Shown: positions 1-64,000 of the stretch, piece after piece
How positions within the stretch are numbered: the first letter of the stretch is position 1
Layout: every line of letters starts with the position of its first letter
NCBI GenBank assembly: GCA_965197885.1
Contig: OZ240231.1
Span: 845,501 to 909,500 of the forward strand
Reading direction: 5' to 3'
Length of the DNA stretch: 64,000 bases
Source: Thermodesulfobacteriota bacterium
GTDB lineage: Bacteria; Desulfobacterota_D; UBA1144; Nemesobacterales; Nemesobacteraceae
Position numbers and translations under genes: made by a program
Notes under the pieces: generated by a model
What the model was told of the DNA's origin: nothing
Database searches by the model: none
What the model saw: the letters and a program-made list of their open reading frames with translations, nothing else

Positions 1-186
1 GTTTTGATGCCACTTATCGGAAGCATTTACGGCAGGGGCAAGGAATACAGGTATCTGGCTGAGTCCACCGCCTCGTTTCCTCAGAGAAAGAATTTCATAC
101 GGCATCTTGAAAACGCGGGGTTTCGGGATTGCCGGTACTCAGAACTCACCATGGGGGTAGTAGCTCTTTATCGCGCAACCAGATAA
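1..186 (+). CDS. ubiE: 3' end (C-terminal ~61 codons) of demethylmenaquinone/ubiquinone methyltransferase UbiE/MenG; 5' truncated by window edge
   Basis: Translation ...IGSIYGRGKEYRYLAESTASFP...ENAGFRDCRYSELTMGVVALYRATR matches the conserved UbiE C-terminus (YRYLAES..., ...GVVALH/YRG/A..). Frame is open from nt 1. Confidence 0.7.
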   Translation, partial: VLMPLIGSIYGRGKEYRYLAESTASFPQRKNFIRHLENAGFRDCRYSELTMGVVALYRATR

Positions 187-216
187 TCAGCGGTTGTCGA
201 TTCTTCGTTCTAAGAG

Positions 217-861
217 CTACGGGTAAAGTCTGTTTATACTCCAGCCACCTTCGGGGGAAGGAAGGTATCTGAAACGGTCGTGAAGTCTGTTTTTCCTTCC
301 CTGCCAGAACTCAAATCGCAGAGGATTCACTATGTATCCTTTCCAGAAGTCGGGCCGCGCTATACTCTTCCCCTTCCATTTAAGCCGGAACTGGTCGGAT
401 TGCTCTTCAAGCAACCGCCTGTCCGTAAGAACTTCGCTCTGTTTCGAAACGCACGCTCCTATACGGCTTTGACGAGGTCTTGACGCAAAGTATTCGTCAG
501 CCTCCCCTTCGGGTAAAAGTGAAACTTCACCGTCCACTTTCACCTGCCTTTCAAATTCGGGCCACCAGAAACAAAGCGAAGCGACTGGGTTCTCAGCAAT
601 ATCCCGGCCTTTGCGGCTAAGGGAATTTGAATAGAAGGAAAAACCTCTTTCTTCGTAGCCCTTGAGAAGGACCACTCTTGAAGACGGAAAGCCTCCGGAT
701 CCAACAGTCGATAGAATAAAAGCGTTGGGAAAATCGACTTCGGCTTCTAGAACCTGTCTGTACCAGATGTCGAACTGAACAAAGGGGTTGTCGTCAAGAT
801 CTTTTCTCTCCAGTTTCAGTTTCAGGTACTGGCGTGAATTGAATCTATTTTTTTTCGACAT
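217..861 (-). CDS. pdxH: pyridoxamine/pyridoxine 5'-phosphate oxidase
   Basis: 214 aa. FMN-binding PNPOx fold motifs (LSTVGSGGFPSSRVVLLKGYEERGFSFYSN..., C-terminal WQGRKNRLHDRFRY) typical of PdxH. Confidence 0.85.
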   Translation of the reverse strand: MSKKNRFNSRQYLKLKLERKDLDDNPFVQFDIWYRQVLEAEVDFPNAFILSTVGSGGFPSSRVVLLKGYEERGFSFYSNSLSRKGRDIAENPVASLCFWWPEFERQVKVDGEVSLLPEGEADEYFASRPRQSRIGACVSKQSEVLTDRRLLEEQSDQFRLKWKGKSIARPDFWKGYIVNPLRFEFWQGRKNRLHDRFRYLPSPEGGWSINRLYP

Positions 862-862
862 T

Positions 863-1759
863 TTATCTCAAAACAATATCTTCAAGCGCGGAACCTAGGT
901 CTTCGTGTAAAAACTCGTAACCGCAGGAAAGAAGCTTCTCGGGGAAAACCATGCTGCCGGCAAGTACAGTGCAGCGACCCATCTCTCCCAAAAAAAGCCG
1001 TACGGCGAACGCGGGAACAGGAAGCCACGCAGGCCTTCGCAGAATCCGCGCAAGCGTTGCGGTAAATTCCCTGTTAGTAACCGGATTCGGGGATACGGCG
1101 TTAACGGGCCCCCTTACCTCCTCACGTTCCAGCAGATAAACAATTATCCGCGAAAGATCTTCTATCGAGATCCAGCTCAGGTACTGCTCACCACTTCCAA
1201 CGACTCCCCCAAGGCCTATCTTAAAGGGAAGCAGCAAAGAACTCAGCATGCCTCCTTTCGGGCTTAGAACAGGACCTATGCGCAGATTTATGACCCTTAC
1301 GCCAAAATCCGAAGCCTTGTTAGCCTCATTCTCCCACTCGCGGCAAGTATCGGGAAGAAACCCCGAACCGACCGCCGAGCGCTCAGTGAGTCTTTCTCCT
1401 CCTCTATCTCCATAATACCCGGTTGCCGAGGCGCAGATAAAAGTTTTAGGGGGATTACGGAGTCCCGAGAAAAGATTTACCAGGTAGCGGGTACTCTGTA
1501 TCCTGCTTTGCCGTATAGAACTCTTTTTCTTTTTGGTCCATCTGCCAATTATGTTCTCACCCGAGAGATGAACAACGGCGTCAAAACCCTCAAGCAGATC
1601 CGGGTTGTCGACACGGCCACCCCGTGGGTCCCAGAAAATCAGGCGCTCTCCCTCCGCGCGCGATCTTACTAGTCGCCATATTTCAGAGGAATTCGAAGAA
1701 ATGACGTTGAGAAGATGGCTTCCTACGGTTCCGGTAGATCCTGAGACAAGCATTCTCAT
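863..1759 (-). CDS. TIGR01777/YfcH-type NAD-dependent epimerase family protein (SDR39U1, DUF1731 C-terminal domain)
   Basis: 298 aa. N-terminal Rossmann GSTGTVGSHL. Length and C-terminal region are typical of the YfcH family. Confidence 0.7.
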   Translation of the reverse strand: MRMLVSGSTGTVGSHLLNVISSNSSEIWRLVRSRAEGERLIFWDPRGGRVDNPDLLEGFDAVVHLSGENIIGRWTKKKKSSIRQSRIQSTRYLVNLFSGLRNPPKTFICASATGYYGDRGGERLTERSAVGSGFLPDTCREWENEANKASDFGVRVINLRIGPVLSPKGGMLSSLLLPFKIGLGGVVGSGEQYLSWISIEDLSRIIVYLLEREEVRGPVNAVSPNPVTNREFTATLARILRRPAWLPVPAFAVRLFLGEMGRCTVLAGSMVFPEKLLSCGYEFLHEDLGSALEDIVLR

Positions 1760-1783
1760 GTTTCTGGCTGAAAAAACAGGCGC

Positions 1784-2800
1784 TCACGAGGCAAAAGCCG
1801 CGATCAGTCGCTCCTGATACTCTCTTACCTCCCTGAAATCGAGAAAATAATGCGGGGCGCTTAGCACCGGAAGGTCAATATATTCTCTGTACTCCTCCAC
1901 TTTCTCCCTGCAATGTTCCGCGTCCCCGACAACGGCAAACGCATCAACCATCTTATCGCTGACGCCTTTTATCATCGCGTGGACGTCCTTTTTGCGAAAA
2001 GCATCCCTTATACCTTCCACTTTTTCCGTAAAACCGTGAAGCCTGAAAGGAGGATCGTAAGCTTTTACCGTGGCGTAAAAGGCTACAGTCGCCCGGGCGG
2101 CTTCCCTTGCCTTTTCCCAGTCATCCGAGACAGCGCAGGTGATTATCGAGCACTTCATGAAATCCCCGTTTTTTCTCTCTTGTTTTTCCAATCCTTCCTT
2201 GAGCGAAGGTGAAACCACTTTTTTTATGTACTCAAGCGAACAGACAACATGTCCCATGTAACCGTCCGCGATTTCGGCCGCAGCGCGAACCATGTTGCCT
2301 CCTATACCGGCCACGAATATCGGTATATTTGTTCTGACAGGCTCAAAAGCTCTTTTGTATCCCCTTGTGTTTATACTGTAAAACTGCCCTTCAAAAGTAA
2401 TTTCCCTGCCCGTATGAACCCCGGATAGGATTTCCCTTATTAACCCCACGCATTCCCTTATTCTCGCAACCGGCCTGTCTCCGTAGAAAACACCGTGGAA
2501 ATTCTCATTTGTTCTCTTTGCTCCCGTACCAAGACCCAGTATCAGCCTCCCCGAGCTTATTTCGTCAAGATCAAGAGAAGTAATGGAAGTAATCAGCGGG
2601 CTTCTCACAAAGGCAAGAGCAACGGCGGTACCGAGTTTTATCTTAGAGGTAACGGGAGCAACAGCTGAGAGCTGCTGAAAGGGGGTTCTATAAAGTTCCG
2701 TGGCCCAGACGGAGTGAAAATTCGCTTTCTCCGCAGCAACCGCAAGATCTTTGAGTTCTTCGATTGACCCGGCATCAAGTACAAATCCGACTCTTTTCAT
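1784..2800 (-). CDS. LLM-class (luciferase-like) flavin/F420-dependent oxidoreductase
   Basis: 338 aa. TIM-barrel luciferase-like motifs (GRLILGLGTGAKRTNENFHG, FHSVWATE). Confidence 0.7.
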   Translation of the reverse strand: MKRVGFVLDAGSIEELKDLAVAAEKANFHSVWATELYRTPFQQLSAVAPVTSKIKLGTAVALAFVRSPLITSITSLDLDEISSGRLILGLGTGAKRTNENFHGVFYGDRPVARIRECVGLIREILSGVHTGREITFEGQFYSINTRGYKRAFEPVRTNIPIFVAGIGGNMVRAAAEIADGYMGHVVCSLEYIKKVVSPSLKEGLEKQERKNGDFMKCSIITCAVSDDWEKAREAARATVAFYATVKAYDPPFRLHGFTEKVEGIRDAFRKKDVHAMIKGVSDKMVDAFAVVGDAEHCREKVEEYREYIDLPVLSAPHYFLDFREVREYQERLIAAFAS

Positions 2801-2899
2801 CAGATCTATTATAAATAATAGGGAGGCCGGAAAAAACCCTCTCAGACTGCGCAGGGGAAAAAACGGAGGAATTTCTGATAAAAGTGAACGGGAGGAACT

Positions 2900-3478
2900 T
2901 TAATCCCCGGTCTTTTCGGAAGAATCGGCTTTCTCTTCCGGTTCTGGGGACTCAGCTTCGGCTACCGGGGCTTCACCCTGTTCGTCCATCTGGTCTTTGG
3001 TGGCTTCCTCTTCCTCGACAAGACCAAGTTCTTCTGCGGATTTTTTCTTCGAACTTTTCCTCGGCGCACTCTCTGTCTTCGCCTTGGGCTTTGCCTTTCG
3101 CCTTTTTCTCTTGGCTTTGTACTCTTCGGTCACAAGCTCAATAAGAGAAACAGGGGCATTATCTCCTCTTCTGTAACCAAGCTTTACTATTCTTGTGTAA
3201 CCGCCAGGACGCTCCATATACCTCTGGGCAAGTTCGGAGAAAAGTTTCTCCACAACCAAACGATCCCTTATATAACCCAGAGCTTTTCTTCTCGCGTGAA
3301 GACTGCCGTTTTTACCAAGAGTTACGAGCTTCTCTACAACCCTTCTTATTTCTTTGGCTCTTGTGTCCGTTGTGTTTATTTTGCCGTTACGCAAAAGGTC
3401 GGTAGCCATGTTGCGGAACATGGCCTTTCTGTGCTTCGTTGTAACTCCCAGTTTTCTTCCCGATTTTCTGTGTCGCAT
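2900..3478 (-). CDS. rplQ: 50S ribosomal protein L17 with ~75-aa low-complexity K/E/A-rich C-terminal tail
   Basis: N-terminal [43 protein letters not shown] is canonical bL17. Last gene of the alpha operon, after rpoA. Confidence 0.95.
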
Positions 3479-3502
3479 CTTTTTACCGTGTACGGACCTT
3501 GA

Positions 3503-4552
3503 TTACTGTTCAACACTCTCAGAACTCCGCTTCTCCTTTTCCTTCTCAAAAACCTCAGTATCTATAACCATCCCGAGGCTCAAGCCCATTTCCTTGAGTC
3601 TTTCACTGACTTCCTCAAGTGAGGTTTTTCCGAAATTTTCAAGATCGAGAAGCTGCTGTTCCGTCTTCTGAACCACTTCTCCGATGTATTTTATTTCTGC
3701 TTTCTTAAGACAGTTTATAGACCTTACAGACAGTTCCACATCCTCTATGGGGATAAAAAGCTTATCGTCGGTTCCGCTTATACCCATGGACTCTTCCTCT
3801 TCAATCTTGTCTACGAGTTCCTCATCAAAATCAATGAAGACGTTTAGCTGCTGCTTGATAATCTTTGCACTGTAAGCAAGCGCCTCTTCGGGAAGAATCG
3901 TGCCGTTTGTCCATATTTCAATGGTCAGTTTCTGATAATCGGTTCTTTGTCCCACCCTGGCGTTGGTAACCGTGTAGTTAACTTTCTTAACGGGAGAAAA
4001 GAACGCGTCAACATGTATCAAACCTATTGACTTATGGGTCTCTCTTTTCGATACCGGCTCGTAGCCGCTTCCCATCTTCACGGTGAGTTCCATTTCAAGC
4101 TTTGCTACATCCGCTAAAGTCGCTATATGCTGTTCGCCGTTAACCACTTCCACCATGTGGGTCGTAGCTATGTCGGACGCCTTGACTTCTCCCGGACCCT
4201 CCGCGCTCAGAGTTATTGTTTGCGGGTCGTAGGTATGCATTTTGAGATCCACGTTTTTTAGGTTCAGGATGATCTCTGTAACATCTTCCATAACTCCCGG
4301 TATGGTAGAGAACTCATGCGATACCCCGTCTATTACAGCGGCAGTAATCGCAGGACCCTGTATTGAAGAAAGAAGAACCCTTCTAACTGCGTTGCCAAGT
4401 GTAACGCCGTAACCCGGTTCCAGAGGTTCACAGATAAATTTGCCGTAGAAAGGAGTTGATACCTGCTCGTCTTTTTCAAGCGCTTTTGGATATTGTAAAT
4501 CTCTCCAGTTTTTCTGAAAATTCTCCAAATTTAATCCCTCCGTCTGTGCCAA
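3503..4552 (-). CDS. rpoA: DNA-directed RNA polymerase alpha subunit
   Basis: 349 aa. Contains the LGNAVRRVLLSSIQGPAITAAVIDGVSHEFSTIPGV motif. Lies between rpsD and rplQ. Confidence 0.97.
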   Translation of the reverse strand: MAQTEGLNLENFQKNWRDLQYPKALEKDEQVSTPFYGKFICEPLEPGYGVTLGNAVRRVLLSSIQGPAITAAVIDGVSHEFSTIPGVMEDVTEIILNLKNVDLKMHTYDPQTITLSAEGPGEVKASDIATTHMVEVVNGEQHIATLADVAKLEMELTVKMGSGYEPVSKRETHKSIGLIHVDAFFSPVKKVNYTVTNARVGQRTDYQKLTIEIWTNGTILPEEALAYSAKIIKQQLNVFIDFDEELVDKIEEEESMGISGTDDKLFIPIEDVELSVRSINCLKKAEIKYIGEVVQKTEQQLLDLENFGKTSLEEVSERLKEMGLSLGMVIDTEVFEKEKEKRSSESVEQ

Positions 4553-4558
4553 GCTTTT

Positions 4559-5197
4559 TTAAACCCTTGAGTAGAACTCAACAATTAACTGTTCATCTAT
4601 TGGAACCGTCACGTCCTCTCTCTCGGGAAGCTTGGTTACAATTCCGCTGTAATTGTCCCTGTCAAGTTCAAGCCACTGGGGAAAACCCCTTCTCTCAAGG
4701 CCTTCAAGAGACTGGTTTACATGCGGGTTGTTCCTGGTTTTTGCTTTGATCTCTATTTTGTTCCCCTGCTCCACGCTGAAAGAGGGAATGTCGACTCTTC
4801 TGCCGTCCACAAGAACATGTCCAAGCCAAACCAAGTGCCTGGCCTCGTTCCGCGAACTTGCAAACCCAAGCTTGTAGACCACGTTGTCAAGCCTTCTCTC
4901 AAGAAGCAATATGAGCATGGCACCAGTCACTCCGCTTCTCCTGGCCGCCTCAGCAAAACAACGGCTGAACTGCTCTTCGGTCAGCCCGTAAATACGCTTA
5001 ACTTTCTGCTTTTCCCTCAACCTTATTCCGTAGTCGGAGAACTTGGAACGGCCTATCGAGGCCCCGTGAACTCCAGGTCCACGGTTAGGTCTTTTCTGGA
5101 TGGCGCACTTTGACGTATAACATCTAGCGCCCTTAAGAAAAAGCTGCTCGCCCTCTCTCCTGCAAAGCTTACATGATGGTCCTCTATACCTAGCCAA
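4559..5197 (-). CDS. rpsD: 30S ribosomal protein S4
   Basis: MARYRGPSCKLCRREGEQLFLKGARCYTSKCA N-terminus. 212 aa. Confidence 0.97.
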   Translation of the reverse strand: MARYRGPSCKLCRREGEQLFLKGARCYTSKCAIQKRPNRGPGVHGASIGRSKFSDYGIRLREKQKVKRIYGLTEEQFSRCFAEAARRSGVTGAMLILLLERRLDNVVYKLGFASSRNEARHLVWLGHVLVDGRRVDIPSFSVEQGNKIEIKAKTRNNPHVNQSLEGLERRGFPQWLELDRDNYSGIVTKLPEREDVTVPIDEQLIVEFYSRV

Positions 5198-5248
5198 TTA
5201 CTTTTTTCCTCCTCGCAAACAACATGAACATGGCTTCTCCCATAATGC

Positions 5249-5641
5249 CTACACTCTTCTCCTTCCTGGAGGTCTGCAACCGTTATGGGGAATCGGGGTA
5301 ACATCCTTTATCATCATAACTTTCACTCCCGCGGCCTGGACGGCTCTTATTGCCGGCTCCCTTCCCGGACCTGGGCCGCTCACGTAAACATTAGCAGACT
5401 TTAGTCCAAAGGTCTTTGCCTTTTTTGACGCGTCATCCGCCGCCACCTGGGCCGCAAACGGTGTCCCCTTTCTCGTCCCCTTAAACCCCCTGTTGCCACC
5501 GCTTGACCAAGCTATGACGTCTCCCTTCATATCACTGATCGTGATTATCGTGTTGTTAAAAGTAGCCTGTATGTTGACCACTCCATGTTCAACGAATTTC
5601 TTTGTTTTCTTCTTGGTGAATTTCTTCTTGCTCATTTGCAA
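5249..5641 (-). CDS. rpsK: 30S ribosomal protein S11
   Basis: Contains [27 protein letters not shown]. 130 aa. Confidence 0.97.
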
Positions 5642-5650
5642 AGACCCTTC

Positions 5651-6031
5651 TTATTTACCAGTTTTTTTCCTCTTCGCTATCGCAGTACCCCTGCGACCTT
5701 TTCTAGTTCTCGCGTTTGACTTGGTTTTCTGTCCCCTCACCGGAAGTCCTATTCGGTGTCTCAGGCCCCTGTAGCACCCTATCTCTATGAGGCGCTTTAT
5801 GTTGAGCTGAACCTCGTTTCTCAGGTCTCCCTCAACTGTGTACTCGCCTTCAATTATCGTCCGAAGTTTCGTTACTTCCTGATCGTCAAGATCTCTGGAC
5901 TTCTTGTTTACGTCTATACCGGCTTTGGTAAGTATGACGTTTGAAGTCACCCTACCTATACCGTATATATACGTAAGACCTACCTCCACTCTTTTGTTAA
6001 GCGGTATGTCAACCCCTGCTATTCTAGGCAT
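5651..6031 (-). CDS. rpsM: 30S ribosomal protein S13
   Basis: N-terminus [26 protein letters not shown]. 126 aa. Confidence 0.97.
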
Positions 6032-6052
6032 TAAGGCCTGTCCTCCTGCGCA

Positions 6053-6166
6053 CTATCCTTGTCTCTGCTTGTGCCTTTTGTTAACACAGATCACCCGCAC
6101 GACCCCTTTGCGCTTGATGATCTTGCACTTGTCACATATTTTTTTTACTGATGCCCTCGTTTTCAA
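6053..6166 (-). CDS. rpmJ: 50S ribosomal protein L36, 37 aa, with a TTG start codon inside the longer M-started ORF
   Basis: C-terminal 37 aa (L)[36 protein letters not shown] is bL36. The homologous start position holds a TTG (minus-strand codons aag TTG aaa acg) preceded by ggaagc. The upstream ATG would add 26 non-homologous residues. Confidence 0.8.
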
Positions 6167-6185
6167 CTTGCTTCCGCCCCTGTCT

Positions 6186-6407
6186 TCACTTTTTGAGTCT
6201 GTAGGTGATTCTTCCCTTTGTAAGATCGTAGGGAGATATCTCAAGCTTTACCCTGTCTCCAGGAAGTATCCTTATGAACCTAGTTCTCATTTTGCCGGAG
6301 ACATAGGCCAGCACCTCGTGATTGTTCTCTATTTCGACCATAAACATCGCGTTGGGCAAAGCTTTCTTTATAGTTCCTTCAAACTCTATTTTTTCTTCTT
6401 TCTCCAT
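6186..6407 (-). CDS. infA: translation initiation factor IF-1
   Basis: 73 aa. S1-like IF-1 sequence, [33 protein letters not shown]. Confidence 0.97.
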
Positions 6408-6419
6408 TACCTGTTGTTC

Positions 6420-7184
6420 CTAGTGAATCCTTTCGGTAAGAATCTCAGGGCCGTTATCCGTGAGAGCCACCGTATGCTCAAAATGAGCGGAAAGTTTACC
6501 ATCATAAGTAACCGCCGTCCACCCATCTTTAAGTATCTTTGTTTTCTCCGACCCCTCGTTCACCATGGGTTCTATGGCCATTACCATTCCAGAGCGAAGC
6601 TTTACTCCTCTTCCCGCGCCATTGCGGGGAATAAAATTTGGCACCTGTGGTTCCTCATGGAGTTCCCGGCCTATGCCGTGGCCGACAAAATCCCTGACTA
6701 TCGAAAAACCCTCGCTTTCAACGTAAGTCTGTATCTCTTTTGATATGTCCATAACTCTGTTTGAGCCTGTCACCATATCTATCCCCTTGTAGAGGGAATT
6801 TCTGGTAACCCGCAGCAGCCTCTGCGCAACGGGCCGGATCTCACCAATTGCGACCGTTATTGCCGAGTCGGCGTAATAACCGTCGAGCACCACTCCGAAA
6901 TCTATTCCCACTATGTCTCCATCCCTAAGCACTTTTTTCTTCGAGGGAATACCGTGCACTACCTCTTCGTTAAGCGCAAAGCACACCGATGCGGGGTAAT
7001 TCGCATAACCCTTAAAAGCGGCTTTAAAGCCTCCCGCCGCGCACATTCTCTCCGCGATCTCATTAAGCTCCCAAGTGGTCACTCCTTCCTTTGCCTCTTC
7101 TTCAAGTCTCTTGAGCACTTCGGAAACCACCCTGCCAGCAGCCCTCATACGTTTGAGCTCTTCTTTGTTTTTCAAGCGAATCAT
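6420..7184 (-). CDS. map: type I methionine aminopeptidase
   Basis: 254 aa. Pita-bread fold metal-ligand motifs (HGIP, FVGHGIG, VMAIEPMVN). Confidence 0.95.
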   Translation of the reverse strand: MIRLKNKEELKRMRAAGRVVSEVLKRLEEEAKEGVTTWELNEIAERMCAAGGFKAAFKGYANYPASVCFALNEEVVHGIPSKKKVLRDGDIVGIDFGVVLDGYYADSAITVAIGEIRPVAQRLLRVTRNSLYKGIDMVTGSNRVMDISKEIQTYVESEGFSIVRDFVGHGIGRELHEEPQVPNFIPRNGAGRGVKLRSGMVMAIEPMVNEGSEKTKILKDGWTAVTYDGKLSAHFEHTVALTDNGPEILTERIH

Positions 7185-7750
7185 TACTGCAACTGTTTCA
7201 GCACGCCGTCTACTCTCTCGGCGATATCCGATATCTCTCCCACTCCTTCGACCGTACGCAGGACACCGGCCTTTCCGTAAAAATCCTTAAGAGGAGAGGT
7301 CTGATCCTTGTAAACTCTCAGCCTATTCTTTATCACATCCTCCGTGTCGTCCTGCCTGCCCTCTATTTCCTGGCGTTTAATTATTCGCTGCACAACCTCT
7401 TCGTCGGGAACTTCAAGAAAAATAACCGCGTTAACGCCAATTCCGGCAGCGGAGAGAATACTGTCAAGAGATCTTGCCTGCTCCAGAGTCCTCGGGAAAC
7501 CGTCAAGCATAAAACCTCCCTCGCCAAGCCCGGAGATCTTCAGTCTTATTATTTCCGTCACGACTTCATCGGGTACGAGTTCTCCTTTGTCCATAAACGA
7601 TTTTGCGTAAAGTCCAATCTCGGTCTCATTTTTTATGGCTTCACGCAGCACGTTTCCAGTTGATATATGCTCAACTCCGTATTTCTCCCTTATGAAATCA
7701 GCCTGCGTTCCCTTTCCCGCCCCGGGCGGCCCGAACAGTATCAGTCTCAT
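7184..7750 (-). CDS. adk: adenylate kinase (short form, no zinc lid)
   Basis: MRLILFGPPGAGKGTQA P-loop. 188 aa. Sits at the expected spc-operon position after secY. Confidence 0.95.
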   Translation of the reverse strand: MRLILFGPPGAGKGTQADFIREKYGVEHISTGNVLREAIKNETEIGLYAKSFMDKGELVPDEVVTEIIRLKISGLGEGGFMLDGFPRTLEQARSLDSILSAAGIGVNAVIFLEVPDEEVVQRIIKRQEIEGRQDDTEDVIKNRLRVYKDQTSPLKDFYGKAGVLRTVEGVGEISDIAERVDGVLKQLQ

Positions 7751-7773
7751 AGTCTCCGGTATCCTCCTTTTCC

Positions 7774-9102
7774 TCAGAACCTGTATCTCTGCGGTTCTTT
7801 CATACCCCTCTTCTTCATAAAGCCTTCATAACTGTGAGTTATCAGAAAAGACTCGATCTGCTGCATGAAATCAAGCGTTACCCCTATTACGATCAGAAGC
7901 GACACGCCTCCGAAGTAAAACGGCAGATTAAAAGGTTCTCTCTCAAGAAACACCGGCAGGACGCAGACCGCCGCCACGTATATAGCCCCTATGAACGTAA
8001 TTTTCCCGAGCACACTGCCTATGTATTCCGATGTCTTTCTGCCCGGCCTTATCCCCGGTATGTTTCCGCCGTTTTTCCTCAGGTTGTCCGAGAGATCGTC
8101 CGGGTCGTATATGATTGAAGTATAGAAAAAAGCGAAGAATATTATGAGTATGGCAAAAATAAGGTTGTATACGAACACGTTCTGAAACACAAGGTCTGAG
8201 AAGCTGCGAAGAGCTGGAAGATCGGCAAACGTAACGATCGTAGCGGGGAAAATAAGGAGCGAAGAGGCGAAAATCGGCGGGATGACGCCCGAAGGATTAG
8301 TTTTAAGCGGCAGGTGAGAACTCTGCCCTCCCATAACCTTCCTTCCCACGACTCTCCTGGGGTACTGAACCGGTATTTTTCTGTAGGAACGCTCAAAGAA
8401 AACTATAAGACCCATAAGAAGCCCTAGGAAAATAAAAATAAGAAGAACTCCGAGAATAGAAATGTTCCCGGTGCCGACAAGCCTCGAGAGGTTCCAGAAC
8501 GCCCCTGGAATACTGGCGATTATCGACGCGGCGATAAGAAGAGACATCCCGTTTCCGATTCCGTTCTCGGTTATCTGCTCTCCAAGCCACATAACGAAGA
8601 GTCCTCCCGCGGTAAGGGTAAGAACAGCTGTGATCTTGAACATCAGTCCGGGGTCCATAACGGCGCTTGCAACGGTCGCTGCGCCTACTCCTCCACGCTC
8701 AAGGGTAACGGCCAGCATAAAGCCCTGAATGAGACATATAAGAACGGTACCGTACCTTGTGTACTGATTTATTCTTCTCCTTCCGGCATCACCCTCCTTC
8801 TGCATTGCTTCAAGTGAAGGGAAGGCTTTTACCAGAAGCGACATGATGATTGACGCAGTAATATAAGGCATCACTCCCAAGGCGAAAATCGACGCCTGTT
8901 CAAGCGCTCCCCCTGAGAACATGTTGAGTATGTCGAAGATCGTGCCGCGGGTCTGCTCGAACATCTTGGCGATCTGATCCGGGTCGATTCCAGGAATCGG
9001 AACGAAAACACCCGCCCTGTAAACAACAAGCATCGCGGCCGTAAAAAGAAGCTTCCTGTTAAGTTCGGGAATTCTGGGAAGTGACGCGACGTTACTGCTC
9101 AT
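7774..9102 (-). CDS. secY: preprotein translocase subunit SecY
   Basis: 442 aa. 10 predicted TM segments. Conserved SecY motifs (GIMPYITASII, GTGNISILG). Confidence 0.97.
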   Translation of the reverse strand: MSSNVASLPRIPELNRKLLFTAAMLVVYRAGVFVPIPGIDPDQIAKMFEQTRGTIFDILNMFSGGALEQASIFALGVMPYITASIIMSLLVKAFPSLEAMQKEGDAGRRRINQYTRYGTVLICLIQGFMLAVTLERGGVGAATVASAVMDPGLMFKITAVLTLTAGGLFVMWLGEQITENGIGNGMSLLIAASIIASIPGAFWNLSRLVGTGNISILGVLLIFIFLGLLMGLIVFFERSYRKIPVQYPRRVVGRKVMGGQSSHLPLKTNPSGVIPPIFASSLLIFPATIVTFADLPALRSFSDLVFQNVFVYNLIFAILIIFFAFFYTSIIYDPDDLSDNLRKNGGNIPGIRPGRKTSEYIGSVLGKITFIGAIYVAAVCVLPVFLEREPFNLPFYFGGVSLLIVIGVTLDFMQQIESFLITHSYEGFMKKRGMKEPQRYRF

Positions 9103-9542
9103 ACTATTTCCACTTTGCCTCCAGCGTCGCTTATCTTGCGCGCGGCCACCTCGCTGCAGGCATTAACCGTTATGGAAAGCGGCGCAGTGACCTGCCCGGT
9201 AGCCAAAAGCTTTACGGGCTTCTTGCCGCTCACTATTCCAGCCTCGGCAAGCGCCTGGATCGTCACCGATCCCGCGTCCGTGAAGCGCTCAAGATCCTTT
9301 AAGTTCACTATGTCGTACTGTTTTTTGAATATGTTCGTAAAACCCCTCTTCGGGCTTCTCATTTTGAGTGGAGTCTGACCGCCTTCAAACCACCGGGATA
9401 CCCCTCCCCCTGAACGGGACCCCTGGCCCTTATGCCCCCTTCCGCTGGTCTTCCCCTGAGAACCAGCGCCTCTTCCTACCCTTTTTCTTTTTGCCTTCGA
9501 TCCCTTAGTTGGTGAAAGTTCGTTTAACATTTTCCGCTCCAC
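9099..9542 (-). CDS. rplO: 50S ribosomal protein L15
   Basis: 147 aa. Gly/Arg-rich N-terminus KRVGRGAGSQGKTSGRGHKGQ. Start overlaps the secY stop. Confidence 0.95.
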   Translation of the reverse strand: MERKMLNELSPTKGSKAKRKRVGRGAGSQGKTSGRGHKGQGSRSGGGVSRWFEGGQTPLKMRSPKRGFTNIFKKQYDIVNLKDLERFTDAGSVTIQALAEAGIVSGKKPVKLLATGQVTAPLSITVNACSEVAARKISDAGGKVEIV

Positions 9543-9557
9543 TGCTAAGCGCGTGGC

Positions 9558-10151
9558 CTAACGAGCCGCGCCATAATAATTGGGAAGATCAAGATCCTTT
9601 ATCTCCTTGTTCCTCGCCTTCGCGATTTCTTCGGGAACCTGCAGTTCCGAGAACCCCTTTATAACGGCCATAACGACATTAAGCGGGTTTCTCGATCCTA
9701 CAACCTTGGATAGAACATCGTGTATTCCTGCAAGTTCAACCACCGCGCGCACCGCACCACCTGCTATAACACCCGTACCCGGGGCAGCAGGCAGAAGCAT
9801 AATCTTGCTTGACACATATTGCGTGCGGACTCCGTGGGGTATGGTGGTGCCGTTTCGCGGCACTCTTATAAGGCTTTTCTTGGCTTTCTCAACCGCCTTT
9901 CTGACGGCATCTGGAACCTCGTTTGACTTACCGAGGCCGGCTCCCACAACTCCATCGGAATTTCCGACTACGGCAAGAACGGTAAAGTGAAACCTCTTCC
10001 CCCCCTTGGTCACCTTCGCGACCCTCCTTATATGGACCACTTTTTCCTGTAATTCAAGTTCCGCCGGATCTATTTTATCCTCTGCCAAAATAAGAGCCTC
10101 CTTAAATTTTCTCTTAGAACTCCACTCCCGCCTCGCGGACTCCGTCGGCAA
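9558..10151 (-). CDS. rpsE: 30S ribosomal protein S5 (N-terminal extension; true start uncertain, ORF overlaps rplR by 38 nt)
   Basis: Contains ELQEKVVHIRRVAKVTKGGKRFHFTVLAVVGNSDGVVGAG..GTGVIAGGAVRAVVELAGI. Only 15 nt separate it from rplO, so no rpmD lies between. Confidence 0.93.
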   Translation of the reverse strand: MPTESARREWSSKRKFKEALILAEDKIDPAELELQEKVVHIRRVAKVTKGGKRFHFTVLAVVGNSDGVVGAGLGKSNEVPDAVRKAVEKAKKSLIRVPRNGTTIPHGVRTQYVSSKIMLLPAAPGTGVIAGGAVRAVVELAGIHDVLSKVVGSRNPLNVVMAVIKGFSELQVPEEIAKARNKEIKDLDLPNYYGAAR

Positions 10152-10491
10152 GCGACTTTATCCTTCCGTGGTAAGCGTAGCCCCCTCTGTCAAAACGCAC
10201 CTTGGTTATACCCTTCTCAACGGCCATCTCTCCGAGATGCTTTCCAACCTCTTTAGCAACCTCGGTTTTCTTCATATTCTCCGCAGAAAGCCTCTTTTTC
10301 GTCTCAGAAAACATTGTCGACGCCTGAAGAAGGGTGACTTCCGCAGTATCGTCTATCAGCTGGGCGTATATATGCTTTGCCGAACGGAAAACGGAAACCC
10401 TCGGCACATCCGAGGTACCGCTTATCTTCTTCCTGACAGTCGTGTGTCTTCTTTTACGCGCCAAATTTCTACTTTTCTTCTTTATCATCAC
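10114..10491 (-). CDS. rplR: 50S ribosomal protein L18
   Basis: 125 aa. Contains RKRRHTTVRKKISGTSDVPRVSVFRSAKHIYAQLIDD. Confidence 0.95.
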   Translation of the reverse strand: MMIKKKSRNLARKRRHTTVRKKISGTSDVPRVSVFRSAKHIYAQLIDDTAEVTLLQASTMFSETKKRLSAENMKKTEVAKEVGKHLGEMAVEKGITKVRFDRGGYAYHGRIKSLADGVREAGVEF

Positions 10492-11036
10492 TTAGCCGCT
10501 CCAGCTTTTCCTGGTTTAAGCCTCAACTTCTCATCCTCGTAACGAACACCTTTACCCTTATATGAATCAGGTGGTCTTACCTTTCTTATGCGTGCCGCGG
10601 TCTCCCCCACAAGCTGCTTGTCAATTCCGTGGAGAGAAAGCAGGGTGCCCCGTTCCTCCACAGTCGCCTCTATACCCTTGGGAAGGGGGAAATCAACCGG
10701 ATGAGAGTAACCGAGTGTAAGTCTGAGTTCCGTTTTTCCCACAAGATCCGCCTTGTAACCCGTACCGGTTATGCGAAGGACCTTTTTAAATCCTTCACTA
10801 ACCCCTATTACGGAATTGTTAACTAGGCTTCGCGTAAGACCGTGAAAAGACTTTATTCTTTTCTCGTCGCTCTGTCTGGAGATAACCACAGTTCCATCCT
10901 CAAGCGCAGCTTTTATTCCCTCGGGTACGGGAACTTCTAGGCTCCCTTTAGGCCCTTTGATTTCGATCGCTCCCTGCTTGGGCATCGCCGTTACTCCGTC
11001 GGGAATAACTACCGGTTTTATTCCTATTCTTGACAT
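10488..11036 (-). CDS. rplF: 50S ribosomal protein L6 (start taken at internal MSRIGIKPV)
   Basis: Canonical uL6 N-terminus MSRIGIKPVVIP is at residue 14 of the longer ORF. This start removes the overlap with rpsH. Confidence 0.9.
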   Translation of the reverse strand: MSRIGIKPVVIPDGVTAMPKQGAIEIKGPKGSLEVPVPEGIKAALEDGTVVISRQSDEKRIKSFHGLTRSLVNNSVIGVSEGFKKVLRITGTGYKADLVGKTELRLTLGYSHPVDFPLPKGIEATVEERGTLLSLHGIDKQLVGETAARIRKVRPPDSYKGKGVRYEDEKLRLKPGKAGAAK

Positions 11037-11046
11037 CCGTTTGTCC

Positions 11047-11439
11047 TCAGACCACCGTGCAGAGAATCTCCCCACCTATCTTTTTGTTCCTTGCGGCAAC
11101 CCCGGTCATTATTCCGTTTGAAGTTGAAAGTATTGAAATTCCCATTCCTCCCCTGACCCTTGGAATATCATCTTTGCCCACGTAAACCCTTCTCGATGGT
11201 TTGCTTATTCTCTTTATCTCCTCTACGGCAGCCTTGCCGTCAGGACCGTATTTCAGCTTGATTGTTATGGTTTTCTTTACCCCTTCTTCAGTGACCTTGT
11301 AACTCTCCACGTAGCCTTCCTCGGTAAGAACCTTAGCGATCTCGCCTTTTATAACCGAACCGGGAATCTCGACATGGCCGTGACCCGCCATGAAGGCATT
11401 CCTCACCCTGGTTAACATATCTGCAATCGGATCCGTCAT
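11047..11439 (-). CDS. rpsH: 30S ribosomal protein S8
   Basis: MTDPIADMLTRVRNA N-terminus. 130 aa. Confidence 0.97.
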   Translation of the reverse strand: MTDPIADMLTRVRNAFMAGHGHVEIPGSVIKGEIAKVLTEEGYVESYKVTEEGVKKTITIKLKYGPDGKAAVEEIKRISKPSRRVYVGKDDIPRVRGGMGISILSTSNGIMTGVAARNKKIGGEILCTVV

Positions 11440-11460
11440 TTTTTCTCCAAAATATGTTTC

Positions 11461-11646
11461 TTAAAAACTTGCCTTTCTAACGCCCGGAAGATGTCCCCTG
11501 CTGGCAAGAGACCTGAAACAGACCCTGCAGATACCGAATTTTCTCATGAAACCTCTCGGCCGTCCGCAAAGCCCGCAACGGTTAACCCCACGCACGCGAA
11601 ACTTTGGCTTTCTCTTCGCTTTCTCAAGTAACGCTTTTCTTGCCAT
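11461..11646 (-). CDS. rpsZ: 30S ribosomal protein S14 type Z (zinc-binding, 61 aa)
   Basis: 61 aa with a CGLCGRPRG...CRVCFR four-Cys motif. Sits between rplE and rpsH. Confidence 0.95.
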
Positions 11647-11658
11647 AATCCCTCTCTC

Positions 11659-12213
11659 CTAATTATTCACAAACGGCACTCCGAGACGGCTGAGAAGCTC
11701 CATGGCCTCAGTGTCCGTTTTTGAAGTCGTAATCAGACTTACGTTCATTCCCTTGTTGTACTGAACCTTGCTGTAATCTATTTCAGGAAAAACCAGATGC
11801 TCCCTTATCCCCAGAGTATAATTACCCGAACCGTCAAAAGACCGCGGTGAGAGACCCTTAAAATCCCTGACCCTTGGAAGAGCGAGATTCACCAAACGGT
11901 CAAAAAACTCATACATCATCTCCCCCCGAAGCGTAACCATGCAGCCTATTGGCTGGCCTTCTCTGAGTTTGAAACCCGCAACTGACTTGCGCGCCTTTGT
12001 AATCACCGGCCTCTGTCCCGTTATGTCCGCCAGTTCCGAGGCAGCGTTGTCTATTACCTTTGTCTGTCTCCCCGCTTCACTGAGCCTCCCAAGCCCCATG
12101 TTCACCACGATTTTCTCAAGCTTCGGAACCTGCATAACGTTTCCGTAGGAGAACTTTTCAATCAGCGCGGGTATGACCTCGCGCATATACAGAGTCTTTA
12201 TTCTCGGAATCAT
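11659..12213 (-). CDS. rplE: 50S ribosomal protein L5
   Basis: 184 aa. Contains [18 protein letters not shown]. Confidence 0.97.
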
Positions 12214-12217
12214 TTCC

Positions 12218-12547
12218 TCAGATTTCCTTTCCAGTTTTTCTGTTGTATCTCACTTTTCCACCGTCCTCGCCGGTTCTGTGCCCAATCTTTACCGGTGTTC
12301 CACTCTCAGAATCGTACAGCATCAGGTTTGAGACATGGATTCCAGCCTCTTTCTCAATGATGCCACCGCCAGGGTTTTTCTGCGTCGGACGGCTGTGTCT
12401 CTTTATGATATTGAGCTTTTCCACGAAGGCCTTTTCGGCACCCCTGTCAATTCTGAGCACTTTGCCGGTCTTCCCCTTTTCCTTGCCAGCAACTACGTAG
12501 ACCGTATCCCCGGCCCTTATATTAAACTTTCTCTTCCCAGTGGACAT
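12218..12547 (-). CDS. rplX: 50S ribosomal protein L24
   Basis: 109 aa. KOW motif [21 protein letters not shown]. Confidence 0.95.
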
Positions 12548-12549
12548 GT

Positions 12550-12918
12550 TCAGACAACCTCCGGGGCAAGCGAGATGATTTTCATAAAACCCTTGAGCCT
12601 CAGTTCACGAGCTATCGGCCCGAAAACTCTCGTGCCTATGGGTTCGTTTTCCTTGTCTATTATAACGGCGGCGTTATTATCAAAGCGCACATAGGTGCCA
12701 TCGGGCCTTCTCTGTTCCTTTCTCACCCTGACTATTACCGCCTTGTATATATTGCCCTTTTCCACCTTGGACTTCGGAATGGCCTGCTTGACTGAAACTA
12801 CAACCACATCTCCAAGCCGCGCATATTTTCTTCCCGACCCACCCAGGACCTTTATGCAGAACAGCTTTTTGGCCCCTGTGTTATCCGCCGAGTCCAGATA
12901 TGTGCTTGACTGAATCAT
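12550..12918 (-). CDS. rplN: 50S ribosomal protein L14
   Basis: [28 protein letters not shown]. 122 aa. Confidence 0.97.
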
Positions 12919-12965
12919 TTATTTTCTTGTTTTCTCCCGTCGTCCGCGGAATCAAAAACCCTGCC

Positions 12966-13226
12966 TTATGCGCTTGCGACCTGAGTGACCACCTTGCTTA
13001 GTCTCCACCTTTTGGTCTTGCTGTGGGGCCTTGACTCCATTATTTCCACCTTGTCTCCGATGTTGCATTCGTTGCGCTCGTCATGGACCTTAAATAGCCT
13101 GCTGACCCTTATCTGCTTTTTGTACCGACCGTGACTCTTTGTCCGCTGTACTTCTACAACCGCAGTCTTGTCCATTTTGTTACCTACCACAACCCCCGTT
13201 TTCGTCTTTAACTTTCCTCTTTCCAT
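12966..13226 (-). CDS. rpsQ: 30S ribosomal protein S17
   Basis: 86 aa. Contains KTGVVVGNKMDKTAVVEVQR. Confidence 0.95.
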   Translation of the reverse strand: MERGKLKTKTGVVVGNKMDKTAVVEVQRTKSHGRYKKQIRVSRLFKVHDERNECNIGDKVEIMESRPHSKTKRWRLSKVVTQVASA

Positions 13227-13230
13227 AGAA

Positions 13231-13437
13231 TCAATTCTCCGAGGCGATATCCCGCTGTTTTGTTATGGTAAGTATCCTCGCAATCTCCCTTTTTAGCTGT
13301 TTTATCCTCGCGTTGTTCGGGTTCTGCCCGGTAGCAACCTGTATTCTGACATTGAAAAGCTCTTCGATCACATCACGGTGGCGCTTGCGCAGTTCCTCGG
13401 GCGTGAGGTTTCTGAGTTCTTCTGCATTTGTTGCCAT
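13231..13437 (-). CDS. rpmC: 50S ribosomal protein L29
   Basis: 68 aa. Contains ELRNLTPEELRKRHRDVIEELFNVRIQ. Confidence 0.93.
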   Translation of the reverse strand: MATNAEELRNLTPEELRKRHRDVIEELFNVRIQVATGQNPNNARIKQLKREIARILTITKQRDIASEN

Positions 13438-13859
13438 CAGATAAACTCCTGCTCGCTTCTGGTTACTATCCTAGTTCTAAGAGGAAGCTTATAGGAAGCA
13501 AGCCTTAAGGCTGAGCGTGCAAGTTCTTCACTTACTCCCGATATTTCGTAAAGAAACTGTCCTCTTTTTACCGGCGCCACGTAACCGTCTACATCCCCCT
13601 TGCCCTTTCCCATCCTGGTCTCGGCAGGTTTTTTGGTAACGGGTTTATAGGGAAATATTCTTATCCAGAGGTGCGCTCCTCTTTTCACGTGTCTTGTAAT
13701 CGCAATACGAGCAGCTTCTATCTGCCTTGAGGTGATCATCCCGTTCTCCACGGTCTGAAGCGCAAGATCACCGAAGGCAAACTTCGTCCCCCGGGTTGCA
13801 GCTCCTCTGTTCCTTCCCTTGAACTGTTTTCTGTACTTTGTCTTTTTAGGCTGAAGCAT
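13437..13859 (-). CDS. rplP: 50S ribosomal protein L16
   Basis: [17 protein letters not shown]-terminus. 140 aa. Confidence 0.97.
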
Positions 13860-14559
13860 CGGTATCTATATTCTCAGGGGCCTTGTTCGCCCTCCCCTTT
13901 ACCTTTTTCTGTATTATCTCGCCTTTGAATATCCAGACCTTTACACCTATTACTCCGTATGTAGTCGACGCTTCGGCAACCCCGTAGTCGAGGTCTGCGC
14001 GGAGCGTTGCCAATGGCACTCTTCCTTCCCTGTACCACTCCCTTCTCGCTATTTCGGCTCCGCCGAGACGCCCGGAGACCATAACTTTTATCCCGAGAAC
14101 CCCAGCTCGAATGGAGGAGGAAAGCACCCTTTTCATGGCCCTTCTGTACGCAACCCTTCTTTCAAGCTGAAGGGCAAGGTTTTCCGAGACGAGCTGCGCG
14201 TCAGTTTCGGGCCTCTTTACTTCCCTTATATCAAGAAATATGCCTTTCCCGGTCATCCCCTGGAGTTTTTTCTTCAGTTGCTCTATCTCCTGGCCTTTCC
14301 TTCCTATGATGATCCCGGGCCTTGCCGCGTACACCAAAATCCTGACCTTGTCCGCCGCGGCCCTCTCAATCTCAATGTTCGAGATAGCCGCCTGATAAAA
14401 GGTCTTCTTTATGTAGTTGCGAATTTCTATATCCTCTTTGAGCAAGGATCTGTACATCTGTTTTTCGGCAAACCACCTGGAGTCCCACGACCTGGTTATT
14501 CCAATGCGAAATCCTATAGGATTAATTTTCTGGCCCAATTCAGAATCCCCTCTGTTCAA
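13846..14559 (-). CDS. rpsC: 30S ribosomal protein S3
   Basis: 237 aa. KH domain, [17 protein letters not shown]. Confidence 0.97.
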
Positions 14560-14878
14560 GTATTATCGTTATGTGACTCATACTGCTTTTACGGGCAAAA
14601 GCCCTTCCCATCGCTCTGGCCCGAAAACGTTTCAGTGTTGGGCCCTGCGTTGCATAGATTTCCTTTATGTAAAGGGCATCTATATCGCTGTATCCTTTTT
14701 CAGAGGCGTTGGCAACAGCCGACTTCAGCAGCTTCGAAATCAGCGGTGAGACCCTCTTGCGGGCAGAAAGAAGAATCGATGAAGCTTCCTCAACACCCTT
14801 GCCTCTTACGAGGTCAAGCACCACTCTGGCCTTCTTCGGCGATACTCTAGCATATTTATGTACTGCTTTAGAAACCAT
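14540..14878 (-). CDS. rplV: 50S ribosomal protein L22
   Basis: 112 aa. Contains [19 protein letters not shown]. Confidence 0.95.
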
Positions 14879-14898
14879 TTGTTATCTCTCTGTTATTA

Positions 14899-15177
14899 CT
14901 ATCTCTTTTTGGCTTTCCTGTCACCCGAGTGACCATGATAAGTCCTTGTGGGAGAAAACTCGCCCAGTTTATGCCCAACCATCTGTTCGGATACGAATAC
15001 GGGGACAAATCTCTTTCCGTTGTAAACCGCGAAAGTCATTCCTATCATCTCTGGTATTATCATTGAGGCTCTTGACCAGGTCTTGATAATTCTCTGACTT
15101 CCGGAACTCTGCGCCTGCTCAACTTTCTTCATAAGTTTTTCGTGTACGTACAGTCCCTTTTTACTTGATCTTGCCAT
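14899..15177 (-). CDS. rpsS: 30S ribosomal protein S19
   Basis: 92 aa. [15 protein letters not shown] and [13 protein letters not shown]. Confidence 0.97.
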
Positions 15178-15192
15178 CCGAAGCTCCCGCGA

Positions 15193-16041
15193 TTAATCCA
15201 TTCCGTAGCCAATTCTTCTTGGCTTAACTATATATTTGTCCATTCTCTTGTTGTTTCTCGTCTTTTTTCCTATTGTAATCCAACCCCAAGGGGAAACAGG
15301 ATGAGGATTTCCCTTGGCCGCTTTGCCTTCTCCTCCCCCATGGGGATGATCAACCGGGTTCATAGCCACCCCGCGAACTGTCGGCCTTACCCCCTTGTGA
15401 CGTGATCTTCCGGCCTTGCCCCACACTATAAGCTCGTTTTCAGCGTTCCCGATTCTTCCTACGGTAGCCATGCACTTCAGGTGAACAAGTCTTATTTCGC
15501 CAGAAGCGAGTTTTATCTGGGCGTAGTTGCCGTCTTTTGCGGCAATCTGTGCAGATGAACCGGCGGAGCGGATTAGCTTTCCTCCGCCTCCAGGTCTCAT
15601 TTCTATATTGTGAACAACTGTACCCACAGGAATATTTTCTATGGGAAGAGCATTTCCGCTTGAAATCTCTACCCCGGGTCCGGAATTCAACTCATCACCC
15701 ACTTTAAGGCCCGCAGGGGCTATAATATATCTTTTTTCACCGTCAGCGTAGGTCAGAAGCGCAATTCTAGCCGAGCGATACGGATCATACTCCAGCGAGA
15801 CTACTCTGGCAGGTACGCCGTGCTTGTTCCTTTTGAAATCTATTATTCTGTAACGTCTCTTGTGACCGCCGCCTTTTCTGAAGCTGGTAATTCTTCCATC
15901 TGAGTTGCGTCCAGAGCTTTTTTTAAGTGAGACAGTAAGGGACTTGTGGGGCGTTTTGGAGGTTATTTCCTCAAAATCAAACCCGGACATAAACCTTCTT
16001 CCCGGAGATGTGGGGTTATATTTTTTTACTCCCATGATCAA
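15193..16041 (-). CDS. rplB: 50S ribosomal protein L2
   Basis: 282 aa. Contains [19 protein letters not shown] and [18 protein letters not shown]. Confidence 0.97.
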
Positions 16042-16325
16042 ACTCCCTCAAACAGGTTGATTTCTCCTTCTCTGAGTTTCACGTAAGCCTTTTTAACCGC
16101 TGATCTCTTTCCCACAACCCTGCCGAATCTTTTCACTCTTTTTCCAGGAAGTACAAGTGTTCTTACTCTGTCCACCTTGACGCCGAAAATCTTCTCAATT
16201 GAGTCCTGTATCTCTTTCTTATTGCACCTTCTGTCGACGGAAAAAACATACCAGCCGTTTTCTCTGGCTTCGGTGCTTTTCTCAGTCACTATCGGAAGTT
16301 TTATGATCGAGCGAGGATCTTTCAT
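16038..16325 (-). CDS. rplW: 50S ribosomal protein L23
   Basis: 95 aa. Sits between rplD and rplB. Start overlaps the rplD stop. Confidence 0.93.
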
Positions 16326-16942
16326 GAAAGTCTCTCCTGAATTTTTTCAACCGAATCCCGCACAATGACTATGTTCTTGTGCCTAAGCAGATCGTAGACA
16401 TTGAGTCCTTCATCTACCAGAACCTTTACGTCGGGTATGTTCCTTGCAGACTTACGGAGATTCTCGTTATCCGAACCGACAACCACAAGGGCTTTGGAAA
16501 ATTCGAAATCCTTCATGAATTTCGCCACCTGTCTGGTTTTTATTTCCGGAAGCTCTAAATTGTCGAGCACAACTATGGCACCTTCGCCGAAACGGCTTGA
16601 AAGAGCGGAAACAAGCGCCCCTTTTCTTACCTTTTTCGGAATTGAGTAAGACCAGTCTTTAGGCTTTGGTCCGAAAGTCACTCCACCCTTGCGCCAGATC
16701 GGAGAACGTCTGGATCCCGCCCTTGCGCGACCCGTGTGTTTCTGTTTCCAAGGCTTTGCCCCGCCACCGCGGACTTCACCTCTTGTTTTGGTGGACGCAG
16801 TCCCGGCCCTTTTTTTGGCAAGCTGCCAGTTAACGACTTCATGAAGCAGGTGCTTTTTCACCGGAGCTTCAAAGATCTCGGAGCGAAGCTCAATCGTTCC
16901 CACTTTTTTCCTGGCGATGTCGTATACATCAACTTGAAGCAT
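16322..16942 (-). CDS. rplD: 50S ribosomal protein L4
   Basis: 206 aa. Contains KPWKQKHTGRARAGSRRSPIWRKGGVTFGPKP. Confidence 0.95.
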   Translation of the reverse strand: MLQVDVYDIARKKVGTIELRSEIFEAPVKKHLLHEVVNWQLAKKRAGTASTKTRGEVRGGGAKPWKQKHTGRARAGSRRSPIWRKGGVTFGPKPKDWSYSIPKKVRKGALVSALSSRFGEGAIVVLDNLELPEIKTRQVAKFMKDFEFSKALVVVGSDNENLRKSARNIPDVKVLVDEGLNVYDLLRHKNIVIVRDSVEKIQERLS

Positions 16943-17573
16943 TTTTCGCCCCCTTTGACGTGTACCGGAGAAAAACCGTTCCTCCCACAGGGCCCGGAAC
17001 TGATCCCTTTACGAAAAGAAGGTTTCTCTCAACATCTATATCGACTACCTTGACACCCTGAACCGTTACATTCTTTCCACCCATGCGCCCTGGCATTTTT
17101 ATGCCTTTCCACACCTTGGCCGGGTATGAAGCCTGTCCTATAGAACCAGGTCTTCTGTGGGCCATACCACCGTGGGACATCGGTTGTCTTGAAAAATTGT
17201 GGCGTTTTATGGCTCCGGCAAACCCCTTGCCCTTGCTTTTAGCGGTGACATCAAGAACGTCTCCTACCTTGAAAATGTCAACCTTTACCACATCCCCTAT
17301 GTTGTAATCTTCAACTGTGGCGGAGAACTCTCTGAGTTTCGCGGTGGGATTCACCCCGGCTTTCGCGAAATGTCCCTTCATGGGGCGCGTAACCCGCTGA
17401 GGCTTTACATCTTCAAACCCGAGCTGGATGGCATCGTAGCCGTCTGAGTCCTTGGTTTTTTTAGAAACCACGGGGCATGGACCCACTTCAACGACGGTAG
17501 TGATGACCTTCACCATATCGTCGTTGAAAAACTCGGTCATCCCCCTTTTTCTTCCTATAAGTCCCTGAATCAT
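16929..17573 (-). CDS. rplC: 50S ribosomal protein L3
   Basis: 214 aa. Contains [13 protein letters not shown] and [20 protein letters not shown]. Confidence 0.97.
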
Positions 17574-17577
17574 ATTT

Positions 17578-17898
17578 TTACGAGCCCGTAAGTTTTATCT
17601 CCACTTCCACACCCGAAGCAAGATTTAGTTTCATAAGTTCGTCTATCGTCTGCTGGGTAGGTTCAAGTATGTCTACAAGCCTTTTATGCGTTCTTATTTC
17701 AAAATGTTCTCTCGAGTTCTTGTTCACATGAGGACCACGCAGCACACAGTACCTGTTTATACTGGTGGGAAGCGGAACCGGACCGGCTATCCTCGCACCG
17801 GTTCTCTTGGCGGTATCAACAATCTCCTCCGTTGAATTATCAAGAAGCTTGTAGTCAAAAGACTTAAGCTTTATTCTTATTTTCGAAGCTTTACCCAT
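17578..17898 (-). CDS. rpsJ: 30S ribosomal protein S10
   Basis: 106 aa. Contains [14 protein letters not shown] and [13 protein letters not shown]. Its ATG overlaps the tuf stop (TAATG). Confidence 0.97.
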
Positions 17899-19082
17899 TA
17901 TTCAATGATTTCGGTTACTACACCCGCTCCTACGGTTCTTCCACCCTCTCTTATCGCAAAACGAAGCTGCTCCTCCATCGCCACAGGCGCTATCAACTCC
18001 ACCTCCATGCTCACGTTGTCCCCCGGCATTACCATCTCCACCCCCTCCGGCAATATCACTGATCCCGTTACATCCGTTGTCCTTAAATAAAACTGCGGCC
18101 GATACCCAGGGAAAAACGGCGTGTGCCTTCCCCCCTCCTCCTTCTTCAACACATATACCTCAGCCTTAAACTTCCTGTGAGGCTTTATACTCCCAGGAGC
18201 CGACAAGACCTGACCCCTCTCAACCTCATCCTTCCCTATCCCCCTCAACAACACTCCCACATTGTCCCCCGCCTGCGCGTCATCCAGTATCTTCCTGAAC
18301 ATCTCCAAACTAGTAGCCACTGTCTTAGTCGTCTCTTTAAACCCTACTATCTCTATCTCCTTCCCCGCTACTATCCTCCCCCTCTCCACTCTCCCGGTTA
18401 CCACCGTGCCCCGCCCAGATATCGTGAACACATCCTCTATCGCCATCAAAAACGGCTTGTCCATCTCCCTCTTAGGCTCAGGTATGTATCCGTCTATGCT
18501 GTCCATTAACTCAACTATCTGCTCCGCTGCTCCTCCATCCCCCTCTATCGCCTTAAGCGCGCTTACCTTCACTACAGGTACGTCGTCCCCAGGAAATCCG
18601 TACTCACTCAACAACTCCCTTATCTCAAGCTCCACCAGCTCAAGCAACTCCTCGTCATCCAGCAGGTCAACCTTGTTAAGCGCCACCACTATGTACGGCA
18701 CTCCTACCTGCCTCGCTAGCAGTATGTGCTCCCTTGTCTGCGGCATAGGCCCGTCAGGCGCACTCACCACCAGCACCGCACCGTCCATCTGCGCCGCACC
18801 CGTTATCATGTTCTTTATGTAGTCTGCGTGCCCAGGACAGTCAACATGCGCGTAGTGCCTCCCGGCTGTCTCATACTCCACGTGCGCTATGTTTATCGTT
18901 ATCCCCCTCTCCCTCTCTTCCGGAGCCTTGTCTATGTTGTCAAACTCCACGTACTCCGCCTGTCCCTTCTTCGATAATATGTTCGTTATCGCCGCCGTTA
19001 ACGTCGTCTTCCCATGATCCACATGCCCTATCGTCCCTATGTTTAAATGCGGCTTCCCCCTCTCAAATCTTGCCTTAGACAT
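17898..19082 (-). CDS. tuf: elongation factor Tu
   Basis: 394 aa. Contains [14 protein letters not shown] and DCPGHADY. C-terminal beta-barrel domains present. Confidence 0.98.
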
Positions 19083-19120
19083 TCCTTGTTGACCTCCTTG
19101 TTAAAAAGAACATGAAAATA

Positions 19121-21244
19121 TCAGCTGACATTGGCTGTCTGTTTTAACTCCTCGGCGATGTTGGCAGGCAGGGCAAAATAATGGGAAAATTCCATGGTGA
19201 ACAATCCCCGCCCTTCAGTCATTGACCTTAAGTTAGTTGCGTAACCGAACATTTCGCCAAGCGGAACTTCCGCTTTCACCGCCTGCAAAGCGCCTCTCAT
19301 CTCCGTACTGCTCACCCTCCCCCGCCTCGAACTGAGATCACCTATAACGGTTCCCATGTGAGGTTCTGGAATAATCACCTCAAGCTTCATTACGGGTTCA
19401 AGGACAACCGGAGAAGATTTATGAACCGCTTCCTTAAATGCCATGGAACCTGCGATCTTAAAGGCAATCTCTGAGGAGTCGACATCGTGAAAAGAACCGT
19501 CGTAAAGCGTGACTGCAACGTCAACAACCGGATATCCAAATACAACGCCAGTCTCCATCGCCTCAACTATCCCCTTCTGCACTGCGGGAATAAACTCCTT
19601 TGGAATCGCTCCTCCCTTTATCCTATCGTGGAACTGAAATCCTTCGCCCCTTTCAAGAGGCTCAACTCTTATCTTCACATGGCCGTACTGACCGCGCCCG
19701 CCGGTCTGTCTTATGTATTTTCCTTCGGTTTGGGAGGCGGACGTTATCGTTTCTCTGTATGCGACCTGAGGCTTTCCGACATTTGCATCAACCTTGAACT
19801 CTCTTCTAAGCCGGTCCACGATTATCTCAAGGTGAAGCTCTCCCATGCCGGAAATAACCGTCTGCCGGGTCTCCTCATCGGTTTTCACCTTGAAGGAAGG
19901 ATCCTCCATGACAAGCTTGCTCAGGGAAAGACCGAGTTTTTCCTGATCGGCGTTTGACTTTGGCTCTATGGCAATCGAAATGACCGGATCGGATATATAA
20001 AGGCTCTCAAGAACCACTGGGTTCGAATCCGAGCACAGGGTATCGCCAGTAAGGGTGTTTTTGAGCCCTACGGCAGCCGCTATGCCCCCGGCCTCAATTT
20101 CTTTTATGTCCTCGCGTTTATCTGCGTGCATGCGAAGAAGTCTTCCGATTTTTTCGTTTTTAAGGTTGGATGAATTGTAAACCGTGGTGCCTGATTTAAG
20201 TTTTCCGGAATAGATCCGAAGGTAGGTGAGCTGTCCGACGAAAGGATCCGACATGATCTTAAACGCAAGTGCGGAAAAAGGGTCGTTCTTGTCCGGAGTT
20301 CTCTTGACTTCCTCTTCGGTTCTGGGATGAATGCCCTTTATCGGAGGCAGGTCTATGGGAGCCGGCATGTATTCCACAACGGCATCGAGCAGCAGCTGAA
20401 CTCCCTTGTTCTTAAAAGCCGACCCCAGCATCACGGGTATTATGGTCGCGTCAATTGTCTGTCGTCTTATGGATTTTCGGATCATCTCTTCCGGAACATC
20501 TTCTCCGTCGAGATAAAGCTCCATTATTCCCTCGTCATTATCGGAAAGGGCTTCAAGGAGTTTTTCTCTGTATTCAGCCGCGCGCGGCTTTGTGTCTTCG
20601 GGAATATCGATGAATTCAAATTTGGCCCCAAGACTCTCCCCGTCCCACACAGCCATTTCCATCCTTATGATGTCAACTATCCCAGTGAAGTCATCACCGT
20701 CAAACCACGGAACCTGAAGACACACCGGATTAGCGTTAAGTCTCTCCTCTATCTGGTCCACAACCCTGTAAAAATCCGCCCCGACCCTGTCCATCTTGTT
20801 CACAAAACACATTCTCGGAACAGAGTAACGATCGGCCTGCCCCCACACGGTCTCAGTCTGAGGCTCAACTCCGCCCACGCAGTCAAACACCACCACCGCA
20901 CCGTCAAGCACCTTGAGCGATCTTTCGACCTCTATGGTGAAATCAACGTGGCCGGGTGTGTCTATAATGTTTATCCTGCAGTCTTTCCAGAAACACGTAG
21001 TGGTGGCGGAAGTGATGGTGATACCCCTTTCGCGTTCCTGCTCCATCCAGTCCATAGTCGCCGCGCCTTCGTGCACCTCGCCTATCTTGTAGGTTATGCC
21101 TGTATAGAACAGTATCCTTTCAGTAGTGGTGGTCTTGCCAGCGTCTATGTGGGCAACTATTCCGATGTTTCTTACCCTGTCTATGGGAAATACCTGTTCT
21201 GACACCTTAATCCTCCGGAGGGAATTACCACCTGTAGTGGGCAA
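19121..21244 (-). CDS. fusA: elongation factor G
   Basis: 707 aa. Contains [15 protein letters not shown] and DTPGHVDFT. Sits in str-operon context after rpsG. Confidence 0.98.
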
Positions 21245-21695
21245 AGGCCCTGTTGGCCTCGGCCATTCTGTGAATGTCCTCTTTTCTCTTTACCGCGCTG
21301 CCCCTGTTGTTATGGGCATCGATTATCTCTGAAGAAAGCTTGTCTATCATCGATTTTTCCGATCTTGAGCGGGAGGAGTTTATAAGCCACCTGATCCCGA
21401 GAGACTGCCTTCTAAAAGAACTCACTTCCATAGGAACTTGGTAGTTGGCTCCGCCGACGCGTCTTGACCTTACCTCAACCGCGGGCTTTATCTTGTCAAG
21501 AGCATCAAGAAAGACCTCCAGGGGGTCTTTTCCGGTTTTTTCCCTTATCCTGTCAAGAGAACCGTAGAAAATTTTTTCCGCCTTGCTCTTTTTGCCGTCG
21601 TACATGAGGCTGTTTATGAACTTGGCGACTATCGGATCTCCGGTTCTTGAATCCGGGGTCAGTTTTCTTCTCGCTACCCTACCTTTTCTCGGCAT
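21225..21695 (-). CDS. rpsG: 30S ribosomal protein S7
   Basis: 156 aa. [16 protein letters not shown]-terminus and ...[10 protein letters not shown]-terminus. Confidence 0.97.
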
Positions 21696-21712
21696 CTTCT
21701 GATTCCCGCCCG

Positions 21713-22084
21713 CTACTTGGGCTTTTTGGCTCCGTACTTGGATCTTCCGTTTCTTCTGTTCTCAACTCCGGCCGAGTCAAGAGTTCCCCTCACTATGTGG
21801 TATCTCACTCCCGGAAGATCTTTCACCCTGCCACCCCTTACGAGCACAACTGAATGCTCCTGCAGGGTATGTCCTTCTCCGGGGATGTATCCCGTGATCT
21901 CTATGCCGTTTGTAAGCCTTATCCTGGCGACCTTCCTAAGTGCCGAGTTGGGTTTTTTCGGAGTGGTGGTGTAAACCCTCACGCAAACCCCCCTTCTCTG
22001 GGGACATCTCTGAAGAGCCCTGGCCTTGCTTTTCTTCTTGACCGACTCTCTTCCCTTGCTGAGCAACTGACTTATCGTAGGCAT
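21713..22084 (-). CDS. rpsL: 30S ribosomal protein S12
   Basis: 123 aa. [14 protein letters not shown]-terminus and ...[19 protein letters not shown]. Confidence 0.98.
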
Positions 22085-22120
22085 AAAAACATCCTCTCCC
22101 GAAATTTGGGTAATCCGATC

Positions 22121-22150
22121 ATTATAAGCCTAATAATGGATCAATGTCAA
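22121..22150 (-). promoter_or_regulatory. consensus sigma70 promoter upstream of rpsL (-35 TTGACA at 22145-22150, 18-nt spacer, -10 TATAAT at 22121-22126, minus strand)
   Basis: Read directly: the minus strand shows TTGACAttgatccattattaggctTATAATgatcgg. GGAGAGGA lies ~8 nt before the rpsL ATG. This is the only substantial intergenic space before the 19-kb gene-dense ribosomal block. Confidence 0.6.
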
Positions 22151-22295
22151 ATGGGTGAACTGAAAAAAAAACGCTAAAGACCCAAATCAAGGGAAGGACT
22201 ATCTTACAGAAAGAAAATAGGTTTTCAACAGAAAAATTCGAGTGGGGAAAAAATTATAAACTTAGACTCCTCAGGCGTGATATACCCAAGACATA

Positions 22296-23576
22296 TCAAC
22301 CACCAATACGCAAAAGCGCCTTTTTCCCTATATCAGTCCTGTAGACCAGATTTTCATCGAAAATGGAACCAACTGCCTGGTATGCCCTCAGTATCGATTC
22401 CTCTATAGTATCGCCAAGAGAAGTGACTCCGAGAACCCTTCCGCCACTTGTAACCAGCTCGTCTCCAGAAAAAGCGGTTCCGGCGTGAAAAACCACTGTC
22501 TCGCGGGTGTCGGTGAAGTCCTTGAGTCTTTTAAGCTCAACCCCCTTGTCGTAGCTTCCGGGGTAGCCTTTTGAAGCCATGACGACGCAGACGCAGAATC
22601 CGTCTTTCCACTCTATCGGATCGGTTTTCATCTCGCTGCGGGCTATTGAATGAAGAATGGGGACTATATCCGATTCCATTCTCATAAGAAGCGGCTGGGC
22701 TTCGGGATCGCCGAAGCGGCAGTTAAATTCAAGCACCTTAAAGCTTTCGTCTTTTATCATCAATCCGGCGTAGAGAACTCCCCTGTAAGTTCTGCCCTCG
22801 GATTTCATCGCGCGCACGGTCGGAACCATTACCTCGTCGATTATTCTCTGCCTTAGCCGATCGTTTACAACAGGAGCGGGAGTGTAGGCTCCCATGCCTC
22901 CCGTGTTCGGCCCCTTGTCCCCGTCAAAAATGGGCTTGTGGTCTTGAGAAGGCTCAAGCGGAAGTACGTTTTCCCCGTCGGTCAAGGCAAAAAAGGAGGC
23001 CTCCTCACCCGTAAGAAATTCCTCTATTACAACCTTCTCCCCTGCCTCGCCGAACGCTCCGCGCTCCATCATGGAGCGAACCGCGTCTTCTCCTTCCTCG
23101 CGGGAGCGGCATATGATAACCCCCTTGCCGGCGGCAAGGCCGTCGGCCTTCACCACGAAGGGAGGTTTGGTTTCCCCCGCCTTGGCAAGCGCTTGCTCGA
23201 TATCGGTAAAAACTGAATATTCCCCTGTCGGAATGGCATATTTTTTCATCAGATTTTTTGAGAAAGTTTTGCTTCCTTCAAGTTCCGCGGCGGCTTTTGA
23301 GGGACCGAAAATCAAAAGCCCTTCTTTTTCAAAAAAATCGGTTATCCCTTCGCAAAGAGGCTGCTCGGGGCCAACGACCGTAAGGTCAACGGTCTCTTTT
23401 TTCACGAACTGCGCAAGCGAATCGAAGTCTCCCACACCGATATCCAGACACTCGGCGTGGCGGCTTATCCCGGCGTTTCCGGGAGCGCAGTAGGTTTTCT
23501 CCACAAGAGGACTCTGGCTTATTTTCCAGCAGAGGGCATGCTCCCTTCCGCCTCCTCCAACAACAAGTACCTTCAT
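22296..23576 (-). CDS. purD: phosphoribosylamine-glycine ligase
   Basis: 426 aa. MKVLVVGGGGREHAL N-terminus. ATP-grasp motifs. Confidence 0.93.
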   Translation of the reverse strand: MKVLVVGGGGREHALCWKISQSPLVEKTYCAPGNAGISRHAECLDIGVGDFDSLAQFVKKETVDLTVVGPEQPLCEGITDFFEKEGLLIFGPSKAAAELEGSKTFSKNLMKKYAIPTGEYSVFTDIEQALAKAGETKPPFVVKADGLAAGKGVIICRSREEGEDAVRSMMERGAFGEAGEKVVIEEFLTGEEASFFALTDGENVLPLEPSQDHKPIFDGDKGPNTGGMGAYTPAPVVNDRLRQRIIDEVMVPTVRAMKSEGRTYRGVLYAGLMIKDESFKVLEFNCRFGDPEAQPLLMRMESDIVPILHSIARSEMKTDPIEWKDGFCVCVVMASKGYPGSYDKGVELKRLKDFTDTRETVVFHAGTAFSGDELVTSGGRVLGVTSLGDTIEESILRAYQAVGSIFDENLVYRTDIGKKALLRIGG

Positions 23577-23626
23577 TTAAAATCTCTCACGAAATTTATA
23601 TCCTTGCGCCCCGCGACAGTGCGATA

Positions 23627-25456
23627 TTATTCAACCGTGACGACTTTGGCCAGATTCCTTGGCTGGTCCACATCCGTCCCCAGAATATTGGCGACATGGT
23701 AGGCCAGAAACTGCGTGGGGACAACTGAGACCATCGGACTTACAAGGTAAGAGCTTTTCGGAATCACTATCTTCCTGTCCCTCTCATCGGGAAGCTGCAG
23801 ATTCTCATCCGATGTTATGAAAATGATCCGCCCTCCCCTGGCTTTTACCTCCTGAAAATTCCCAAGGAGTTTTCTGTAGTATACGTCTTCTTCGGGCGCG
23901 ACAAACACGACGGGCATGTTTCTGTCTATAAGGGCTATGGGACCATGCTTCATCTCCCCGGCGGCATATCCTTCGGCGTGTATGTAGGAAATTTCCTTGA
24001 GTTTCAGCGCGCCTTCAAGAGCTACCGGGTAATTAATCCCCCTGCCAAGATAGATGAAGTTCCTGTAACCGTAAAAATCCCTCGAAAGATCTTTAAGTTC
24101 CCCGTCAAGCTCAAGGGTTTGCTGCTGGAGTTTCGAAACAGATACGGCATCGGCTACCAGTTGCCTCACCTTGTCGGAATCAATCGCCTTCCTTGAGATC
24201 GCAAGATATATGGAAAAAAGATAGAACGCCATAACCTGCGCCGTAAAGGATTTTGTGGAGGCAACACCGATCTCCGGACCCGCCTTTGTGGTTATGACGC
24301 AGTCAGACTCTCTTGAGATTTTGCTCAGTCTCACGTTCGTTATGCCGATGGAGTTCATCCCGAGATCCTTGGCCTTTAGAAGTGCTTCTGAGGTGTCCGC
24401 GGTCTCGCCCGACTGAGAAACCGCGACAAAAAGCGCGTCGGGACCGATAACGGGATTTCTGTACCGGAACTCAGAGGCAAGCTCCACCTGGGTGTTCACT
24501 CCGGCCACTTCCTCTATCATGTACTTTCCTATAAGGGAGGCATGGTAGGAAGTGCCGCAGGCCGCAATAATTATCCTTTGCGTTTTTCGCAGAAGGGAGG
24601 GGTCCATGTCCTCGAAAACCACTTCCCGCATGTCGGCTGTGAATTTCCCCCGAAGCGTATCGAAAATGGCCCGTGGCTGTTCGAAAATTTCTTTTAGCAT
24701 GTAATGGCGATAGCCCGATTTCTCAATTACCGAAGGGTCCCAGTCCACAACCGTCGGCGCTCTTTTAACCGCCTCGCCGGCCGCGTCGGTTATCGAGATG
24801 CCGTTTTCATCCAGAACCACGAAATCGTTATCCTCAAGAAAAACAAACTCTTTTGTGTAGGGCAGAATCGCGGGGATATCCGAAGCCAGAAAACATTCGT
24901 TTCCGCTGCGCGCTATTATGAGAGGGGAAAAACGCCTGGTGGCGATTATCTTCCCGGGTTCCGTATCCGACATGACCGCCACTGCGTAAGAGCCCTCCAC
25001 TTTTTCAAATGCTTTTCTTGTTGACTCGAGAAGAGAGTTTCCTTTCTCCGTAAAATCGCGGATCAGATGAGAAATGACCTCGGTGTCGGTATCGGAGCGG
25101 AATTCGTAACCGGCCGCGATAAGTTCCTCCTTGAGCTCGGGGTAGTTCTCCACTATGCCGTTGTGCACCACGCTTACCGGGCCCGATACCTGGGGGTGGG
25201 CGTTTCGCTCCGAAGGGTCGCCGTGGGTGGCCCATCTTGTGTGAGCGATGCCGAGAGAAGAAGTCATCTCGCAGTCTTTTAGTTTTGAGAGAAGGTTTTC
25301 GAGCTTCCCTTCGCTTCTTATGACGCGGGAACGGCCGTTTTCAACAAAGCATATGCCGGAAGAATCGTATCCCCTGTATTCAAGCCTTCCCAGGCTTTCG
25401 CAGAGAACGCTTTTTGTTCTCTTGGAACTGCCCACGTATCCGACTATTCCGCACAT
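23627..25456 (-). CDS. glmS: glutamine-fructose-6-phosphate aminotransferase (isomerizing)
   Basis: 609 aa. MCGIVGYVG N-terminal nucleophile. Two SIS domains. C-terminal ...AKVVTVE. Confidence 0.97.
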   Translation of the reverse strand: MCGIVGYVGSSKRTKSVLCESLGRLEYRGYDSSGICFVENGRSRVIRSEGKLENLLSKLKDCEMTSSLGIAHTRWATHGDPSERNAHPQVSGPVSVVHNGIVENYPELKEELIAAGYEFRSDTDTEVISHLIRDFTEKGNSLLESTRKAFEKVEGSYAVAVMSDTEPGKIIATRRFSPLIIARSGNECFLASDIPAILPYTKEFVFLEDNDFVVLDENGISITDAAGEAVKRAPTVVDWDPSVIEKSGYRHYMLKEIFEQPRAIFDTLRGKFTADMREVVFEDMDPSLLRKTQRIIIAACGTSYHASLIGKYMIEEVAGVNTQVELASEFRYRNPVIGPDALFVAVSQSGETADTSEALLKAKDLGMNSIGITNVRLSKISRESDCVITTKAGPEIGVASTKSFTAQVMAFYLFSIYLAISRKAIDSDKVRQLVADAVSVSKLQQQTLELDGELKDLSRDFYGYRNFIYLGRGINYPVALEGALKLKEISYIHAEGYAAGEMKHGPIALIDRNMPVVFVAPEEDVYYRKLLGNFQEVKARGGRIIFITSDENLQLPDERDRKIVIPKSSYLVSPMVSVVPTQFLAYHVANILGTDVDQPRNLAKVVTVE

Positions 25457-25457
25457 C

Positions 25458-26843
25458 TCAGGATTTCCCCTTCTTCGCTCTTTTTCTCTCCGCCCAGCCC
25501 TTTATTTCCTTCTGTACCGCGCGCTCTATCGCGAGAGCGCCCGAGGAAACGTCTTTTGTTACGGTGGAACCTGCCGCCGTAGTCGCGTCCTTTCCCACTT
25601 TTACAGGCGCAACCAGCATGGTGTCACTCCCTATGAAAGCGCCGTCTTCCACCACGGTTCTGTGCTTGTTCACGCCATCGTAGTTACAGGTGATGGTTCC
25701 CGCACCGATATTAACCCCGGCGCCGATATCGGCATCTCCCACGTAGGACAGATGGGGAACCTTGGAACCGACTCCTATTTCCGATTTTTTTATCTCAACG
25801 AAATTTCCGATCTTGGCTCCGCTTTTTATCCTGGCCTCGGGCCGCAGGTGACAGAAAGGCCCCATTACAACGCTGTCTTCGACTTCGCACCCCGTAAGAT
25901 ACGAAGAGAACCTTACCTCGACGTTATTTCCTATCAGTGAATCTTCAATGTATACGGATGGTCCTATTCTGCAGCCGTCCCCGATGCGAGCTTCGCCGTG
26001 GATATAAGTATTCGGATACACAGTCGTATCCTTACCTATGCTTACCGAGTCCGATATGTAAGTGGTTTCGGGATCTACTATTGTAACCCCGTTTTCCATG
26101 TGTCGGCGGTTTATCGCGCGTCTTACGGTTTTTTCCGCTTCGCCGAGCTGTTCTCTGCTGTTCACTCCAGACACCTCCTTTGGATCTGCCAGCGTAAAAG
26201 CCAGAAGCCTGCGTTTACGGGAAACGCAGAGATTTATGATTCCGGGCAGGTAATACTCTCCCTGGCTGTTTTCCCTGTCGAGTCCGCCCAGGCTTTCCCA
26301 GAGAAAAGAGGAATTCACGCAGTAAATTCCGGCATTTATTTCTTTTTCTTTTTTCTCGTCCGCAGTGGCGTCTTTATCCTCCACTATGCGAAGTACTTCC
26401 CCTCCGGCATTCCTCAACACCCTTCCGTATCCGCCGGGGTCTTCGACCACTGTGGATATGAACGAAACATCCGTCCCGTTTTTCACGTGGGAATCCGTAA
26501 ATTCACGCAGAGTAGAAATGCCCGTCGCGGGGACATCTCCGCTCAGTATAAGAATATCTCCCGAAAAATCCCGGAGAGCACCCTCACAGCACGAAACCGC
26601 GTGCCCCGTTCCAAGCTGCGGCTCCTGAATTACCGTCTTCACCGGGTAATCGGAAACCGTCTCTCTCACAAGCTCAGAGTCATGCCCCAGAACAAGTACG
26701 ATTCTATCAGGTTCCATCTCTTGAGCCACATCCAGAACATAGTGCAGCATGGGTTTTTTGAGGATGGGGTGGAGCACCTTGGGAAGTTCCGAATTCATGC
26801 GGACTCCCTTGCCCGCCGCCAGAATTATAACGGCCAGAGACAT
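25458..26843 (-). CDS. glmU: bifunctional UDP-N-acetylglucosamine pyrophosphorylase / glucosamine-1-phosphate N-acetyltransferase
   Basis: 461 aa. LAAGKGVRMNSELPKVLH N-terminal nucleotidyltransferase. C-terminal left-handed beta-helix hexapeptide repeats. Confidence 0.95.
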   Translation of the reverse strand: MSLAVIILAAGKGVRMNSELPKVLHPILKKPMLHYVLDVAQEMEPDRIVLVLGHDSELVRETVSDYPVKTVIQEPQLGTGHAVSCCEGALRDFSGDILILSGDVPATGISTLREFTDSHVKNGTDVSFISTVVEDPGGYGRVLRNAGGEVLRIVEDKDATADEKKEKEINAGIYCVNSSFLWESLGGLDRENSQGEYYLPGIINLCVSRKRRLLAFTLADPKEVSGVNSREQLGEAEKTVRRAINRRHMENGVTIVDPETTYISDSVSIGKDTTVYPNTYIHGEARIGDGCRIGPSVYIEDSLIGNNVEVRFSSYLTGCEVEDSVVMGPFCHLRPEARIKSGAKIGNFVEIKKSEIGVGSKVPHLSYVGDADIGAGVNIGAGTITCNYDGVNKHRTVVEDGAFIGSDTMLVAPVKVGKDATTAAGSTVTKDVSSGALAIERAVQKEIKGWAERKRAKKGKS

Positions 26844-26876
26844 AATCTTATTGTGTGTCAGTAAAAGCCAAAAGAA

Positions 26877-27305
26877 TCAGAACGGAACGTCGTCGTCAGT
26901 GAGGCCGGCGCCCTCTTCGTAGGCGAAATCATCTTCAGCGGGGGGCGCTCCGCCGCCTTTCCTTCCGCTCTCCCCTCTAGGGGAGAGAAACTGCACGGTT
27001 CTTCCCACAATCTCGGTCGTATATCTTTTGTTGCCTTCCCTGTCGTCCCATGAGCGGGTTCTCAGATGACCCTCCACGTAAACGGAACTTCCCTTGGAAA
27101 GATACTCGCCGCACACTTCCCCGAGCCTGTCAAACACCACTACCCTGTGCCACTCGGTGCGTTCCTGGGAGTTTCCGTCCTTATCCCTCCATTTTTCCGT
27201 TGTAGCAACCGAGAAATTGGTGACCGCCTTTCCATCCGACGTATACCTTACTTCCGGGTCTCTTCCCAGATTGCCGAGTATTATAGCCTTGTTAACTGCT
27301 GCCAT
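26877..27305 (-). CDS. ssb: single-stranded DNA-binding protein
   Basis: 142 aa. OB fold [18 protein letters not shown]. Acidic tail ending DDDVPF. Confidence 0.95.
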
Positions 27306-27371
27306 GAGTCTTAATCACCGCCGTTTTTGGATATTGCAGAAATTTACATGATCGTTAGGGAGATTTAAATA

Positions 27372-27968
27372 TCATTTCGTGAAACATCCTGAAGTTTTCT
27401 TGAAGAATTCGTTAAGTATTCTCCCCGTAAGCCCCCATATTATGTGATTGCGGTAAGCAAACACGTGATCATCTATCACCTTTCCGTCCCGCTTTCTTTC
27501 CCTCACGTCCTGATTTTTGGGGTTAACTAGATGTGAAACGGGGACGCAGAAAAATTCCGATACTTCGTAATTGGGAACAAACTCCACTTCACCATCTATC
27601 ATGGCTACAAAAGGCTTTACCGCATACCGCCTGACAGAAGGGGTGTAGGGACGCACAAAATCCATTTCCCCGAGAATTTCTACTTCTTTCCAGGTATCAA
27701 AACCAAGTTCCTCTCCAGCTTCCCTAAAAGCCGTATCAAGAAGAGTCGCATCATCTTGTTTTTTCTTTCCGCCCGGGAAGGCGACGTGTCCCGAGAAGGC
27801 GTCATCCTTGTATTCGGTCCTTCTTATAAACCATATTCCATAATCTCCACTCCGCTCGCAGAGCATAACCAACACGGCGGATGCCAGAAGTCCCTTGCCG
27901 GGATCAAGGGAGGTTCCCGGAGGATCAAAGTTTCTTCTTATTTCTTCTCTTATGTTCATCGCATCCAT
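27372..27968 (-). CDS. NUDIX hydrolase, CoA pyrophosphatase-like
   Basis: 198 aa. Nudix box GGKKKQDDATLLDTAFREAGEELGF (Gx5Ex7REUxEExGU). Confidence 0.75.
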   Translation of the reverse strand: MDAMNIREEIRRNFDPPGTSLDPGKGLLASAVLVMLCERSGDYGIWFIRRTEYKDDAFSGHVAFPGGKKKQDDATLLDTAFREAGEELGFDTWKEVEILGEMDFVRPYTPSVRRYAVKPFVAMIDGEVEFVPNYEVSEFFCVPVSHLVNPKNQDVRERKRDGKVIDDHVFAYRNHIIWGLTGRILNEFFKKTSGCFTK

Positions 27969-27980
27969 AGAGAAAAGCTC

Positions 27981-29927
27981 TTACGAAGAGACGGTTACAA
28001 TAACGCTTCCGTATTCGTCCACTTCGCAGACGGTCTCAGGAGGAATAAAAGCAGTCGCGGTTCTCTCGTAAAGAATGCAGGGACCTTCGAATCGAAAACC
28101 CGGTCGGAGCTTTTCTCTTTCCCAGCACCTGGCCTTTATTTTTCTGCCCTCAAACATCACCTCTTTTATGAAAAACCGCGGTTCCGGACCTCCGCCAGGG
28201 GCGGGAAGAATTTTTATCTTGCGACCGGGAATATAGGCCCTGAGCCTCAGGGTCACGATCTCTACGACGGAAGACTCCTTCATATACCCGTACACCCTTT
28301 CGTGCTCGCGGTGAAAATCTGAAGCTATGGAATCGCTGTAGGGAATCGTAAGTTCATGGGACTGTCTTCGGTACCTGGCGTCAACATGTTTTTCGAACCT
28401 GAGGTCTTCCCTTTCGAGATCCGCCCGCGCAACCTTCTCGAGTTCCGCGAATTTTCGATCCGTCCCTTGGATATGGTCATCATCCGCCTGGGAAAAAAAC
28501 GTAACTCCGTAATCCTTGAAGGAATCGGCAAGAAGCATACCGTAAGCGGAAAGCGCCCCGGGAGTCCTTGGGAAAACAACTTCCCGGATGCCCAAGGAAC
28601 GGGCAAGGTCGCAGGCGTGAAGACCTCCCGCGCCTCCGAACGAAACGAGTGAAAATTCCCTAGGATCGTAGCCCCTCCCGACCGATATCACGCGAAGCGC
28701 TTTTTCCATGTTTGAATTCGAAATTCTGACTACAGATTCCGCGATTTCTTCCGCAGGGTGACCCGGGGCAAGCGAGCGAAGCGCTTCAAAGGATCTCTCG
28801 GGGTGTATTTTCATCTCGCCGCCCAGAAACCAGCCGGGATCCATTCTGCCAAGAACTATATTCGCGTCCGTTACGGTCGGCAAAACACCTTTTCCGTAAC
28901 ACGCCGGGCCCGGATCAGCACCGGCGCTGCGCGGTCCTACCTTCAGGATTCCCCCCTCGGCGATGTAAGCAATTGAACCACCCCCGGCCCCTATGGTTGA
29001 GATGTTTATCATCGGCACCTTGATTGCGGCACCGCCCAAGGTGTTTTCGGTCGTAAAGCTTATTTTGCCGTCGCAAAGAGATATGTCGGTTGAGGTTCCT
29101 CCCATGTCGTAGGTAATGATCTTCTTTCTCCCGGAGAGCGCGCATATCTCAAAAGCCCCGACCACTCCTCCAGCGGGACCGGAGAGAACTATTTTCGCAG
29201 GCCCCTCGGCCGCCTGCTCGGCGGATATAACCCCGCCGTTTGACTGCATGATGGAGAGCGATTTTCCCTTGAGGCGACGGGAAAGCGAGCGCATGTATTC
29301 GCTCACTTTAGGAATCAGGTAGGAATTCAGAACAGTTGTCGAAGTCCTTTCATATTCCCTGAATTCCGCGACAAGTTCTGATGAGATGGTAATCGGGATA
29401 CCGAGCCTAGCGAGCACGGCTGCGACTGCGCGCTCATTTTCAGGATTCGCATACGAATGTAGAAAACAAACCGCTATCGCCTCAACACCTAGAGAAGATA
29501 TCTTCTCCATTATTTCCTCTATTTCAGCGTCATCGGGGGCAGCAAGTACACGTCCGAGGTAGTCCGTTCTCTCGGAAACGCCGAATCTGAGTTCTGAGGG
29601 AACAAGAGGAACGGCAGGGCTCCAGAGCAGGTCGTACAGTTTTTCCCTGTTCTGGCGCTTGATCTCTATTACATCTTCAAAACCCTTTGTGGTGACAAGG
29701 CAGGTCTTCGCCCCCTCCCGTTCCAAAAGAGCGTTTGTGGCCACGGTGGTTCCGTGGATAATTTCCGATATATGGGGAAACTCAACGGGATGGCTTTGAA
29801 GCCCATTGAGTACTGCTATCGAAGGGTCGCGGGGGGTGGAAGGAACCTTGTTTACCGATATTTCTTTTCCGTCGAAAAAAACAAAATCAGTAAACGTTCC
29901 TCCCGCGTCTATGCCTACCGAGAGCAT
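27981..29927 (-). CDS. hydantoinase A / N-methylhydantoinase A / acetone carboxylase beta-like protein (HyuA family)
   Basis: 648 aa. N-terminus MLSVGIDAGGTFTDFV (Hydant_A_N), then the hydantoinase_A ATPase region. Confidence 0.8.
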   Translation of the reverse strand: MLSVGIDAGGTFTDFVFFDGKEISVNKVPSTPRDPSIAVLNGLQSHPVEFPHISEIIHGTTVATNALLEREGAKTCLVTTKGFEDVIEIKRQNREKLYDLLWSPAVPLVPSELRFGVSERTDYLGRVLAAPDDAEIEEIMEKISSLGVEAIAVCFLHSYANPENERAVAAVLARLGIPITISSELVAEFREYERTSTTVLNSYLIPKVSEYMRSLSRRLKGKSLSIMQSNGGVISAEQAAEGPAKIVLSGPAGGVVGAFEICALSGRKKIITYDMGGTSTDISLCDGKISFTTENTLGGAAIKVPMINISTIGAGGGSIAYIAEGGILKVGPRSAGADPGPACYGKGVLPTVTDANIVLGRMDPGWFLGGEMKIHPERSFEALRSLAPGHPAEEIAESVVRISNSNMEKALRVISVGRGYDPREFSLVSFGGAGGLHACDLARSLGIREVVFPRTPGALSAYGMLLADSFKDYGVTFFSQADDDHIQGTDRKFAELEKVARADLEREDLRFEKHVDARYRRQSHELTIPYSDSIASDFHREHERVYGYMKESSVVEIVTLRLRAYIPGRKIKILPAPGGGPEPRFFIKEVMFEGRKIKARCWEREKLRPGFRFEGPCILYERTATAFIPPETVCEVDEYGSVIVTVSS

Positions 29928-29981
29928 AAAAGGATATTTACCTCACTGGCGGGTTAAAAACGAACGTGACTACGTGTGTAA

Positions 29982-30194
29982 TCAGTAATTGTCCCTGTCT
30001 CTGGGATATATAACGTTTACTTTTCCTTCAGCTATCTCTCTTAACGCCGAAACGACATGCTTGTTGTCGTCGTTTTCGGATGCCACAACAGTAGCTCCCT
30101 TGGATATCTGGCTTGCTCTTTTCATCGCAGCGATGGAAAGAGCAAATCTGTTCTCAACTTTCTCTAAGCAGTCTTCAATCGTAATTCTAGCCAT
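29982..30194 (-). CDS. rpoZ: DNA-directed RNA polymerase omega subunit
   Basis: 70 aa. [30 protein letters not shown]. Confidence 0.9.
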
Positions 30195-30589
30195 AGGTTT
30201 TTACCTTCCTGATAATACCAAGATTAAACTCTGAGTTCATTAAAAACGGTTTAAACACGCAACATCCAATATCATCCGACTTTTCGCAGGTCTGTCAATG
30301 GAATCCCGTCTTGCACTATGTTTCAAAGTGGTTCCACTGAACTCAAGATAGGCCCGTTCAACGACCACGTACACATCTCCACATACAAAAAAAGGGAAGT
30401 ATACCAAAAGACCTTCGTCCGTAGAAGTAAGGGCGGCTGAAGAAATCCGTATTGATAAAAAAACCGTCCAGATGCCGACTGCTCCTCTTAATGAATTAAA
30501 AAGACCCTCTCAGGAGAATTCGTTTTATACTTTTGATCGGTCTTTCCACAAAAATACAAGATGGGAGGGAAAGTACTATCAAAAACAAT

Positions 30590-32320
30590 TTAATTATCAA
30601 CAGGAGCCAGTTTACGTTCATCTGCGCCGGGAAGCACTATGAGCATCTTGGAAGCGGAGGTCTTTTCGTTGAACTCCGGTTGAGCGACGGTATCCACATA
30701 TATCCATTCAGAATGAGCCTCTTGCGGAGTGAAGGTCACAACTAGGTAACCACGGTCTTTTGTGTTTGAATAAACAAGATCATCAATCAGCACCTCTAAG
30801 TCCCGGGCAAACTCTTCAGCCTGTCGCGGTTTAAGTTTCAGATAAGTCTCAAGACCTCCCGAAGACACAGATGCGGTGGCAAACTCAACGCCTATTTGGT
30901 TACCATTAGCGTCCTTGAGATTATTTGCCCATCCGTTGTGCGTATCCCCGGCTAGCACCACCAGGTTTTTGTCCGCGCTGTAAGCCGCCCCCAGTACCGC
31001 TTCGCGTTCCGCAGGGTAACCGTCCCATGCGTCAAGATTATAGGGAAGCACCGTATTTATACGATCCCGCTCATCCCGAGTCACAGAAGGATCGTCTCGA
31101 AGCAACCGGGCCTTAATCTCGGTCAGTTGATCAACAAGATCCGCGACCGCAGGCGTCCGATCACCTAGGTCGGGGATTATCTCAGCGGGAATATTCATTC
31201 TGCCCATAAGCACCTGCTGACCCAGAACCTGCCAGGTGGCGGTTGAAGCGGCTAGTTTCTCCTGAAGCCATGCAAGCTGATCCTGGCCGAGAAGTGAGCG
31301 GTTCTGTGAACCGATCTCTTCACGGAACCGTAGCCCGTCAAAACCGGTATTCGGGTCGAAATAATCTTTGTAGCTAAGCTGTTTGTCCCTCCCGGCAAGG
31401 CGGGTATCGAGCATGAAAAGCTCAACAAGGTTTCCAAAGGAAAAACTGCGGTAGATCCGTTCAGAATAATTCTTGTTTACGGAACGAACGGGCATCCACT
31501 CGTAATAGGCCCGAAGCGCAGCTTTTTTGCGCGCGTCGAAACTGCCTTCACTTTCATCATGGTTCTGGGCGCCTCCAGCATAAGCGTCGTTTGCGATCTC
31601 GTGATCGTCCCAGACGGTAATGAAAGGATGTGCGGCGTGAAGAGCCTGAAGCTGCGGGTCGGTCCTGTATAGCGCGTAACGCCTTCGGTAATCATCAAGC
31701 GTCAGGATCTCCTTATCGCTGTATTCCGGAAAATCCCTGCCGGTTTCTTCCGAATCATCGGTTCCGGGACCCGGCCTCCTGCCGTACTCATAGATATAAT
31801 CGCCTAGGTGAACGACGGCATCCACGCTGGCCGTCGCCGCCGCGTGACCGTAAACGTTAAAGTAACCGCCATGGGAGGTGGGATAGTTAGCGCATGAGAA
31901 CACCGCCAGTCTAACTGAGTCCACATCGCCCCGCGGCAAAGTCTTAGTACGGCCGACAACGGATGTAGCTTCACCTGAGCGGAACCGGTAGTAATAAACA
32001 GTTCCGGCAGAAAGACCCTTAACATCAATTTTTACGGTGTAATCACTTTTGGCCGTGGCGGTCTTAACCGAGCTGTGAATGAGGCTTTTGAACTTCCCGT
32101 CCGCAGAAACCTCAACTCTGACCCTGACTCTTTTCTTAGATGTTCGCGGAGTAACTCTTGTCCAGACAACAACTCTGTCGGCCAAGGGATCGCCGCTTGC
32201 GACGCCGTGATCAAAACTGACATGCCCCGAATCGTCGTATAACGTAAAACCTATAGCGACAAGCAAAGCGACAAAGAACAAAACCGCTAAAGCATGAAAG
32301 AGCTGTTTTCTCGAAAACAC
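30590..32320 (-). CDS. phoD: PhoD-family alkaline phosphatase/phosphodiesterase, N-terminal membrane anchor
   Basis: 576 aa. Contains GVASGDPLADRVVVWTRV, YYYRFRSGEATS, FSCANYP and VHLGDYIYEYG (PhoD N-terminal and metallophosphatase motifs). Confidence 0.85.
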   Translation of the reverse strand: MFSRKQLFHALAVLFFVALLVAIGFTLYDDSGHVSFDHGVASGDPLADRVVVWTRVTPRTSKKRVRVRVEVSADGKFKSLIHSSVKTATAKSDYTVKIDVKGLSAGTVYYYRFRSGEATSVVGRTKTLPRGDVDSVRLAVFSCANYPTSHGGYFNVYGHAAATASVDAVVHLGDYIYEYGRRPGPGTDDSEETGRDFPEYSDKEILTLDDYRRRYALYRTDPQLQALHAAHPFITVWDDHEIANDAYAGGAQNHDESEGSFDARKKAALRAYYEWMPVRSVNKNYSERIYRSFSFGNLVELFMLDTRLAGRDKQLSYKDYFDPNTGFDGLRFREEIGSQNRSLLGQDQLAWLQEKLAASTATWQVLGQQVLMGRMNIPAEIIPDLGDRTPAVADLVDQLTEIKARLLRDDPSVTRDERDRINTVLPYNLDAWDGYPAEREAVLGAAYSADKNLVVLAGDTHNGWANNLKDANGNQIGVEFATASVSSGGLETYLKLKPRQAEEFARDLEVLIDDLVYSNTKDRGYLVVTFTPQEAHSEWIYVDTVAQPEFNEKTSASKMLIVLPGADERKLAPVDN

Positions 32321-32485
32321 AGACGCAAGTCCTCCCTGCGCACAGCAGTCTTACAGTTACACATCTAAAATCAACAACAGCTCAGAGAAAAACTCCCAGA
32401 CGGAAAAGCGCTTCAAACTGAACCCTCCACCACCGTTCCCCTCCGCTGCCAGCTCTTTGACAACGTAGGCTTTGCAATTATTATC

Positions 32486-33175
32486 TTGACGTATTTCCAG
32501 CGGAGCGAAACCCACATGGATATGGATCTTGAAAAACTCAAGTTTAACGACGAAGGTCTTTTGCCCGTAATAGTGCAGGACAGCTCAAGCGGGCGGGTAC
32601 TCATGCTCGCATATGCGAACAAAGAAGCTCTTGAGATGACCGTCAAGACGGGAAGAACCCACTTCTGGAGCAGATCTAGAAAAAAGATCTGGAACAAGGG
32701 AGAAGAATCCGGCCATTTTCAGGACGTAAAGGAAATCTTCGTTGACTGCGACTGCGACACAGTGCTTATAACGGTGGATCAGACCGGGCTGGCTTGCCAC
32801 ACCGGAGAGCCGACATGTTTTTACAGATCAGGGGACATGGAAAAAAAAGCGGCCCCCGTATTTGAGAAAGGATCCCTTAAAAAGGTGTTTTCCGTAATAG
32901 AGGACAGGAAACAAAACCCCAAGGAAGGGTCCTACGTAAGCGGCCTTATGAAAGGCGGGCTTGACAGGATACTCAAGAAAATCGGAGAGGAAGCAGGCGA
33001 AGTCGTAATAGCCGCGAAAAACGGGGATAAGGACGAACTTGTATACGAGCTTACCGATTTATGGTTCCATTCCATGGTGCTTCTCTGCGAAGCGGGTCTT
33101 GACCCTCAGGACATATCAGATGAACTTGAGAAAAGATTCGGCAAGCGCAAAGAAGAATACGCGGGGAAAAAATAA
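32486..33175 (+). CDS. hisIE: bifunctional phosphoribosyl-AMP cyclohydrolase / phosphoribosyl-ATP pyrophosphatase (start may be the MDMDLEKL Met at ~32516)
   Basis: GLLPVIVQD...[21 protein letters not shown]...[27 protein letters not shown] (HisI), then C-terminal HisE ([12 protein letters not shown]). Confidence 0.9.
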
Positions 33176-33232
33176 ACGTAATCAGGCGTGAGAAATCCGG
33201 CCGGTCGGAAGCGAATAATCGGACTCCGGCGG

Positions 33233-33733
33233 TTATCTCCTGCTCTTCGGAGGCCTGTTCTTTTTAGGCCTGTCTTTTTCCTCTATGTACTCCCCGATGT
33301 GAGTTCTGTTTCTAACCGAAGGCGGCAGGTGCGAGAGATTGGGCTTCGGCATATCGGTTGAGAGATCCTTCGTAAAAGCGAAAGTCGAGATTACTCTTTC
33401 CACCTTCTTTTTCTCCCCGCAATAGCACCTTACCTTTTCTTCGTCCCCTTCTTCGTATATAAGCTCAGAGAACCTGTAGTTTCGCATGTTGAAGAGCGCA
33501 AGCAGGGTTCCGTCTTTAAGGTAGAAATCATTGAACATGGAATCTTTTCCCTTTCTTCCGTGCTTCGCGACTATTTCTTCACGCTCAAGGTCGACAACCT
33601 CTATGGCGTAGATATTGTCATATTTCTCGACAAGGCTTTTTACGGTCTCTTTGTCCCGTTTTCTCTCAAGAGTCTTTAGGGATTTTTCAACGTTGCCTCT
33701 GCACTTCGTGCATTCAAATTCATAGAGGGGCAT
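33233..33733 (-). CDS. hypothetical protein, split FmdB-like zinc ribbon with ~90-aa insert (paralog 1)
   Basis: 166 aa. N-terminus MPLYEFECTKC, then ...RCYCGEKKKVERVISTF 100 aa later. AGGAG lies 5 nt before the ATG. Confidence 0.6.
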   Translation of the reverse strand: MPLYEFECTKCRGNVEKSLKTLERKRDKETVKSLVEKYDNIYAIEVVDLEREEIVAKHGRKGKDSMFNDFYLKDGTLLALFNMRNYRFSELIYEEGDEEKVRCYCGEKKKVERVISTFAFTKDLSTDMPKPNLSHLPPSVRNRTHIGEYIEEKDRPKKNRPPKSRR

Positions 33734-33742
33734 TTTCGTCTC

Positions 33743-34246
33743 CTATCTGTTGAAATACTGGCTCAGGTGGTCCTGCCCGACCCAGTCACTTTCTCTCTCT
33801 TCATCCTTTTGCTGCTTGTATTCAAGATGCCATCTGAGCTCGTCTCCGGGACCCGGAGCCCTTTTGCTCTTGTCCTCGAATATAGCCTTGAAGGTGGAAA
33901 AAACCCTTCTCACCGCCCCGGAATCGTCGCAGAGAGGGCATTTGATTTCATCCTGGTCGTCATCTCCGTACACAAGGTGGTTGAAACGAAAACTCTTAAG
34001 CTCAAGGTAAAGCACCCTCTCGTCATCAAGCTTATAACGAAATCTCCTCGCACCGCTTATCCCCTTTTCCCCAAGCTCGAAAAATAGCTTTTTGTTCTTG
34101 TCACTTGTGACTTCGATGTAACAGAAATTGCGGTTTTGCTTGAAAACTTTCCTTGCGTTTGTCTTGGTAAGCTTGGCGACCAAGTTATCTATGTCCGTGT
34201 TGTAATTTTCCATACAACTGTCGCATTCATATTCATATAAGGGCAC
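33743..34246 (-). CDS. hypothetical protein, split FmdB-like zinc ribbon with insert (paralog 2; GTG start inferred)
   Basis: Homologous to the upstream paralog (VPLYEYECDSC ... IKCPLCDDSGAVRRVFSTF). The codon at the homologous start position is GTG, preceded by cGGAGGcccaac. This gives 167 aa, against the 194-aa ATG-started ORF. Confidence 0.55.
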   Translation of the reverse strand: MPLYEYECDSCMENYNTDIDNLVAKLTKTNARKVFKQNRNFCYIEVTSDKNKKLFFELGEKGISGARRFRYKLDDERVLYLELKSFRFNHLVYGDDDQDEIKCPLCDDSGAVRRVFSTFKAIFEDKSKRAPGPGDELRWHLEYKQQKDEERESDWVGQDHLSQYFNR

Positions 34247-34374
34247 GTTGGGCCTCCGAAAAAACTTTTGATCCAAAGCATTATAAACAATATAATTTGA
34301 GTTTAAAGCCCGGAAACTCCGAAGCATCTGAAATACCGCTGAAAGAGAATGATTTCCGATTCATAGTAAAGGGA

Positions 34375-35040
34375 ATGAAAAAAGCAGGGAAACAGAAAAC
34401 GCCGCGAGTGCGAAACGAAAAAAAGAACGCTTCTGTCGACGAAGACCTGAACTTTGTCGCGGTTGACGTGGAGACTGCGAATTCAAACGTCTCAAGCATT
34501 TGTCAGGTGGGCATCGCCGTGGTCAGATCCGCGAAAATCACAGACGTATGGACTCAACTCATAGATCCGGATGACTTTTTTGACCCATACAACACTGCCA
34601 TACACTCCATAGACCATAACATGGTAAGGGGCTGCCCACGGTTTGAGGAGATATGCGATAAAATCGCGGGATATCTCGGAGAAATCGTGGTAAGCCATAC
34701 TTTTTTTGACCGCAGGGCAATCTTAAAAGCATTTGGGGAGTGTGGGAAATCCCTGCGCTATGGAATCTGGATTGACAGCGCGCGAGTAGTACGACACGCC
34801 TGGCCGGATAAATACGCCCTTAGGGGCTACAATCTCGGGAACGTTGCCCATGATCTTGGTATCCGCTTTCGCCATCACGATGCGGGAGAAGACGCAAGAG
34901 TCGCAGCGGAAATCGTTCTGAGAGCGTGCGCGGATACTGCGCTTGGGATAAGCGGACTGCTGGACCTAGGCGTTGCACCGGAACCCGAAAAGCCTCGGGC
35001 AAAAACTAAATCTAACTCAGTCAGGCAAACCCGTAGATGA
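34375..35040 (+). CDS. DEDDh-family 3'-5' exonuclease (DnaQ-like domain protein)
   Basis: Exo I FVAVDVETAN, Exo II, Exo III HHDAGEDARVAAEI. Start taken at the internal Met with AAGGGA RBS; the longer ORF would overlap the divergent neighbour. Confidence 0.75.
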   Translation: MKKAGKQKTPRVRNEKKNASVDEDLNFVAVDVETANSNVSSICQVGIAVVRSAKITDVWTQLIDPDDFFDPYNTAIHSIDHNMVRGCPRFEEICDKIAGYLGEIVVSHTFFDRRAILKAFGECGKSLRYGIWIDSARVVRHAWPDKYALRGYNLGNVAHDLGIRFRHHDAGEDARVAAEIVLRACADTALGISGLLDLGVAPEPEKPRAKTKSNSVRQTRR

Positions 35041-35381
35041 TAAGCGAATCGAGCGGTTTCTCTCGCGCGCAATGTATCTACATGTCAAAAGCAGGTGCAA
35101 GTATTCGCTTAAACCATGATTAAAAATTGACCTCGCTTATTGAATGCTTTAGCAGGACATCCGTTTTCTCCAAGGTTTAAACCTTTATGTTTTAATCTCG
35201 TTAATGGTATTTTCTTAACTTAGAGAGAGACCAGTCAGTCTCATTTGCCTCCTACAAAAAGCCTTGACTTCACATGTTTTTCTTAATATTCTCGAAGTAA
35301 GATAGGTTCGTTTCTGGCTTGTAAAAACTGATAAGCTTGCATGTTCATTCTGCTTCAAACACAGGAGGTACGATAAAGGCC

Positions 35382-36614
35382 ATGCTAAAAGGTGATATTA
35401 CGAAAACCTTTGCACTAACAGGGATTTTTCTGTGCGTGCTGGTGGTTATATGCGTTTTTTCCGATGTGCGTACGGCCTCAGCCCACGGAAAGCACGCCAA
35501 TGCCAGTAAAGAAACAGTAACAGCCGACGGGGCAACGGAGAGCCGTGATGCCCTGCGAGAATTCGTATTGCACGCAAAGGCGCACTGGGAAGTCCCGGTT
35601 CCGGACGAACAAAGCTTTGATCTCTGGCAGAAGATACTGTACGAAGTACAACATAAAGGAGACTGGAAGTCCGGTTCCAAATACCTCATTCTAGTTGATA
35701 AACAAGGCAGATGTATAGCTCACGGATACTATGAATCAGCCCATGGCAGGGACCTAACCGTTCTGCGGGACGCAAAAGGAACCGATGTAGTGCAGAAGCT
35801 CATCGAAGTGGCCGAAAAGAACAAGGAGGGAGGGTTTGTTGATTACTACTGGAACCACCCCGGCGATCCGTCACACTATGAAATTTTACCCAAATCAAGC
35901 TATGCCGTTAATTACACAGTTGATGCGTTGGGAATTGAGCTTGTTCTGATTGGAGGCTTTCATCATGACGAGTTGATCCCATCCATGGGTGAAGTCCTAG
36001 GAGAATACGTACCAGAAGTAAAGGCCAGTTCCGTAAAAGACAGGACTACGCTTAAGAATTTCGTTGAAAAAACGGTTGAGTTTGTTAATCACGCGTATAA
36101 GGCTACGCGGGGCAATATGGACATAGCAGAACTGCTGAGAGTCAGCAGTGGCAAGGAAGCCTGGAAATACAATGAAATCTACCTCTTCGCCATTACAAAC
36201 CAAGGCCTTGTAGTGTTTAACGGCAACAATCCAAACTTCAGTCAGTCGTCCACTATAAATGTCGTAGACGAAAACGGAGTCAACATTGGAGAAAGAATCA
36301 TCAAAGTGGCAGAAAGCGGAGGAGGCTTTGTCCACTACCTCTGGGACAATCCGTTGGTAGAGGGAGACGAAATCACAGAAGTCAGCAAAGCAAAGGGAAC
36401 TTCTCTCAAGATAAGCTATGTAAAGCAAATAAGGCTCGGCGATGACACCTACATTCTCGGGTCGGGCATTTACCCGGCGGAAGACTCACAATACGCAACC
36501 GACATGAAAACCGAAAGTAAAGTTTTACGTGCAATCATTATTGGATGTCTAATTGTACTGCTCTCGCTCTGGGCAATCCGGTGGGGAATGGGTTCAAGCA
36601 AAAAGAAAGGATAA
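35382..36614 (+). CDS. secreted/membrane-anchored protein with two tandem sCache_2-like domains and a C-terminal TM segment, no output domain
   Basis: Start at MLKGDITKTFALTGIFLCVLVV (signal/TM), with AGGAGG 13 nt upstream. Two repeats of the pattern ...VDKQGRCIAHGY...GGFVDYYWNHP and ...NQGLVVFNGNNP...GGGFVHYLWDNP. C-terminal hydrophobic RAIIIGCLIVLLSLWAI. Confidence 0.6.
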   Translation: MLKGDITKTFALTGIFLCVLVVICVFSDVRTASAHGKHANASKETVTADGATESRDALREFVLHAKAHWEVPVPDEQSFDLWQKILYEVQHKGDWKSGSKYLILVDKQGRCIAHGYYESAHGRDLTVLRDAKGTDVVQKLIEVAEKNKEGGFVDYYWNHPGDPSHYEILPKSSYAVNYTVDALGIELVLIGGFHHDELIPSMGEVLGEYVPEVKASSVKDRTTLKNFVEKTVEFVNHAYKATRGNMDIAELLRVSSGKEAWKYNEIYLFAITNQGLVVFNGNNPNFSQSSTINVVDENGVNIGERIIKVAESGGGFVHYLWDNPLVEGDEITEVSKAKGTSLKISYVKQIRLGDDTYILGSGIYPAEDSQYATDMKTESKVLRAIIIGCLIVLLSLWAIRWGMGSSKKKG

Positions 36615-36647
36615 TATTTCAGATAGGAAATTTTTGGGGAAGGATGA

Positions 36648-37568
36648 ATGTCTGTAAATCTAATCGTCGCGGTTACAGATAACAATTGGTTTGAGCATCT
36701 GCGGCAGAGACCCTCCCTAACCGAAGTTAATTTCTGGAAACCATCGGCCAAGACGCGTTTCAGGGCATTGGAACCTGGTGAACTAATTCTCTTCAAACTC
36801 CATTCTCCATACAACTCCATAGCCGGCGGAGGCGTTTTCACCCGAGAGATTTTTATGCCGTGCAGTGTGGCCTGGGATGTGTTTGGTGAAGCCAACGGCA
36901 CCGCATCTCTCGATGAGTTGCGTTCCACAATCGCTAGATATCACAAGGTGGATCCGGTGAAACAAAATGATTTTCAGATAGGTTGCCGGATACTAACCCA
37001 GCCGTTTTTCCTGCCCGAGGATGAATGGATTCCTATTCCAGAAAGCTGGACTCCTAATATCGTAAGGTATAAAAGATATTCCACCGAGCAGTCTGAAGGT
37101 CTTAAACTCTGGAAAGCAGTAAGCAAACAATTGGGTGTTCTCCACCCCGATGAAAAAAACCCGGCGGAGCGATTCGGCAGACCATATCTGATTCAACCCC
37201 GCCTAGGTCAGGAAGCATTTCGACATGTCGTAATTGACGCCTATGGGCGTCGCTGTGCTGTCACGCAAGAGAGAACTCTTCCAGCTCTCGATGCGGCTCA
37301 TATTCGCCCTTACAGCGAGGGAGGAGAACATAAGGTATCAAACGGTCTTCTTCTGCGACGTGATATTCACAGCTTGTTTGATTCAGGCTACGTGACGGTA
37401 ACCACAGATCTTAGGTTTGAGGTTAGCAAGAAGATCAGGGAAGAATTTGAAAATGGACGTGACTATTACGAACTTCACGGCAACAAAGTCCACGTTCCAG
37501 AAAAATCCTTGTTCATTCCCGAGCAATCGATCCTTGAATGGCATAATGAAAACCGTTTTCTGGGTTAA
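36648..37568 (+). CDS. HNH_2-type endonuclease with N-terminal PUA-like/EVE-type domain (putative restriction-type nuclease)
   Basis: 306 aa. C-terminal AAHIRPYSEGGEHKVSNGLLLRRDIHSLFDSGYVTV matches the HNH_2 motif (AHIxP..NGLxL...H..FD.G). The 160-aa N-terminal domain is beta-rich. Confidence 0.65.
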   Translation: MSVNLIVAVTDNNWFEHLRQRPSLTEVNFWKPSAKTRFRALEPGELILFKLHSPYNSIAGGGVFTREIFMPCSVAWDVFGEANGTASLDELRSTIARYHKVDPVKQNDFQIGCRILTQPFFLPEDEWIPIPESWTPNIVRYKRYSTEQSEGLKLWKAVSKQLGVLHPDEKNPAERFGRPYLIQPRLGQEAFRHVVIDAYGRRCAVTQERTLPALDAAHIRPYSEGGEHKVSNGLLLRRDIHSLFDSGYVTVTTDLRFEVSKKIREEFENGRDYYELHGNKVHVPEKSLFIPEQSILEWHNENRFLG

Positions 37569-37670
37569 GTAATCACACAGAGCGCTTCTCATGACGAGGT
37601 GCAACGTTGAAACCATCTCGTCCAAAATCTGATCATACTCTGCGGTCTGCATGTTATACTTGATATCCTA

Positions 37671-38705
37671 ATGAAGGCAATGGTTCTAAGAGGTACGTAC
37701 GACCTGTCTGAAAACGATACTCCTCTTGAGTTGCTGGAATTCCCCACTCCAAAACCCGCTGAAGGAGAAGTACTTATACGCGTTTTGGCCTGCGGGGTCT
37801 GTCACACCGACATGGACGAGGTTGAAGGAAGAGTGGTGCCTCCGTCTTTTCCAATCGTTCCGGGACACCAAGTGGTGGGGATGGTTAAAGAACCCGGCTT
37901 GTGGGTAAGAGATTTCAACGTAGGCGACATGGTGGGAGTCGCGTGGATAGGAGGAGCCTGCGGAAAGTGTGCTTACTGCAGGAACGGAAGGGAAAATCTC
38001 TGCCGTGACTTCATTGCAACCGGTAGGGACAGAGACGGAGGTTTCGCCGAATTTATGGTCGCCGATGCAGGATTCATTCACCCTATACCTGAGGAAATGG
38101 ATCCGGTGAAAACGGCCCCTCTTCTATGTGCCGGAGCTATAGGCTACCGGTGCGTGAGGCTTTCCGGAATAACTGACGGAGACGCTGTAGGGCTCATGGG
38201 GTTCGGCGCTTCAGCGCATCTTGTGATAAAGCTACTTCGCCACTCATACCCCCTAAGCGAGGTGTTCGTATTCGCAAGAGGAGAAAGGGAAAGGCAATTC
38301 GCCGTGGAACTTGGAGCATCTTGGTCGGGTGGAATTGAAGAGCGCTCCCCCAAGCAACTCTCCGCTATTATTGACACTACGCCCGTATGGAAGCCGGTTC
38401 TGCACTCGCTTGAGAATCTTGTTCCCGGGGGAAAACTGGTCGTAAACGCCATAAGCAAGGAGGACTCAGATATCGACTCACTGCTGAGTCTCGATTATCA
38501 GTCGCACCTTTGGCTCGAAAAAGAGATAAAAAGCGTAGCGAACGTGACAAGGGAAAACGTAGCTGGCTTCCTTTCGATCGCATCCACTCTGGGGATAGAA
38601 GCCGAAGTCACCAAGTACGAACTTGAAGAGGCCAATAAGGCGCTTTTGGAGATCAGAAGGGGTGGAGGAAAAGGAGCCAAGGTTCTGAAAATAGCCGATC
38701 GGTAA
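37671..38705 (+). CDS. zinc-dependent alcohol dehydrogenase family protein (MDR superfamily)
   Basis: 344 aa. GVCHTDMDEVEG catalytic Zn site. Structural Zn Cys cluster CGKCAYCRNGRENLC. Rossmann GFGASAHLVI. Confidence 0.85.
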   Translation: MKAMVLRGTYDLSENDTPLELLEFPTPKPAEGEVLIRVLACGVCHTDMDEVEGRVVPPSFPIVPGHQVVGMVKEPGLWVRDFNVGDMVGVAWIGGACGKCAYCRNGRENLCRDFIATGRDRDGGFAEFMVADAGFIHPIPEEMDPVKTAPLLCAGAIGYRCVRLSGITDGDAVGLMGFGASAHLVIKLLRHSYPLSEVFVFARGERERQFAVELGASWSGGIEERSPKQLSAIIDTTPVWKPVLHSLENLVPGGKLVVNAISKEDSDIDSLLSLDYQSHLWLEKEIKSVANVTRENVAGFLSIASTLGIEAEVTKYELEEANKALLEIRRGGGKGAKVLKIADR

Positions 38706-38741
38706 ACTTTTCATGACCCGGCCTTAAAAAAAGAAATCGAA

Positions 38742-39215
38742 TCAGTCCGCATCCTTAAGCCATCTTGCCAGCGCCTTGTCCGGGTCGGTTATCTCTTCCA
38801 CGGAACCATACAAGTAAACCTCCCAGCCCTTTTCAGGCATGCCGGCAAACAGCATCAGGTTGAGCGGATAGACCTCGCTGTCGGTGCATCTGCGAAAGTC
38901 ATCCCGGAACAGAAATACGGGTTTGTCCCAAGCAATCGCCATTCCTAGCTCCACCATAACTCCTTCGTCCGGCGGACATCCATTGACAACTGCGAACAAT
39001 CCATCGGCCTCGCGTACGTCCCGAAGGTCCGACTGTCCAACCCTGTAGGCCCAACCGGCGGCCACCTTATCAACCTGATTATTCCGGGAAAACGGCTCCC
39101 ATACCTCGGCTCCCATTGATTCCAGAACCTCAACAAGAACCGCCAGGGGCCCTTCGCGCTGCTGCACGGAAAAGCCGTAGGGATTAGCCAGATACAGGGT
39201 TTTTCGTTTCGTCAT
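38742..39215 (-). CDS. nucleoside 2-deoxyribosyltransferase-like (NDT/Rcl-fold) protein
   Basis: 157 aa. YLANPYGFS and DEGVMVELGMAIAWDKPVFLF, typical of PF05014. Confidence 0.6.
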   Translation of the reverse strand: MTKRKTLYLANPYGFSVQQREGPLAVLVEVLESMGAEVWEPFSRNNQVDKVAAGWAYRVGQSDLRDVREADGLFAVVNGCPPDEGVMVELGMAIAWDKPVFLFRDDFRRCTDSEVYPLNLMLFAGMPEKGWEVYLYGSVEEITDPDKALARWLKDAD

Positions 39216-39298
39216 GTTAAAAAAGTGGTTCCGCCTGAGGGTCAGAACAATTCAGATCACATCCCGTGGTCGGCCAGAAACGCTTCAAGCATCAGTCA

Positions 39299-39850
39299 CT
39301 ATCCTCCGTCCGTTCCAGACCCACGGCGCCCGATCTTTTCAAGTCTCGCACGAAGTTCCACGCTGTCAAGCGAGTCGAACGGAAGGGGCAGAAACGCGGC
39401 GACACGCTCTTTGAGCAATTCGTAGGTTTTTTCAAAAACTTCGCGCTGTCCGGTTTCGGTTCCCCTAATACCTGCGGGGTCCGCAAGACCCCAGTGAGCC
39501 GTTACGGGGCCCCCAGGCCACACGGGACAGGGTTCACCCGCTGCGTTGTCGCACACCGTAATAACAAAATCCATTAATGGGGCGCCCGCCGCCTCAAACT
39601 CGTCCCAAGGCTTGGAACGCAGGTTCCCCGTGTCGTGCCCCCGGCTGAGCAGAAGCTCTAGAGCGCGGGGGTGAATTTCTCCCCGCGGATGACTCCCCGC
39701 GCTGTAGCCGACAAATCTTCTACCGCCATTGTGGTTCAAAATGGACTCGGCGATGATCGAACGGGCCGAGTTGCCTGTGCAAAGAAACAGCACCCTATAG
39801 ATCCGTTCACACGATGGCTGCTTTTTTTTCATGACTCTCCCCTTTGGCAA
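39299..39850 (-). CDS. arsC: arsenate reductase, LMW-PTP/thioredoxin-coupled type (start may be Met7)
   Basis: VLFLCTGNSARSIIAE CX5R P-loop. Downstream Cys pair VITVCDNAAGEPCP. Confidence 0.85.
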   Translation of the reverse strand: MPKGRVMKKKQPSCERIYRVLFLCTGNSARSIIAESILNHNGGRRFVGYSAGSHPRGEIHPRALELLLSRGHDTGNLRSKPWDEFEAAGAPLMDFVITVCDNAAGEPCPVWPGGPVTAHWGLADPAGIRGTETGQREVFEKTYELLKERVAAFLPLPFDSLDSVELRARLEKIGRRGSGTDGG

Positions 39851-39960
39851 TTATACCCCGATTACTTTTCTGCGAGCACGCTAAATGGTCGAGAAGACAG
39901 AATCTTTTAAAAACCTCGCCTCCGCTTAGACACCAAGTCCTTGTAATATATAATTTCTCC

Positions 39961-40746
39961 ATGACCGAAAACAAAGAAATTCTCGTAAAAATTGAAAATT
40001 CCGTATGCACCCTTACGCTTAATCGCCCCGAGAAAAGGAATTCTCTTACCCCAAAGACTCTCAAACTGTTAACAGAGAAATTTCTAAACCTGGGGAAAAT
40101 ATCCGAAATCAGATGTGTTGTAATAAGAGGAAGCGGTGATAGGGCCTTCTGCTCAGGATACGATATAGACTCAATATCTGACGAAGAGATTGCCATAGAA
40201 AACAACCATCCCCTCACCGAAGCCATGCAGTCCGTAAAGTCTTACCCTCTTCCCGTAATAGCAATGATAAACGGTCACGCTTTCGGGGCAGGGCTTGAAC
40301 TCGCGGTGAACTGCGATATAAGAGTGTGCGTTGCCGACGCAAAGCTCGCAATCCCGCCTGCAAAACTTGGAGTCACTTATCATTACGGCGGAATAAAGCA
40401 ATTTCTGAACTTGGTGGGTTCCGGGTTTACAAGGGAGCTTTTTTTAGCGGGAAACTCCGTTAACGCCGAAAAAGCCTTGGAAAAAGGGCTTGTCAACCAT
40501 GTTGTAAGAAGAGACGAGCTTGAAGAATTCACCTACGCGCTTGCCGAGGAAATAAGCGAAAACGCGCCGCTTTCCATGATATCGATGAAAAAGATGATAA
40601 ATATCTGGGAAGAGAAAAATCCGCTTTCAAGAGAAAATGAAGAACTTATAAAATCGCTTCTTGCCAAAGTAAGGGAAAGCAGCGACGCGAGAGAAGGAAA
40701 AAAAGCCTTTCTCGAGAAAAGAAAGCCCGTTTTCAAGGGAAAATAG
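39961..40746 (+). CDS. enoyl-CoA hydratase/isomerase (crotonase) family protein
   Basis: Start at MTENKEILVKIENSVCTLTLNRPEKRNSL. FCSGYDI...GHAFGAGLELAVNCDIRV oxyanion-hole motifs. Confidence 0.85.
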   Translation: MTENKEILVKIENSVCTLTLNRPEKRNSLTPKTLKLLTEKFLNLGKISEIRCVVIRGSGDRAFCSGYDIDSISDEEIAIENNHPLTEAMQSVKSYPLPVIAMINGHAFGAGLELAVNCDIRVCVADAKLAIPPAKLGVTYHYGGIKQFLNLVGSGFTRELFLAGNSVNAEKALEKGLVNHVVRRDELEEFTYALAEEISENAPLSMISMKKMINIWEEKNPLSRENEELIKSLLAKVRESSDAREGKKAFLEKRKPVFKGK

Positions 40747-40759
40747 AAGCTTTTATAAT

Positions 40760-41665
40760 TCAGTCTCCGTAACCGAATTCCTTTATCAGGAAATCACTCT
40801 GAGTCCAGTTCTCCTTAACCTTCACCCAAAGTTCCAGAAACAACTTTACTCCCAGGATTCTTTCAATTTCAACCCTGGCCTCAGAACCGATCTGCTTGAG
40901 CATCCCCCCGCCCTTCCCTATTAGAATTCCCTTGTGGCTTTTTCTCTCAACGTAGATTTCCGCGTTTATCCTTATCAGGTTTCGCTCCTTATCCTCGCTG
41001 AACCCCGAAACCACCACGGCAACCCTATAGGGGATTTCTTTCCGCGTAAGGTTGAATACCTTCTCCCTTATGAGTTCACTAACGTAAAAGATCTCGGGCT
41101 GATCCGTGAAAACATCATCGGGAAAATATTTCGGTCCCTCGGGCAGGTGTTTTTTTAGAAGTTGGGTGAGTTGCTCTACCCCATCGTTGTTAAGAGCTGA
41201 GATGGGGATTATTTCGAGGAACTTCTCAGAGAATCTCTCGGCAGCCGAAAGTACCGATAGGAGCTTTGATTTTTTTACCTTGTCGATTTTGTTTACGACA
41301 AACACAGAAGGTTTCCTGAGCATCTTCAGTATGGATTCGTCTGCTGCTCCGAAAGGTTTTTCCACGTCCGTAACAAACGCCACTAGGTCGGCATCCGACA
41401 GAGCACTGCTTACCGCTCGGGCCATGGATTTTCCAAGCCTGCTTTTTTCCCTGTAAACACCCGGGGTATCAAGAAAAACCAGTTGGGAATCATCAAAAGT
41501 CTTTACGCCCAAGATTCTGTTTCTGGTAGTGCTCGGCTTATCCGAAACGGCCGAGACTTTTTCTCCCACGATGGAATTTACAAGAGTGGACTTGCCGACG
41601 TTGGGCCGTCCTATAACGGAAATGAACCCGGATCTGAAACCCTCTTTTGAAGTTGTTTTGGACAT
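40760..41665 (-). CDS. era: GTPase Era
   Basis: 301 aa. GFISVIGRPNVGKSTLVN G1 motif. DTPG. C-terminal KH domain. Confidence 0.95.
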   Translation of the reverse strand: MSKTTSKEGFRSGFISVIGRPNVGKSTLVNSIVGEKVSAVSDKPSTTRNRILGVKTFDDSQLVFLDTPGVYREKSRLGKSMARAVSSALSDADLVAFVTDVEKPFGAADESILKMLRKPSVFVVNKIDKVKKSKLLSVLSAAERFSEKFLEIIPISALNNDGVEQLTQLLKKHLPEGPKYFPDDVFTDQPEIFYVSELIREKVFNLTRKEIPYRVAVVVSGFSEDKERNLIRINAEIYVERKSHKGILIGKGGGMLKQIGSEARVEIERILGVKLFLELWVKVKENWTQSDFLIKEFGYGD

Positions 41666-41776
41666 GGGAACGGATCTTTAGCTAGATCTTAACGAAGAGC
41701 TGCCGAGTTTTTCTCAGAAGAACATTCTTCTACAGTATAATTTACCGTCATCTCTGAAGCAAAAGCCGATTTCCCA

Positions 41777-42016
41777 ATGGAAATGAGTCGAAGCAAAGAT
41801 ACATCACATCCAATTACTCACTGGTTCAGAAACGACCTCAGACTCTCGGATAATCCGGCGCTCGCAGAGGCAGCGAAATTCACTCGACCCGTAGTGCCGG
41901 TTTACATACTTGAAGACTCGGGGATTTCTTTAGGAAATACATGCCCTTTTCCTATTGTAGATCATATGAATGCTCGAAACCGTGCTCTGGAAATGTTCAA
42001 ACAACTGAGATGTTAA
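41777..42016 (+). pseudogene. phr: remnant of a deoxyribodipyrimidine photolyase/cryptochrome gene (N-terminal ~45 codons only, then divergent tail and stop)
   Basis: ITHWFRNDLRLSDNPALAEAAKFTRPVVPVYILED matches the photolyase N-terminal alpha/beta-domain motif (WFRxDLRLxDNxAL...V.PV.I.D). The ORF is 79 aa against ~470 aa for intact enzymes. Confidence 0.65.
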
Positions 42017-42167
42017 ATGTCTTTATCATTAATCGGTATACAACAAGAATATTTACGTTCAATATAACGGATATTCCTGAAGGCCAAGGCATTAAATCAC
42101 TATGATCGAGTGGTTAAATTCAGAGTAAGATTGATTCAACAATTACTTTTGCCACAATGCCGAACTT

Positions 42168-42195
42168 ATAAAAAAGCCCCCGAATGCGAGGGCTT
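42168..42195 (-). terminator. rho-independent terminator of tracrRNA (8-bp GC-rich stem, CAUU loop, U6 tail)
   Basis: Plus strand has ttataaaaaagcccccgaatgcgagggctt. Only the minus-strand reading has a U-tract. Confidence 0.7.
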
Positions 42196-42285
42196 GGTTC
42201 TCCTTGGAGATTACCTACGAAGCATTTGCTTCTTGTTATGAATAGCAAATTTCGTGGCCTATTCAGTCAGTTATAAACTTTCTGT
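42168..42285 (-). ncRNA. tracrRNA: tracrRNA for the type II-C CRISPR-Cas9 system
   Basis: Anti-repeat at 42233-42284 is complementary, with a 9-nt bulge and a G:U pair, to the minus-strand CRISPR repeat. Downstream on the minus strand come a GAAGCAAAUGCUUC hairpin (42219-42232) and a UCUCCAAGGAGA hairpin, then terminator hairpin AGCCCUCGCAUUCGGGGGCU + U6 (42168-42195). Confidence 0.8.
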
Positions 42286-42290
42286 GATAT

Positions 42291-42318
42291 ATTATACGAC
42301 TTAGATTAGAAAAAGCAA
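42291..42318 (-). promoter_or_regulatory. sigma70-type promoter for tracrRNA (-10 TATAAT 42291-42296, -35 TTGCTT 42313-42318, 16-nt spacer), inside the divergent cas9/tracr control region
   Basis: Minus strand reads TTGCTTtttctaatctaagtcgTATAATatatcac. Predicted TSS ~42284, a few nt before the anti-repeat. Confidence 0.55.
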
Positions 42319-42347
42319 CAAACGGTTGTAACTACGAGGGGTAACCC

Positions 42348-45300
42348 ATGAAGACTAAAGGATACGAATTCGGAGAATACTCAATAGGTTTGGATGTAGG
42401 AACAAATTCGATTGGCTGGAGCGTGATAAAAGAACAAAGCGGCAAACCCCAAGAATTTGTTGATTGCGGGAGCCGTATATTTGTCCGCTCGGTTGAAGAC
42501 AAATCCCCTACTCCGAAAAACAGGAAACGAAGGGAATCACGCCTTCAGAGAAGACAAATACAGCGTCGCAGCAGACGCAAAAACCGCCTCAGGAACTACC
42601 TGATTCTAAAAGGCTTTCTCCCTGAAGTACTAAAAAACAATCCAACTCCTGAGGAAGAACTGAACAAACTTGGAGACCCCTACATTATAAGAGCGAAAGC
42701 ACTGGATGAAGAACTGACTCCTTATGAATTTGGTCGCGCCATACTTCACCTAGGAACGAGAAGAGGGTTTCTGAGCAATCGCAAAACTTCGTTCGGTGAT
42801 CTAGGGAATGATATGAACGCTCGTGAGATACTCGAGAAGGAGGACGAAAGCACGAATGCAAAAGACAAAGAAGAGGGAAAACTCAAAGAAGAAATTGAAA
42901 AACTCAGAGAGAACATAGCCAAAGGCGGCGCGCGCACCTTGGGAGAATACCTTGCTGGGCTTCCGCGCAAGCGAAACAGAGGAGACTTTCATGATCGTCA
43001 TACCGACCGCAGGATGTACAACGAAGAGTTCTCCGAAATATGGAAAAAGCAGTCAGGCTATAACCCCCGACTCCATGATGAGAAAACAAGGAATGAACTC
43101 GAAAAGATCATCTTTTCTCAAAAACCTCTTAAACTAAAGCCGGACCGTGTGGGACGCTGTTCCCTTGAACCTAATCTGTCGCGGACAAGGCAAGGACGTC
43201 TTGAGTTCCAGCGTTTTCGCTACTGGCAGGATATAAATAACCTCTCTTACTATGACCCTGAAACCGGCGAAACGGGAATAGAATTATCAGAGGAGCAAAG
43301 AAAGAAACTCGCCGAAACCTTGGAAACAACAAGAGAGCTTACATGGGCCAAAATCAGGGCCCTGTTGGGATTAAACAAGAAAACGAGTTTCAACCTCCAA
43401 AAAGTTGAAGGCAAGAAAAAAGGTTTGAAAGGAAACCGTACTGCTCACGATATAGACGAGATCATTGGAGACAAGTGGAATTCCCTTAATGAGTCGGAAC
43501 AAGGCTTGCTGGTTGAGGATATCATCTCCTATACATCAAAGAAGGGACTGAAAAAACGTCTCACCAATCACTGGAATTTCTCCGAAGAGGAAGCAACTAG
43601 GCTCGCTGTGATGGAATTGGAAGAAGATCACGCAAGTCTCTCGCTAAAAGCAATAAGAAAAATCCTTCCCCACATGCAAGAAGGGAGAAAGTATAGCTAT
43701 AATCCGGATGATGCAACACAAGATGGCGCAATACAAGCCGCGGGGTACAAGGTTGAACCACCAGAGAGAGGGAATCTCGATATTCTTTCATCTCCACCTT
43801 GGATTCCTAATCCAATAGTTCAGAAAGCCCTTTATGAAATCCGCCGCGTTGTTAATGCGATTATCAGAAAGTACGGAAAGCCATCTGCGATAAGAATAGA
43901 AATGGCCCGTGATCTGGAGATGAACACAAAGAGATATAAGCAGTTTCTCGCGAGACAGAGTGAAAACACAAAAGCAAATCAAGAGGCGGAAGAACAATAT
44001 AGCGTTATCCGGGATAAAAATCCTCATTTGAACCTTCGCAGAAATATAAGCTATCAAGACAAGCTGAAATATAGGCTTTGGAAGGAAAGCGGAAGAAGAT
44101 GTGTTTACAGCGGAAAAAGTATAGGTATGACTGAGCTTTTTACTCATGCGACAGAAGTTGATCATATACTCCCTTACAAAAGTACTCTTGATAATTCATA
44201 CATGAACAAAGTCATTTGTCTTTCCAAAGAGAACAAGGAAAAAAGAGATCGAACTCCCTGGGAAGCGTTCGGCAACACATCCAGATGGGAAGAAATTCTG
44301 ATAATATCAAAGGATTTTCCAGAACCGAAAAGAAAGAGAATTTTAGCCAAAGAACTCCCCGATGATTTCATAAGCAATCAGTTAAATGACACACGTTACA
44401 TATCAAGAGAAACAGCAAAGTATCTAAGGAAACTGGGTTGTGATATAACTTTTACTAAAGGGGGTGTGACAAGCTGGCTACGTCATCAGTGGGGACTCAA
44501 CAGCCTGCTGGGAGGGAGTGAGGAAAAGAGCAGGAACGACCACAGACATCATGCTATTGACGCAACGGTGATTGCCCTTACAAATCGCAGTCTTTACCAG
44601 AAAATCGTTCATTTGGCTTCTGAATCTGAAGATGGTTCCGTATCACCGGAACATGGAATGGAAGTTCCTACACAGATTCCTGAACTTCGTGACGACCTAT
44701 CCGAACGCTTAGATAAATTGATAGTATCGCACTCTACTAACAGGAAACTGGCAGGAGCATTTCACGAAGAAACAGCTTACGGAATAAGAAGAGGGACTGA
44801 CGGAAAGCTTGGAGTTGTAGTCAGGAAAACGCTTACTAGCATGACAGACAGAGATAAAAGAAATATTGTCTGTCCGATAATCAAAAAAGCGGTTGAACTG
44901 TACGTATGGGAACGAGGTGGAAAAATAAAAGAAGCGATGAAGCGGTTACAGGAAGAACCTTTATTGCATCCAAGAACGGGAGATAAGATCCGACGGGTAC
45001 GCGTATGGGTATCAGAGATGCTGAATAGAGATTCCTATTGGGAGCACATAGCTCCGTGGAATAAAGATAAAGTTTTGCGCATTTTACCATATGGAAATAA
45101 TCACCATGTAGAAATATTAAGAAATCGTGAGAATGGAAAATATGGAGCTAAATTCGTAACTACCATGGAAGCCGCAAGAAGGGAAAGAACACTAAAACAA
45201 CCGATTATACAGACAGACCATGGAGAAGATTGGGAATATATAACTTATCTATGTATTAATGATACCGTGAGTATAGAGGAAAACGGAAAAAGGAATTCCT

Positions 45301-45494
45301 ATCGGATTCAAGTACTTGACCCAAACCAAAAAAGAGTAGTTTTAAGGCTTCATACAGCTGCAACATTGGAAAACAGTAACGAGAGAAGACTGAGAACCAT
45401 TTCAGTATTAATGAGAGATTTAGAAATGAGAAAAGAATCGATAGATGTGCTGGGATGTTCTTCTATCTCTAATAAAAGTGGAATGAATGATTAA
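42348..45494 (+). CDS. cas9: CRISPR-associated endonuclease Cas9, type II-C (1048 aa)
   Basis: RuvC-I YSIGLDVGTNSIGWSVI (D16). Arg-rich bridge helix RRESRLQRRQIQRRSRRKNRLRNYL. HNH VDHILPYKSTLDNSYMNKV (His ~606). RuvC-III HHAIDATVIALTN (~734-738). GAGGGG RBS 6 nt before the ATG. Confidence 0.95.
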   Translation: MKTKGYEFGEYSIGLDVGTNSIGWSVIKEQSGKPQEFVDCGSRIFVRSVEDKSPTPKNRKRRESRLQRRQIQRRSRRKNRLRNYLILKGFLPEVLKNNPTPEEELNKLGDPYIIRAKALDEELTPYEFGRAILHLGTRRGFLSNRKTSFGDLGNDMNAREILEKEDESTNAKDKEEGKLKEEIEKLRENIAKGGARTLGEYLAGLPRKRNRGDFHDRHTDRRMYNEEFSEIWKKQSGYNPRLHDEKTRNELEKIIFSQKPLKLKPDRVGRCSLEPNLSRTRQGRLEFQRFRYWQDINNLSYYDPETGETGIELSEEQRKKLAETLETTRELTWAKIRALLGLNKKTSFNLQKVEGKKKGLKGNRTAHDIDEIIGDKWNSLNESEQGLLVEDIISYTSKKGLKKRLTNHWNFSEEEATRLAVMELEEDHASLSLKAIRKILPHMQEGRKYSYNPDDATQDGAIQAAGYKVEPPERGNLDILSSPPWIPNPIVQKALYEIRRVVNAIIRKYGKPSAIRIEMARDLEMNTKRYKQFLARQSENTKANQEAEEQYSVIRDKNPHLNLRRNISYQDKLKYRLWKESGRRCVYSGKSIGMTELFTHATEVDHILPYKSTLDNSYMNKVICLSKENKEKRDRTPWEAFGNTSRWEEILIISKDFPEPKRKRILAKELPDDFISNQLNDTRYISRETAKYLRKLGCDITFTKGGVTSWLRHQWGLNSLLGGSEEKSRNDHRHHAIDATVIALTNRSLYQKIVHLASESEDGSVSPEHGMEVPTQIPELRDDLSERLDKLIVSHSTNRKLAGAFHEETAYGIRRGTDGKLGVVVRKTLTSMTDRDKRNIVCPIIKKAVELYVWERGGKIKEAMKRLQEEPLLHPRTGDKIRRVRVWVSEMLNRDSYWEHIAPWNKDKVLRILPYGNNHHVEILRNRENGKYGAKFVTTMEAARRERTLKQPIIQTDHGEDWEYITYLCINDTVSIEENGKRNSYRIQVLDPNQKRVVLRLHTAATLENSNERRLRTISVLMRDLEMRKESIDVLGCSSISNKSGMND

Positions 45495-46398
45495 ACGCAT
45501 TATTGAGGTCAGCAATCCGTCTTACCTTCATATGAGAGACTACCAAATGATTGTTGAGCAAAAGAAAAATGAGATCGAAAGGATCCCTATTGAAGATATG
45601 GGAGTCTTGATACTATCAAATCCGGCAATAACAATTTCCTCAAGCCTTATAGCATCTTGCCAGCAAAATAATTGCATTATTGTTTTCTGTGACGGCAAAC
45701 ATCTTCCTGTATCTATTCTCCTACCACTATCCGGGAACTCCATGCATAGTAAGATTTTAAATATTCAAACAGGCGTAAAAAAGCCGACAAAAAAACGCCT
45801 GTGGCAAAAAATAATAATCGCAAAAATAGAATCCCAAGCAAAAGTATTGCTCTCTTGCGGTAAAAATGCTTCCGCCCTTGAGTCAATGAAATCACGCGTG
45901 AAAAGCGGTGACCCAGATAATGTTGAGTCTCAAGCTTCAAGGGTTTACTGGCCTCTTATGTTTGGAAAGGATTTCAGGCGGGACCAGAAGGCTGAAGGCA
46001 CGAATTCTTTATTGAACTACGGATATGCTTTGCTGAGAGCCTCCGTTGCTCGTGCGATTTGTGGAACGGGGTTGCACCCCGCTTTAGGAATCCATCATCA
46101 CAATCAGTACAACCCGATGTGCTTAGCTGACGATCTTATGGAACCATTCAGACCTGTTGTTGACAGAAAAGTCTATAAACTATGGGAAAAAGAAATATTT
46201 GTCGTCAGCAAAAAAACAAAATCATTTTTGTTGTCCTTTTTAGCTGAGCCTTTGATATTCAGGGATAAGAAACTCCCGTTTATGGTAGCTTTGCAGTACA
46301 CCGCTACAAGCTTGAAGAAAGCTTTAACTGATGGACCGGAATCCTTAGAAATACCAAGGCTTGCAATCAAAGAACAACAGGAGATGTTTTTGATATAA
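45487..46398 (+). CDS. cas1: CRISPR-associated endonuclease Cas1 (type II)
   Basis: 303 aa. NSLLNYGYALLRASVARAICGTGLHPALGIHHHNQYNPMCLADDLMEPFRPVVD. ATG overlaps the cas9 stop by 8 nt. Confidence 0.93.
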   Translation: MIKRIIEVSNPSYLHMRDYQMIVEQKKNEIERIPIEDMGVLILSNPAITISSSLIASCQQNNCIIVFCDGKHLPVSILLPLSGNSMHSKILNIQTGVKKPTKKRLWQKIIIAKIESQAKVLLSCGKNASALESMKSRVKSGDPDNVESQASRVYWPLMFGKDFRRDQKAEGTNSLLNYGYALLRASVARAICGTGLHPALGIHHHNQYNPMCLADDLMEPFRPVVDRKVYKLWEKEIFVVSKKTKSFLLSFLAEPLIFRDKKLPFMVALQYTATSLKKALTDGPESLEIPRLAIKEQQEMFLI

Positions 46399-46400
46399 AA

Positions 46401-46730
46401 ATGATTTTCGGGGGATATAAAACTTTGTGGGTAATAGTAATGTTTGATCTGCCCACAGATACAAAGGCAGACAGACGCTCTTATACATTATTTCGCAAGT
46501 CTCTTCTTCAAGATGGCTTTTCTATGCTTCAGTTCTCCGTTTATATCAGACATTGCGCTAGTGACGAGAATGCATATGTACATTCGGGAAGAGTTCGTAA
46601 TGCTTTACCACCTAAAGGAGAAGTTAGAATCATTAATGTCACCGATAAGCAGTTTGAAAGAATGCAGGTTTTTTATGGAAAAAAACGAAAGAAAACTGAA
46701 AAGGCTCCCAAGCAAATATCTCTTTTTTAA
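46401..46730 (+). CDS. cas2: CRISPR-associated endoribonuclease Cas2
   Basis: 109 aa. VIVMFDLPTDTKADRRSYTLFRKSLLQDGFSMLQFSVY, a typical Cas2 ferredoxin-like core. Starts 2 nt after the cas1 stop. Confidence 0.9.
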   Translation: MIFGGYKTLWVIVMFDLPTDTKADRRSYTLFRKSLLQDGFSMLQFSVYIRHCASDENAYVHSGRVRNALPPKGEVRIINVTDKQFERMQVFYGKKRKKTEKAPKQISLF

Positions 46731-46780
46731 TATGCTTGGGAGCCTAAATCACCCGCCAACAAGGCACTTTGGCGTGAAGC

Positions 46781-48008
46781 ATTCTAACTGACTGAAAGGC
46801 CCCCGCTATTCACAACACGGAAGCCGAGATAGACTTCGAGCTTTTATTCTAACTGACTGAAAGGCCCCCGCTATTCACAACTGTTCCGCTGTCAGTAGTT
46901 TCCTTAGCTTATTCTAACTGACTGAAAGGCCCCCGCTATTCACAACTCTTTGTTTTATCGGATCCCAGAATCCCACATTCTAACTGACTGAAAGGCCCCC
47001 GCTATTCACAACGGTTATCGATCGGTCCAGGTGGACGATGGTATTCTAACTGACTGAAAGGCCCCCGCTATTCACAACCGTCAGGGCAGAGTCCTCAAGA
47101 ACTATCCATTCTAACTGACTGAAAGGCCCCCGCTATTCACAACTTACGCGTGGAGCATGATGCTGAAGATTCTATTCTAACTGACTGAAAGGCCCCCGCT
47201 ATTCACAACGCTTATAGATGTGGTTAATCCGGCTAACTCATCATTCTAACTGACTGAAAGGCCCCCGCTATTCACAACTATCACCCGGAGTTCCCCCTGT
47301 TTATCCATATTCTAACTGACTGAAAGGCCCCCGCTATTCACAACCGGTTCGGGCGGCAGAGATACGGAGGGGGATTCTAACTGACTGAAAGGCCCCCGCT
47401 ATTCACAACTTAGTATCGAATGATTGAAACTGAACCAAGATTCTAACTGACTGAAAGGCCCCCGCTATTCACAACAGAAAAGGGATAATCCTTATCATGC
47501 CATCGATTCTAACTGACTGAAAGGCCCCCGCTATTCACAACTGAATCTATACGATATTGTGATGGGTTCAAATTCTAACTGACTGAAAGGCCCCCGCTAT
47601 TCACAACAGAAAAGGGATAATCCTTATCATGCCATCGATTCTAACTGACTGAAAGGCCCCCGCTATTCACAACTGAATCTATACGATATTGTGATGGGTT
47701 CAAATTCTAACTGACTGAAAGGCCCCCCCACAACATTCACAACCCTTCTCGGTCCCGGTCCCGTGGCGGGTCCATCCTAACTGACTGAAAGGCCCCCGCT
47801 ATTCACAACCCGCGTGTATCTCTTCCAGAATCGCGCTTAATTCTAACTGACTGAAAGGCCCCCGCTATTCACAACACAGTATGCTTAGTTGCTTCGGGTG
47901 GGAAGGATTCTAACTGACTGAAAGGCCCCCGCTATTCACAACTATAGGCTTCGGATTCATCAACCTGGTCGAATTCTAACTGACTGAAAGGCCCCCGCTA
48001 TTCACAAC
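46781..48008 (-). CRISPR. CRISPR array: 19 direct repeats (36 bp; repeat 15 is a 40-bp variant, repeat 16 has one substitution), 18 spacers of 29-33 bp. Transcribed orientation inferred as minus strand.
   Basis: Plus-strand repeat ATTCTAACTGACTGAAAGGCCCCCGCTATTCACAAC at 46781, 46846, 46911, 46977, 47043, 47108, 47174, 47243, 47309, 47374, 47440, 47506, 47572, 47638, 47704(var), 47774(var), 47840, 47907 and 47973. Minus orientation begins GTTGTG like other II-C repeats and matches the tracr anti-repeat polarity. Confidence 0.97.
47476..47739. repeat. tandem duplication of a 132-bp block (spacer-repeat-spacer-repeat) inside the CRISPR array
   Basis: Spacers at 47476-47505 and 47608-47637 are identical (agaaaagggataatccttatcatgccatcg). 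Spacers at 47542-47571 and 47674-47703 are identical (tgaatctatacgatattgtgatgggttcaa). Confidence 0.9.
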
Positions 48009-48010
48009 GC

Positions 48011-48784
48011 TCAGAAAATCCCGCCTATCGATCTAACAAGACCCGCCTGAAGATGCGGTTTCGCATCCACAAAATCCAAGTTCGCCTTGTTGGCAACGCT
48101 TATAACTCTGGTCCTGTATATTTTCCATTTAACATCATCAGCATGAGAAGTCTGCTTGGTCCGCGTCGCAGTACCTTGAGATGCATCGGTATCTTCGCTC
48201 TGATAAACGAGTTCTCCTTCCCGGGCACGCTCCCTGATCTGAATATCGGTCACCATCGTGAAAAGATCATCCGTCACGAGCGCGTCAAAAATAAATCCTG
48301 CTATTCCGCCGGCGATTCCCCCAAGCACAGTGCCCTTGTTTATCTCATCAACATCTCCGCCTATGGCGCCTCCTATCACAGCTCCGACAACAGCGCCTTC
48401 GACCACACCTTGGTAACCCTCTCCAAGCATGGCATTTGTTTCCTTAAGATTGGTTTTTCCGACCTTGAGTATGTTGGCCTGAAGAATGAAAGTCGCCTCG
48501 GCCGGGTCTTCCGTGACCTTAAAACCGCTAGAGACTATCCTGCCCTTGATTCCGTACTCAATCCCGGGCAGTTCCTTGTCAGTCGTATTTTTTACGTCGA
48601 CGTAAACTACTCTCTCTTCGGGCGACACCGGTTCAAGAAAAATCGTCTCCGACATTTTAGTTTCAACGGTAAGTTTCCTTTTCTCGATAAGGGTCCTAGT
48701 TGCCGCGCAACCGTTTACAAGAAAAACAAAACAGATAGCTATAGCAAAAAACAGATTTTTTTTACAGGCAAGCTCTTTTCTCAT
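48011..48784 (-). CDS. traT: TraT-like outer-membrane lipoprotein (complement-resistance / surface-exclusion protein family)
   Basis: Signal peptide plus lipobox LVNGC. Extended similarity to F-plasmid TraT (KRKLTVETKMSETIFLEP..., ILQANILKVGKTNLKE, glycine-zipper GAVVGAVIGGAIGG, C-terminal YRTRVISVANKANLDFVDAKP). AAAGGAG RBS. Confidence 0.8.
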   Translation of the reverse strand: MRKELACKKNLFFAIAICFVFLVNGCAATRTLIEKRKLTVETKMSETIFLEPVSPEERVVYVDVKNTTDKELPGIEYGIKGRIVSSGFKVTEDPAEATFILQANILKVGKTNLKETNAMLGEGYQGVVEGAVVGAVIGGAIGGDVDEINKGTVLGGIAGGIAGFIFDALVTDDLFTMVTDIQIRERAREGELVYQSEDTDASQGTATRTKQTSHADDVKWKIYRTRVISVANKANLDFVDAKPHLQAGLVRSIGGIF

Positions 48785-49040
48785 TTATCAAAACTCCTTT
48801 GATTTTAGTGTTGGTGGAAAAATTTCCGCCTTCCGAACTAAAATCGTATGTAAAAAAAGAGGAAAAAACAAATGGAAAAAAAGAGTATGAAGGACACGCT
48901 CCACCCAGGCTTCCTTTCTCAGAAATACAAAACAAAGAATCACGCCTTAACCTTTTCTTGAAATGGTGTGAGAACCTTGCCAATGCAAATCAATCTAGTA
49001 TGATTAGCCAATTCTTGACTGCCGGGAGAACCACGTTTTC

Positions 49041-50837
49041 ATGCTTGAACTTATGGGAGAGTGGAAAAGATCGAATTTCTGCGGAGAGCTTGGGAAAAAG
49101 CACATTGACAGTTCCGTTACGCTCATGGGCTGGGTACAGTCCCGAAGAGACCACGGCGGGGTGATTTTCGTTGACCTGCGCGACAAGGACGGACTCTGTC
49201 AGATCGTTTTTAACCCGGAACGTGACCCAAAAATCCATCAGACCGCGGAGCAACTGCGGGACGAATGGGTAATCGCCATAAAGGGTAAGGTAACGCCGAG
49301 AACGGAGGAAACCATAAACCCGAACCTTAAAACCGGCGAGATCGAGGTCATAGCGCAGCAGGTAAAGGTTCTTAACACTTCAAAAGTAATACCGTTTCTT
49401 ATAGAAAACGAAGTGAACGCCGATGAGCTTCTGAGGCTGAAATACCGTTATCTCGACCTGCGAAGACCGCCAATGCGGGATAACATAATCTTCCGCCACA
49501 AAGTCGCCGCCGCGGTCCGAAACTACTTTAATGAAAACGGGTTTCTTGAGATCGAAACCCCTTATTTCACGAAATCAACTCCGGAAGGTGCAAGGGACTT
49601 TCTTGTTCCGAGTCGGCTTAACGAAGGGCAGTTCTACGCGCTCCCCCAGTCGCCCCAGATACTGAAACAGACCCTAATGATCTCGGGTTTTGACAGATAC
49701 TACCAGATAGTGAAATGCTTCAGGGACGAGGACCTAAGAGCGGACCGCCAGCCCGAATTCACCCAGATAGACATGGAAATGTCCTTTGTCTCAGAAGATG
49801 ACGTGATCTCCATTGTTGAAGGCATGATAAAAACGGTCCTTCAGGAGACGAAAGGAATTGATGTCCCCACTCCTTTTTTGAGAATGCCTTATGAAGAAGC
49901 CATGGAGAGGTACGGAACCGACTGCCCTGATACAAGATTCGCTCTTGAACTAAAAGACATCTCCTCCATATTCGAGAACTCGCAGTTCAAGGTGTTTCGC
50001 GGAGCCTTGGAAAAAGGAGGGGCGATAAAAGCGCTTAACCTTAAGGGAGGAGCCGGGAAACTCACCAGAAAGGAAATAGACGATCTTACCGAATACGCAG
50101 TCTCTCTCGGGGCAAAAGGGCTTGCATGGATAAGGGTCGGCGAGGATGGATGGAACTCTCCCATAGTGAAGTTTCTAAGCGAAGAGGAACGCGGGCTTTT
50201 AGCCTCCGCTCTCTTGATGGAAAAAGGAGACATAGTGTTTTTCGGCGCGGACTCCGTTGAGATGGTAAACCAGGTGATGTCAAACGTAAGGCTAAGCCTC
50301 GGTAAAACTCTTTCGTTTGTTGACGAAGAAAAACTTGAATTCCTCTGGGTAGTCGATTTTCCGCTTTTCAAGTACAGCCCCAAGGAAAAAAGACACGTCG
50401 CCGTTCACCACCCTTTTACCGCCCCCAAGGACGAGGATGTCGAAAAAATCGAGAGTTCCCCGGGGAGCGCCGCTTCAAAATCCTACGACATAGTCTTAAA
50501 CGGAGTTGAGATAGGAGGGGGAAGCATAAGAATTCACAGAAAAGACATACAGCAAAAAGTGCTTGACGCAATAGGAATCGGAGAGGATGAAGCACAGGAG
50601 AAATTCGGTTTTCTCCTCGAGGCCCTTGAATTCGGAGCTCCTCCCCACGGAGGCATAGCGCTCGGTCTTGACAGGATTTTAATGCTTCTGCGCGACGAAG
50701 AATCGATAAGAGACGTAATAGCTTTTCCCAAAACGCAGAAGGGCTCCTGTCCCCTTACAGAAGCCCCGTCTGAGGTTTCCCCGGAGCAGCTTCTTGAGGC
50801 AGGAATAAGCACTATTGCCAAAAAATCAGAAGATTGA
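49041..50837 (+). CDS. aspS: aspartate-tRNA ligase (start possibly at MGEWKR, nt 49053)
   Basis: 598 aa. N-terminal OB domain CGELGKKHIDSSVTLMGWVQSRRDHGGVIFVDLRDKDG. Class II motifs FRDEDLRADRQPEF and GGGSIRIHR...GLDRILMLL. Confidence 0.96.
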   Translation: MLELMGEWKRSNFCGELGKKHIDSSVTLMGWVQSRRDHGGVIFVDLRDKDGLCQIVFNPERDPKIHQTAEQLRDEWVIAIKGKVTPRTEETINPNLKTGEIEVIAQQVKVLNTSKVIPFLIENEVNADELLRLKYRYLDLRRPPMRDNIIFRHKVAAAVRNYFNENGFLEIETPYFTKSTPEGARDFLVPSRLNEGQFYALPQSPQILKQTLMISGFDRYYQIVKCFRDEDLRADRQPEFTQIDMEMSFVSEDDVISIVEGMIKTVLQETKGIDVPTPFLRMPYEEAMERYGTDCPDTRFALELKDISSIFENSQFKVFRGALEKGGAIKALNLKGGAGKLTRKEIDDLTEYAVSLGAKGLAWIRVGEDGWNSPIVKFLSEEERGLLASALLMEKGDIVFFGADSVEMVNQVMSNVRLSLGKTLSFVDEEKLEFLWVVDFPLFKYSPKEKRHVAVHHPFTAPKDEDVEKIESSPGSAASKSYDIVLNGVEIGGGSIRIHRKDIQQKVLDAIGIGEDEAQEKFGFLLEALEFGAPPHGGIALGLDRILMLLRDEESIRDVIAFPKTQKGSCPLTEAPSEVSPEQLLEAGISTIAKKSED

Positions 50838-50948
50838 CCTTCTTACGACTTGCCCGTAAAGCCTTAAAATTCCGTAATGCCCGCCGTGCGATTCACCAAT
50901 TATTACCCGAATCCTTTGTCGTCCAGGCGCTTTGTGTCCGAAACACGC

Positions 50949-51185
50949 TTACGCAAGGTCGCTTATGCTGGCGCCAAAATTTATATGAAACGCGCTGTCG
51001 CCTATGACCAGCGCGGGGACAGACTTGACGCCGCTTGATTCCGCCTCCGAAATCCTGCTTTTGTCTTCTCCGAGATGCACGATTTCGAGCGCATACTTTT
51101 CTTTGTCAAGAGAATTCGCAAGACCTTGTTCGGCATCCACGCAGACCGGGCACCCGGCATGATAAAAAATCGCTTTGGTTTTCAT
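50949..51185 (-). CDS. small thioredoxin-fold (glutaredoxin-like) protein with CPVC motif (start at internal MKTKAIFY, AGGAG RBS)
   Basis: KAIFYHAGCPVCVDAEQ ... VPALVIGD. ~78 aa. Confidence 0.6.
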   Translation of the reverse strand: MKTKAIFYHAGCPVCVDAEQGLANSLDKEKYALEIVHLGEDKSRISEAESSGVKSVPALVIGDSAFHINFGASISDLA

Positions 51186-51276
51186 ATTTGTTAATCTCCT
51201 TATTTGGTTTCGACTCAATACTATCATGAGAAACTACTGCTTATCAAGCAAGTATCGATGCGATACTATAATTATT

Positions 51277-51840
51277 ATGAGCCTTGCGAATCTGCTGAAC
51301 CTGATAGAAAGAATCGGCAATCTGCTTCGTTCAGAACAAAGAAAACTCCTCAAGCCCCTTGGGCTCCTGCCAATTCATCTGGACATTCTTAATTATCTGT
51401 CGATATGCAATAAATACAGCAATAATGCGGCCGCTTTGACCAAATATCTCGGTAATACCAAGGGTACCACTTCCCAGAGCATAAACGTGCTTGAGGAAAA
51501 GGGCTACGTACTCAAGAAAAAGGCGGGAAGCGATAAAAGGGTAGTGAATCTTCACCTTACGGAAAAAGCTTTCGGCCTGCTTGAAGATCTGTCGTCTGAG
51601 AGTTCACGAAAAATTCTTGACGGGGAAAACATAAAAGTCGCCGAAGGTGTCTTGAGAAGCATTCTCAGGTCCATTCAGGTTTCAAACAAAAACCGCACGT
51701 TCGGAGTATGCAGGACCTGTGATTTTTTTATTGACGAGGGCGACGGATCATTGAGATGCGGTTTAACCTTGGAAAAGCTTCTTGAATACGAAACCGAACA
51801 AATCTGCCAGGAGCATGAACCCGCTTCGTACGTAATTTAG
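51277..51840 (+). CDS. MarR-family transcriptional regulator with Cys-rich C-terminal extension (start uncertain)
   Basis: wHTH region KPLGLLPIHLDILNYLSI...LTKYLGNTKGTTSQSINVLEEKGYVLKKKAGSDKRVVNLHLTEKA. C-terminal CRTCDFF...LRCG...CQEH. Divergent from the thioredoxin-fold gene. Confidence 0.6.
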   Translation: MSLANLLNLIERIGNLLRSEQRKLLKPLGLLPIHLDILNYLSICNKYSNNAAALTKYLGNTKGTTSQSINVLEEKGYVLKKKAGSDKRVVNLHLTEKAFGLLEDLSSESSRKILDGENIKVAEGVLRSILRSIQVSNKNRTFGVCRTCDFFIDEGDGSLRCGLTLEKLLEYETEQICQEHEPASYVI

Positions 51841-51946
51841 AATCGTTCTCGCGTCATTTTGACGAAGCACCAAAAATCCCTGTTTGCTTTATATTTTTTT
51901 ATGCTATGATTCTATCCGTTTACGTTTCAGAGCAGGCGGAAGGTGC

Positions 51947-54805
51947 ATGGACATCTGGAAAAATTTTCACGGACTCAATTCCGGTTACGTAATGGATCTC
52001 TACGAACGTTACGTAAGAGACTCCTCTTCAGTCGACCTCGCCACGAAAACCATTTTTGAGGGGTGGAAGCCCGATAATAAATACTCGTCCCTCAGGGTTG
52101 AGATCGAACCTGAAATCGAGAAAAACGGGTTTAAGCAGTCATCCGTAAAGGACGTGAGCAAGGCCGTCGCCATCGCGAACATGGCCCAGGCAATCAGAAG
52201 ACACGGCCATCTGGAAAGCAAGATAGACCCTCTTGGAGGTCCCCTCCACGGAGAACTCACTCTGCACGCCGAAACGTTCGGGCTTGACGAGGAAGAGCTA
52301 AGAGACTTTCCCTCAACGCTCATAGGATGGCCTCTCTCCGAGAACTCCCTTGACGCACTTGACGGAATAAAAAAACTGAGAAAGCTCTACTCGTCCACGA
52401 CGGGATATAATTACGATCATATCTACGAAGCCGAAGAGAGAAGGTGGATGAGGGGTACCATAGAATCGGGCATCTACCGCCCCCCCATAAATCCCGTGAA
52501 CGAAATAGAGCTTCTGGATAACCTGACCAGAGTAGAAATATTCGAAAACTTTCTCCACAGGATTTTCCCCGGGAAATTCAGGTTTTCAATAGAAGGCGTC
52601 GACATGCTGGTGCCGATGCTAAATGAACTTATACGCCTCGCGATTAAAGCCGACATACACCAGATAATTCTCGGAATGGCCCATCGCGGAAGGCTAAACG
52701 TGATGCACCACGTGATGGAAAAAACCTACAAGTACACACTGCTTAAGTTCAAGGACCCGGTTCTGGTAAGGGATTTTGCCGATGACATGGGATGGACGGG
52801 AGACGTAAAGTACCACGAGGCCGTAAGACGCGATATTCCTAAGGGAGAAATGCTTGACCGCAGCATGAGGATAACGCTGGTACCCAACCCCAGTCATCTG
52901 GAATCGGTAAATCCGGTAGTGCAGGGAATGTCGAGGGCATGTGGAACAAGCGACGACGCTCCGGGTTCCCCGCAATTTGACCCTTCCGCTGTAATCCCGG
53001 TACAGATACATGGAGATTCGGCATTCATGGGACAGGGAATAAACGCGGAAACACTTAATCTCTCCGCCCTTCCGGGCTACCGCGCCGGTGGAACGATACA
53101 CATAGTCACCAACAACCAGCTCGGCTACACTACGCTTCCCACTGACAGCAGGAGCACCCTTTACGCAAGCGACCTCGCGAAGGGATTCGAAATACCGATT
53201 GTCCACGTAAACGCGGATGACCCGGTTGCCTGCATAGAGTCAATACGCCTGGCCTTCGGCTACACATGCAAATTCGAAAAACATTTCCTGATAGACCTCG
53301 TCGGCTACAGGAGATACGGACACAACGAGGCTGACGAACCGGGATTCACCCAGCCCATGATATACAAAAAAATAGATGAGCATCCAAGGGTGATGAGCAT
53401 TTGGGCGAAAAAACTGGTAGAGAAGGGCGTCGTCACGGAAAAACAGGTAGAGGAAATCAAGGAAAAACACATGGAGAAGATTTCAAAGGAATTCGAATCA
53501 ATCTCTCCTGACGAATCCCCCGAAGAATCAACGGCACCCTCCCCGGAACGAGGGATAGCGAAAAGAACGGTTACAAAGGTTCCGGACGAAACCCTGCGCG
53601 AACTCAATGACTCCCTCCTTTCGGTTCCAGAAGGATTCACTGTAAATTCGAAGATCGCCAGGATACGTGACAGAAGAAGAAATATTCTTGATGACCCGAG
53701 GGAAAAGACAATCGACTGGGCCATGGCGGAAGAACTTGCCTACGCATCCATAGTCGCGCAGGGCATTCCAATCAGGATAACCGGGCAGGACTGCGAGAGG
53801 GGAACTTTCAGCCACCGCCACGCGGTACTTCATGATTCGGAAAACGGCGCAATTCATGCTCCCCTGCAGAGAATCCCCCAGGCAAAAGCCGCGTTTGAGA
53901 TAAAAAACAGCCCGCTCAGCGAAAACGCCTGTCTGGGTTTTGAGTACGGATACTGCATCGAGAGAAAGAACTGCCTTGTAATATGGGAAGCTCAGTACGG
54001 AGACTTCATAAACGGAGCGCAGACGATAGTGGATGAATATCTCGTATCGGCAAGGGCCAAATGGGGTCAGACCCCATCCCTGGTTCTCCTGCTTCCCCAC
54101 GCCCATGAGGGACAGGGACCTGACCACTCAAGCGCAAGGCTTGAAAGGTTTCTTATGTCAGCTGCGGAATACAATATAAGGATAGTGAACTGCACTACAT
54201 CCGCGCAGTTTTTCCATGTGCTTCGCCGCCAAGCCCTGCTGCTTGAAAAAGACCCCCTTCCTCTGATCATCATGACGCCCAAGGGACTTCTGCGAAACCC
54301 GATGATGAACTCGTCTCTTAAAGATCTCTCCGAAGGAAAATGGCTCCCGGTAATTGACGACCCCATGGGTACGAGACAGGCGAAAAAAGTCAGAAGACTC
54401 ATATTCTGCAGCGGCAAGATATACGTTGACCTGATCTCAAGCGGACTCGGGGCCAAATCGCCTGAAGTGGCGATAGCAAGAATCGAGCAGCTTTACCCGA
54501 GACCCAAAGAAGAGGTAAGCGCCATTCTGGAAAGGTATGTTAAACTTGAAGAGGTAGTCTGGGTGCAGGAAGAACCCCAGAATGCGGGGGCCTGGAAATA
54601 CATGCTGCCTTTTTTCAGAAGAAAGATTATTAAAAAGCGCCTCCCCCTAAGCTATATAGGGAGAAAACGCTACTCAAGCCCCTCCGAAGGACTTTCCTCC
54701 ATGCACAAATACAATCAGAACCTGCTTATAAGACAGGCTTTCAGCATAGACAATATAGTGAAAGGAAATGAAGAAAGCGGCATAACCTGGCACAGGGATA
54801 TCTAA
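51947..54805 (+). CDS. sucA: 2-oxoglutarate dehydrogenase E1 component (start at MDIWKNF)
   Basis: IRRHGHLESKIDPLGG. ThDP-binding and transketolase-like domains. ~950 aa. Confidence 0.93.
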   Translation: MDIWKNFHGLNSGYVMDLYERYVRDSSSVDLATKTIFEGWKPDNKYSSLRVEIEPEIEKNGFKQSSVKDVSKAVAIANMAQAIRRHGHLESKIDPLGGPLHGELTLHAETFGLDEEELRDFPSTLIGWPLSENSLDALDGIKKLRKLYSSTTGYNYDHIYEAEERRWMRGTIESGIYRPPINPVNEIELLDNLTRVEIFENFLHRIFPGKFRFSIEGVDMLVPMLNELIRLAIKADIHQIILGMAHRGRLNVMHHVMEKTYKYTLLKFKDPVLVRDFADDMGWTGDVKYHEAVRRDIPKGEMLDRSMRITLVPNPSHLESVNPVVQGMSRACGTSDDAPGSPQFDPSAVIPVQIHGDSAFMGQGINAETLNLSALPGYRAGGTIHIVTNNQLGYTTLPTDSRSTLYASDLAKGFEIPIVHVNADDPVACIESIRLAFGYTCKFEKHFLIDLVGYRRYGHNEADEPGFTQPMIYKKIDEHPRVMSIWAKKLVEKGVVTEKQVEEIKEKHMEKISKEFESISPDESPEESTAPSPERGIAKRTVTKVPDETLRELNDSLLSVPEGFTVNSKIARIRDRRRNILDDPREKTIDWAMAEELAYASIVAQGIPIRITGQDCERGTFSHRHAVLHDSENGAIHAPLQRIPQAKAAFEIKNSPLSENACLGFEYGYCIERKNCLVIWEAQYGDFINGAQTIVDEYLVSARAKWGQTPSLVLLLPHAHEGQGPDHSSARLERFLMSAAEYNIRIVNCTTSAQFFHVLRRQALLLEKDPLPLIIMTPKGLLRNPMMNSSLKDLSEGKWLPVIDDPMGTRQAKKVRRLIFCSGKIYVDLISSGLGAKSPEVAIARIEQLYPRPKEEVSAILERYVKLEEVVWVQEEPQNAGAWKYMLPFFRRKIIKKRLPLSYIGRKRYSSPSEGLSSMHKYNQNLLIRQAFSIDNIVKGNEESGITWHRDI

Positions 54806-54829
54806 AACAGACACAAAAGCGAGGAAAAA

Positions 54830-56092
54830 ATGGCCAAGAATATCGTCGTTCCACATCTGGGAGATTCAGTAATAGAAGCGACAATAATAAAGTGGACCAA
54901 GCAGCAGGGAGATAACGTAAGACTCGGGGAAACCGTAGTTGAGCTTGAAACTGAGAAGGCGAATTTTGAAGTCGCTGCCGAAACAACAGGGATCTTGGCT
55001 TCAATAGCAAAGAAAGCCGATGAGGACGTCGAGGTAGGAGACATACTGGGAACCATCGAGGTATCAGAACGCAAAGACGATACAGAAAAAGCCGCTAAGA
55101 GAACTGAGGCCGTACCAGAACCGAAAAGTGAAGAAACTCCACGGGAAAAGCAGCAGGAAGAAGAACCCCAGGTCCGCGTGACTCCCGTGGCGAGAAATAT
55201 CGCTGAACAAAACGAAGTTGACCTTTCCCAGGTCGTACCCGCGGGGAACAGGATCACGAAAGATGACGTGGAAAAACACCTTGAATCCGAGAGAACCAGA
55301 GAAGAAAGCCCACAAGGGGGTCCCTCGGAGGAACAAATTCTCGAAACTCCGGTGTCACCCGAGCTTTTCCCGTCCCTATCCCAACTTACCGCGAACAAGG
55401 AAAGAAGGATGAAAATGTCGAGACGTCGCAGGACTATCGCAAGACGTCTTGTGGAAGCTCAACAGACAGCCGCCATACTCTCCACTTTTAACGAAATCGA
55501 CATGTCAAACGTAATGGAGATTCGGTCGAGAAAAAAGGACGCTTTCCGGGAAAAATACGGAGTGGGCCTCGGTTTTTCTTCCTTTTTCATAAAGGCCGCT
55601 ATCGGAGCACTCAAGCTGTTTCCTGAGGTAAACGCGGAGATCCAAGGCGATGAAATAATCTACAAGGACTACTACGATATCGGAATAGCTGTAGGGGCTG
55701 AGGGAGGACTTGTCGTTCCCGTAATAAGAGAAGCCGACAGAAAGACCTTCGCGCAGATAGAAAAAGAGGTTAAAGAACTCGCCGCAAAGGCAAACGCGAA
55801 CACCCTCTCGCTTGATGAAATCTTCGGCGGGACTTTCACCATAACAAACGGCGGAGTGTACGGTTCCCTTATGAGCACCCCTATACTGAATCCGCCGCAG
55901 GTCGCCATATTAGGACTTCACAAAATAGAGGAAAGGCCCGTGGCGGTTAACGGAGATATAGTCATAAGGCCGATGATGTACACAGCTCTTAGCTACGACC
56001 ACAGGATAGTCGATGGAAAGGAAGCAGTGCAGTTTCTCGTAAGAGTAAAGGAACTTATCGAAGATCCTGAAACTCTCCTTATCGAAGGTTAA
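54830..56092 (+). CDS. sucB: dihydrolipoyllysine-residue succinyltransferase, E2 component of 2-oxoglutarate dehydrogenase
   Basis: Single N-terminal lipoyl domain ([12 protein letters not shown]). E3-binding domain. Catalytic domain with SYDHRIVDG. Confidence 0.93.
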
Positions 56093-56148
56093 GCCCCAAG
56101 CTTTGCGCCAAGAAAAAATAAGGCAAGAAGCGATACCCGCTCGGCATC

Positions 56149-58629
56149 TTATGAGTTCGTATCCAGTTCGAGCATTTCACCCCATTTTTCCGTTACGTGC
56201 GTGAAGAGTTTTTCGTATTCTGCGCAATTATCTACCTTGCCCTTTAATCCGCGGGCGCAATCTCTTGACTCGTTCAGCAGCGCAGAATCTCTTATAAGGT
56301 TGGCAAAACTGAAACCGGGAACCCCAGACTGTTTTGTGCCCATAAATTCCCCGGGACCCCTGTTGGTAAGATCAAACTCAGAGATTCTGAAACCGTCTGA
56401 GGTTTCACCCATTATTCTAAGCCTCTCCTCGGACTCCTCTCCCGACACAAACGAATACACTATGTAGCAGGTTGATTCATACCTTCCCCTCCCCACTCTT
56501 CCCCTCATCTGGTGAAGCTGTGAGAGTCCGAATCGTTCCGCGTTTTCTATAACGATGGCAGTAGCGTTGGGAACATCAACTCCGACCTCTATCACCGTTG
56601 TGGACACGAGAATATCGCTTCGCTTCGCGAGAAAATCGTCCATCACAGCTTCTCGCTCATCGCTTTTCATCCTGCCGTGGAGAAGAGAAACGCGAAACTC
56701 GGAGAACTCTTCGCGCAGTTCCTCAACCATTCTGGTTACGTGCCTCACGCGCTTGAAATCCTGATTCTCGGATTCCTCTATAAAGGGATAGACGAAATAC
56801 GCCTGGCGACCTTCTTTAAGCCTTTTTCTTGTCTGATCGTAAAACCATGTTCGGTTTTTCTGCGTATCCCTAAGAACAAACGTCTCTACCTTTTTTCTCG
56901 AAGGAGGAAGCTCATCGATCACGGAGATTTCAAGATCTCCGTACACGGTAATAGCGAGGGTTCTCGGAATTGGAGTAGCCGTCATAACCAGCACGTCAGG
57001 CACCGTCGCTTTCCGTACAAGCTTAGCCCTCTGAATAACTCCGAACCTGTGCTGCTCGTCTATTACTACGAACCCGAGGGCCTTAAAATCCACCGCTTCT
57101 GAGATCAGGGCGTGGGTTCCCACCACGATATCGGCTTGTCCGGTTTTTATCTCTTCATGAACGTGAGATTTATCCGTTCTTGAAAGCGCACTTTTAAGAA
57201 GAACTACGCTTACTCCTATGTTCTCGGTCATTTGTCTCATATTTCGAAAATGCTGTTCGGCCAGTATTTCCGTCGGAACCATAAGTGCGGCCTGGTAACC
57301 GGACTCAACCGCCCGGAGCATGGAGACAAGGGCGACAAGAGTTTTTCCGCTTCCCACATCACCCTGAAGAAGCCTGTTCATCGGGTGCGGAGAGACCATA
57401 TCATCCGCTATCTCCGAAATAGTCTTTTTCTGGGCGCGCGTAAGATCGAAAGGAAGTGAGCGGAGAAGTTTTTCTGAAAGAGAGCTACTGGAGTTAAAAG
57501 ATATGCCGTGACCCTCGTCCACTTTTCGTTTTTTGGAAAAAAGGCCGAGCTGAAGGACGAAAAACTCGAAAAATATAACGGTCCTGTGAGGCCGCGAGGC
57601 CGCGACCGACCCGGGGTCGTCAAAATCAACCGGGAGGACGTCGCCCGGAGGGAAATGCACCTGCTCAAGTGCCTCAGGCAAGTTCATCAGGTCGTGTTTT
57701 TCCTGAATGTCTTTGGGGATAAGCCCCTTGAAGTCCTGCGCGTAGCCGTCAAGAGCGTTTCTTACCGCATCCCTCAGCTTTTTCTGCGTAAGACCTTCTG
57801 TAAGCGGGTAGACGGGAACGATTCTTCCAAACTGAAGAGGGTTCCCTGTATCTTCTTCATCTTCTATTATCTCGATGTCCTGGGGAAGCGGATGAATTAT
57901 CTGAAGAGTTCTGCCTCCCGGGCCGAGCGATACTTTGCCGTGAACTATGAAATTTCTTTCCTTCTTGAAAATTCCCCTCAGATAGGAAGCCTTGTAGTTA
58001 AACCAGGTGAGTCTCAGCCTCTGCGTTCCGTCGTAGAGTACTACCTGGAAAAAGTTTCTCTTTCTGTTCCTTATGTCGCTCACGGAAACAACCCTGCCAC
58101 GAACAGTGCAGGAATCCCCGGGAACGACTTCCGATATGTCAGCTATCTTTCTTCGGTCGTCGTATTTTCTCGGAGAATAAAAAAGAAGATCAGAAACGGT
58201 ACGTATGGATTTTTTTGCGAGAAATCCCCCAACCCTTGATCCGATTCCCTCAAGACGCATGACGCTTAGAGAAAAGGGGTTCCCACCCGAGAGAGGCTTT
58301 CTTCCAGAGGCAGATGTTTTTTTAGGGAGACTTTCGCGCTCGCTTTTTCTGGCAAGGCCTATTGTCTTGCGCACGACCAAGAGGGCAGAAGATACTTTTT
58401 TTCTTTTCTCTGGCCGCCCCAATCCCTCAAAATCGGAAAAAGAATCCCGAAGGGCTGTTATGAGAGTTTTTATCTCTGCCGGAGGAGAGGAGGTAAGAAT
58501 TTTTGTGCATAAATTCCTTACGTTTCCTTCCAGGTCAACCATCCTGTCAAGATTCGAGAAATTATTCTTTGAGGCAAAATCAAGGGGGTTTTCGAGACGA
58601 CTCAGAGATTTTTCCAGCTCGCCCTGCAT
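56149..58629 (-). CDS. recG: ATP-dependent DNA helicase RecG (with ~120-aa N-terminal extension)
   Basis: 826 aa. Wedge domain. Helicase motif I LLQGDVGSGKTLVAL, DEQHRFGV, and the TRG motif region. Confidence 0.92.
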   Translation of the reverse strand: MQGELEKSLSRLENPLDFASKNNFSNLDRMVDLEGNVRNLCTKILTSSPPAEIKTLITALRDSFSDFEGLGRPEKRKKVSSALLVVRKTIGLARKSERESLPKKTSASGRKPLSGGNPFSLSVMRLEGIGSRVGGFLAKKSIRTVSDLLFYSPRKYDDRRKIADISEVVPGDSCTVRGRVVSVSDIRNRKRNFFQVVLYDGTQRLRLTWFNYKASYLRGIFKKERNFIVHGKVSLGPGGRTLQIIHPLPQDIEIIEDEEDTGNPLQFGRIVPVYPLTEGLTQKKLRDAVRNALDGYAQDFKGLIPKDIQEKHDLMNLPEALEQVHFPPGDVLPVDFDDPGSVAASRPHRTVIFFEFFVLQLGLFSKKRKVDEGHGISFNSSSSLSEKLLRSLPFDLTRAQKKTISEIADDMVSPHPMNRLLQGDVGSGKTLVALVSMLRAVESGYQAALMVPTEILAEQHFRNMRQMTENIGVSVVLLKSALSRTDKSHVHEEIKTGQADIVVGTHALISEAVDFKALGFVVIDEQHRFGVIQRAKLVRKATVPDVLVMTATPIPRTLAITVYGDLEISVIDELPPSRKKVETFVLRDTQKNRTWFYDQTRKRLKEGRQAYFVYPFIEESENQDFKRVRHVTRMVEELREEFSEFRVSLLHGRMKSDEREAVMDDFLAKRSDILVSTTVIEVGVDVPNATAIVIENAERFGLSQLHQMRGRVGRGRYESTCYIVYSFVSGEESEERLRIMGETSDGFRISEFDLTNRGPGEFMGTKQSGVPGFSFANLIRDSALLNESRDCARGLKGKVDNCAEYEKLFTHVTEKWGEMLELDTNS

Positions 58630-58635
58630 TATGAA

Positions 58636-60885
58636 TCAGTGGTTTTCCGCTTTAGCGGCTTTTCTAACTATATTGCCGTCTTTATCGAGATTAAGGGTGC
58701 TTCTGCACTTGGGATAGCCGCTGCAGCCGAGAAACGGCCCGCGTCGGCTGCGGCGAACTACCATGGGCTTGCCGCACTTCTCGCATTTAACATCTTCGCG
58801 TATCTGGGGAGCTTCTTTCTTCTTTATGACAATCCTGCCGTCTTCCCTCGTGAATTCCTTGGGGTTTTTGCAATCGGGATACCTTGAGCAGGAAAGAAAC
58901 TGCCCGTAGCGCCCTTCCTTTATCACCATGGGAGCACCGCACTTGTCGCATTCGATATCATCGCAGATTTCGGGATCGGTTTTCTTCCCCACGATGATTT
59001 CCCCGTCCTCTGCTCTTTTGAAATCCTTTGCGTTCTTACACTCCGGATACCCAGAGCAGGAAAGAAACTGCCCGTAGCGCCCTTCCTTTATCACCATGGG
59101 AGCACCGCACTTGTCGCATTCGATATCGGTTGGAATCTCCACCTTGCGCCCCTCGATTTCCTCCTCGGCTCTGGTCACGCTCTTTGAGAACCCTTCGTAG
59201 AAGCCCCGTAACAGTTCAACCCAGTGGACTTCACCTTCCTCCACTCTGTCAAGATCGCTCTCCATACGGGCTGTAAACTCCTCGCTCATTATCCCCGGGA
59301 ACCCCTCCACCAGGAAATCGTTTACGGAGAAACCCAGAGGGGTCGGAATAAACCTTCCCTTCTGCCGCTCGGCGTATCCCCTGTCCTGTATAGTTGAAAG
59401 GATGGACGCGTAGGTAGAAGGTCTTCCGATGCCTTTTTCCTCAAGCTCCTTCACAAGCGAGCTTTCAGAATATCTTGGAGGAGGCTGAGTAAAATGCTGC
59501 TTGGGGTCGAGTTTTAGAAGAGAAAGAGCGTCTTTTTCAAAAAGCTCGGGAAGCCGCTTGTCCTCATCTCTTCTGGAGTTCTTACCAGTTTCGTTGGTTT
59601 CTTCTTTTTCCGCAGTCTCCTCGTAGGCGGCAGTAAAACCCGGAAACTTCATCACGTTACCTGTGGCTCTGAAAACGGCTTCGCCCGCCGTGATGTCAAC
59701 CCGGGTCTGGTCGTATACCGCCGGGGTCATCTGCGAGGCGATGAACCTTTTCCATATAAGGGTGTAAAGCTTGTACTGGTCCTCGGTGAGGAATTTCCTT
59801 AGTTCATCGGGCTGTCTTGAGGGGAAGGTGGGTCTTATGCATTCATGGGCGTCCTGTGCGGATTTTTTTACCTTAAACACATTCGGGCGCTTCGGCACGT
59901 AATTGCCTCCGTAATTCTCGGATATGAAACCCCTTGCTTCCAAGACGGCGTTTTCAGACGCTCTCACAGAATCGGTTCTCATGTATGTAATTAGTCCGAC
60001 CGGCCCTTCGCTTCCAAGCTCAATTCCCTCGTAGAGTGCCTGGGCAACCGACATCGTCTTTTTTACGGAGAAGCGGTTTTTTTTCGAGGAATCCTGCTGA
60101 AGAGTGCTGGTTATGAAAGGGGGAAGCGGCTTTCTTCTCCTTTCTTTCTTTTCTACCGCCCCTACGACAAAGTCTTTCCCCGAAAGCGCGGAAACTATCT
60201 CTTCTGACTGCTGTGCGTTTTCAACTTTGGCCTTTTCTCCCCGGAACATATGGAGCGAAGCCGTAAAGGCATCCGCGTCGGGGACTGCATTTTTCTTAAG
60301 GAGCGCATCAAGTGTCCAGTATTCCTGGGGCTTGAAATTCTCAATTTCCCTCTCTCTCTCCACAACGAATCTCAGGGCGACGCTCTGCACCCTCCCCGCG
60401 CTCAGTCCCTTCCCTACCTTCTTCCAGAGAACTGGACTCACCTTGTAGCCGACGATTCTGTCAAGAATTCTTCTCGCCTGCTGAGATTCAAAACGGTCCC
60501 TGTTGATCTCGAGCGGTCTGCTCATGGAATCCCTGACTCCAGCTTCCGTTATTTCGTGTATAAGCACCCTCTGGGCCTTATCCCAGAGATCAAGACGGTT
60601 GGCTATATGCCACGCAATGGCCTCCCCTTCCCTGTCCGGATCAGAGGCCAGATAAACTTTTTCCACGTCCCGCGACGCTTTTTTCAAATTCTCAAGATAC
60701 CTAGTTTTGCCCTTTATGACGGTATAGTCGGGCTTGAAATCGTTTTGGATATCAACTCCGAGTTTGCTGCTCGGAAGATCTATAAGATGCCCCGAAGAAG
60801 CTTCCACGCGGAAATCCCGGCCGAGATATTTTCTTATTGTTCTCGCCTTTGATGGAGATTCAACTATTACAAGGGATTTAGCCAT
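58636..60885 (-). CDS. topA: DNA topoisomerase I with C-terminal tandem zinc ribbons
   Basis: 749 aa. Toprim MAKSLVIVESPSKARTI. Active-site Tyr region. Three C4 ribbons (CDKCGAPMVIKEGRYGQFLSCSGYPEC x2, CEKCGKPMVV...CSGYPKC). Confidence 0.95.
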   Translation of the reverse strand: MAKSLVIVESPSKARTIRKYLGRDFRVEASSGHLIDLPSSKLGVDIQNDFKPDYTVIKGKTRYLENLKKASRDVEKVYLASDPDREGEAIAWHIANRLDLWDKAQRVLIHEITEAGVRDSMSRPLEINRDRFESQQARRILDRIVGYKVSPVLWKKVGKGLSAGRVQSVALRFVVEREREIENFKPQEYWTLDALLKKNAVPDADAFTASLHMFRGEKAKVENAQQSEEIVSALSGKDFVVGAVEKKERRRKPLPPFITSTLQQDSSKKNRFSVKKTMSVAQALYEGIELGSEGPVGLITYMRTDSVRASENAVLEARGFISENYGGNYVPKRPNVFKVKKSAQDAHECIRPTFPSRQPDELRKFLTEDQYKLYTLIWKRFIASQMTPAVYDQTRVDITAGEAVFRATGNVMKFPGFTAAYEETAEKEETNETGKNSRRDEDKRLPELFEKDALSLLKLDPKQHFTQPPPRYSESSLVKELEEKGIGRPSTYASILSTIQDRGYAERQKGRFIPTPLGFSVNDFLVEGFPGIMSEEFTARMESDLDRVEEGEVHWVELLRGFYEGFSKSVTRAEEEIEGRKVEIPTDIECDKCGAPMVIKEGRYGQFLSCSGYPECKNAKDFKRAEDGEIIVGKKTDPEICDDIECDKCGAPMVIKEGRYGQFLSCSRYPDCKNPKEFTREDGRIVIKKKEAPQIREDVKCEKCGKPMVVRRSRRGPFLGCSGYPKCRSTLNLDKDGNIVRKAAKAENH

Positions 60886-60994
60886 AGAAACAGTTTTCTG
60901 TTCGTAAAATGATTCTAAACTTATAAAAAGCCGGCGGAATTTGTCAAGACCGACGCAAAAACCGGGATTACTCCCCCGAAGCCGCTACAGCGTA

Positions 60995-61996
60995 TCAAAC
61001 TTCTATGCTCTGCGCAAGAGCCCTGTTGGCATTATACCACCTGAGCGAGTTTTCAATGCCCGTTTCGATATCAAAGCAAGGCTCCCAGTCCAAGACCCTC
61101 TTCGCCTTGTCTATGTTTGCCAGGGTAACCTTGATATCGGAAGGATGTGGAGGGCTGCAAGCGATCTTGGCCCTTTTGCCGGTTCTGCGTTCCATTACGC
61201 CTATGATCTCGTTTAGGGAAACCGAGGTCGCGCTTCCGAGGTTTATTACCTCAAAGCCGAGATTCCTTATCGCCAGAACCGTCCCCGCGGCGATATCGTC
61301 AACGTAGGTAAAATCTCTTTTCTGCTCCCCGTCGCCGAGTATTTCTATCTCCTGTCCTTCGTCTATCCACTTTATGAACCGAAAAACGCTCATATCGGGT
61401 CTTCCAGCGGGACCGTAAACGGTAAAGTAGCGAAGCACCGAGATGTCTATTCCGTAAAGGGAGTTGTAAACCGAGCAAAGACCCTCGGCGGATTTTTTTG
61501 AAGATGCGTAAGGAGAAAGCTGGTAGTCGGTCTTCATGTCCTCGCTGAAAGGAATATCGTTTCCCCCGTAAACGCTCGAAGTTGAAGCGAGTACGAACTT
61601 GCCTATCCCCTCGGAGCGACAGAATTCAAGGAGATTAAGAGTCCCCGTCACGTTGGTAGAGTAATATATCCAGGGGTTCTCAATGCTCTGGCGAACACCT
61701 GCCCGAGCCGCCAGGTTAATTATGCAGTCAATTCGGCCACCCTTGCAAAAACCCTTTATCTCTTCACACACAGAAAGAAGCCTGGGGTTATTCGATATAT
61801 CACACCCGAAAAAACTGAACCCCTCCCGCTCGAAAAGAATTTCAAGCCTATGGTGTTTGAGTCTCACATCGTAAGCATCCGACATGTTATCGAGGCCGAA
61901 AACGCAATCCCCGCGCTCAAGGAGAAACTCGCATACTCTGGCACCTATAAATCCCGCGCAACCCGAAACGATGATATTCATGGCAGTAGAAACCAC
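60995..61996 (-). CDS. NAD-dependent nucleotide-sugar epimerase (UDP-glucuronate 4-epimerase-like)
   Basis: 333 aa. GCAGFIGARV Rossmann. YASSKKSAE (YxxxK). Adjacent to ugd. Confidence 0.7.
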   Translation of the reverse strand: MVSTAMNIIVSGCAGFIGARVCEFLLERGDCVFGLDNMSDAYDVRLKHHRLEILFEREGFSFFGCDISNNPRLLSVCEEIKGFCKGGRIDCIINLAARAGVRQSIENPWIYYSTNVTGTLNLLEFCRSEGIGKFVLASTSSVYGGNDIPFSEDMKTDYQLSPYASSKKSAEGLCSVYNSLYGIDISVLRYFTVYGPAGRPDMSVFRFIKWIDEGQEIEILGDGEQKRDFTYVDDIAAGTVLAIRNLGFEVINLGSATSVSLNEIIGVMERRTGKRAKIACSPPHPSDIKVTLANIDKAKRVLDWEPCFDIETGIENSLRWYNANRALAQSIEV

Positions 61997-62012
61997 TCCC
62001 AGTCCATTTTTG

Positions 62013-63308
62013 TCACCTGCCGATTCCGAAATACATTATGCCCAAGGTCTTCAGTTTTGTGTGGTCATAAACATTTCTTCCGTCAAATATTACGGGGGTC
62101 TTCATAAGTTCCCTTATTCTCTCGAAATTCGGCTGTCTGTACTGGCTCCACTCGGTGTGAACCACAAGGGCGTCCGCGTCCCTGCAGGCATCATAGTAGG
62201 ATTCGAAGTAATCCACTCTGTCTTTGAGAACGGCCCTCGCGTTTCCCATGGCAGCCGGGTCGTGGACGGCAACCGAGCATCCAGCCTCAAGCAGTCTGCC
62301 TATCACGTAAAGCGACGGGGCCTCTCTTATGTCATCGGTATTGGGCTTAAACGAGATTCCCCACACGGCGATTCTCTTTCCGCGAAGATCGCCGAAGAAT
62401 CCGGCTATCTTATTGAAAAATCTCTCCCTCTGAGCTGCATTCACGCAGTCAACCGCGGTTACCACTTCGGGTTCGTATCCGACATCACGCGCCATTTTCT
62501 CAAGGGCCTTTATGTCCTTTGGAAAACATGACCCTCCGTATCCGATTCCCGGGTAAAGGTAGTATCTGCCTATCCTCGAGTCAGAACCCATCACCGAGCG
62601 CACCTGGGATACGTTTGCGCCCAGAAGCTCGCACAGGTTCGCTATGTCGTTCATAAAAGATATCCTCGTGGCAAGCATCGCATTTGAGGCGTACTTTGAC
62701 ATTTCGGAAGATCGGATGGAAACCACGATTGTCCTGTCGGCGGACCTCATGAAGGGGGAGTAAAGCTCCCTCAGGACTAAACCCACCGACTCGTCCTCAG
62801 CTCCTATGACGACCCTGTCGGGCTTAAGGAAATCCTCGACCGCCGCGCCTTCCTTGAGAAACTCGGGGTTCGATGCCACGCCGAATTCCTGATCCGTGAG
62901 GGATTTTATGGTGTCGCGCACTTTTTCTGTAGTGCCCACGGGAACCGTGCTTTTGGTTACGACTATCTTGTAGCCGTCAAGATTGCCTCCTATTGACCGC
63001 GCCACATCAAGAACAGAAGATATATCGGCTTCTCCGTTTTGCGCCTGAGGTGTTCCGACCGCGATGAATATCAGAGAGGATTCCCTGACGGCCGAAGCTA
63101 TGTCGGTAGTAAAAGAAAGTCTTCCCTCATCTATATTGGTGCGCACTACCTTATCAAGGCCGGGTTCGAAAAACGGAACCTCCGCACGCCGAAGACTCTC
63201 AATCTTGTTCTCGTCTATGTCAACGCACAAAACGCTGTTTCCGCTTCCGGCAAGACACGCTCCAGTGACAAGCCCCACGTAACCCGTTCCTATGACTGCT
63301 ATTTTCAT
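62013..63308 (-). CDS. ugd: UDP-glucose 6-dehydrogenase
   Basis: 431 aa. MKIAVIGTGYVGLVTGACLA N-terminus. Catalytic GGSCFPKDIKAL. Confidence 0.9.
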   Translation of the reverse strand: MKIAVIGTGYVGLVTGACLAGSGNSVLCVDIDENKIESLRRAEVPFFEPGLDKVVRTNIDEGRLSFTTDIASAVRESSLIFIAVGTPQAQNGEADISSVLDVARSIGGNLDGYKIVVTKSTVPVGTTEKVRDTIKSLTDQEFGVASNPEFLKEGAAVEDFLKPDRVVIGAEDESVGLVLRELYSPFMRSADRTIVVSIRSSEMSKYASNAMLATRISFMNDIANLCELLGANVSQVRSVMGSDSRIGRYYLYPGIGYGGSCFPKDIKALEKMARDVGYEPEVVTAVDCVNAAQRERFFNKIAGFFGDLRGKRIAVWGISFKPNTDDIREAPSLYVIGRLLEAGCSVAVHDPAAMGNARAVLKDRVDYFESYYDACRDADALVVHTEWSQYRQPNFERIRELMKTPVIFDGRNVYDHTKLKTLGIMYFGIGR

Positions 63309-63495
63309 CTTTTAAATCTCCCAGAAGAAACCCGCGAGCAACGCTCGCGCAGGAACTTTTCAGCAACTAAAAGACAAGATAGGGTACAACAAATCCTCAA
63401 AAAATAAACAGATCGGGGAAATCCTGTCAATGATACGTTATCCGTCCGGATTCACAGTACGGAAGTTCTCCACTTTCGCCGCGGGAGACCTCCTT

Positions 63496-64000
63496 TTAAA
63501 AATCAATGCCGAAGATTGCACCCAGCGCGGACCCGCTTCCCATCATGCCCGCACCTAGCGCTATGGTATGTGCGACGGGAAAAACCTCGCCGTCATTGTT
63601 TTCGCTTAAGACACCGGGGAAGTATTCAGACGCCCGCGCTCCGCTACCATCTGAGGTCGCCACGGAGCGCCACCGCGTGACGGGAGGGGGCATCGGGGTT
63701 CTCGGTGCGGTCGCCCTCTAGGCTGAGGTTAAAGGAGTCGCCGAGCCTAAGGCGCCATCCCGCCCTGTATCTCCTGTCCCCAGACATGGAGAACCCTCCG
63801 TAAGGAGTGATGACTCCGGAGCCCCCAAACGCCCCCATGGCGTAACCCGCCTCCGCGTCCACGCGTCCCGGGGCCTGGGCGCCTCCTGTAAGCCCCCGCG
63901 TATCTCCCATTGCCCAAAGACCCTCAACCCCGCTTGCAGTGGTTCCAACGGATGAACCGAGCCTTGCCGAGAATCCCCTCTCCGCTCCCCCCGGAGCGAA
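63496..64000 (-). CDS. 3' portion of a GC-rich gene, possibly a frameshifted Gly-rich outer-membrane beta-barrel protein (continues past window end)
   Basis: Two overlapping minus-strand frames: 63644-63910 (...GAFGGSGVITPYGGFSMSGDRRYRAGWRLRLGDSFNLSLEG...LRGDLRW) and 63496-63693 (...LGAGMMGSGSALGAIFGIDF). Both end in an aromatic-terminated alternating-hydrophobic strand typical of OMP C-termini. Local GC is visibly higher than the rest of the window. Confidence 0.3.

Follow-up and report, generated by a model that had tools for sequence, protein, structure and literature searches.

How did a CRISPR-Cas9 locus come to lie beside a broken photolyase gene (phr), between era and aspS, in the genome of a Thermodesulfobacteriota bacterium? 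An earlier interpretation made from the DNA by itself (the sequence-only reading) took the locus for a horizontally acquired island that had truncated phr and that carried a plasmid-type traT gene at its distal end. Here the whole 64,000-nt stretch of DNA (the window) was analyzed with protein family models, solved structures and related loci, the latter cited by L numbers. In our judgement the locus is very probably an intact-looking type II-C immune locus, long resident at one chromosomal site, and the decay of phr is a separate event.

A complete type II-C module between phr and traT

All the parts named by the sequence-only reading were found between era and aspS (Table 1), and the module is, as predicted from its genes, a complete type II-C system that comprises an array, a tracrRNA and the genes cas9, cas1 and cas2; csn2, cas4 and any other non-overlapping ORF of at least 50 aa are absent from the locus. 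phr and traT converge, and the module occupies the gap that separates their 3' ends. The segment missing from CRISPR-less relatives measures ~6.0 kb (42017-48010), instead of the ~6.7 kb first proposed, and leaves traT outside. The start of cas1 overlaps the end of cas9 by 8 nt, 50 nt separate the end of cas2 from the array, and the gap 5' of cas9 is occupied by the tracrRNA. The spacer that precedes the tracrRNA terminator is partly common to L082 and L090-L092 and is missing in L085 and L086, according to the junction comparison. No integrase or transposase ORF was found in 42017-48010 and no tRNA gene in the window; the two module borders, where flanking direct repeats had been expected, share no word of 8 nt or longer.

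Table 1. Features of the CRISPR-Cas9 locus and its neighbours, in window positions.
Feature	Position	Strand	Basis
era	40760-41665	-	
phr remnant	41777..42016	+	in-frame internal deletion; BLASTP vs L001 phr, DNA alignments, Pfam
spacer, phr stop to tracrRNA terminator	42017..42169	.	junction sequence comparison
predicted tracrRNA, ~114 nt	42170..42283	-	anti-repeat, terminator, fold, conservation in 7 loci
cas9, 1048 aa	42348..45494	+	TIGR01865, Pfam, motif alignment
cas1, 303 aa, type II/NMENI	45487..46398	+	TIGR03639, PADLOC
cas2, 109 aa	46401..46730	+	TIGR01573, PADLOC
leader-like 50 nt, cas2 to first repeat	46731..46780	.	alignment of 7 loci
CRISPR array, 19 repeats / 18 spacers	46781..48008	-	strand from tracrRNA anti-repeat + terminator
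TraT-family lipoprotein gene	48011..48784	-	Pfam TraT
aspS	49041-50837		

The three Cas proteins scored above the cut-offs of their families, as had been anticipated. Cas9 matched TIGR01865 at 675 bits (cut-off 100), Cas1 matched the type II/NMENI model TIGR03639 at 293 bits (cut-off 120) and PADLOC Cas1_II at 358 bits, and Cas2 matched TIGR01573 at 72.5 bits, above its cut-off, and PADLOC Cas2_II at 153 bits; cas2 is 94-98% identical to its counterparts in relatives. The description of a compact 1048-aa Cas9 with intact catalytic motifs also agrees with our data, since the protein contains the Pfam domains HNH_4, RuvC_III and Cas9_a, and the catalytic residues D16, E518, D605-H606 and H734/H735/D738 are present and align with the motifs of a solved type II-C Cas9. 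Exact look-ups found no identical protein record for Era or Cas9 of the window.

Among solved structures, this Cas9 comes nearest to compact Cas9s with chains of 1055-1095 aa (E = 1e-76 to 1e-56), whereas the type II-A SpCas9 structure matched more weakly (E = 1e-12). We take the best-matching PDB chains to be type II-C orthologs of the GeoCas9 and Nme types and, judging by the sequence-search E-values against these solved chains and by the match of Cas1 to the NMENI model, the window Cas9 would belong with the II-C orthologs. The best solved match was to GeoCas9-like type II-C Cas9 (9ar4, 8uza; E = 2e-76), with which the RuvC-I, RuvC-II, HNH and RuvC-III motifs agree residue by residue, although the match is limited to residues 10-349 and 428-790 and the recognition lobe and C-terminal domains diverge. 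To the 1082-1092-aa chains of 6jdq and related entries, which are presumably Nme Cas9, only the N-terminal three-quarters (residues 10-758) align, with remote similarity (E = 1e-68). Beyond about residue 840, the C-terminal, PAM-interacting part matched no PDB sequence, and therefore the PAM is not transferable from Nme Cas9. Annotated Cas9s from Candidatus Mycalebacterium zealandia and from Candidatus Dadabacteria MAGs share 57% identity with that of the window across 98% of the length; their loci have the same cas9-cas1-cas2 order and a closely similar repeat (GTTGTGAATTAAGGGCAGGTTTCAGTCAGTTACAAT) but sit elsewhere, between aldehyde dehydrogenase and BT1 transporter genes. The records of the relatives and these nearest named Cas9 homologs point to a Thermodesulfobacteriota/Candidatus Dadabacteria lineage.

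The tracrRNA and the array

The tracrRNA is predicted on the minus strand, which corrects its earlier placement. Its anti-repeat (42277-42235, minus strand) is complementary to the CRISPR repeat. On its 3' side come two stem-loops and then an intrinsic terminator (42195-42174) with a T run; this terminator has 9 pairs, 6 of them G-C, and no terminator-like site in the region is stronger. On the same strand, positions 42296-42291 form a -10 box, TATAAT. A chimera of repeat, GAAA and tracrRNA folded at -70.4 kcal/mol (z = -9.4). The tracrRNA has conserved counterparts in 7 related loci, where both sides of 4 pairs have changed without loss of pairing, and its promoter, anti-repeat and terminator are all conserved in relatives. 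Furthermore, where the middle of the repeat varies among related loci, the anti-repeat varies with it. No Rfam family matched in the tracrRNA or elsewhere in the window. The surroundings of the tracrRNA, the leader and the traT-aspS gap were also searched for another small RNA of the scaRNA type with similarity to the repeat; nothing scored better than shuffles, and the spacer between phr and the tracrRNA contained no repeat-like sequence.

The array repeat is 36 nt long, ATTCTAACTGACTGAAAGGCCCCCGCTATTCACAAC, and reads as GTTGTGAATAGCGGGGGCCTTTCAGTCAGTTAGAAT in a crRNA from the minus strand. Eighteen of the 19 copies are within 1 mismatch (0 expected by chance), 17 are identical, and 16 of the 18 spacers are unique; two adjacent units are an exact duplication (47440-47571 = 47572-47703), and an aberrant 40-nt repeat lies at 47704-47743. 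The leader is strongly conserved among closer relatives in the 7-locus alignment, and decayed repeats sit at the cas-distal end of the array in L081, L082 and L084. Both observations agree with the pattern of N. meningitidis and C. jejuni, where transcription of the array runs opposite to the cas operon (PMC3737331) and promoters lie within the repeats (PMC5965381). The array was assigned to the minus strand from the way in which the anti-repeat and the terminator of the tracrRNA are oriented; both the tracrRNA and the crRNAs would come off this strand, antisense to the cas genes, a prediction that is strong for the array. A consensus promoter scan found no minus-strand promoter in the array. 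The repeats carry at their 3' end the -10-like hexamer TAGAAT (TAnnnT in 8 related arrays), with no -35 element, and the last repeat lies 2 nt from the traT stop codon.

These features suggest how the locus might work. A tracrRNA of ~114 nt would be made divergently from cas9, starting from the TATAAT box and ending at the intrinsic terminator, and the array would be read from the traT end toward cas2. By analogy with the repeat-embedded promoter model of Neisseria and Campylobacter (PMC5965381), array transcription could start at the hexamer of every repeat, or it could come from read-through from traT. The duplex of crRNA repeat and tracrRNA anti-repeat would be bound by Cas9 and matching DNA cut beside a PAM, and Cas1-Cas2 would insert spacers at the cas2-proximal end, which is probably the integration end given the adjacent 50-nt leader.

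The locus resembles the type II-C systems of Nme1Cas9 and C. jejuni in its cas9-cas1-cas2 operon without csn2 or cas4 and in its compact Cas9 (~1050-1080 aa). It also shares with these two a 36-nt repeat with a GTTGT start and a -10-like hexamer at its end. As in those systems, the array is predicted to be read against the direction of the cas operon, and the decayed repeat is on the transcription-upstream side (PMC3737331). It differs from them in a tracrRNA that lies upstream of cas9 and divergent from it, and in a repeat hexamer that lacks the Neisseria TG extension.

No protospacer was found for the whole array among 50,697 phage records, for six spacers scanned against viral contigs, for one spacer scanned against metagenome contigs, or for any of the 191 spacers that the window and its relatives contain when compared with the window and the related loci, where the sole matches were duplicates inside arrays. 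The spacer set is different in every relative, and therefore spacers appear to have been turned over.

The neighbours phr and traT

The phr ORF of the window is 79 aa long and its residues 15-48 match Pfam DNA_photolyase. It had been described as ~45 N-terminal codons followed by a divergent tail; the N-terminus and the stop at 42016 stand, but the tail is a genuine C-terminus. In BLASTP, residues 1-50 align to the N-terminus of the 485-aa phr product of L001 and residues 43-79 correspond to its residues 449-485 with 70% identity. As both termini align, phr must have lost an internal segment between short imperfect repeats. The loss amounts to 1218 nt (406 codons), in frame, and is flanked by imperfect 16-nt direct repeats, with the junction inside the repeat at 41906-41921; the DNA alignments to the two phr ends overlap by 16 nt. 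The remnant covers only the first 34 of 164 positions of PF00875 and has no PF03441 match, so it is without the FAD-binding domain, whereas the L001 ortholog has both families. It is, on this evidence, a pseudogene or mini-ORF and not a complete photolyase/cryptochrome.

Both ends of phr lie upstream of the CRISPR module, with the true C-terminus fused in frame there, which contradicts truncation by insertion of an island. The gene was shortened by deletion between the 16-nt repeats and not cut by the module. Additionally, phr is intact in at least 5 of the 9 related loci that carry the module; a full-length gene was called directly upstream of the cas9 module in L082, L085, L086 and L087, and L081/L003 has a 485-aa phr ORF with toxin-antitoxin-type genes between phr and cas9. 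The proposal that acquisition truncated phr is contradicted by the in-frame deletion and by these intact copies, while the search that it had suggested, for an intact phr between era and aspS in island-less relatives, was successful (483-485 aa in L001 and L002).

At the other side of the module, traT scored 230 bits against Pfam TraT and 176 bits against the NCBIfam model of plasmid TraT (NF010291), short of the equivalog cut-off of 445. No tra genes were found near traT, which is chromosomal. It adjoins aspS in L001, L002, L081, L082, L084-L086 and L090, and it was found beside aspS in all relatives with a visible flank, CRISPR-less ones included. Its GC (47.5%) and GC3 (0.48) are flank-like. 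With the traT-aspS pair present in the CRISPR-less L001 and L002 and this flank-like composition, traT is a native neighbour of aspS outside the CRISPR module and not the plasmid-type end of an island. Beside it, a second deletion, specific to the window, would have taken away the old end of the array and left the last repeat 2 nt from the stop codon of traT.

Base composition and history of the site

The impression that the cas genes are AT-richer than their flanks was confirmed by windowed GC. The interval 42017-46730 has 41.2% GC, and 0 of 195 equal-length windows elsewhere in the 64 kb is as low (mean 49.3%, sd 1.2%, minimum 46.4%). GC3 is 0.31-0.41 in the cas genes vs 0.47-0.58 in flanking genes, and overall 0.39 in the module vs 0.53. 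The same AT-rich offset was found in every orthologous locus; it persists beside the GC-rich core of L085 (core GC3 0.80 vs cas GC3 0.47).

The same module lies at the same site in 9 related loci (L081, L082, L084, L085, L086, L087 and L090-L092), whose Cas9s are 64-90% identical to that of the window; in L081 cas9 appears split into ORFs of 972 and 80 aa. A bootstrap tree built on only three genes, all flanking the locus, grouped the window with L001 (92%) and L002 with L082 (97%), with 0% for L001 with L002. CRISPR-less L001 and L002 are therefore nested among CRISPR-bearing genomes in this flank-gene tree, which argues for loss there rather than recent gain here and points to L001 and L002 as having lost the module, the direction of change being read from the tree. 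A CRISPR repeat scar was sought in the 58-63-nt phr-traT gap of these two genomes; the CCGCTAT motif there was no better than chance and was rejected (score equalled by 241 of 2000 shuffles in L001 and 1009 of 2000 in L002).

Cas identities roughly track core-gene identities (pairwise distances, r = 0.59, p = 0.02), but in the most distant pairs the cas distances are compressed. Strictly vertical descent is therefore not established, and relatives have probably exchanged the module to some extent.

Other genes were also observed at this site. HEC-01, E1-E2 and toxin-antitoxin-type pairs, as well as a type I-F system, occur in the same interval of relatives, and between CRISPR repeats there is a SIR2-HerA pair in L086 and a transposase-like pair in L084.

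Discussion

Horizontal acquisition was at the heart of the sequence-only reading. Three findings that it had named as speaking against itself (flank-like GC, no full-length phr in relatives, a sub-threshold Cas9) were all absent; however, the site is common to loci down to 64% Cas9 identity and the module has no mobility genes. Tested as a genomic island, the locus shows deviant composition, but neither mobility genes nor direct repeats nor lineage-restricted presence. A recent island reaching from the tracrRNA to traT, inserted in phr and truncating it, would account for cas genes 8 GC points under their flanks and for L001 and L002 having phr intact and no module. It is nevertheless extremely improbable, since both phr ends are kept and fused in frame upstream of the module, an intact phr stands beside the same module in at least 4 relatives, traT, whose GC is like that of the flanks, is also found in relatives without CRISPR, loci as divergent as these have the module at one site, the window's module contains no integrase or transposase, its borders show no direct repeat of at least 8 nt, and CRISPR-less genomes are nested within CRISPR-bearing ones. 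Old residence, independent decay of phr and secondary loss account better for the low GC, the broken gene and the absences.

Long residence could be complemented by exchange. The locus may be a site-fixed cassette exchanged by homologous recombination through the phr/era and traT/aspS flanks, a proposal that we hold only tentatively; with similar reserve, both the module and the "empty" site may move among strains, so that presence and cas sequences track the genome tree only loosely. The AT-rich cas genes of every relative, including the high-GC L085 and L081, are consistent with this, as are cas distances that fall short of the core distances in the most divergent pairs, with only a moderate correlation, the patchy presence among close relatives, and the similar phr-traT intergenic sequences of L001 and L002, which are yet not sisters in the flank tree. 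On the other hand, the broad grouping of the cas tree matches the core tree and the left junctions differ by sub-lineage, tracking relatedness. Rather doubtful is the wider idea that the phr/traT gap is a lineage-wide defence hot spot, anchored by the CRISPR-Cas9 locus, where the array repeats serve as landing or recombination sites for the capture, exchange and loss of other defence cassettes and where the window and L090 have been "emptied". We find it still less probable that the locus is an inactive relic heading for loss like the neighbouring phr. The missing spacer matches, the aberrant repeat and the duplicated pair of units, the split L081 cas9, the loss of the whole locus from sister lineages and the removal of the old end of the array by deletion would fit a relic. 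Against it, the three cas ORFs are full length with catalytic motifs intact, 17 of the 19 repeats have one and the same sequence, the tracrRNA has a conserved promoter, anti-repeat and terminator, and spacer sets differ in every relative.

The resident type II-C locus is no new type of system or mechanism, and its Cas9 is an ortholog of a known kind. From an uncultured lineage that has been little studied, it adds a compact Cas9 ortholog that is as yet uncharacterised, together with its predicted tracrRNA and its repeat, and a guide for this Cas9 could be designed directly from these two elements. It also calls for caution, because low GC, a broken neighbour and patchy absence here mimicked a recent insertion. 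Across the related loci, the CRISPR locus appears to have kept its place amid a turnover of neighbouring defence genes and a decay of phr that takes various forms.

Gene content and type assignment

Listing the ORFs, scanning them for known families and searching for repeats confirmed every element that the sequence-only reading had named between era and aspS (Table). Neither csn2 nor cas4 was found in the ORF list of the locus and there is no space for either, so the locus is type II-C by gene content; its earlier classification as a complete system of this type was correct. The closest solved structures to its Cas9 are compact Cas9s of 1055-1095 aa (E = 1e-76 to 1e-56), which we regard as type II-C orthologs of the kind represented by GeoCas9 and Nme1Cas9, whereas SpCas9 reached only E = 1e-12. 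Furthermore, the motifs RuvC-I (D16), RuvC-II (E518), HNH (D605-H606) and RuvC-III (H734, H735, D738) correspond position by position to those of the best solved match in the alignment. The locus is an uncharacterised representative of a well-known kind of system.

Table. Features of the CRISPR-Cas9 locus and its flanks (window coordinates)
Feature	Position	Strand	Details
era	40760-41665	minus	
phr ORF (photolyase remnant)	41777-42016	plus	79 aa
Terminator-like site	42195-42174	minus	strongest of the region
Anti-repeat	42277-42235	minus	43 nt, upstream of terminator
tracrRNA part of guide	42277-42170		guide from locus sequences: GTTGTGAATAGCGGGGGCC...-linker-tracrRNA
TATAAT box	42296-42291	minus	perfect; upstream of terminator
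cas9	42348-45494		1048 aa; TIGR01865, 675 bits (cut-off 100); Pfam HNH_4, RuvC_III, Cas9_a
cas1	45487-46398		type II/NMENI model TIGR03639, 293 bits
cas2	46401-46730		
Array	46781-48008		19 copies of 36-nt repeat, 18 spacers of 29-33 nt
traT (TraT-family lipoprotein)	48011-48784	minus	
aspS	49041-50837		
Thioredoxin/glutaredoxin-like ORF	50949-51227	minus	92 aa; aspS-sucA stretch
MarR-family regulator gene	51175-51840	plus	aspS-sucA stretch

Several features look functional: every ORF has its full length, the repeat is identical in 17 of its 19 copies, the tracrRNA has been conserved, and the spacer sets of its relatives are entirely different from one another. Three points call for caution: the array has an aberrant 40-nt repeat (47704-47743), with CCACAAC in place of GCT; just before it, two repeat-spacer units, together 132 nt, are present as an exact duplicate (47440-47571 = 47572-47703); and no search found a protospacer. 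One duplicated spacer is present in each array of the related loci L082, L085, L086 and L087, and within-array recombination therefore seems common in this family.

tracrRNA and orientation of the array

When the repeat, a GAAA linker and the tracrRNA were folded as a chimera, they formed an extended duplex interrupted by an internal loop, followed by two stem-loops and the terminator (-70.4 kcal/mol; z = -9.4 against shuffles). The tracrRNA was also present in six related loci at an unchanged strand and position, where the anti-repeat and the variable middle of the repeat co-vary, four pairs being kept despite changes on both sides. The tracrRNA comes from the minus strand, which requires minus-strand crRNAs as well, with a crRNA-sense repeat of GTTGTGAATAGC...GTTAGAAT. 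Array transcription would then be antisense to the cas operon and proceed from the traT side to cas2. This arrangement, deduced here from sequence, is that of N. meningitidis and C. jejuni, in which RNA-seq shows array transcription antisense to the cas operon (PMC3737331).

In these two species crRNA synthesis is driven by promoters within each repeat (PMC5965381), and by analogy a transcription start inside the repeats of the window array is possible. A TAnnnT hexamer ends the repeat in 8/8 related arrays; it has no TG extension, and a consensus scan called no promoter there. Alternatively, array transcripts could come from traT read-through, because the traT stop codon lies 2 nt from the last repeat. 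At the other end, the 50 nt that separate cas2 from the first repeat are conserved and leader-like, and L081, L082 and L084 (three related loci with the module) carry a decayed repeat at the cas-distal end of the array. Together these suggest that new spacers probably join at the cas2 end.

The phr remnant, traT and the era-aspS site in relatives

An Era scan of reference genomes gave three close relatives, and Cas9-homolog look-ups nine further loci. L001 and L002, with Era 94% and 93% identical to that of the window, have the order era, full-length phr, traT, aspS, sucA and no CRISPR locus, the convergent phr and traT being only 58-63 nt apart. An intact phr is thus found between era and aspS in relatives lacking the module, as had been predicted. 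In this regard, residues 1-50 of the window phr ORF align with the N-terminus of the 485-aa L001 photolyase, and residues 43-79 with its last 37 residues (70% identity), which rules out a bare 5' fragment ending in arbitrary sequence. The DNA alignments to the two ends overlap by 16 nt (41906-41921), their offset in L001 is exactly 1218 nt (406 codons), and a similar short sequence, ATA(C/T)ACTTGAAGAC-like, lies at both ancestral sites. These alignments indicate that an in-frame deletion, bounded by imperfect direct repeats, removed the middle of phr, including the whole FAD-binding domain. Since both phr ends lie upstream of the module, the module did not cut phr, and the proposal that its insertion truncated the gene is unsupported.

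The tracrRNA-cas9-cas1-cas2-array module occupies the same site in L081, L082, L084, L085, L086, L087 and L090-L092, with Cas9 identities of 64% to about 90%. phr is intact directly upstream of it in L082, L085, L086 and L087, a 485-aa phr ORF is present in L081/L003, phr is absent in L084, and all that is left of it in L090-L092 is the last 25 nt, adjoining a transposase gene. These last three are the closest relatives; directly left of tracrRNA-cas9 they have a type I-F cas set (cas1, cas2-3, csy1, csy2) and Transposase_mut/DDE transposase genes (L090 1-9644), and in L091 the 150 nt after the phr remnant occur twice. In the window, the roughly 150 nt from the phr stop to the tracrRNA terminator (42017-42169) held no repeat-like sequence; they carry the motif AATATTTACGTTCAATATAACGG, common to L082 and L090-L092 and absent in L085 and L086. 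In L081 (10001-13131), cas9 was called as a 972-aa ORF and an overlapping 80-aa ORF, which points to a frameshift close to its 3' end, by pseudogenization or assembly error. L087, whose Cas9 is 64% identical, has an array of 43 repeats (14395-17199), then about 4 kb without called genes and, beyond it on the opposite strand, a second adaptation module with cas2 and a cas4-cas1 fusion (whole region 14344-23108). A more distant Cas9 (57% identical) is encoded at an unrelated site in Candidatus Mycalebacterium, which in NCBI taxonomy is a genus of the class Candidatus Dadabacteria within the phylum Thermodesulfobacteriota. The records of L002 and L003 are labelled Thermodesulfobacteriota as well, and we infer a place within this broad group for the window.

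traT adjoins aspS in every locus with a visible flank, whether CRISPR is present or absent, and is therefore native; that it stands there in L001 and L002 too leaves no support for its arrival with an island. Between array and traT the relatives carry variable genes: SIR2-HerA (L086, 16515-20294), HEC-01 (L082, 15928-17720), an E1-E2-like pair (L081, 16198-18695) and nucleotidyltransferase/HEPN pairs, the interval in L084 being 15442-17930. A solo perfect repeat follows SIR2-HerA in L086, 134 nt from traT, and the L084 array is divided into 12 and 11 repeats by an insert of two genes that weakly resemble transposases. The last repeat lies 72 nt from the traT stop codon in L090, the closest relative, and only 2 nt in the window, where this repeat is perfect and not decayed; we infer that a further, window-specific deletion took the old end of the array.

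Two other spots also vary. About 970 bp between aspS and sucA (50843-51811) are present in L090-L091 and missing from L001 and L002. The window differs from L001 at 38714-39920 as well, where the stretch between a low-molecular-weight phosphatase/arsenate-reductase-like gene (39299-39850, minus) and an enoyl-CoA hydratase gene is variable; upstream of the latter gene L081, L082 and L084 carry nucleotidyltransferase/HEPN-type pairs.

Gain or loss of the module

In a neighbour-joining tree of the flanking genes (Era + TraT + AspS, 1045 columns), the window pairs with the CRISPR-less L001 (92% bootstrap) and the CRISPR-less L002 with the CRISPR-bearing L082 (97%); L001 and L002 never pair in bootstraps, and the CRISPR-bearing L084, L081, L086 and L085 form the outer branches. 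Because the empty loci are nested among CRISPR-bearing relatives, a recent insertion is unsupported. The ORF list of the module contained no mobility genes, the window has no tRNA gene, and the two borders share no direct repeat. Cas identities roughly track core identities (pairwise distance correlation r = 0.59). Most simply, the locus is ancestral and L001 and L002 have lost it, although no scar of the module could be made out in their empty sites.

Relatives may also have exchanged the module, or empty-site versions, by recombining within the conserved flanks, a live explanation that complements ancestral loss, because the cas genes are AT-rich in every relative (in L085, GC3 0.47 against 0.80 for the core) and Cas distances are compressed in the most distant pairs. 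In L085 and L081 the cas genes have a GC3 of ~0.46-0.47 and the flanking core genes 0.72-0.80, an offset that far exceeds that of the window and may come from module exchange within the clade or from a special constraint on the module. The low GC seen earlier by eye was borne out (41.2% against 49.3 +/- 1.2%); under either explanation it is a standing property of the module and no sign of recent arrival in this genome.

Follow-up and report, generated by a model that had tools for sequence, protein, structure and literature searches.

The window analysed here, a 64-kb stretch of DNA, carries a CRISPR-Cas9 locus whose genes lie on the plus strand in the order cas9 (42348–45494; 1048 aa; TIGR01865, E = 2e-202), cas1 of the type II NMENI subtype (45487–46398; TIGR03639, E = 1.8e-87) and cas2 (46401–46730; TIGR01573, E = 2.5e-20). 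The operon consists of these three genes alone, without csn2 or cas4, and the CRISPR array follows directly after cas2, which is the organization expected of type II-C. In the array (46781–48008), 19 repeats, each 36 nt long, alternate with spacers of about 30 nt, and the crRNA-sense repeat, GUUGUGAAUAGCGGGGGCCUUUCAGUCAGUUAGAAU, is read on the minus strand. Upstream of cas9 are era (40760–41665, minus strand) and a photolyase remnant (41783–42010, plus strand). Between the remnant on one side and cas9 on the other lies an intergenic element whose predicted start and the cas9 ATG are about 63 nt apart; it is very probably the tracrRNA gene of this type II-C locus. We describe its anatomy, uniqueness, conservation, co-variation and strand.

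Two neighbouring genes deserve mention. The photolyase remnant joins residues 1–46 to residues 443–482 of a 483-aa gene, which is intact at the equivalent position in L080, L082, L083 and other related loci (described below) and is missing from L081 and L088. At the far end of the array, an ORF for a TraT-like lipoprotein (48011–48784, minus strand) stops 2 nt short of the last repeat and is directed into the array, and its transcription could read through into the repeats. The same position in related loci is taken by other minus-strand inserts, AAA/DUF4276 and nucleotidyltransferase/HepT toxin-antitoxin pairs.

A structure search gave type II-C entries of about 1082 aa, for example 6JDQ, as the nearest solved structures to the Cas9 of the window; we take 6JDQ and the related entries to be N. 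meningitidis Cas9. The nearest named homologues among the matches listed were from Candidatus Dadabacteria and "Thermodesulfobacteriota" MAGs (about 57–59% identity), and relatives at 75–99% identity were numerous in metagenome assemblies. A literature search on Dadabacteria and Cas9 found no publication.

A predicted small RNA gene upstream of cas9

The element is read on the minus strand. A −35-like hexamer, TTGCTT (42313–42318), and the −10 box TATAAT (42291–42296) are separated by 16 nt, exactly as the first-pass annotation had reported, and the pair is conserved in relatives. The promoter was not listed by a consensus promoter scan, because TTGCTT matches TTGACA at only three of six positions. 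From the geometry of promoter and terminator, and from a block of sequence conserved in 12 loci, we predict a primary transcript of about 115 nt (42170–42284), which would start at 42283–42285, about 7 nt downstream of TATAAT, and end in the U-run at 42175–42170. The 42-nt anti-repeat (42235–42276) is separated from TATAAT by about 14 nt. The first-pass annotation had called it an imperfect reverse complement of the repeat, which it is, but had placed it at 42233–42284 and about 5 nt after the start; the string quoted there corresponds to 42234–42276, and the first paired base lies about 8 nt after 42283–42285.

The anti-repeat pairs with the 36-nt repeat through two stems and an internal loop. 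In the lower stem, GCUAUUCAUAAC (42246–42235) pairs with repeat nucleotides 1–12 (GUUGUGAAUAGC) over 12 bp with one G:U, a reading that can be taken directly from the sequence and that agrees with the earlier description. The adjoining nine nucleotides, ACGAAAUUU (42255–42247), lie opposite the repeat GGG; nine had been counted previously, but they form an asymmetric 9/3 internal loop and not the bulge that was drawn. RNAcofold offered an alternative in which the repeat GGG is paired with UUU and a 6-nt bulge is left. Beyond the loop, AGGCC (42260–42256) pairs with the repeat GGCCU over 5 bp, and a bulged U at 42261 separates this helix from a 12-bp helix in which UAACUGACUGAA (42273–42262) pairs with UUCAGUCAGUUA, followed by a G·A mismatch and two further pairs. 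The upper stem comprises 17–19 bp, somewhat more than the 15 or so that had been claimed.

The 65-nt tail 3′ of the anti-repeat folds into precisely the three proposed hairpins (z = −4.26; 0 of 200 shuffles were as good). These are stem-loop 1 (SL1), GAAGC-AAAU-GCUUC (42219–42232), stem-loop 2 (SL2), GGU/AA/UCUC-CAAG-GAGA/ACC (42196–42215), and an intrinsic terminator, AAGCCCUCG-CAUU-CGGGGGCUU followed by six U residues (42170–42195). Two short hairpins and a strong terminator with a U-run had been proposed from the sequence; the hairpins were borne out by tail folding and by compensatory changes in the alignment, and a terminator scan returned a stem of nine pairs (42195–42174), six of them G-C, with the U6 run extending to 42170. 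Thus the element is predicted to possess both its own promoter and a Rho-independent terminator. Use of the hairpin as a plus-strand terminator of the upstream gene is unlikely; no U-run lies 3′ of the stem on that strand. We also rejected a "tracr-L / natural sgRNA" autoregulatory form, since the roughly 8 nt between the predicted start and the anti-repeat leave no space for a long form and the sequence upstream is unconserved.

A scan with tracrRNA covariance models had been suggested as a check. The Rfam scan of 40000–50000 at E ≤ 10 gave no tracrRNA match, only chance matches, and a hit to Phe_leader is simply the tracr terminator. This outcome is expected, because tracrRNAs have no shared sequence or structure (PMC3737331), and it fits the presence of a single tracrRNA family in Rfam (PMC9067536).

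The strength and uniqueness of the duplex were examined with RNAduplex by scanning all 60-nt tiles of both strands of the window outside the array against the repeat. The tracr site was the best partner, at −44.1 kcal/mol with about 30 pairs, compared with a background of −16.0 ± 4.4 kcal/mol (a separation of about 6.4 sd). Co-folding of the repeat with the tracr RNA, another check named in the first-pass annotation, yielded a stable complex: RNAcofold gave −71.0 kcal/mol for the minus/minus combination versus −57.6 kcal/mol for plus/plus. The second-best site (25831–25900, plus strand) reached −35.9 kcal/mol and was to some degree an outlier of the distribution, and one could envisage that the true tracrRNA is encoded there, or outside the window, and that the element next to cas9 is a regulatory decoy. 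What this site holds is a stretch of 15 nt that copies part of the repeat core with one mismatch (TGACAGAAAGGCCCC; 25848–25862, plus strand), which we regard as a chance match and rejected as an anti-repeat. The minus-strand frame at about 25850 is open across the 500 nt examined, so the stretch is probably coding; no terminator was seen there, and the site is 16 kb from the locus. No better anti-repeat exists within the 64-kb window, and no other candidate was found in any related locus, which makes a tracrRNA encoded elsewhere extremely improbable.

Conservation and co-variation of the element

We compared the window with 11 syntenic loci (n = 12) whose Cas9 proteins are 49–85% identical to that of the window. 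Nine of them (L080–L088; 64–82% identity) were obtained by an exact Cas9 look-up, and L016 (59%) and L028 (49%) came from the genome collection, among the matches listed. Most share the gene order era, an optional photolyase, cas9, cas1, cas2 and array; eight of the nine loci from the look-up have era, on the minus strand, and a TraT-like gene follows the array in five loci. When the 260 nt that precede cas9 were aligned in minus-strand orientation, a sharply bounded block emerged that runs from the −35/−10 region to the U-run, with both flanks unalignable. A TTG hexamer 16–18 nt upstream of TAnnnT was the top or co-top promoter candidate in 11 of the 12 loci, the exception being L083, where the aligned TTGCTT is not in the best-scoring promoter pair. 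The aligned −10 of close relatives is TATAAT, TATAGT or TAAAAT.

The repeat differs from locus to locus, chiefly in its middle, and the anti-repeat changes along with the repeat of its own locus. For example, repeat C22 is matched by a tracr G in L088, where other loci have U:A; the lower-stem GCUA became UCAA on both partners in L028; repeat C33 pairs with G in L016; and the AAAAAGC block is altered on both partners in L081. To put numbers on this, pairs were counted on sgRNA-like chimeras (repeat, GAAA and tracr) of the 12 loci against a structure that we specified. Pairing was found in 92.9% of cells, compared with 29–42% when the partners were slid by one to three columns, and both-sided (compensatory) changes occurred in eight pairs, compared with 2.1 ± 1.2 in shuffles, none of 500 of which reached eight. 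RNAalifold, which was given no structure, yielded the same helices, arguing that repeat and anti-repeat have co-evolved. The distal three or four duplex pairs are mismatched in several loci (pairs 33:44 and 35:42).

Similar changes were seen in the tail. Pair 96:103 of the alignment, in SL1, is G-C in six loci, A-U in three and G-U in three. SL2 contains three pairs with double changes, including the replacement of UCUC/GAGA by GCCU/AGGU in L016, and a C-G pair of the terminator is swapped to G-C in 5 of the 12 loci.

The search was widened to 31 more distant loci of the same clade that possess an array (Cas9 31–49% identical, among the matches listed), in which anti-repeats were sought with blastn-short. 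These loci are from Gammaproteobacteria, Planctomycetota, Acidobacteriota and other groups, and include Blastopirellula marina DSM 3645. In 29 of the 31, the best repeat-like sequence outside the array was on the strand opposite to the Cas9 match and about 50–190 nt upstream of it, and the tails follow a common scheme, ...AAC-AAG-SL1-CGYAGG-SL2-ACC-terminator.

These comparisons bear on whether the element is a functional RNA or only a decayed orphan repeat, that is, an array relic or duplicated repeat that happens to lie beside a terminator. Degenerate repeats are considered the likely origin of tracrRNAs (PMC3737331), and similarity to the repeat does not by itself separate a relic from a tracrRNA. 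However, a relic would not keep a promoter, two hairpins and a terminator across Cas9 proteins of 31–85% identity, nor would it track changes in the repeat by compensatory substitutions, and we give this explanation almost no credence. The conserved block, the duplex and the co-variation in 12 loci instead support the first-pass view of a II-C-like tracrRNA of about 115 nt on the minus strand.

Strand of the tracrRNA and of the array transcripts

On the plus strand the sequence of the repeat is ATTCTAACTGACTGAAAGGCCCCCGCTATTCACAAC, and on the minus strand it is GTTGTGAATAGCGGGGGCCTTTCAGTCAGTTAGAAT. [quoted passage not shown] Plus/plus co-folding still gave the −57.6 kcal/mol noted above. Moreover, the sequence that separates cas2 from the first repeat is conserved and "leader-like", and perfect repeats lie towards cas2, with degenerate ones on the far side. 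A conserved leader-like flank and perfect repeats mark the promoter end in many CRISPR types.

The details of the duplex and its surroundings argue otherwise. All 12 loci retain the G4:U wobble in the lower stem; this pair, like the further G:U pairs of the stems, would turn into an A·C mismatch in plus-strand RNA. Hairpins and a terminator are found 3′ of the anti-repeat in the minus reading only, whereas on the plus side the corresponding sequence, which leads into cas9, is unconserved and has neither hairpins nor a terminator. The canonical GUUGU... start of the repeat likewise comes from the minus reading. A consensus scan between cas2 and the array found no plus-strand promoter-like site. 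The same discrepancy in polarity is displayed by N. meningitidis and C. jejuni, in which array transcription runs counter both to the cas operon and to the direction expected from the usually mutated last repeat (PMC3737331). Taken together, the conserved G:U pair (12/12) and the conserved position of the tail place the tracrRNA, and hence the crRNA, on the minus strand, and a plus-strand arrangement is very unlikely.

The array transcripts would leave the repeats on the cas2 side. At this exit, a hairpin lies over the cas2 stop codon (46744–46703, minus strand) and is followed by a U-rich tract (46702–46680); it has 13 pairs and is conserved in the 12 loci, with compensatory changes in six pairs and several G:U pairs that exist on the minus strand only. 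The hairpin and U-tract are likely to be the terminator of the minus-strand array transcripts, which would stop in and past the cas2 3′ end, so that the terminator lies partly within the cas2 coding sequence. The strand of tracrRNA and crRNA is thus minus, as four independent points in the sequence fix it, and the crRNA-coding strand proposed in the first-pass annotation stands, on the basis of the minus-only G:U pairs and this terminator-like hairpin.

crRNA synthesis may also begin within the repeats. The repeat ends in TAGAAT at its 3′ end, and the TAnnnT pattern is kept in all 55 arrays examined (the window and 54 loci), without a TGn extension. The repeats of N. meningitidis and C. jejuni are each equipped with a promoter (PMC5965381), and crRNAs here may start from the −10-like TAnnnT box in the same manner. 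Repeat-embedded promoters are a reasonable inference by analogy, and stay at that level because the TG extension is missing.

Several features concern the history of the array. Across loci, the stretch from cas2 to the first repeat (46731–46780) shows conservation, degenerate repeats occur at the cas-distal end of the array in L080, L081 and L084, and L028 has a partial copy just past its array. With conservation next to cas2 and degenerate repeats at the distal end, the polarity of spacer acquisition seems to be opposite to that of transcription. In the array of the window, moreover, two repeat-spacer units (132 bp) are exactly duplicated in tandem (47440–47571 is identical to 47572–47703); next come a corrupted 40-nt repeat (47704–47743) and then a repeat with one substitution (47774).

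Relation to known type II systems and to the cas9 promoter

The S. pyogenes type II-A tracrRNA was reportedly described by Deltcheva in 2011, and this work and that of Jinek in 2012 are said to be the sources for established type II biology. By this precedent, the tracrRNA of the window would be transcribed divergently from cas9, from about 42284 to the intrinsic terminator at about 42170, and its 5′ 42 nt, the anti-repeat, would pair with the repeat (36 nt) in CRISPR transcripts from the minus strand. The 3′ 65 nt, which hold SL1, SL2 and the terminator hairpin, would serve as the scaffold for Cas9 binding, and the crRNA:tracrRNA duplex, once loaded into the 1048-aa Cas9, would lead to guided DNA cleavage. 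Expression of the tracrRNA, co-processing by RNase III, binding by Cas9 and cleavage of DNA are thus inferred from type II biology (PMC3737331).

The position of a tracrRNA just upstream of cas9 and on the opposite strand had been described by Chylinski et al. in 2013, who used as prediction criteria an anti-repeat, an intergenic location, pairing, a promoter and a terminator (PMC3737331); the element of the window shows each of these, the promoter and the terminator as predictions. The placement and architecture of the tracrRNA are therefore conventional, being the norm for the II-C clade, and together with the antisense transcription of the array they match what has been known of type II-C since 2013 and pose no new biological question. 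[quoted passage not shown] Unlike in these species, the tail has no detectable sequence similarity to theirs, the −10-like box of the repeat lacks TG, and the host belongs to an uncultivated lineage.

The type II-A tracrRNA of S. pyogenes shares the position upstream of cas9 on the opposite strand and the succession of anti-repeat, scaffold hairpins and terminator, and a role in crRNA maturation and Cas9 loading may be presumed for both. In contrast, the subtype in the window is II-C, without csn2, the gap to cas9 is a mere 63 nt or so, and the roughly 8 nt between start and anti-repeat leave no room for tracr-L. A metagenomic survey described a II-C tracrRNA model, CRISPRCas_38, that is typically ≤100 nt upstream of cas9, as is the element here, but that is found mostly in Bacteroidetes (PMC9067536); the window differs from it in lineage and in repeat family, a comparison made by description only.

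The distance between the tracrRNA start and cas9 has a further consequence. The start is always about 50–65 nt from the cas9 ATG in this II-C clade, and the tracr −35 box of the window extends to 30 nt from the ATG; with a gap of only about 63 nt, the two promoters must overlap if cas9 is to be transcribed from within it. A plausible candidate extended −10 for cas9, TGATATATT (42285–42293, plus strand), overlaps the tracr −10; it is hypothetical, being a match to the consensus only. Of the 12 loci, 7 have a TGnTAnnnT at the corresponding site, and TATTAT (42290–42295) is an alternative plus-strand −10. It should be noted that such plus-strand matches arise easily, because A/T-rich −10 boxes are nearly palindromic. 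The segment 42285–42296 might serve both cas9 and the tracrRNA as the core of a bidirectional promoter. A stronger form of this idea, in which the promoters are interlocked, with overlapping −10 boxes and each −35 within the transcribed region of the other, as a feature conserved in the clade, strikes us as doubtful. If it were so, RNA polymerase would fire one promoter at a time, resulting in a fixed tracrRNA:cas9 ratio or a switch. Alternatively, transcription of cas9 could begin at a more distant upstream site and pass through the tracr gene. Divergent co-regulation of the tracrRNA and cas9, which had been suggested from the overlap, is accordingly no better than a rather unlikely possibility at the level of sequence.

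For this compact Cas9 (1048 aa), whose host lineage is uncultivated, the practical value of these results would lie in the guide-RNA scaffold and the crRNA strand that they supply. The sgRNA design derived from the duplex is N20–24 followed by GUUGUGAAUAGC, GAAA, GCUAUUCAUAAC and AAGAAGCAAAUGCUUCGUAGGUAAUCUCCAAGGAGAACCAAGCCCUCGCAUUCGGGGGCUUUUUU, and the 12-locus alignment shows which scaffold positions are tolerant of change.

Follow-up and report, generated by a model that had tools for sequence, protein, structure and literature searches.

Cme2Cas9, a compact type II-C protein of 1008 aa with the PAM NAGNGC, was described from the compost metagenome Ga0079224_100072790 and placed in clade IX (Gasiunas et al. 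2020, PMC7606464). Its repeat begins with GUUGUGG. The II-C system of Neisseria meningitidis (Nme1Cas9 and Nme2Cas9; PDB 6jdq, 6kc8, 6jfu) has a cas9-cas1-cas2 gene set and 36-nt repeats with a GTTGT start and a -10-like TAnnnT end. Its crRNAs initiate at promoters within the repeats (PMC5965381), and in both the Nme and Cje systems the array runs against the direction of the cas operon (PMC3737331). Opposite-strand transcription from repeat-internal promoters is typical of the Nme and Cje systems but does not strictly define II-C. In II-A and II-C loci, the anti-repeat is mostly found 5' of cas9 (Chylinski et al. 2013, PMC3737331). ThermoCas9 and GeoCas9, of ~1080 aa, come from thermophilic Firmicutes.

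The stretch of DNA analysed here (64,000 nt, hereafter the window) very probably carries, on a Candidatus Dadabacteria chromosome, a type II-C CRISPR-Cas9 immunity locus that is complete and looks functional (Table 1). Its sole novelty is an uncharacterised Cas9 ortholog; the locus is otherwise an ordinary type II-C system. The gene set and repeat form are those of N. meningitidis. As in the II-A system of S. pyogenes, the tracrRNA gene lies 5' of cas9 and is encoded on the other strand. That system differs from the window in having csn2, a 1368-aa Cas9 with a different REC lobe and PI domain, and an array co-directional with the cas operon.

Table 1 Features of the CRISPR-Cas9 locus, in window coordinates or, for the two protein regions, Cas9 residues.
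Feature	Position	Strand	Details
Predicted tracrRNA gene	42170-42285	-	~115 nt; conserved block in alignments A2, A4, A5
tracrRNA intrinsic terminator	42170-42195	-	9-bp GC-rich stem, 4-nt loop, U6
tracrRNA hairpin 2	42196-42215	-	GGU..UCUCC-AA-GGAGA.ACC; covariation
tracrRNA hairpin 1	42219-42232	-	GAAGC-AAAU-GCUUC; conserved CAUAACAAG linker on its 5' side
Anti-repeat	42235-42276	-	pairs with the 36-nt CRISPR repeat; internal asymmetric loop
tracrRNA -10 box	42291-42296	-	TATAAT; direct sequence reading
cas9	42348-45494	+	1048 aa, type II-C; ORF list and direct reading
Bridge helix	Cas9 residues ~58-82
WED/PI region	Cas9 residues ~790-1048
cas9/cas1 overlap	45487-45494	+	8 nt, ATGATTAA; direct reading
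cas1	45487-46398	+	303 aa, type II (NMENI) subtype; TIGR03639 293 bits, PF01867
cas2	46401-46730	+	109 aa; TIGR01573, PF09827
cas2-to-array stretch	46731-46780	no strand	50 nt; probable acquisition-side (leader-like) end
CRISPR array	46781-48008	-	19 repeats of 36 nt, 18 spacers of 29-33 nt

The gene content is that of subtype II-C: cas9, cas1 and cas2 only, with a Cas1 of the NMENI type that scores well above the TIGR03639 cut-off of 120 bits. Neither csn2 (II-A) nor cas4 (II-B) is present in the locus, where cas2 and the array are only 50 nt apart. The same order, cas9-cas1-cas2-array, was found in all loci with a detected array (27/27). A sequence-only reading had described an operon of overlapping or abutting genes, and the junctions bear this out to the base. 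The cas1 ATG (45487-45489) falls within the final codons of cas9 (...S G M N D stop), and the cas9 TAA is embedded in the Met-Ile-Lys codons of cas1. An earlier cas1 start is impossible because the preceding in-frame codon is TGA; the TIGR03639 alignment begins at Cas1 residue 3. Between the cas1 stop (46396-46398) and the cas2 ATG there are just 2 nt. A Shine-Dalgarno sequence, GAGGGG, is located 6 nt 5' of the cas9 ATG. With the two genes overlapping, there is indeed no space for a tracrRNA between cas9 and cas1. As a special trait, the overlap did not hold up: among 36 loci scored, 13 (the window included) have an 8-nt overlap, mostly ATGATTAA, and 8 more have a 4-nt ATGA or GTGA overlap. 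Other junctions in the clade are gaps of +22, +14 and +11.

The Cas9 profile TIGR01865 matched residues 11-1036 with 675 bits, and RuvC_III, HNH_4 and Cas9_a were detected by Pfam. The protein has the type II architecture, one large effector whose split RuvC-like domain holds an HNH insertion. The catalytic residues are D16, E518, H735 and D738 (RuvC) and D605, H606 and N629 (HNH). In 17 orthologs with 46-84% identity D16 is nearly invariant, and the other six are invariant. The catalytic motifs also align with those of ThermoCas9 and GeoCas9; the residues are intact. These two proteins (PDB 9ar4, 8uza, 8jtj) gave the best sequence matches among solved structures (E 2e-76 to 7e-75) and share the RuvC, bridge-helix, HNH and RuvC-III motifs; their repeat and tracrRNA sequences are unlike those of the window. 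Nme Cas9 is distant in sequence (E 1e-67).

The closest characterised ortholog that we found is Cme2Cas9: its first 399 aa share 43% identity with the window Cas9, a figure that applies to that part alone. Its start lies 11 residues later (Asp5). ThermoCas9 and GeoCas9 are much further away. The proposal of a new ortholog was upheld, with identity well below 80% to the characterised Cas9s compared (E 2e-76 for ThermoCas9/GeoCas9; the 399-aa comparison for Cme2Cas9). On the part compared, the window system is placed in the Cme2Cas9-like clade (clade IX): the Cas9 match to ThermoCas9/GeoCas9 and Nme1Cas9 is weaker than that to Cme2Cas9, and the tracrRNAs of the window and Cme2Cas9 align. The scaffolds of Cme2Cas9 and the window are alike throughout: CAUAACAAGAAG, hairpin 1, CUUCGCAGG, hairpin 2, ACC and terminator.

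Three peculiarities ascribed to the window Cas9 were only partly borne out. The bridge helix had been quoted correctly; it is not unusually Arg-dense, with 11/23 Arg residues vs 12/23 in the aligned ThermoCas9 segment (counted from the alignment). The RuvC-I Asp is residue 16 as quoted, but it does not follow a 10-aa N-terminal extension: Nme1Cas9 chain residues 10-746 align to query residues 10-758, at the same offset. The RuvC Asp of Nme1Cas9 is likewise D16. For the PI region, a lack of recognisable similarity holds for sequence, as phmmer left this region unaligned to solved Cas9s, but not for predicted fold. An AF2 model of the C-terminal region (pLDDT 81.9) was compared by Foldseek, and the top matches of its WED/PI part were Nme1, Nme2, Sa, Geo and Thermo Cas9 (~265-280 columns, E ~1e-10 to 1e-9, TM 0.56-0.64). 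Nme1Cas9 and Nme2Cas9 ranked first (TM 0.60-0.64, 15-17% PI identity); ThermoCas9 and GeoCas9 matched with E ~1e-9 and 20-22% identity. The modelled WED/PI fold is canonical despite its diverged sequence.

Upstream of cas9, the best local match to the reverse-complemented repeat outside the array is the anti-repeat. Its RNA would start 7-9 nt 3' of the -10 box and end in the U-run of the terminator, which a terminator scan placed on the minus strand from 42195 to 42174. A weak -35 (TTGCTT) is found 16 nt upstream of the -10 box, and the promoter is missing from the promoter-scan list because this -35 is poor. The -10 box keeps the TAnnnT form in three relatives (L081, L082 and L085). Cofolding of the tracrRNA with the crRNA repeat gave -71 kcal/mol and formed the anti-repeat duplex. 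In a covariation test on 20 tracrRNA sequences, 83% of cells were paired and 11 pairs had two-sided changes, a score that none of 500 shuffles reached. Hairpin 1 had such changes in 4/5 pairs (89.8% of cells paired), hairpin 2 in 4/7 pairs with 6-10 sequences each. A covariance model (R1) scored 110 bits at the window tracrRNA. In ~40 loci spread over many phyla, ~17 of them outside the model-building set, it gave one strong minus-strand match immediately 5' of cas9. A search of Rfam with the tracrRNA returned no matching family. The clade scaffold should be of use for ortholog mining, and it will not surprise specialists.

The position of the tracrRNA upstream and antisense had been read correctly, but "relocated" is the wrong word for a clade-wide position that is usual for II-A and II-C (PMC3737331). 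It is highly improbable that the overlap displaced the tracrRNA to an unusual antisense site and that the Cas9 is atypical in N-terminus, bridge helix and PI domain. Such a reading could draw on the nil intergenic space, on the upstream antisense location itself, and on the PI region that phmmer left unaligned. However, an upstream minus-strand tracrRNA accompanies every junction type (+22, +14, +11, -4 and -8), and upstream is the usual place for II-C anti-repeats. The Arg content is like that of ThermoCas9, Asp16 sits at the Nme1Cas9 offset, and the predicted PI fold is canonical. Nothing suggests that the overlap is the cause of the upstream position. The overlap, the upstream antisense tracrRNA, the Arg-rich bridge helix and Asp16 are common to a large environmental II-C clade. 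Still less probable is an array that shares plus-strand transcription with the cas operon, with a plus-strand partner RNA that begins with the anti-repeat and continues into cas9. Either strand pair would allow the anti-repeat to base-pair with the repeat, and the array directly 3' of cas2 could be reached by operon read-through. But a tracrRNA of that sense would have no 3' hairpins or terminator, while the covarying hairpins and the terminator are on the minus strand; conservation extends across the anti-repeat and on to the terminator, and is far lower on the cas9 side. The minus-sense repeat, GTTGTG...AAT, has the usual II-C form, and Cme2Cas9 was active in vitro with an sgRNA of exactly the minus-strand sense (PMC7606464).

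The array is therefore oriented on the minus strand, following the tracrRNA, and the crRNA-sense repeat is GTTGTGAATAGCGGGGGCCTTTCAGTCAGTTAGAAT. It ends at 48008, not at 48009 as first noted. Sixteen of the 18 spacers are unique, and the array contains a tandemly duplicated block, an aberrant 40-nt repeat (47704-47743) and a point-variant repeat (47774-47809). Since degenerate or aberrant repeats occur toward the opposite end, the cas2-proximal end is likely leader-like; in the relative L082, the repeat farthest from the cas genes carries 4 mismatches. Fully delimited repeats across these loci are 36 nt and end with CACAAC on the cas strand. In crRNA sense, they close with a TAnnnT hexamer throughout the clade (TAGAAT in the window). 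Spacers are not shared among relatives, which implies that turnover is ongoing. The sequence-only reading had proposed to predict the PAM from protospacer flanks. We attempted this, and no spacer tested matched the phages, plasmids, viral contigs or metagenome contigs searched; as no protospacers were found, there is no spacer-derived PAM. The Cme2Cas9 PAM is not transferable, because PI regions across the clade diverge faster than the remainder of Cas9.

That the system is decaying or idle, or its Cas9 regulatory, despite intact-looking genes is improbable, though somewhat less so than the two readings above. This view could invoke the unmatched spacers among the contigs tested, the tandem duplication and the 40-nt repeat, and two observations described below, the adjacent photolyase remnant and the split cas9 of a relative. 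Against it, none of the three cas genes is truncated, the catalytic residues are conserved, the promoter, pairing and terminator of the tracrRNA are intact, and the absence of spacers common to relatives implies turnover. For an uncultured marine lineage with thin coverage in virus databases, a lack of protospacer matches is to be expected.

A working type II-C system of this kind would operate as follows. If the Nme, Cje and Geo Cas9 systems are a guide, a single operon transcript would carry cas9-cas1-cas2, with translation of cas1 and cas2 proceeding by termination-reinitiation, at the ATGATTAA overlap for cas1 and across the 2-nt gap for cas2. Minus-strand transcription of the array would converge on the operon. 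The TAGAAT that closes each repeat on its 3' side resembles a -10 box, and transcription may begin there; such repeat-internal promoters are known in N. meningitidis (PMC5965381) and are proposed for the window from the sequence motif only. The crRNA would then consist of the spacer followed by GUUGUGAAUAGC..., paired with the tracrRNA anti-repeat, and RNase III dependence is presumed. Cas9 would bind this duplex and the 3' hairpins, read a PAM 3' of the protospacer with its WED/PI domain, and cut both DNA strands via HNH and RuvC. Cas1-Cas2 would insert spacers at the cas2-proximal array end. Speculatively, the facing -10 boxes of cas9 and tracrRNA (42285-42296) might link the expression of the two.

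The clade's Cas9s are ~1030-1050 aa, and Cme2Cas9 is its only characterised member that we could find. Its hosts include Dadabacteria, Methylococcales, Binatia, Dehalococcoidia, Elusimicrobia and other groups. The window adds a compact 1048-aa Cas9 with at most 43% identity to any characterised ortholog compared, for which the crRNA, tracrRNA and sgRNA sequences can now be specified with confidence. We suggest, tentatively, that this Dadabacteria Cas9 could have a PAM outside the editing toolbox, as a member of a large and barely explored environmental II-C clade. With its compact ~115-nt tracrRNA, it might perform well at low or moderate temperature.

The locus is flanked by genes for Era and a TraT-like lipoprotein, and its chromosomal site is the same in relatives. 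Other neighbours are a photolyase remnant, shortened by a deletion, and AspRS. The remnant points to some decay or rearrangement in the region; AspRS is 92% identical to a protein of a Candidatus Dadabacteria MAG. In one relative, L084, cas9 is split. The GC content of the cas genes is 41.5% vs 48% in the flanks, which is odd for a locus that appears vertically inherited.

The locus holds a type II-C CRISPR-Cas9 system that is both intact and conventional. The ORF table and direct reading confirmed the coordinates and gene calls of the sequence-only reading for cas9, cas1 and cas2. Judged by profile matches, the family assignments of the three predicted products are unambiguous: Cas9 matched TIGR01865 (675 bits, residues 11-1036) and the Pfam families RuvC_III, HNH_4 and Cas9_a, Cas1 matched the type II profile TIGR03639 (293 bits), and Cas2 was assigned by TIGR01573. 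The cas9 start is supported by a Shine-Dalgarno sequence, GAGGGG, that lies 6 nt before the ATG. The cas1 start is fixed by an in-frame TGA directly before its ATG and by the TIGR03639 alignment, which begins at residue 3. Neither csn2 nor cas4 was found at the locus, the neighbours being housekeeping genes, and gene content places it in subtype II-C.

Components of the CRISPR-Cas9 locus and its predicted tracrRNA, in window positions
Feature	Position	Strand	Description	Basis
cas9	42348-45494	+	1048 aa	ORF table, direct reading
cas1	45487-46398	+	303 aa	ORF table, direct reading
cas2	46401-46730	+	109 aa	ORF table, direct reading
CRISPR array	46781-48008	- (crRNA sense)	19 repeats (36 nt) and 18 spacers (29-33 nt; 16 unique)	
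TATAAT box	42296 to 42291	-	first in order on this strand	
Anti-repeat	42235-42276	-	follows TATAAT box	repeat search
Linker	between anti-repeat and hairpin 1	-	CAUAACAAG	direct reading, fold
Hairpin 1	after linker	-	GAAGC-AAAU-GCUUC	fold
Hairpin 2	between hairpin 1 and terminator	-		fold
Terminator hairpin	42195 to 42170	-	GC-rich, U6 run	terminator scan, fold

The predicted tracrRNA was found upstream of cas9 and antisense to it, as had been read from the sequence, with the anti-repeat search, the fold and the terminator in agreement. Its anti-repeat, 72 nt upstream of cas9, was the best match to the reverse-complemented repeat outside the array, and the tracrRNA:repeat cofold (-71 kcal/mol) had one internal loop. 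When 20 homologous regions were aligned, 83% of the cells paired and 11 of the 21 pairs had changed on both sides; the covariation score was reached by none of 500 shuffles. A covariance model built from these 20 RNAs proved specific for the scaffold and gave one strong minus-strand match upstream of cas9 in ~40 loci, ~17 of them outside the training set, with scores of ~31-133 bits, the weakest being marginal. Rfam had no match anywhere in the window, and the scaffold shared by this tracrRNA (42170-42285) and the ~40 loci could represent a new RNA family.

Production of crRNAs and tracrRNA from the plus strand was considered and rejected. In four Dadabacteria loci, conservation extended from the terminator to the anti-repeat and was much weaker on the cas9 side, and a plus-strand transcript has neither hairpins nor a terminator. 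Together these settle the tracrRNA on the minus strand, and the crRNAs would accordingly come from that strand as well. The tracrRNA had also been described as relocated, for want of space at the overlapping cas9/cas1 junction. That overlap is real: the genes share 8 nt (ATGATTAA), the cas1 ATG lying within ...GGA ATG AAT GAT TAA, and cas2 starts after a gap of 2 nt behind the cas1 stop. However, the upstream minus-strand position is general in the clade (~40 loci), where anti-repeats share that strand and precede cas9, at most ~110 nt from its start except in two loci. Because of this clade-wide position and the account of Chylinski et al. 2013 (PMC3737331), who place most II-A and II-C anti-repeats upstream of cas9, we conclude that the tracrRNA was not relocated here, and displacement by the overlap was discarded. 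The overlap itself is a clade trait. Among 36 loci scored at this junction, it was present, identical or in a close variant, in 13 (window included); 4-nt overlaps (ATGA/GTGA) were seen in eight, and most of the remainder had either an overlap of another length or a gap of 3-22 nt. The 8-nt form arises because Cas1 begins Met-Ile-Lys.

A plus-strand extended -10 element, TGaTATATT (42285-42293), overlaps the TATAAT box of the tracrRNA. The putative cas9 and tracrRNA promoters may stand face to face, competing or co-regulated.

The array begins 50 nt past cas2. [quoted passage not shown] The repeat reads GTTGTGAATAGCGGGGGCCTTTCAGTCAGTTAGAAT on the minus strand. All fully delimitable clade repeats were 36 nt long with CACAAC at the cas-strand end. 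In the crRNA sense, each window repeat ends in TAGAAT and every clade repeat in a TAnnnT hexamer; by analogy, this ending would fit repeat-internal promoters such as those of N. meningitidis (PMC5965381). Within 47476-47809, two spacer-repeat units (132 bp) occur twice in tandem, the spacers at 47476-47505 and 47542-47571 recurring at 47608-47637 and 47674-47703. The repeat that follows is an aberrant one of 40 nt (47704-47743) with CCACAAC in place of GCT, and in the repeat after it (47774-47809) the third base is changed from T to C.

No spacers were common to relatives among the fetched loci compared, which suggests spacer turnover. There was no self-targeting, none of the spacers having a target in the window or in any fetched locus. 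Prediction of the PAM from protospacer flanks, proposed by the sequence-only reading, yielded no PAM, as the phage, plasmid, IMG/VR and metagenome searches returned no targets. The whole array had one chance match (E = 1) to INPHARED phages and nothing in PLSDB plasmids; the 24-nt PAM-proximal ends of eight spacers had no match in IMG/VR, nor did one spacer in JGI metagenomes. The 20-nt seed of the cas2-nearest spacer had two metagenome matches, both due to chance because the other 9 nt agreed at only 0/9 and 1/9 positions. The 42-spacer array of a relative (L086) likewise gave only chance matches to phages.

Among Cas9s with solved structures, the best sequence matches were ThermoCas9/GeoCas9 (E 2e-76) and Nme1Cas9 (E 1e-67). 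Cme2Cas9, described by Gasiunas et al. 2020 (PMC7606464) as a 1008-aa clade IX protein from a compost metagenome with the PAM NAGNGC, had 43% identity to the window Cas9 over the part that could be compared, its 399 N-terminal residues. The scaffold seen in the window recurs in the Cme2Cas9 repeat (GUUGUGG...) and tracrRNA (...CCAUAACAAGAAGGUGAAACCUUCGCAGGAUAUCCCGAAAGGGUAAACC...). From the cofold and the Cme2Cas9 sgRNA we infer the sgRNA N22-24 + GUUGUGAAUAGCGGGGGCCUUUCAGUCAGUU-GAAA-AACUGACUGAAUAGGCCACGAAAUUUGCUAUUCAUAACAAGAAGCAAAUGCUUCGUAGGUAAUCUCCAAGGAGAACCAAGCCCUCGCAUUCGGGGGCUUUUUU. None of the characterised Cas9s compared exceeded 80% identity. By sequence comparison, the window Cas9 is classed as a new ortholog, as the earlier reading had proposed, in a clade with at least one active member. 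An exact-sequence look-up of it returned no record, and no paper joining Dadabacteria and Cas9 was found.

The features flagged as unusual in this protein proved common to the clade. The bridge helix, called unusually Arg-dense, has 11 arginines in 23 residues vs 12/23 in the aligned ThermoCas9 segment, and they are invariant across the clade. The supposed 10-aa N-terminal extension before Asp16 is not unusual, the Nme1Cas9 chain, whose RuvC Asp is D16, aligning at equal offset (query 10-758 vs chain 10-746). These comparisons argue against an unusual bridge helix or N-terminus. For the PAM-interacting (PI) domain, the claim of no recognisable similarity held for sequence but not for fold. No phmmer alignment to solved Cas9s continued past residue ~840. 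Within the clade, by contrast, residues 790-1048 were conserved, with 71-79% identity to close relatives and ~39% to the group at 46-48% overall. An AlphaFold2 model of this region (25 sequences, pLDDT 81.9) had top Foldseek matches in the PDB solely to Cas9 WED/PI regions (Nme1, Nme2, Sa, Geo, Thermo, Hpa and Bl Cas9; E 2e-10 to 1e-8, TM 0.5-0.64, ~255-285 alignment columns, 15-22% identity), which speaks against a novel PI fold. The modelled C-terminal fold is canonical, with divergence in sequence only. Such divergence is normal for PI domains. What remains is a compact uncharacterised Cas9 with a well-defined predicted guide RNA, in an under-sampled environmental clade.

The host is assigned to Candidatus Dadabacteria, its AspRS, encoded next to the locus, having 92% identity to a protein of a named MAG of that group. 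Cas9 homologs were abundant: one at 99% identity, many at 75-85%, two named Dadabacteria-lineage proteins at 57% (Ca. Mycalebacterium zealandia, Ca. Dadabacteria), and a large set at 46-48% from Methylococcales, Rhodocyclus and Desulfobulbaceae. The close relatives came from the encoding-contig search; a scan of genome contigs gave relatives at no more than 49% identity among the matches listed. The order cas9-cas1-cas2-array was kept in 27/27 loci with a detected array. Recent horizontal acquisition was weighed as the main explanation. The cas genes have 41.5% GC (42348-46730) vs ~48% in the flanking chromosome. However, five relatives have the locus in the same chromosomal position, where it follows Era (with an intact photolyase gene there in three), and Cas9 identity declines in step with that of AspRS: AspRS/Cas9 identities were 89/83%, 83/76% and 77/64% in the L084, L085 and L086 genomes, the pairing of the two proteins by genome being inferred. 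Synteny and parallel identity point to long residence of the locus despite its low GC, and recent acquisition was rejected.

A 79-aa ORF at 41777-42016 (+) is a photolyase gene remnant, a fusion of two segments that correspond to residues 1-46 and 443-482 (73% and 57% identity) in the 483-aa photolyase encoded on the related contig L082. The two segments meet at a repeated YILED(S)G motif, which suggests an internal deletion of ~1.2 kb by microhomology. The gene is intact in L085 (480 aa) and L086 (477 aa) and absent altogether from L081. Past the array, L082 carries DUF4276 and an AAA_15/AAA_21 ATPase (11928-13720, PARIS-like), L085 SIR2_2 and DUF87 (12515-15102), and L084 ThiF, Multi_ubiq and Prok-E2 (12198-14695). 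Unlike these, the window has no defence-like gene set downstream of the array; the site resembles a hotspot with variable defence genes. The L081 array (10448-14655) spans 4.2 kb with just 23 repeats and encloses two called genes of 219 and 603 aa (11442-13930) with no Pfam match. Either the array has received an insertion, or a cassette lies between two separate arrays. In L084, cas9 (6001-9131) is broken by a frameshift, giving overlapping ORFs of 972 and 80 aa; the gene is a pseudogene or the assembly is in error. In the window, a 306-aa protein encoded 5 kb before the CRISPR locus (36648-37568, +) has an HNH_2 endonuclease domain as its sole Pfam match; the corresponding neighbourhood in L081 and L082 carries MNT/HEPN toxin-antitoxin pairs.

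Follow-up and report, generated by a model that had tools for sequence, protein, structure and literature searches.

The close junction between a CRISPR array and a traT gene in this chromosome is most probably the mark left by insertion of a CRISPR-Cas cassette, not a new coupled system. Our reading of the locus, to which we assign a probability of roughly 0.78, is that a type II-C cassette was inserted beside a resident traT gene. The array would work as in Neisseria and Campylobacter, with minus-strand transcription from promoters within the repeats and growth at a leader on the cas2 side. The window (the whole stretch of DNA analysed, 64,000 nucleotides) comes from a Dadabacteria-like lineage, and the relatives with which we compared it carry the labels Thermodesulfobacteriota or Candidatus Dadabacteria. 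The features that bear on this reading, by window position, are as follows.

41777-42016, plus strand: photolyase remnant, a 79-aa open reading frame joining N- and C-terminal pieces, internally deleted, with weak photolyase/cryptochrome N-terminal matches.
42168-42284, minus strand: tracrRNA of about 115 nt, with a -10 box TATAAT at 42296-42291, an anti-repeat at 42277-42235, two hairpins, and a terminator at 42195-42174 followed by a U-tract.
42348-45494, plus strand: cas9, 1048 aa, intact and of type II-C size.
45487-46398, plus strand: cas1 of type II (NMENI class), matching PF01867 and TIGR03639 (cas1_NMENI, 293 bits, cutoff 120).
46401-46730, plus strand: cas2, matching PF09827 and TIGR01573.
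46731-46780: cas2-array interval of 50 nt, conserved, the candidate acquisition leader, at the transcript-distal end.
46781-48008, minus strand (crRNA sense): CRISPR array, 19 repeats (36 nt each) with 18 spacers of 29-33 nt between them.
47973-48008, minus strand: terminal repeat R19, predicted to be the first transcribed and the oldest end, whose -10-like box (47978-47973) is the predicted start signal for the S18 crRNA.
48009-48010: gap of 2 nt ('GC') between R19 and the traT stop codon.
48011-48784, minus strand: traT, a chromosomal gene for a TraT-family outer-membrane lipoprotein, 257-aa open reading frame.
49041-50837, plus strand: aspS (aspartyl-tRNA synthetase, from Pfam and synteny), a conserved neighbour that runs divergently from traT.

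In its make-up the locus is ordinary type II-C, with a tracrRNA, cas9, cas1, cas2, a conserved 50-nt leader and an array. The Cas9 carries RuvC_III, HNH_4 and Cas9_a domains in Pfam and matches TIGR01865 over the full profile (E=2e-202); the solved chains closest to it are Cas9s of 1055-1095 aa. The cas9 and cas1 genes overlap, and 2 nt separate cas1 from cas2. According to the open reading frame list and Pfam scans, cas9, cas1 and cas2 are the only genes between the tracrRNA and the array, with csn2 and cas4 absent.

The direction of array transcription is set by the tracrRNA. Its -10 box is a perfect TATAAT and its intrinsic terminator has a 9-pair stem with 6 G-C pairs. The tracrRNA is kept in 8 loci, with 5 pairs preserved through changes on both sides. 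Rfam at the gathering threshold gave no match in the window, which leaves the tracrRNA and the repeat outside its curated families. The anti-repeat duplex is predicted at -41 to -44 kcal/mol with the minus-strand repeat, versus -5 to -11 with the plus-strand repeat. Because the tracrRNA lies on the minus strand and pairs only with the minus-strand repeat, we infer that the crRNAs are read from the minus strand, where they would pair with it, and that the array is transcribed opposite to the cas operon. This agrees with the earlier note on this DNA, which had placed the crRNA strand on the strand of traT. Could the array instead be transcribed on the plus strand as an extension of the cas operon, with the 50-nt interval as a promoter-bearing leader and traT merely a convergent neighbour? 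Such an arrangement would account for the conserved leader-like DNA on the cas2 side, and under the classical rule for array orientation degenerate repeats would be expected where they are seen, at the far end. We nevertheless regard it as very unlikely, given that the minus strand carries the tracrRNA promoter, the hairpins with compensatory changes and the terminator, in addition to the pairing preference. The minus-sense repeat also starts GTTGTG..., resembling the N. meningitidis repeat, which has a GTTGTG-like start.

In the crRNA sense the repeat reads GTTGTGAATAGCGGGGGCCTTTCAGTCAGTTAGAAT. By chance, 0.03 matches to the repeat pattern are expected, and JGI metagenome contigs scanned with a degenerate form of it (24 specified bases) gave no match. 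Every repeat in the window array closes with the -10-like hexamer TAGAAT, and the related loci show five terminal hexamers, TAGAAT, TAAAGT, TAAATT, TAAAAT and TACAAT. T31, A32, A34 and T36 are invariant over the five variants and positions 33 and 35 vary. The box occupies the same position in the repeat as in N. meningitidis, where promoters embedded in the repeats start crRNAs at spacer nucleotide 6 (PMC12477760; PMC5965381). More broadly, the II-C systems of Neisseria and Campylobacter have been described as having repeat-embedded promoters, arrays that run antisense to the cas operon, and spacer acquisition at the 3' end (PMC12477760, PMC3737331, PMC12638026, PMC7665894). Judging from the sequence, each crRNA in the window most likely starts a few bases into its spacer, with the final six bases of the repeat before it acting as a -10 promoter. 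The box has no -35 element, and its extended -10 is reduced to the G at -14. N. meningitidis repeats carry the full TGn extended -10 motif, which is incomplete in the window repeat. With neither a -35 nor a full TGn, the strength of these promoters is uncertain. A consensus sigma-70 scan did not list them; we do not count this against them, because the scan demands a -35 match and known type II-C repeat promoters are -10-driven.

The expected end for array growth is the one beside cas2. In an alignment of 8 loci that spans the 3' end of cas2, the 50-nt interval and the first repeat, mean column identity is 86%, and part of the interval is conserved also in Ca. Mycalebacterium. The proposal that this interval is a leader-like element at the 3' end of crRNA transcription is thereby borne out. 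In 7 related loci (L001, L002, L003, L015, L016, L018/L019), repeats that are imperfect or degenerate are found without exception at the cas2-distal end, and the first 60 nt past the traT stop hold degenerate repeat counterparts in L002, L015 and L003, and weakly in L001. In the window itself the repeat adjoining traT is perfect and the mutated repeats, R15 and R16, are near the traT end, so the argument that this end is old rests on the relatives together with R15 and R16. From leader conservation and the degenerate far-end repeats, we infer that spacers are acquired on the cas2 side. New spacers would enter beside the conserved leader, a polarity in keeping with the spacer acquisition at the 3' end reported for II-C (PMC12638026). 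The traT end would then be the oldest part of the array, where no growth occurs, and for that reason the junction with traT would stay fixed. Among the 98 spacers of 9 arrays none is shared between different lineages, so polarity is not directly readable from spacer content. Four viral-contig scans with cores of the cas2-proximal spacers S1-S4 found no protospacers, and thus gave no PAM or independent check on orientation.

It follows from the cas2-distal degenerate repeats and the conserved cas2-side interval that a leader is expected to be absent at the traT end. The earlier note was right that no conventional leader is found there, but this is a published II-C signature rather than an anomaly that calls for read-through from traT. 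Its account of the junction itself is exact. Read on the minus strand, 48011-48013 gives the traT stop TGA; the last repeat closes at 48008, on that same strand and with 2 nt in between. In two relatives that have no cas genes (L004 and L006), 'GC' likewise directly follows the traT stop.

A proposal built on this proximity is that the array lacks its own promoter and that most pre-crRNA stems from transcription begun at the traT promoter and running through, giving a traT mRNA with a functional CRISPR 3' UTR. The co-oriented 2-nt junction suits this proposal, as do the missing -35 and full extended -10 of the repeats. The terminator scan found no terminator between traT and the array, and no stable structure is predicted there (RNA fold z-score +1.4). 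However, the absence of a terminator carries little weight, because L006, a relative without CRISPR, also has no recognisable native traT terminator. Counter to the proposal, II-C arrays are documented to have repeat-embedded promoters, and the matching -10 box is conserved in related loci. An untranslated transcript of 1.2 kb would moreover be exposed to Rho termination, which repeat promoters are proposed to avoid (PMC7665894). Related arrays can also be well removed from traT: in L001, L002 and L016 they are 1-3 kb away, separated by Fic, MNT/HepT or other inserted DNA with some genes on the opposite strand. In Ca. Mycalebacterium the array lies elsewhere without traT, and the neighbouring gene at its far end points away from it. 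We therefore consider traT-driven expression of the array unlikely. Read-through could occur, as no terminator intervenes, but it is unneeded given the matching repeat -10 boxes and the published II-C mode.

Under our reading, RNA polymerase leaving traT probably enters the first repeats, since nothing there stops it, and some read-through input to the first crRNAs is possible for the same reason. This would be a by-product of the insertion, not the promoter of the system. A more speculative notion, to which we give only an outside chance, is that traT mRNA routinely reaches the first repeats and is cut there by tracrRNA-guided RNase III with Cas9, so that the CRISPR RNA machinery sets the 3' end and stability of traT mRNA. 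If so, traT transcription would boost the crRNAs of the oldest spacers, and the flush junction, kept or traceable in five related genomes, could be selected rather than accidental.

Synteny shows traT to be a resident chromosomal gene. The order ech-era-[cassette]-traT-aspS is common to the window, L001, L002, L003, L015 and L016. In L004-L014 and L022, aspS-traT is accompanied by a photolyase gene or a toxin-antitoxin module instead of the cassette, and traT still stands beside aspS in a relative whose TraT shows 71% identity. A homologous cassette (Cas1 66% identical) occurs in Ca. Mycalebacterium between aldehyde dehydrogenase and BT1 transporter genes. Residence of traT is argued both by aspS-traT synteny that holds with and without CRISPR and by this traT-less cassette elsewhere.

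The interval from the 3' end of traT to era is a variable hotspot, occupied by photolyase, toxin-antitoxin modules, Fic genes or IS elements in different relatives. A full 483-aa photolyase is found at the position of the window's remnant in L003, L015, L006-L014 and L022; in L003 and L015 the full gene lies upstream of the tracrRNA, where the window has the remnant. The complete II-C cassette, from tracrRNA to array, would have been inserted into the convergent photolyase (phr)/traT intergenic region, whose former site the remnant marks, an event that would leave the leader-distal array end a few nucleotides past the traT stop. Loss of the cassette also occurs. L004 and L005, with 96% TraT identity to the window, retain traT and a tracrRNA fossil alone, the cas genes being gone. 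We considered recombination between repeat and anti-repeat as the route of this loss and rejected it: the two lie inverted relative to each other on the chromosome, which rules out a simple homologous deletion.

These comparisons overturn the suggestion that traT and the array arrived on one mobile element. A single module of surface exclusion and immunity, acquired together, has some appeal because both traT and CRISPR act against incoming foreign DNA and because the two are adjacent in six related genomes. Yet traT keeps its place at the aspS side in relatives that have no cassette and in the 71%-identity relative, Ca. Mycalebacterium has the cassette without it, and L004 and L005 lost the cas genes and not traT; only the cas cassette is variable. 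Base composition also divides the pair, with a G+C of 0.38-0.44 in the cas genes versus 0.45-0.52 in the flanks, which traT matches. No conjugation or integrase genes flank traT and the cassette, the neighbours being era, ech, aspS, sucA/sucB and recG. We regard joint acquisition as extremely improbable.

The identification of traT as a TraT-family lipoprotein gene, with lipobox and glycine zipper, stands. PF05818 covers the protein end to end (profile 2-214/214, E=2.6e-68, 230 bits against a cutoff of 31), and residues 126-165 give weak glycine-zipper matches in Pfam. The TraT decamer chains 9fs5, 9e2v and 9fsm match it with E about 1e-43, in alignments that begin at the lipobox cysteine, Cys26. 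The signal peptide and lipobox read ...FVFLVNG|C26AATR; LVNG|C is kept in all homologues inspected, and the N at -2 departs slightly from the usual PROSITE rule. An AAAGGAG Shine-Dalgarno sequence lies upstream of the traT ATG. No record matched the exact sequence of the window's TraT or of its Cas2. At the other end, beside the array, the C-terminus ...RSIGGIF* is unaltered, being identical across the window and the relatives compared (L001-L016 and L022).

With the TraT of plasmids F and pKpQIL, which acts in surface exclusion and complement resistance (PMC11733297, PMC12658005), the window protein shares the full-length TraT domain, the N-terminal signal peptide with its lipobox cysteine, and the glycine-zipper segment. 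Whole-protein identity to annotated plasmid TraTs is 34-43% over 94-100% of the length. It differs in that its gene is chromosomal and adjoins aspS, outside any tra operon and away from traS; in all relatives the neighbours are aspS, era, ech and sucA/sucB. Its score against NF010291, the NCBIfam equivalog for TraT of F-like plasmids, is 176.5 bits, far under the cutoff of 445, and the protein falls among the chromosomal TraT lineages of Seddon et al. 2025. Chromosomal TraT genes have already been recorded as widespread (PMC11733297).

The closest parallels to the array are the II-C loci of N. meningitidis and C. jejuni (Zhang 2013, Dugar 2013), as relayed in PMC5965381, PMC3737331 and PMC12477760. 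Here as in those accounts the operon is reduced to cas9, cas1 and cas2, and the 36-nt repeat opens with GTTGT and closes with a -10 box of the TAnAAT type. The array likewise runs antisense to the cas genes, with degenerate repeats transcription-upstream and a candidate acquisition leader transcription-downstream, and the tracrRNA has its anti-repeat on the 5' side and its terminator on the 3' side. The window differs in its uncultivated Dadabacteria-like host, in a -10 box short of the full TGn extension, in a tracrRNA that lies upstream of cas9 and divergent from it, and in an old array end that lies just 2 nt from the stop codon of a host gene on the same strand. A further difference is that in the window promoter activity and acquisition polarity are predicted from sequence.

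Little of this is new biology, beyond extending the Neisseria-type II-C architecture to an uncultivated Dadabacteria-like lineage. The locus does offer an example of one chromosomal hotspot in which a CRISPR-Cas cassette has been gained, disrupted by IS elements and lost. It also holds a caution for annotation: a II-C array with no transcription-upstream leader and an abutting host gene is not to be taken as evidence of transcriptional fusion or co-mobility. For the compact Cas9 (1048 aa), whose tracrRNA and repeat are defined, use as an editing tool could be of minor interest.

The gene order in the window and its relatives points to traT as the resident gene and to the CRISPR cassette (tracrRNA-cas9-cas1-cas2-leader-array) as the newcomer. 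The features concerned are:

41777-42016, plus strand: photolyase remnant, a 79-aa ORF with an internal deletion
42348-45494: cas9, 1048 aa
46731-46780: 50-nt interval between the cas2 stop and repeat 1 of the array
46781-48008: CRISPR array, 19 repeats of 36 nt
48011-48784, minus strand: traT ORF, 257-aa product

The TraT homology claimed in an earlier note, made by a model from the sequence alone, is borne out by Pfam: PF05818 spans its whole model in this ORF (E=2.6e-68), with weak glycine-zipper matches at residues 126-165. The protein shares 34-43% identity with annotated plasmid TraTs with 94-100% of length covered, solved TraT decamer chains (9fs5, 9e2v, 9fsm) align with it from the lipobox cysteine C26, and its C-terminus (...RSIGGIF) is identical across all loci compared. 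The stop codon occupies 48011-48013 and the array ends at 48008, leaving a 2-nt gap; this gap and the 50-nt cas2-array interval are as the note described them. We take a 249-aa ORF antisense to traT and nearly coextensive with it (48053-48802, plus strand) to be, most likely, a shadow of the traT reading frame. At the other end of the array, cas9, cas1 and cas2 precede it, all three intact, and the ORF list and profile scans revealed neither csn2 nor cas4 at the window cas locus, so that the operon is of the minimal type II-C kind. The nearest Cas9 chains of known structure have 1055-1095 aa.

The note had suggested a joint arrival of traT and the array on one mobile element. Among related loci and contigs (handles L001 to L022), the order ech-era-[tracrRNA-cas9-cas1-cas2-array]-traT-aspS is common to the window, L001-L003 (Cas9 77-83% identical to the window's), L015 and L016. 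The adjacency that the note proposed to look for in other genomes thus recurs in these relatives, but not in Ca. Mycalebacterium zealandia, whose cassette (Cas1 66% identical, same repeat family, a tracrRNA, a partly conserved leader) occupies an unrelated site with no traT. Relatives without cas genes retain aspS-traT and era-ech, and proximity to aspS extends to the gene of a more divergent TraT (71% identity). The era-traT gap is filled in L006-L014 and L022 by a photolyase gene (phr) convergent with traT, joined in L022 by an extra dehydrogenase gene, and in L004 and L005 by an MNT/HepT toxin-antitoxin pair. The cas genes have a lower G+C (0.38-0.44) than traT and its flanks (0.45-0.52), and chromosomal TraT genes have already been published from many phyla in varied contexts (PMC11733297). 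Shared synteny, a traT-less cassette, the G+C gap and the published genes therefore refute co-arrival.

A full photolyase gene lies directly upstream of the tracrRNA in L003 and L015; in these, as in L006-L014 and L022, full-length phr occupies the position of the window remnant, in which the N-terminal WFRNDLRLSDNPAL is joined to a C-terminal piece. This places the cassette insertion in the ~70-nt photolyase/traT intergenic region. L004 and L005, which share 96% TraT identity with the window, have no cas genes and keep a fossil of the tracrRNA 3' part:

L004 1668-1790 and L005 about 2160-2290: repeat 3' half, GTTGTGGATAG-(12-nt loop)-TTATTCATAAC, tracrRNA tail, terminator

Here the repeat 5' part is joined to the anti-repeat 3' part in a hairpin resembling a single-guide RNA, so the cassette was lost there secondarily, by deletion.

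The 680-nt region upstream of cas9 contains a repeat-like sequence (42235-42277), preceded on the minus strand by a perfect TATAAT (42296-42291) and followed by two hairpins and then an intrinsic terminator (42195-42174; nine stem pairs, six of them G-C) with a U-tract. This element of ~115 nt is kept in seven related loci, and five of its stem pairs are preserved despite changes on both sides. Anti-repeat and minus-strand repeat form a duplex of ~32 bp at -41 to -44 kcal/mol in all four loci tested, against only -5 to -11 kcal/mol for the plus-strand repeat control, and the G+C-rich repeat middle varies among loci in step with the anti-repeat. Taken together, these signals argue that the element is a tracrRNA and that the crRNAs are encoded on the minus strand, opposite to the cas operon; the note had likewise placed them on the traT strand. 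On the plus strand the anti-repeat ends in TATAAA (42272-42277) and precedes the cas9 ATG by ~70 nt; it may be a repeat-derived cas9 promoter overlapping the tracrRNA start.

The arrays of Neisseria meningitidis and Campylobacter jejuni are read in the direction opposite to their cas operons, and the rule based on degenerate repeats gives the wrong strand there (PMC3737331). Type II-C crRNAs originate at repeat-embedded promoters, with transcription beginning at the sixth spacer nucleotide, and an N. meningitidis allele that retains just the leader-adjacent repeat yields no crRNA (PMC12477760; PMC5965381); such promoters have been proposed to spare the untranslated array from Rho termination (PMC7665894). 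The window repeat, GTTGTGAATAGCGGGGGCCTTTCAGTCAGTTAGAAT in crRNA sense, ends in TAGAAT, one of five terminal hexamers among related loci (with TAAAGT, TAAATT, TAAAAT and TACAAT). Positions T31, A32, A34 and T36 are invariant and 33 and 35 vary, a pattern we read as that of a -10 element. Pairing with the tracrRNA, considered as a cause of this conservation, was rejected, being imperfect over these bases. A -35 element is missing and the extended -10 motif is incomplete, so we infer promoter activity of the repeats from conservation and published type II-C systems. The conventional leader that the note found lacking at the traT end is indeed missing, which is normal for type II-C.

The note also suggested that pre-crRNA could be made by read-through from the traT promoter. 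A terminator scan and RNA folding found no terminator-like site or stable structure between traT and the array, and polymerase leaving traT probably enters the first repeats. The need for such transcription is, however, unsupported. The arrays of L001, L002 and L016 lie 1-3 kb from traT, with Fic (opposite strand) and MNT/HepT inserted, and the Mycalebacterium array has no co-oriented gene upstream; the family is therefore independent of traT transcription. We treat read-through as an incidental result of cassette insertion, and consider a regulatory effect on traT mRNA 3'-end formation quite improbable.

In every related array having imperfect repeats, these sit at the end distal to cas2: the last repeat in L001, L016, L018 and L019; the last two in L002, of which one lies at a distance of 5 nt from the traT stop; the degenerate second repeat of the two-repeat L015 array, 7 nt from the traT stop; and, in L003, a degenerate repeat situated between traT and the last good repeat. 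The mutated window repeats R15 and R16 (numbered from cas2) are also toward traT. Conservation of the cas2-side 50 nt extends throughout the clade and, in part, to Ca. Mycalebacterium; in an alignment of eight loci (cas2 3' end, 50-nt interval, first repeat), column identity averages 86%. DNA past the traT-side array end is not conserved. Together with the literature on type II-C systems, which reports spacer acquisition at the 3' end (PMC12638026), these patterns suggest that the acquisition leader lies beside cas2 and that the traT junction is the static, oldest end. The note's guess that the 50-nt interval is leader-like therefore agrees with a feature known from published type II-C systems. 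The note's observation is thus confirmed and its interpretation partly supported: it was right on strand, TraT identity and leader position. No spacers were shared between lineages among 98 spacers of nine arrays, and viral contigs scanned with the cores of S1-S4 gave no protospacers.

In the window array, two repeat-spacer units occur twice in tandem as an exact 132-nt duplication (47440-47703; S11=S13, S12=S14). R15, the repeat that follows (47704-47743), has 40 nt, with CCACAAC in place of GCT; in R16, T is changed to C at 47776, within the -10-like box. Mobile elements interrupt cas9 in L003 (IS110 transposase, 11191-12777) and L002 (UPF0236-type, 8193-10001), and the arrays of L002 (IS21, IstA/IstB, 15213-18212) and L001 (MULE-like, 15188-17941). 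For the oldest spacers in L001 and L016, matches were found in chromosomal genes of relatives: S23 of L001 (18635-18664) is identical to aspS of L016 (28/28), and S5 of L016 (12192-12221) matches the MNT/HepT module of L001 (29/30) and that of L016 itself (27/30, mismatches PAM-proximal). These matches may reflect targeting of related-strain DNA or of the inserted toxin-antitoxin module. L002 S3 and S7 (14289-14318, 14553-14582) are variants of one target sequence, with an exact 18-nt match and a few base differences elsewhere, which suggests that spacers were acquired repeatedly against diverging versions of one invader.
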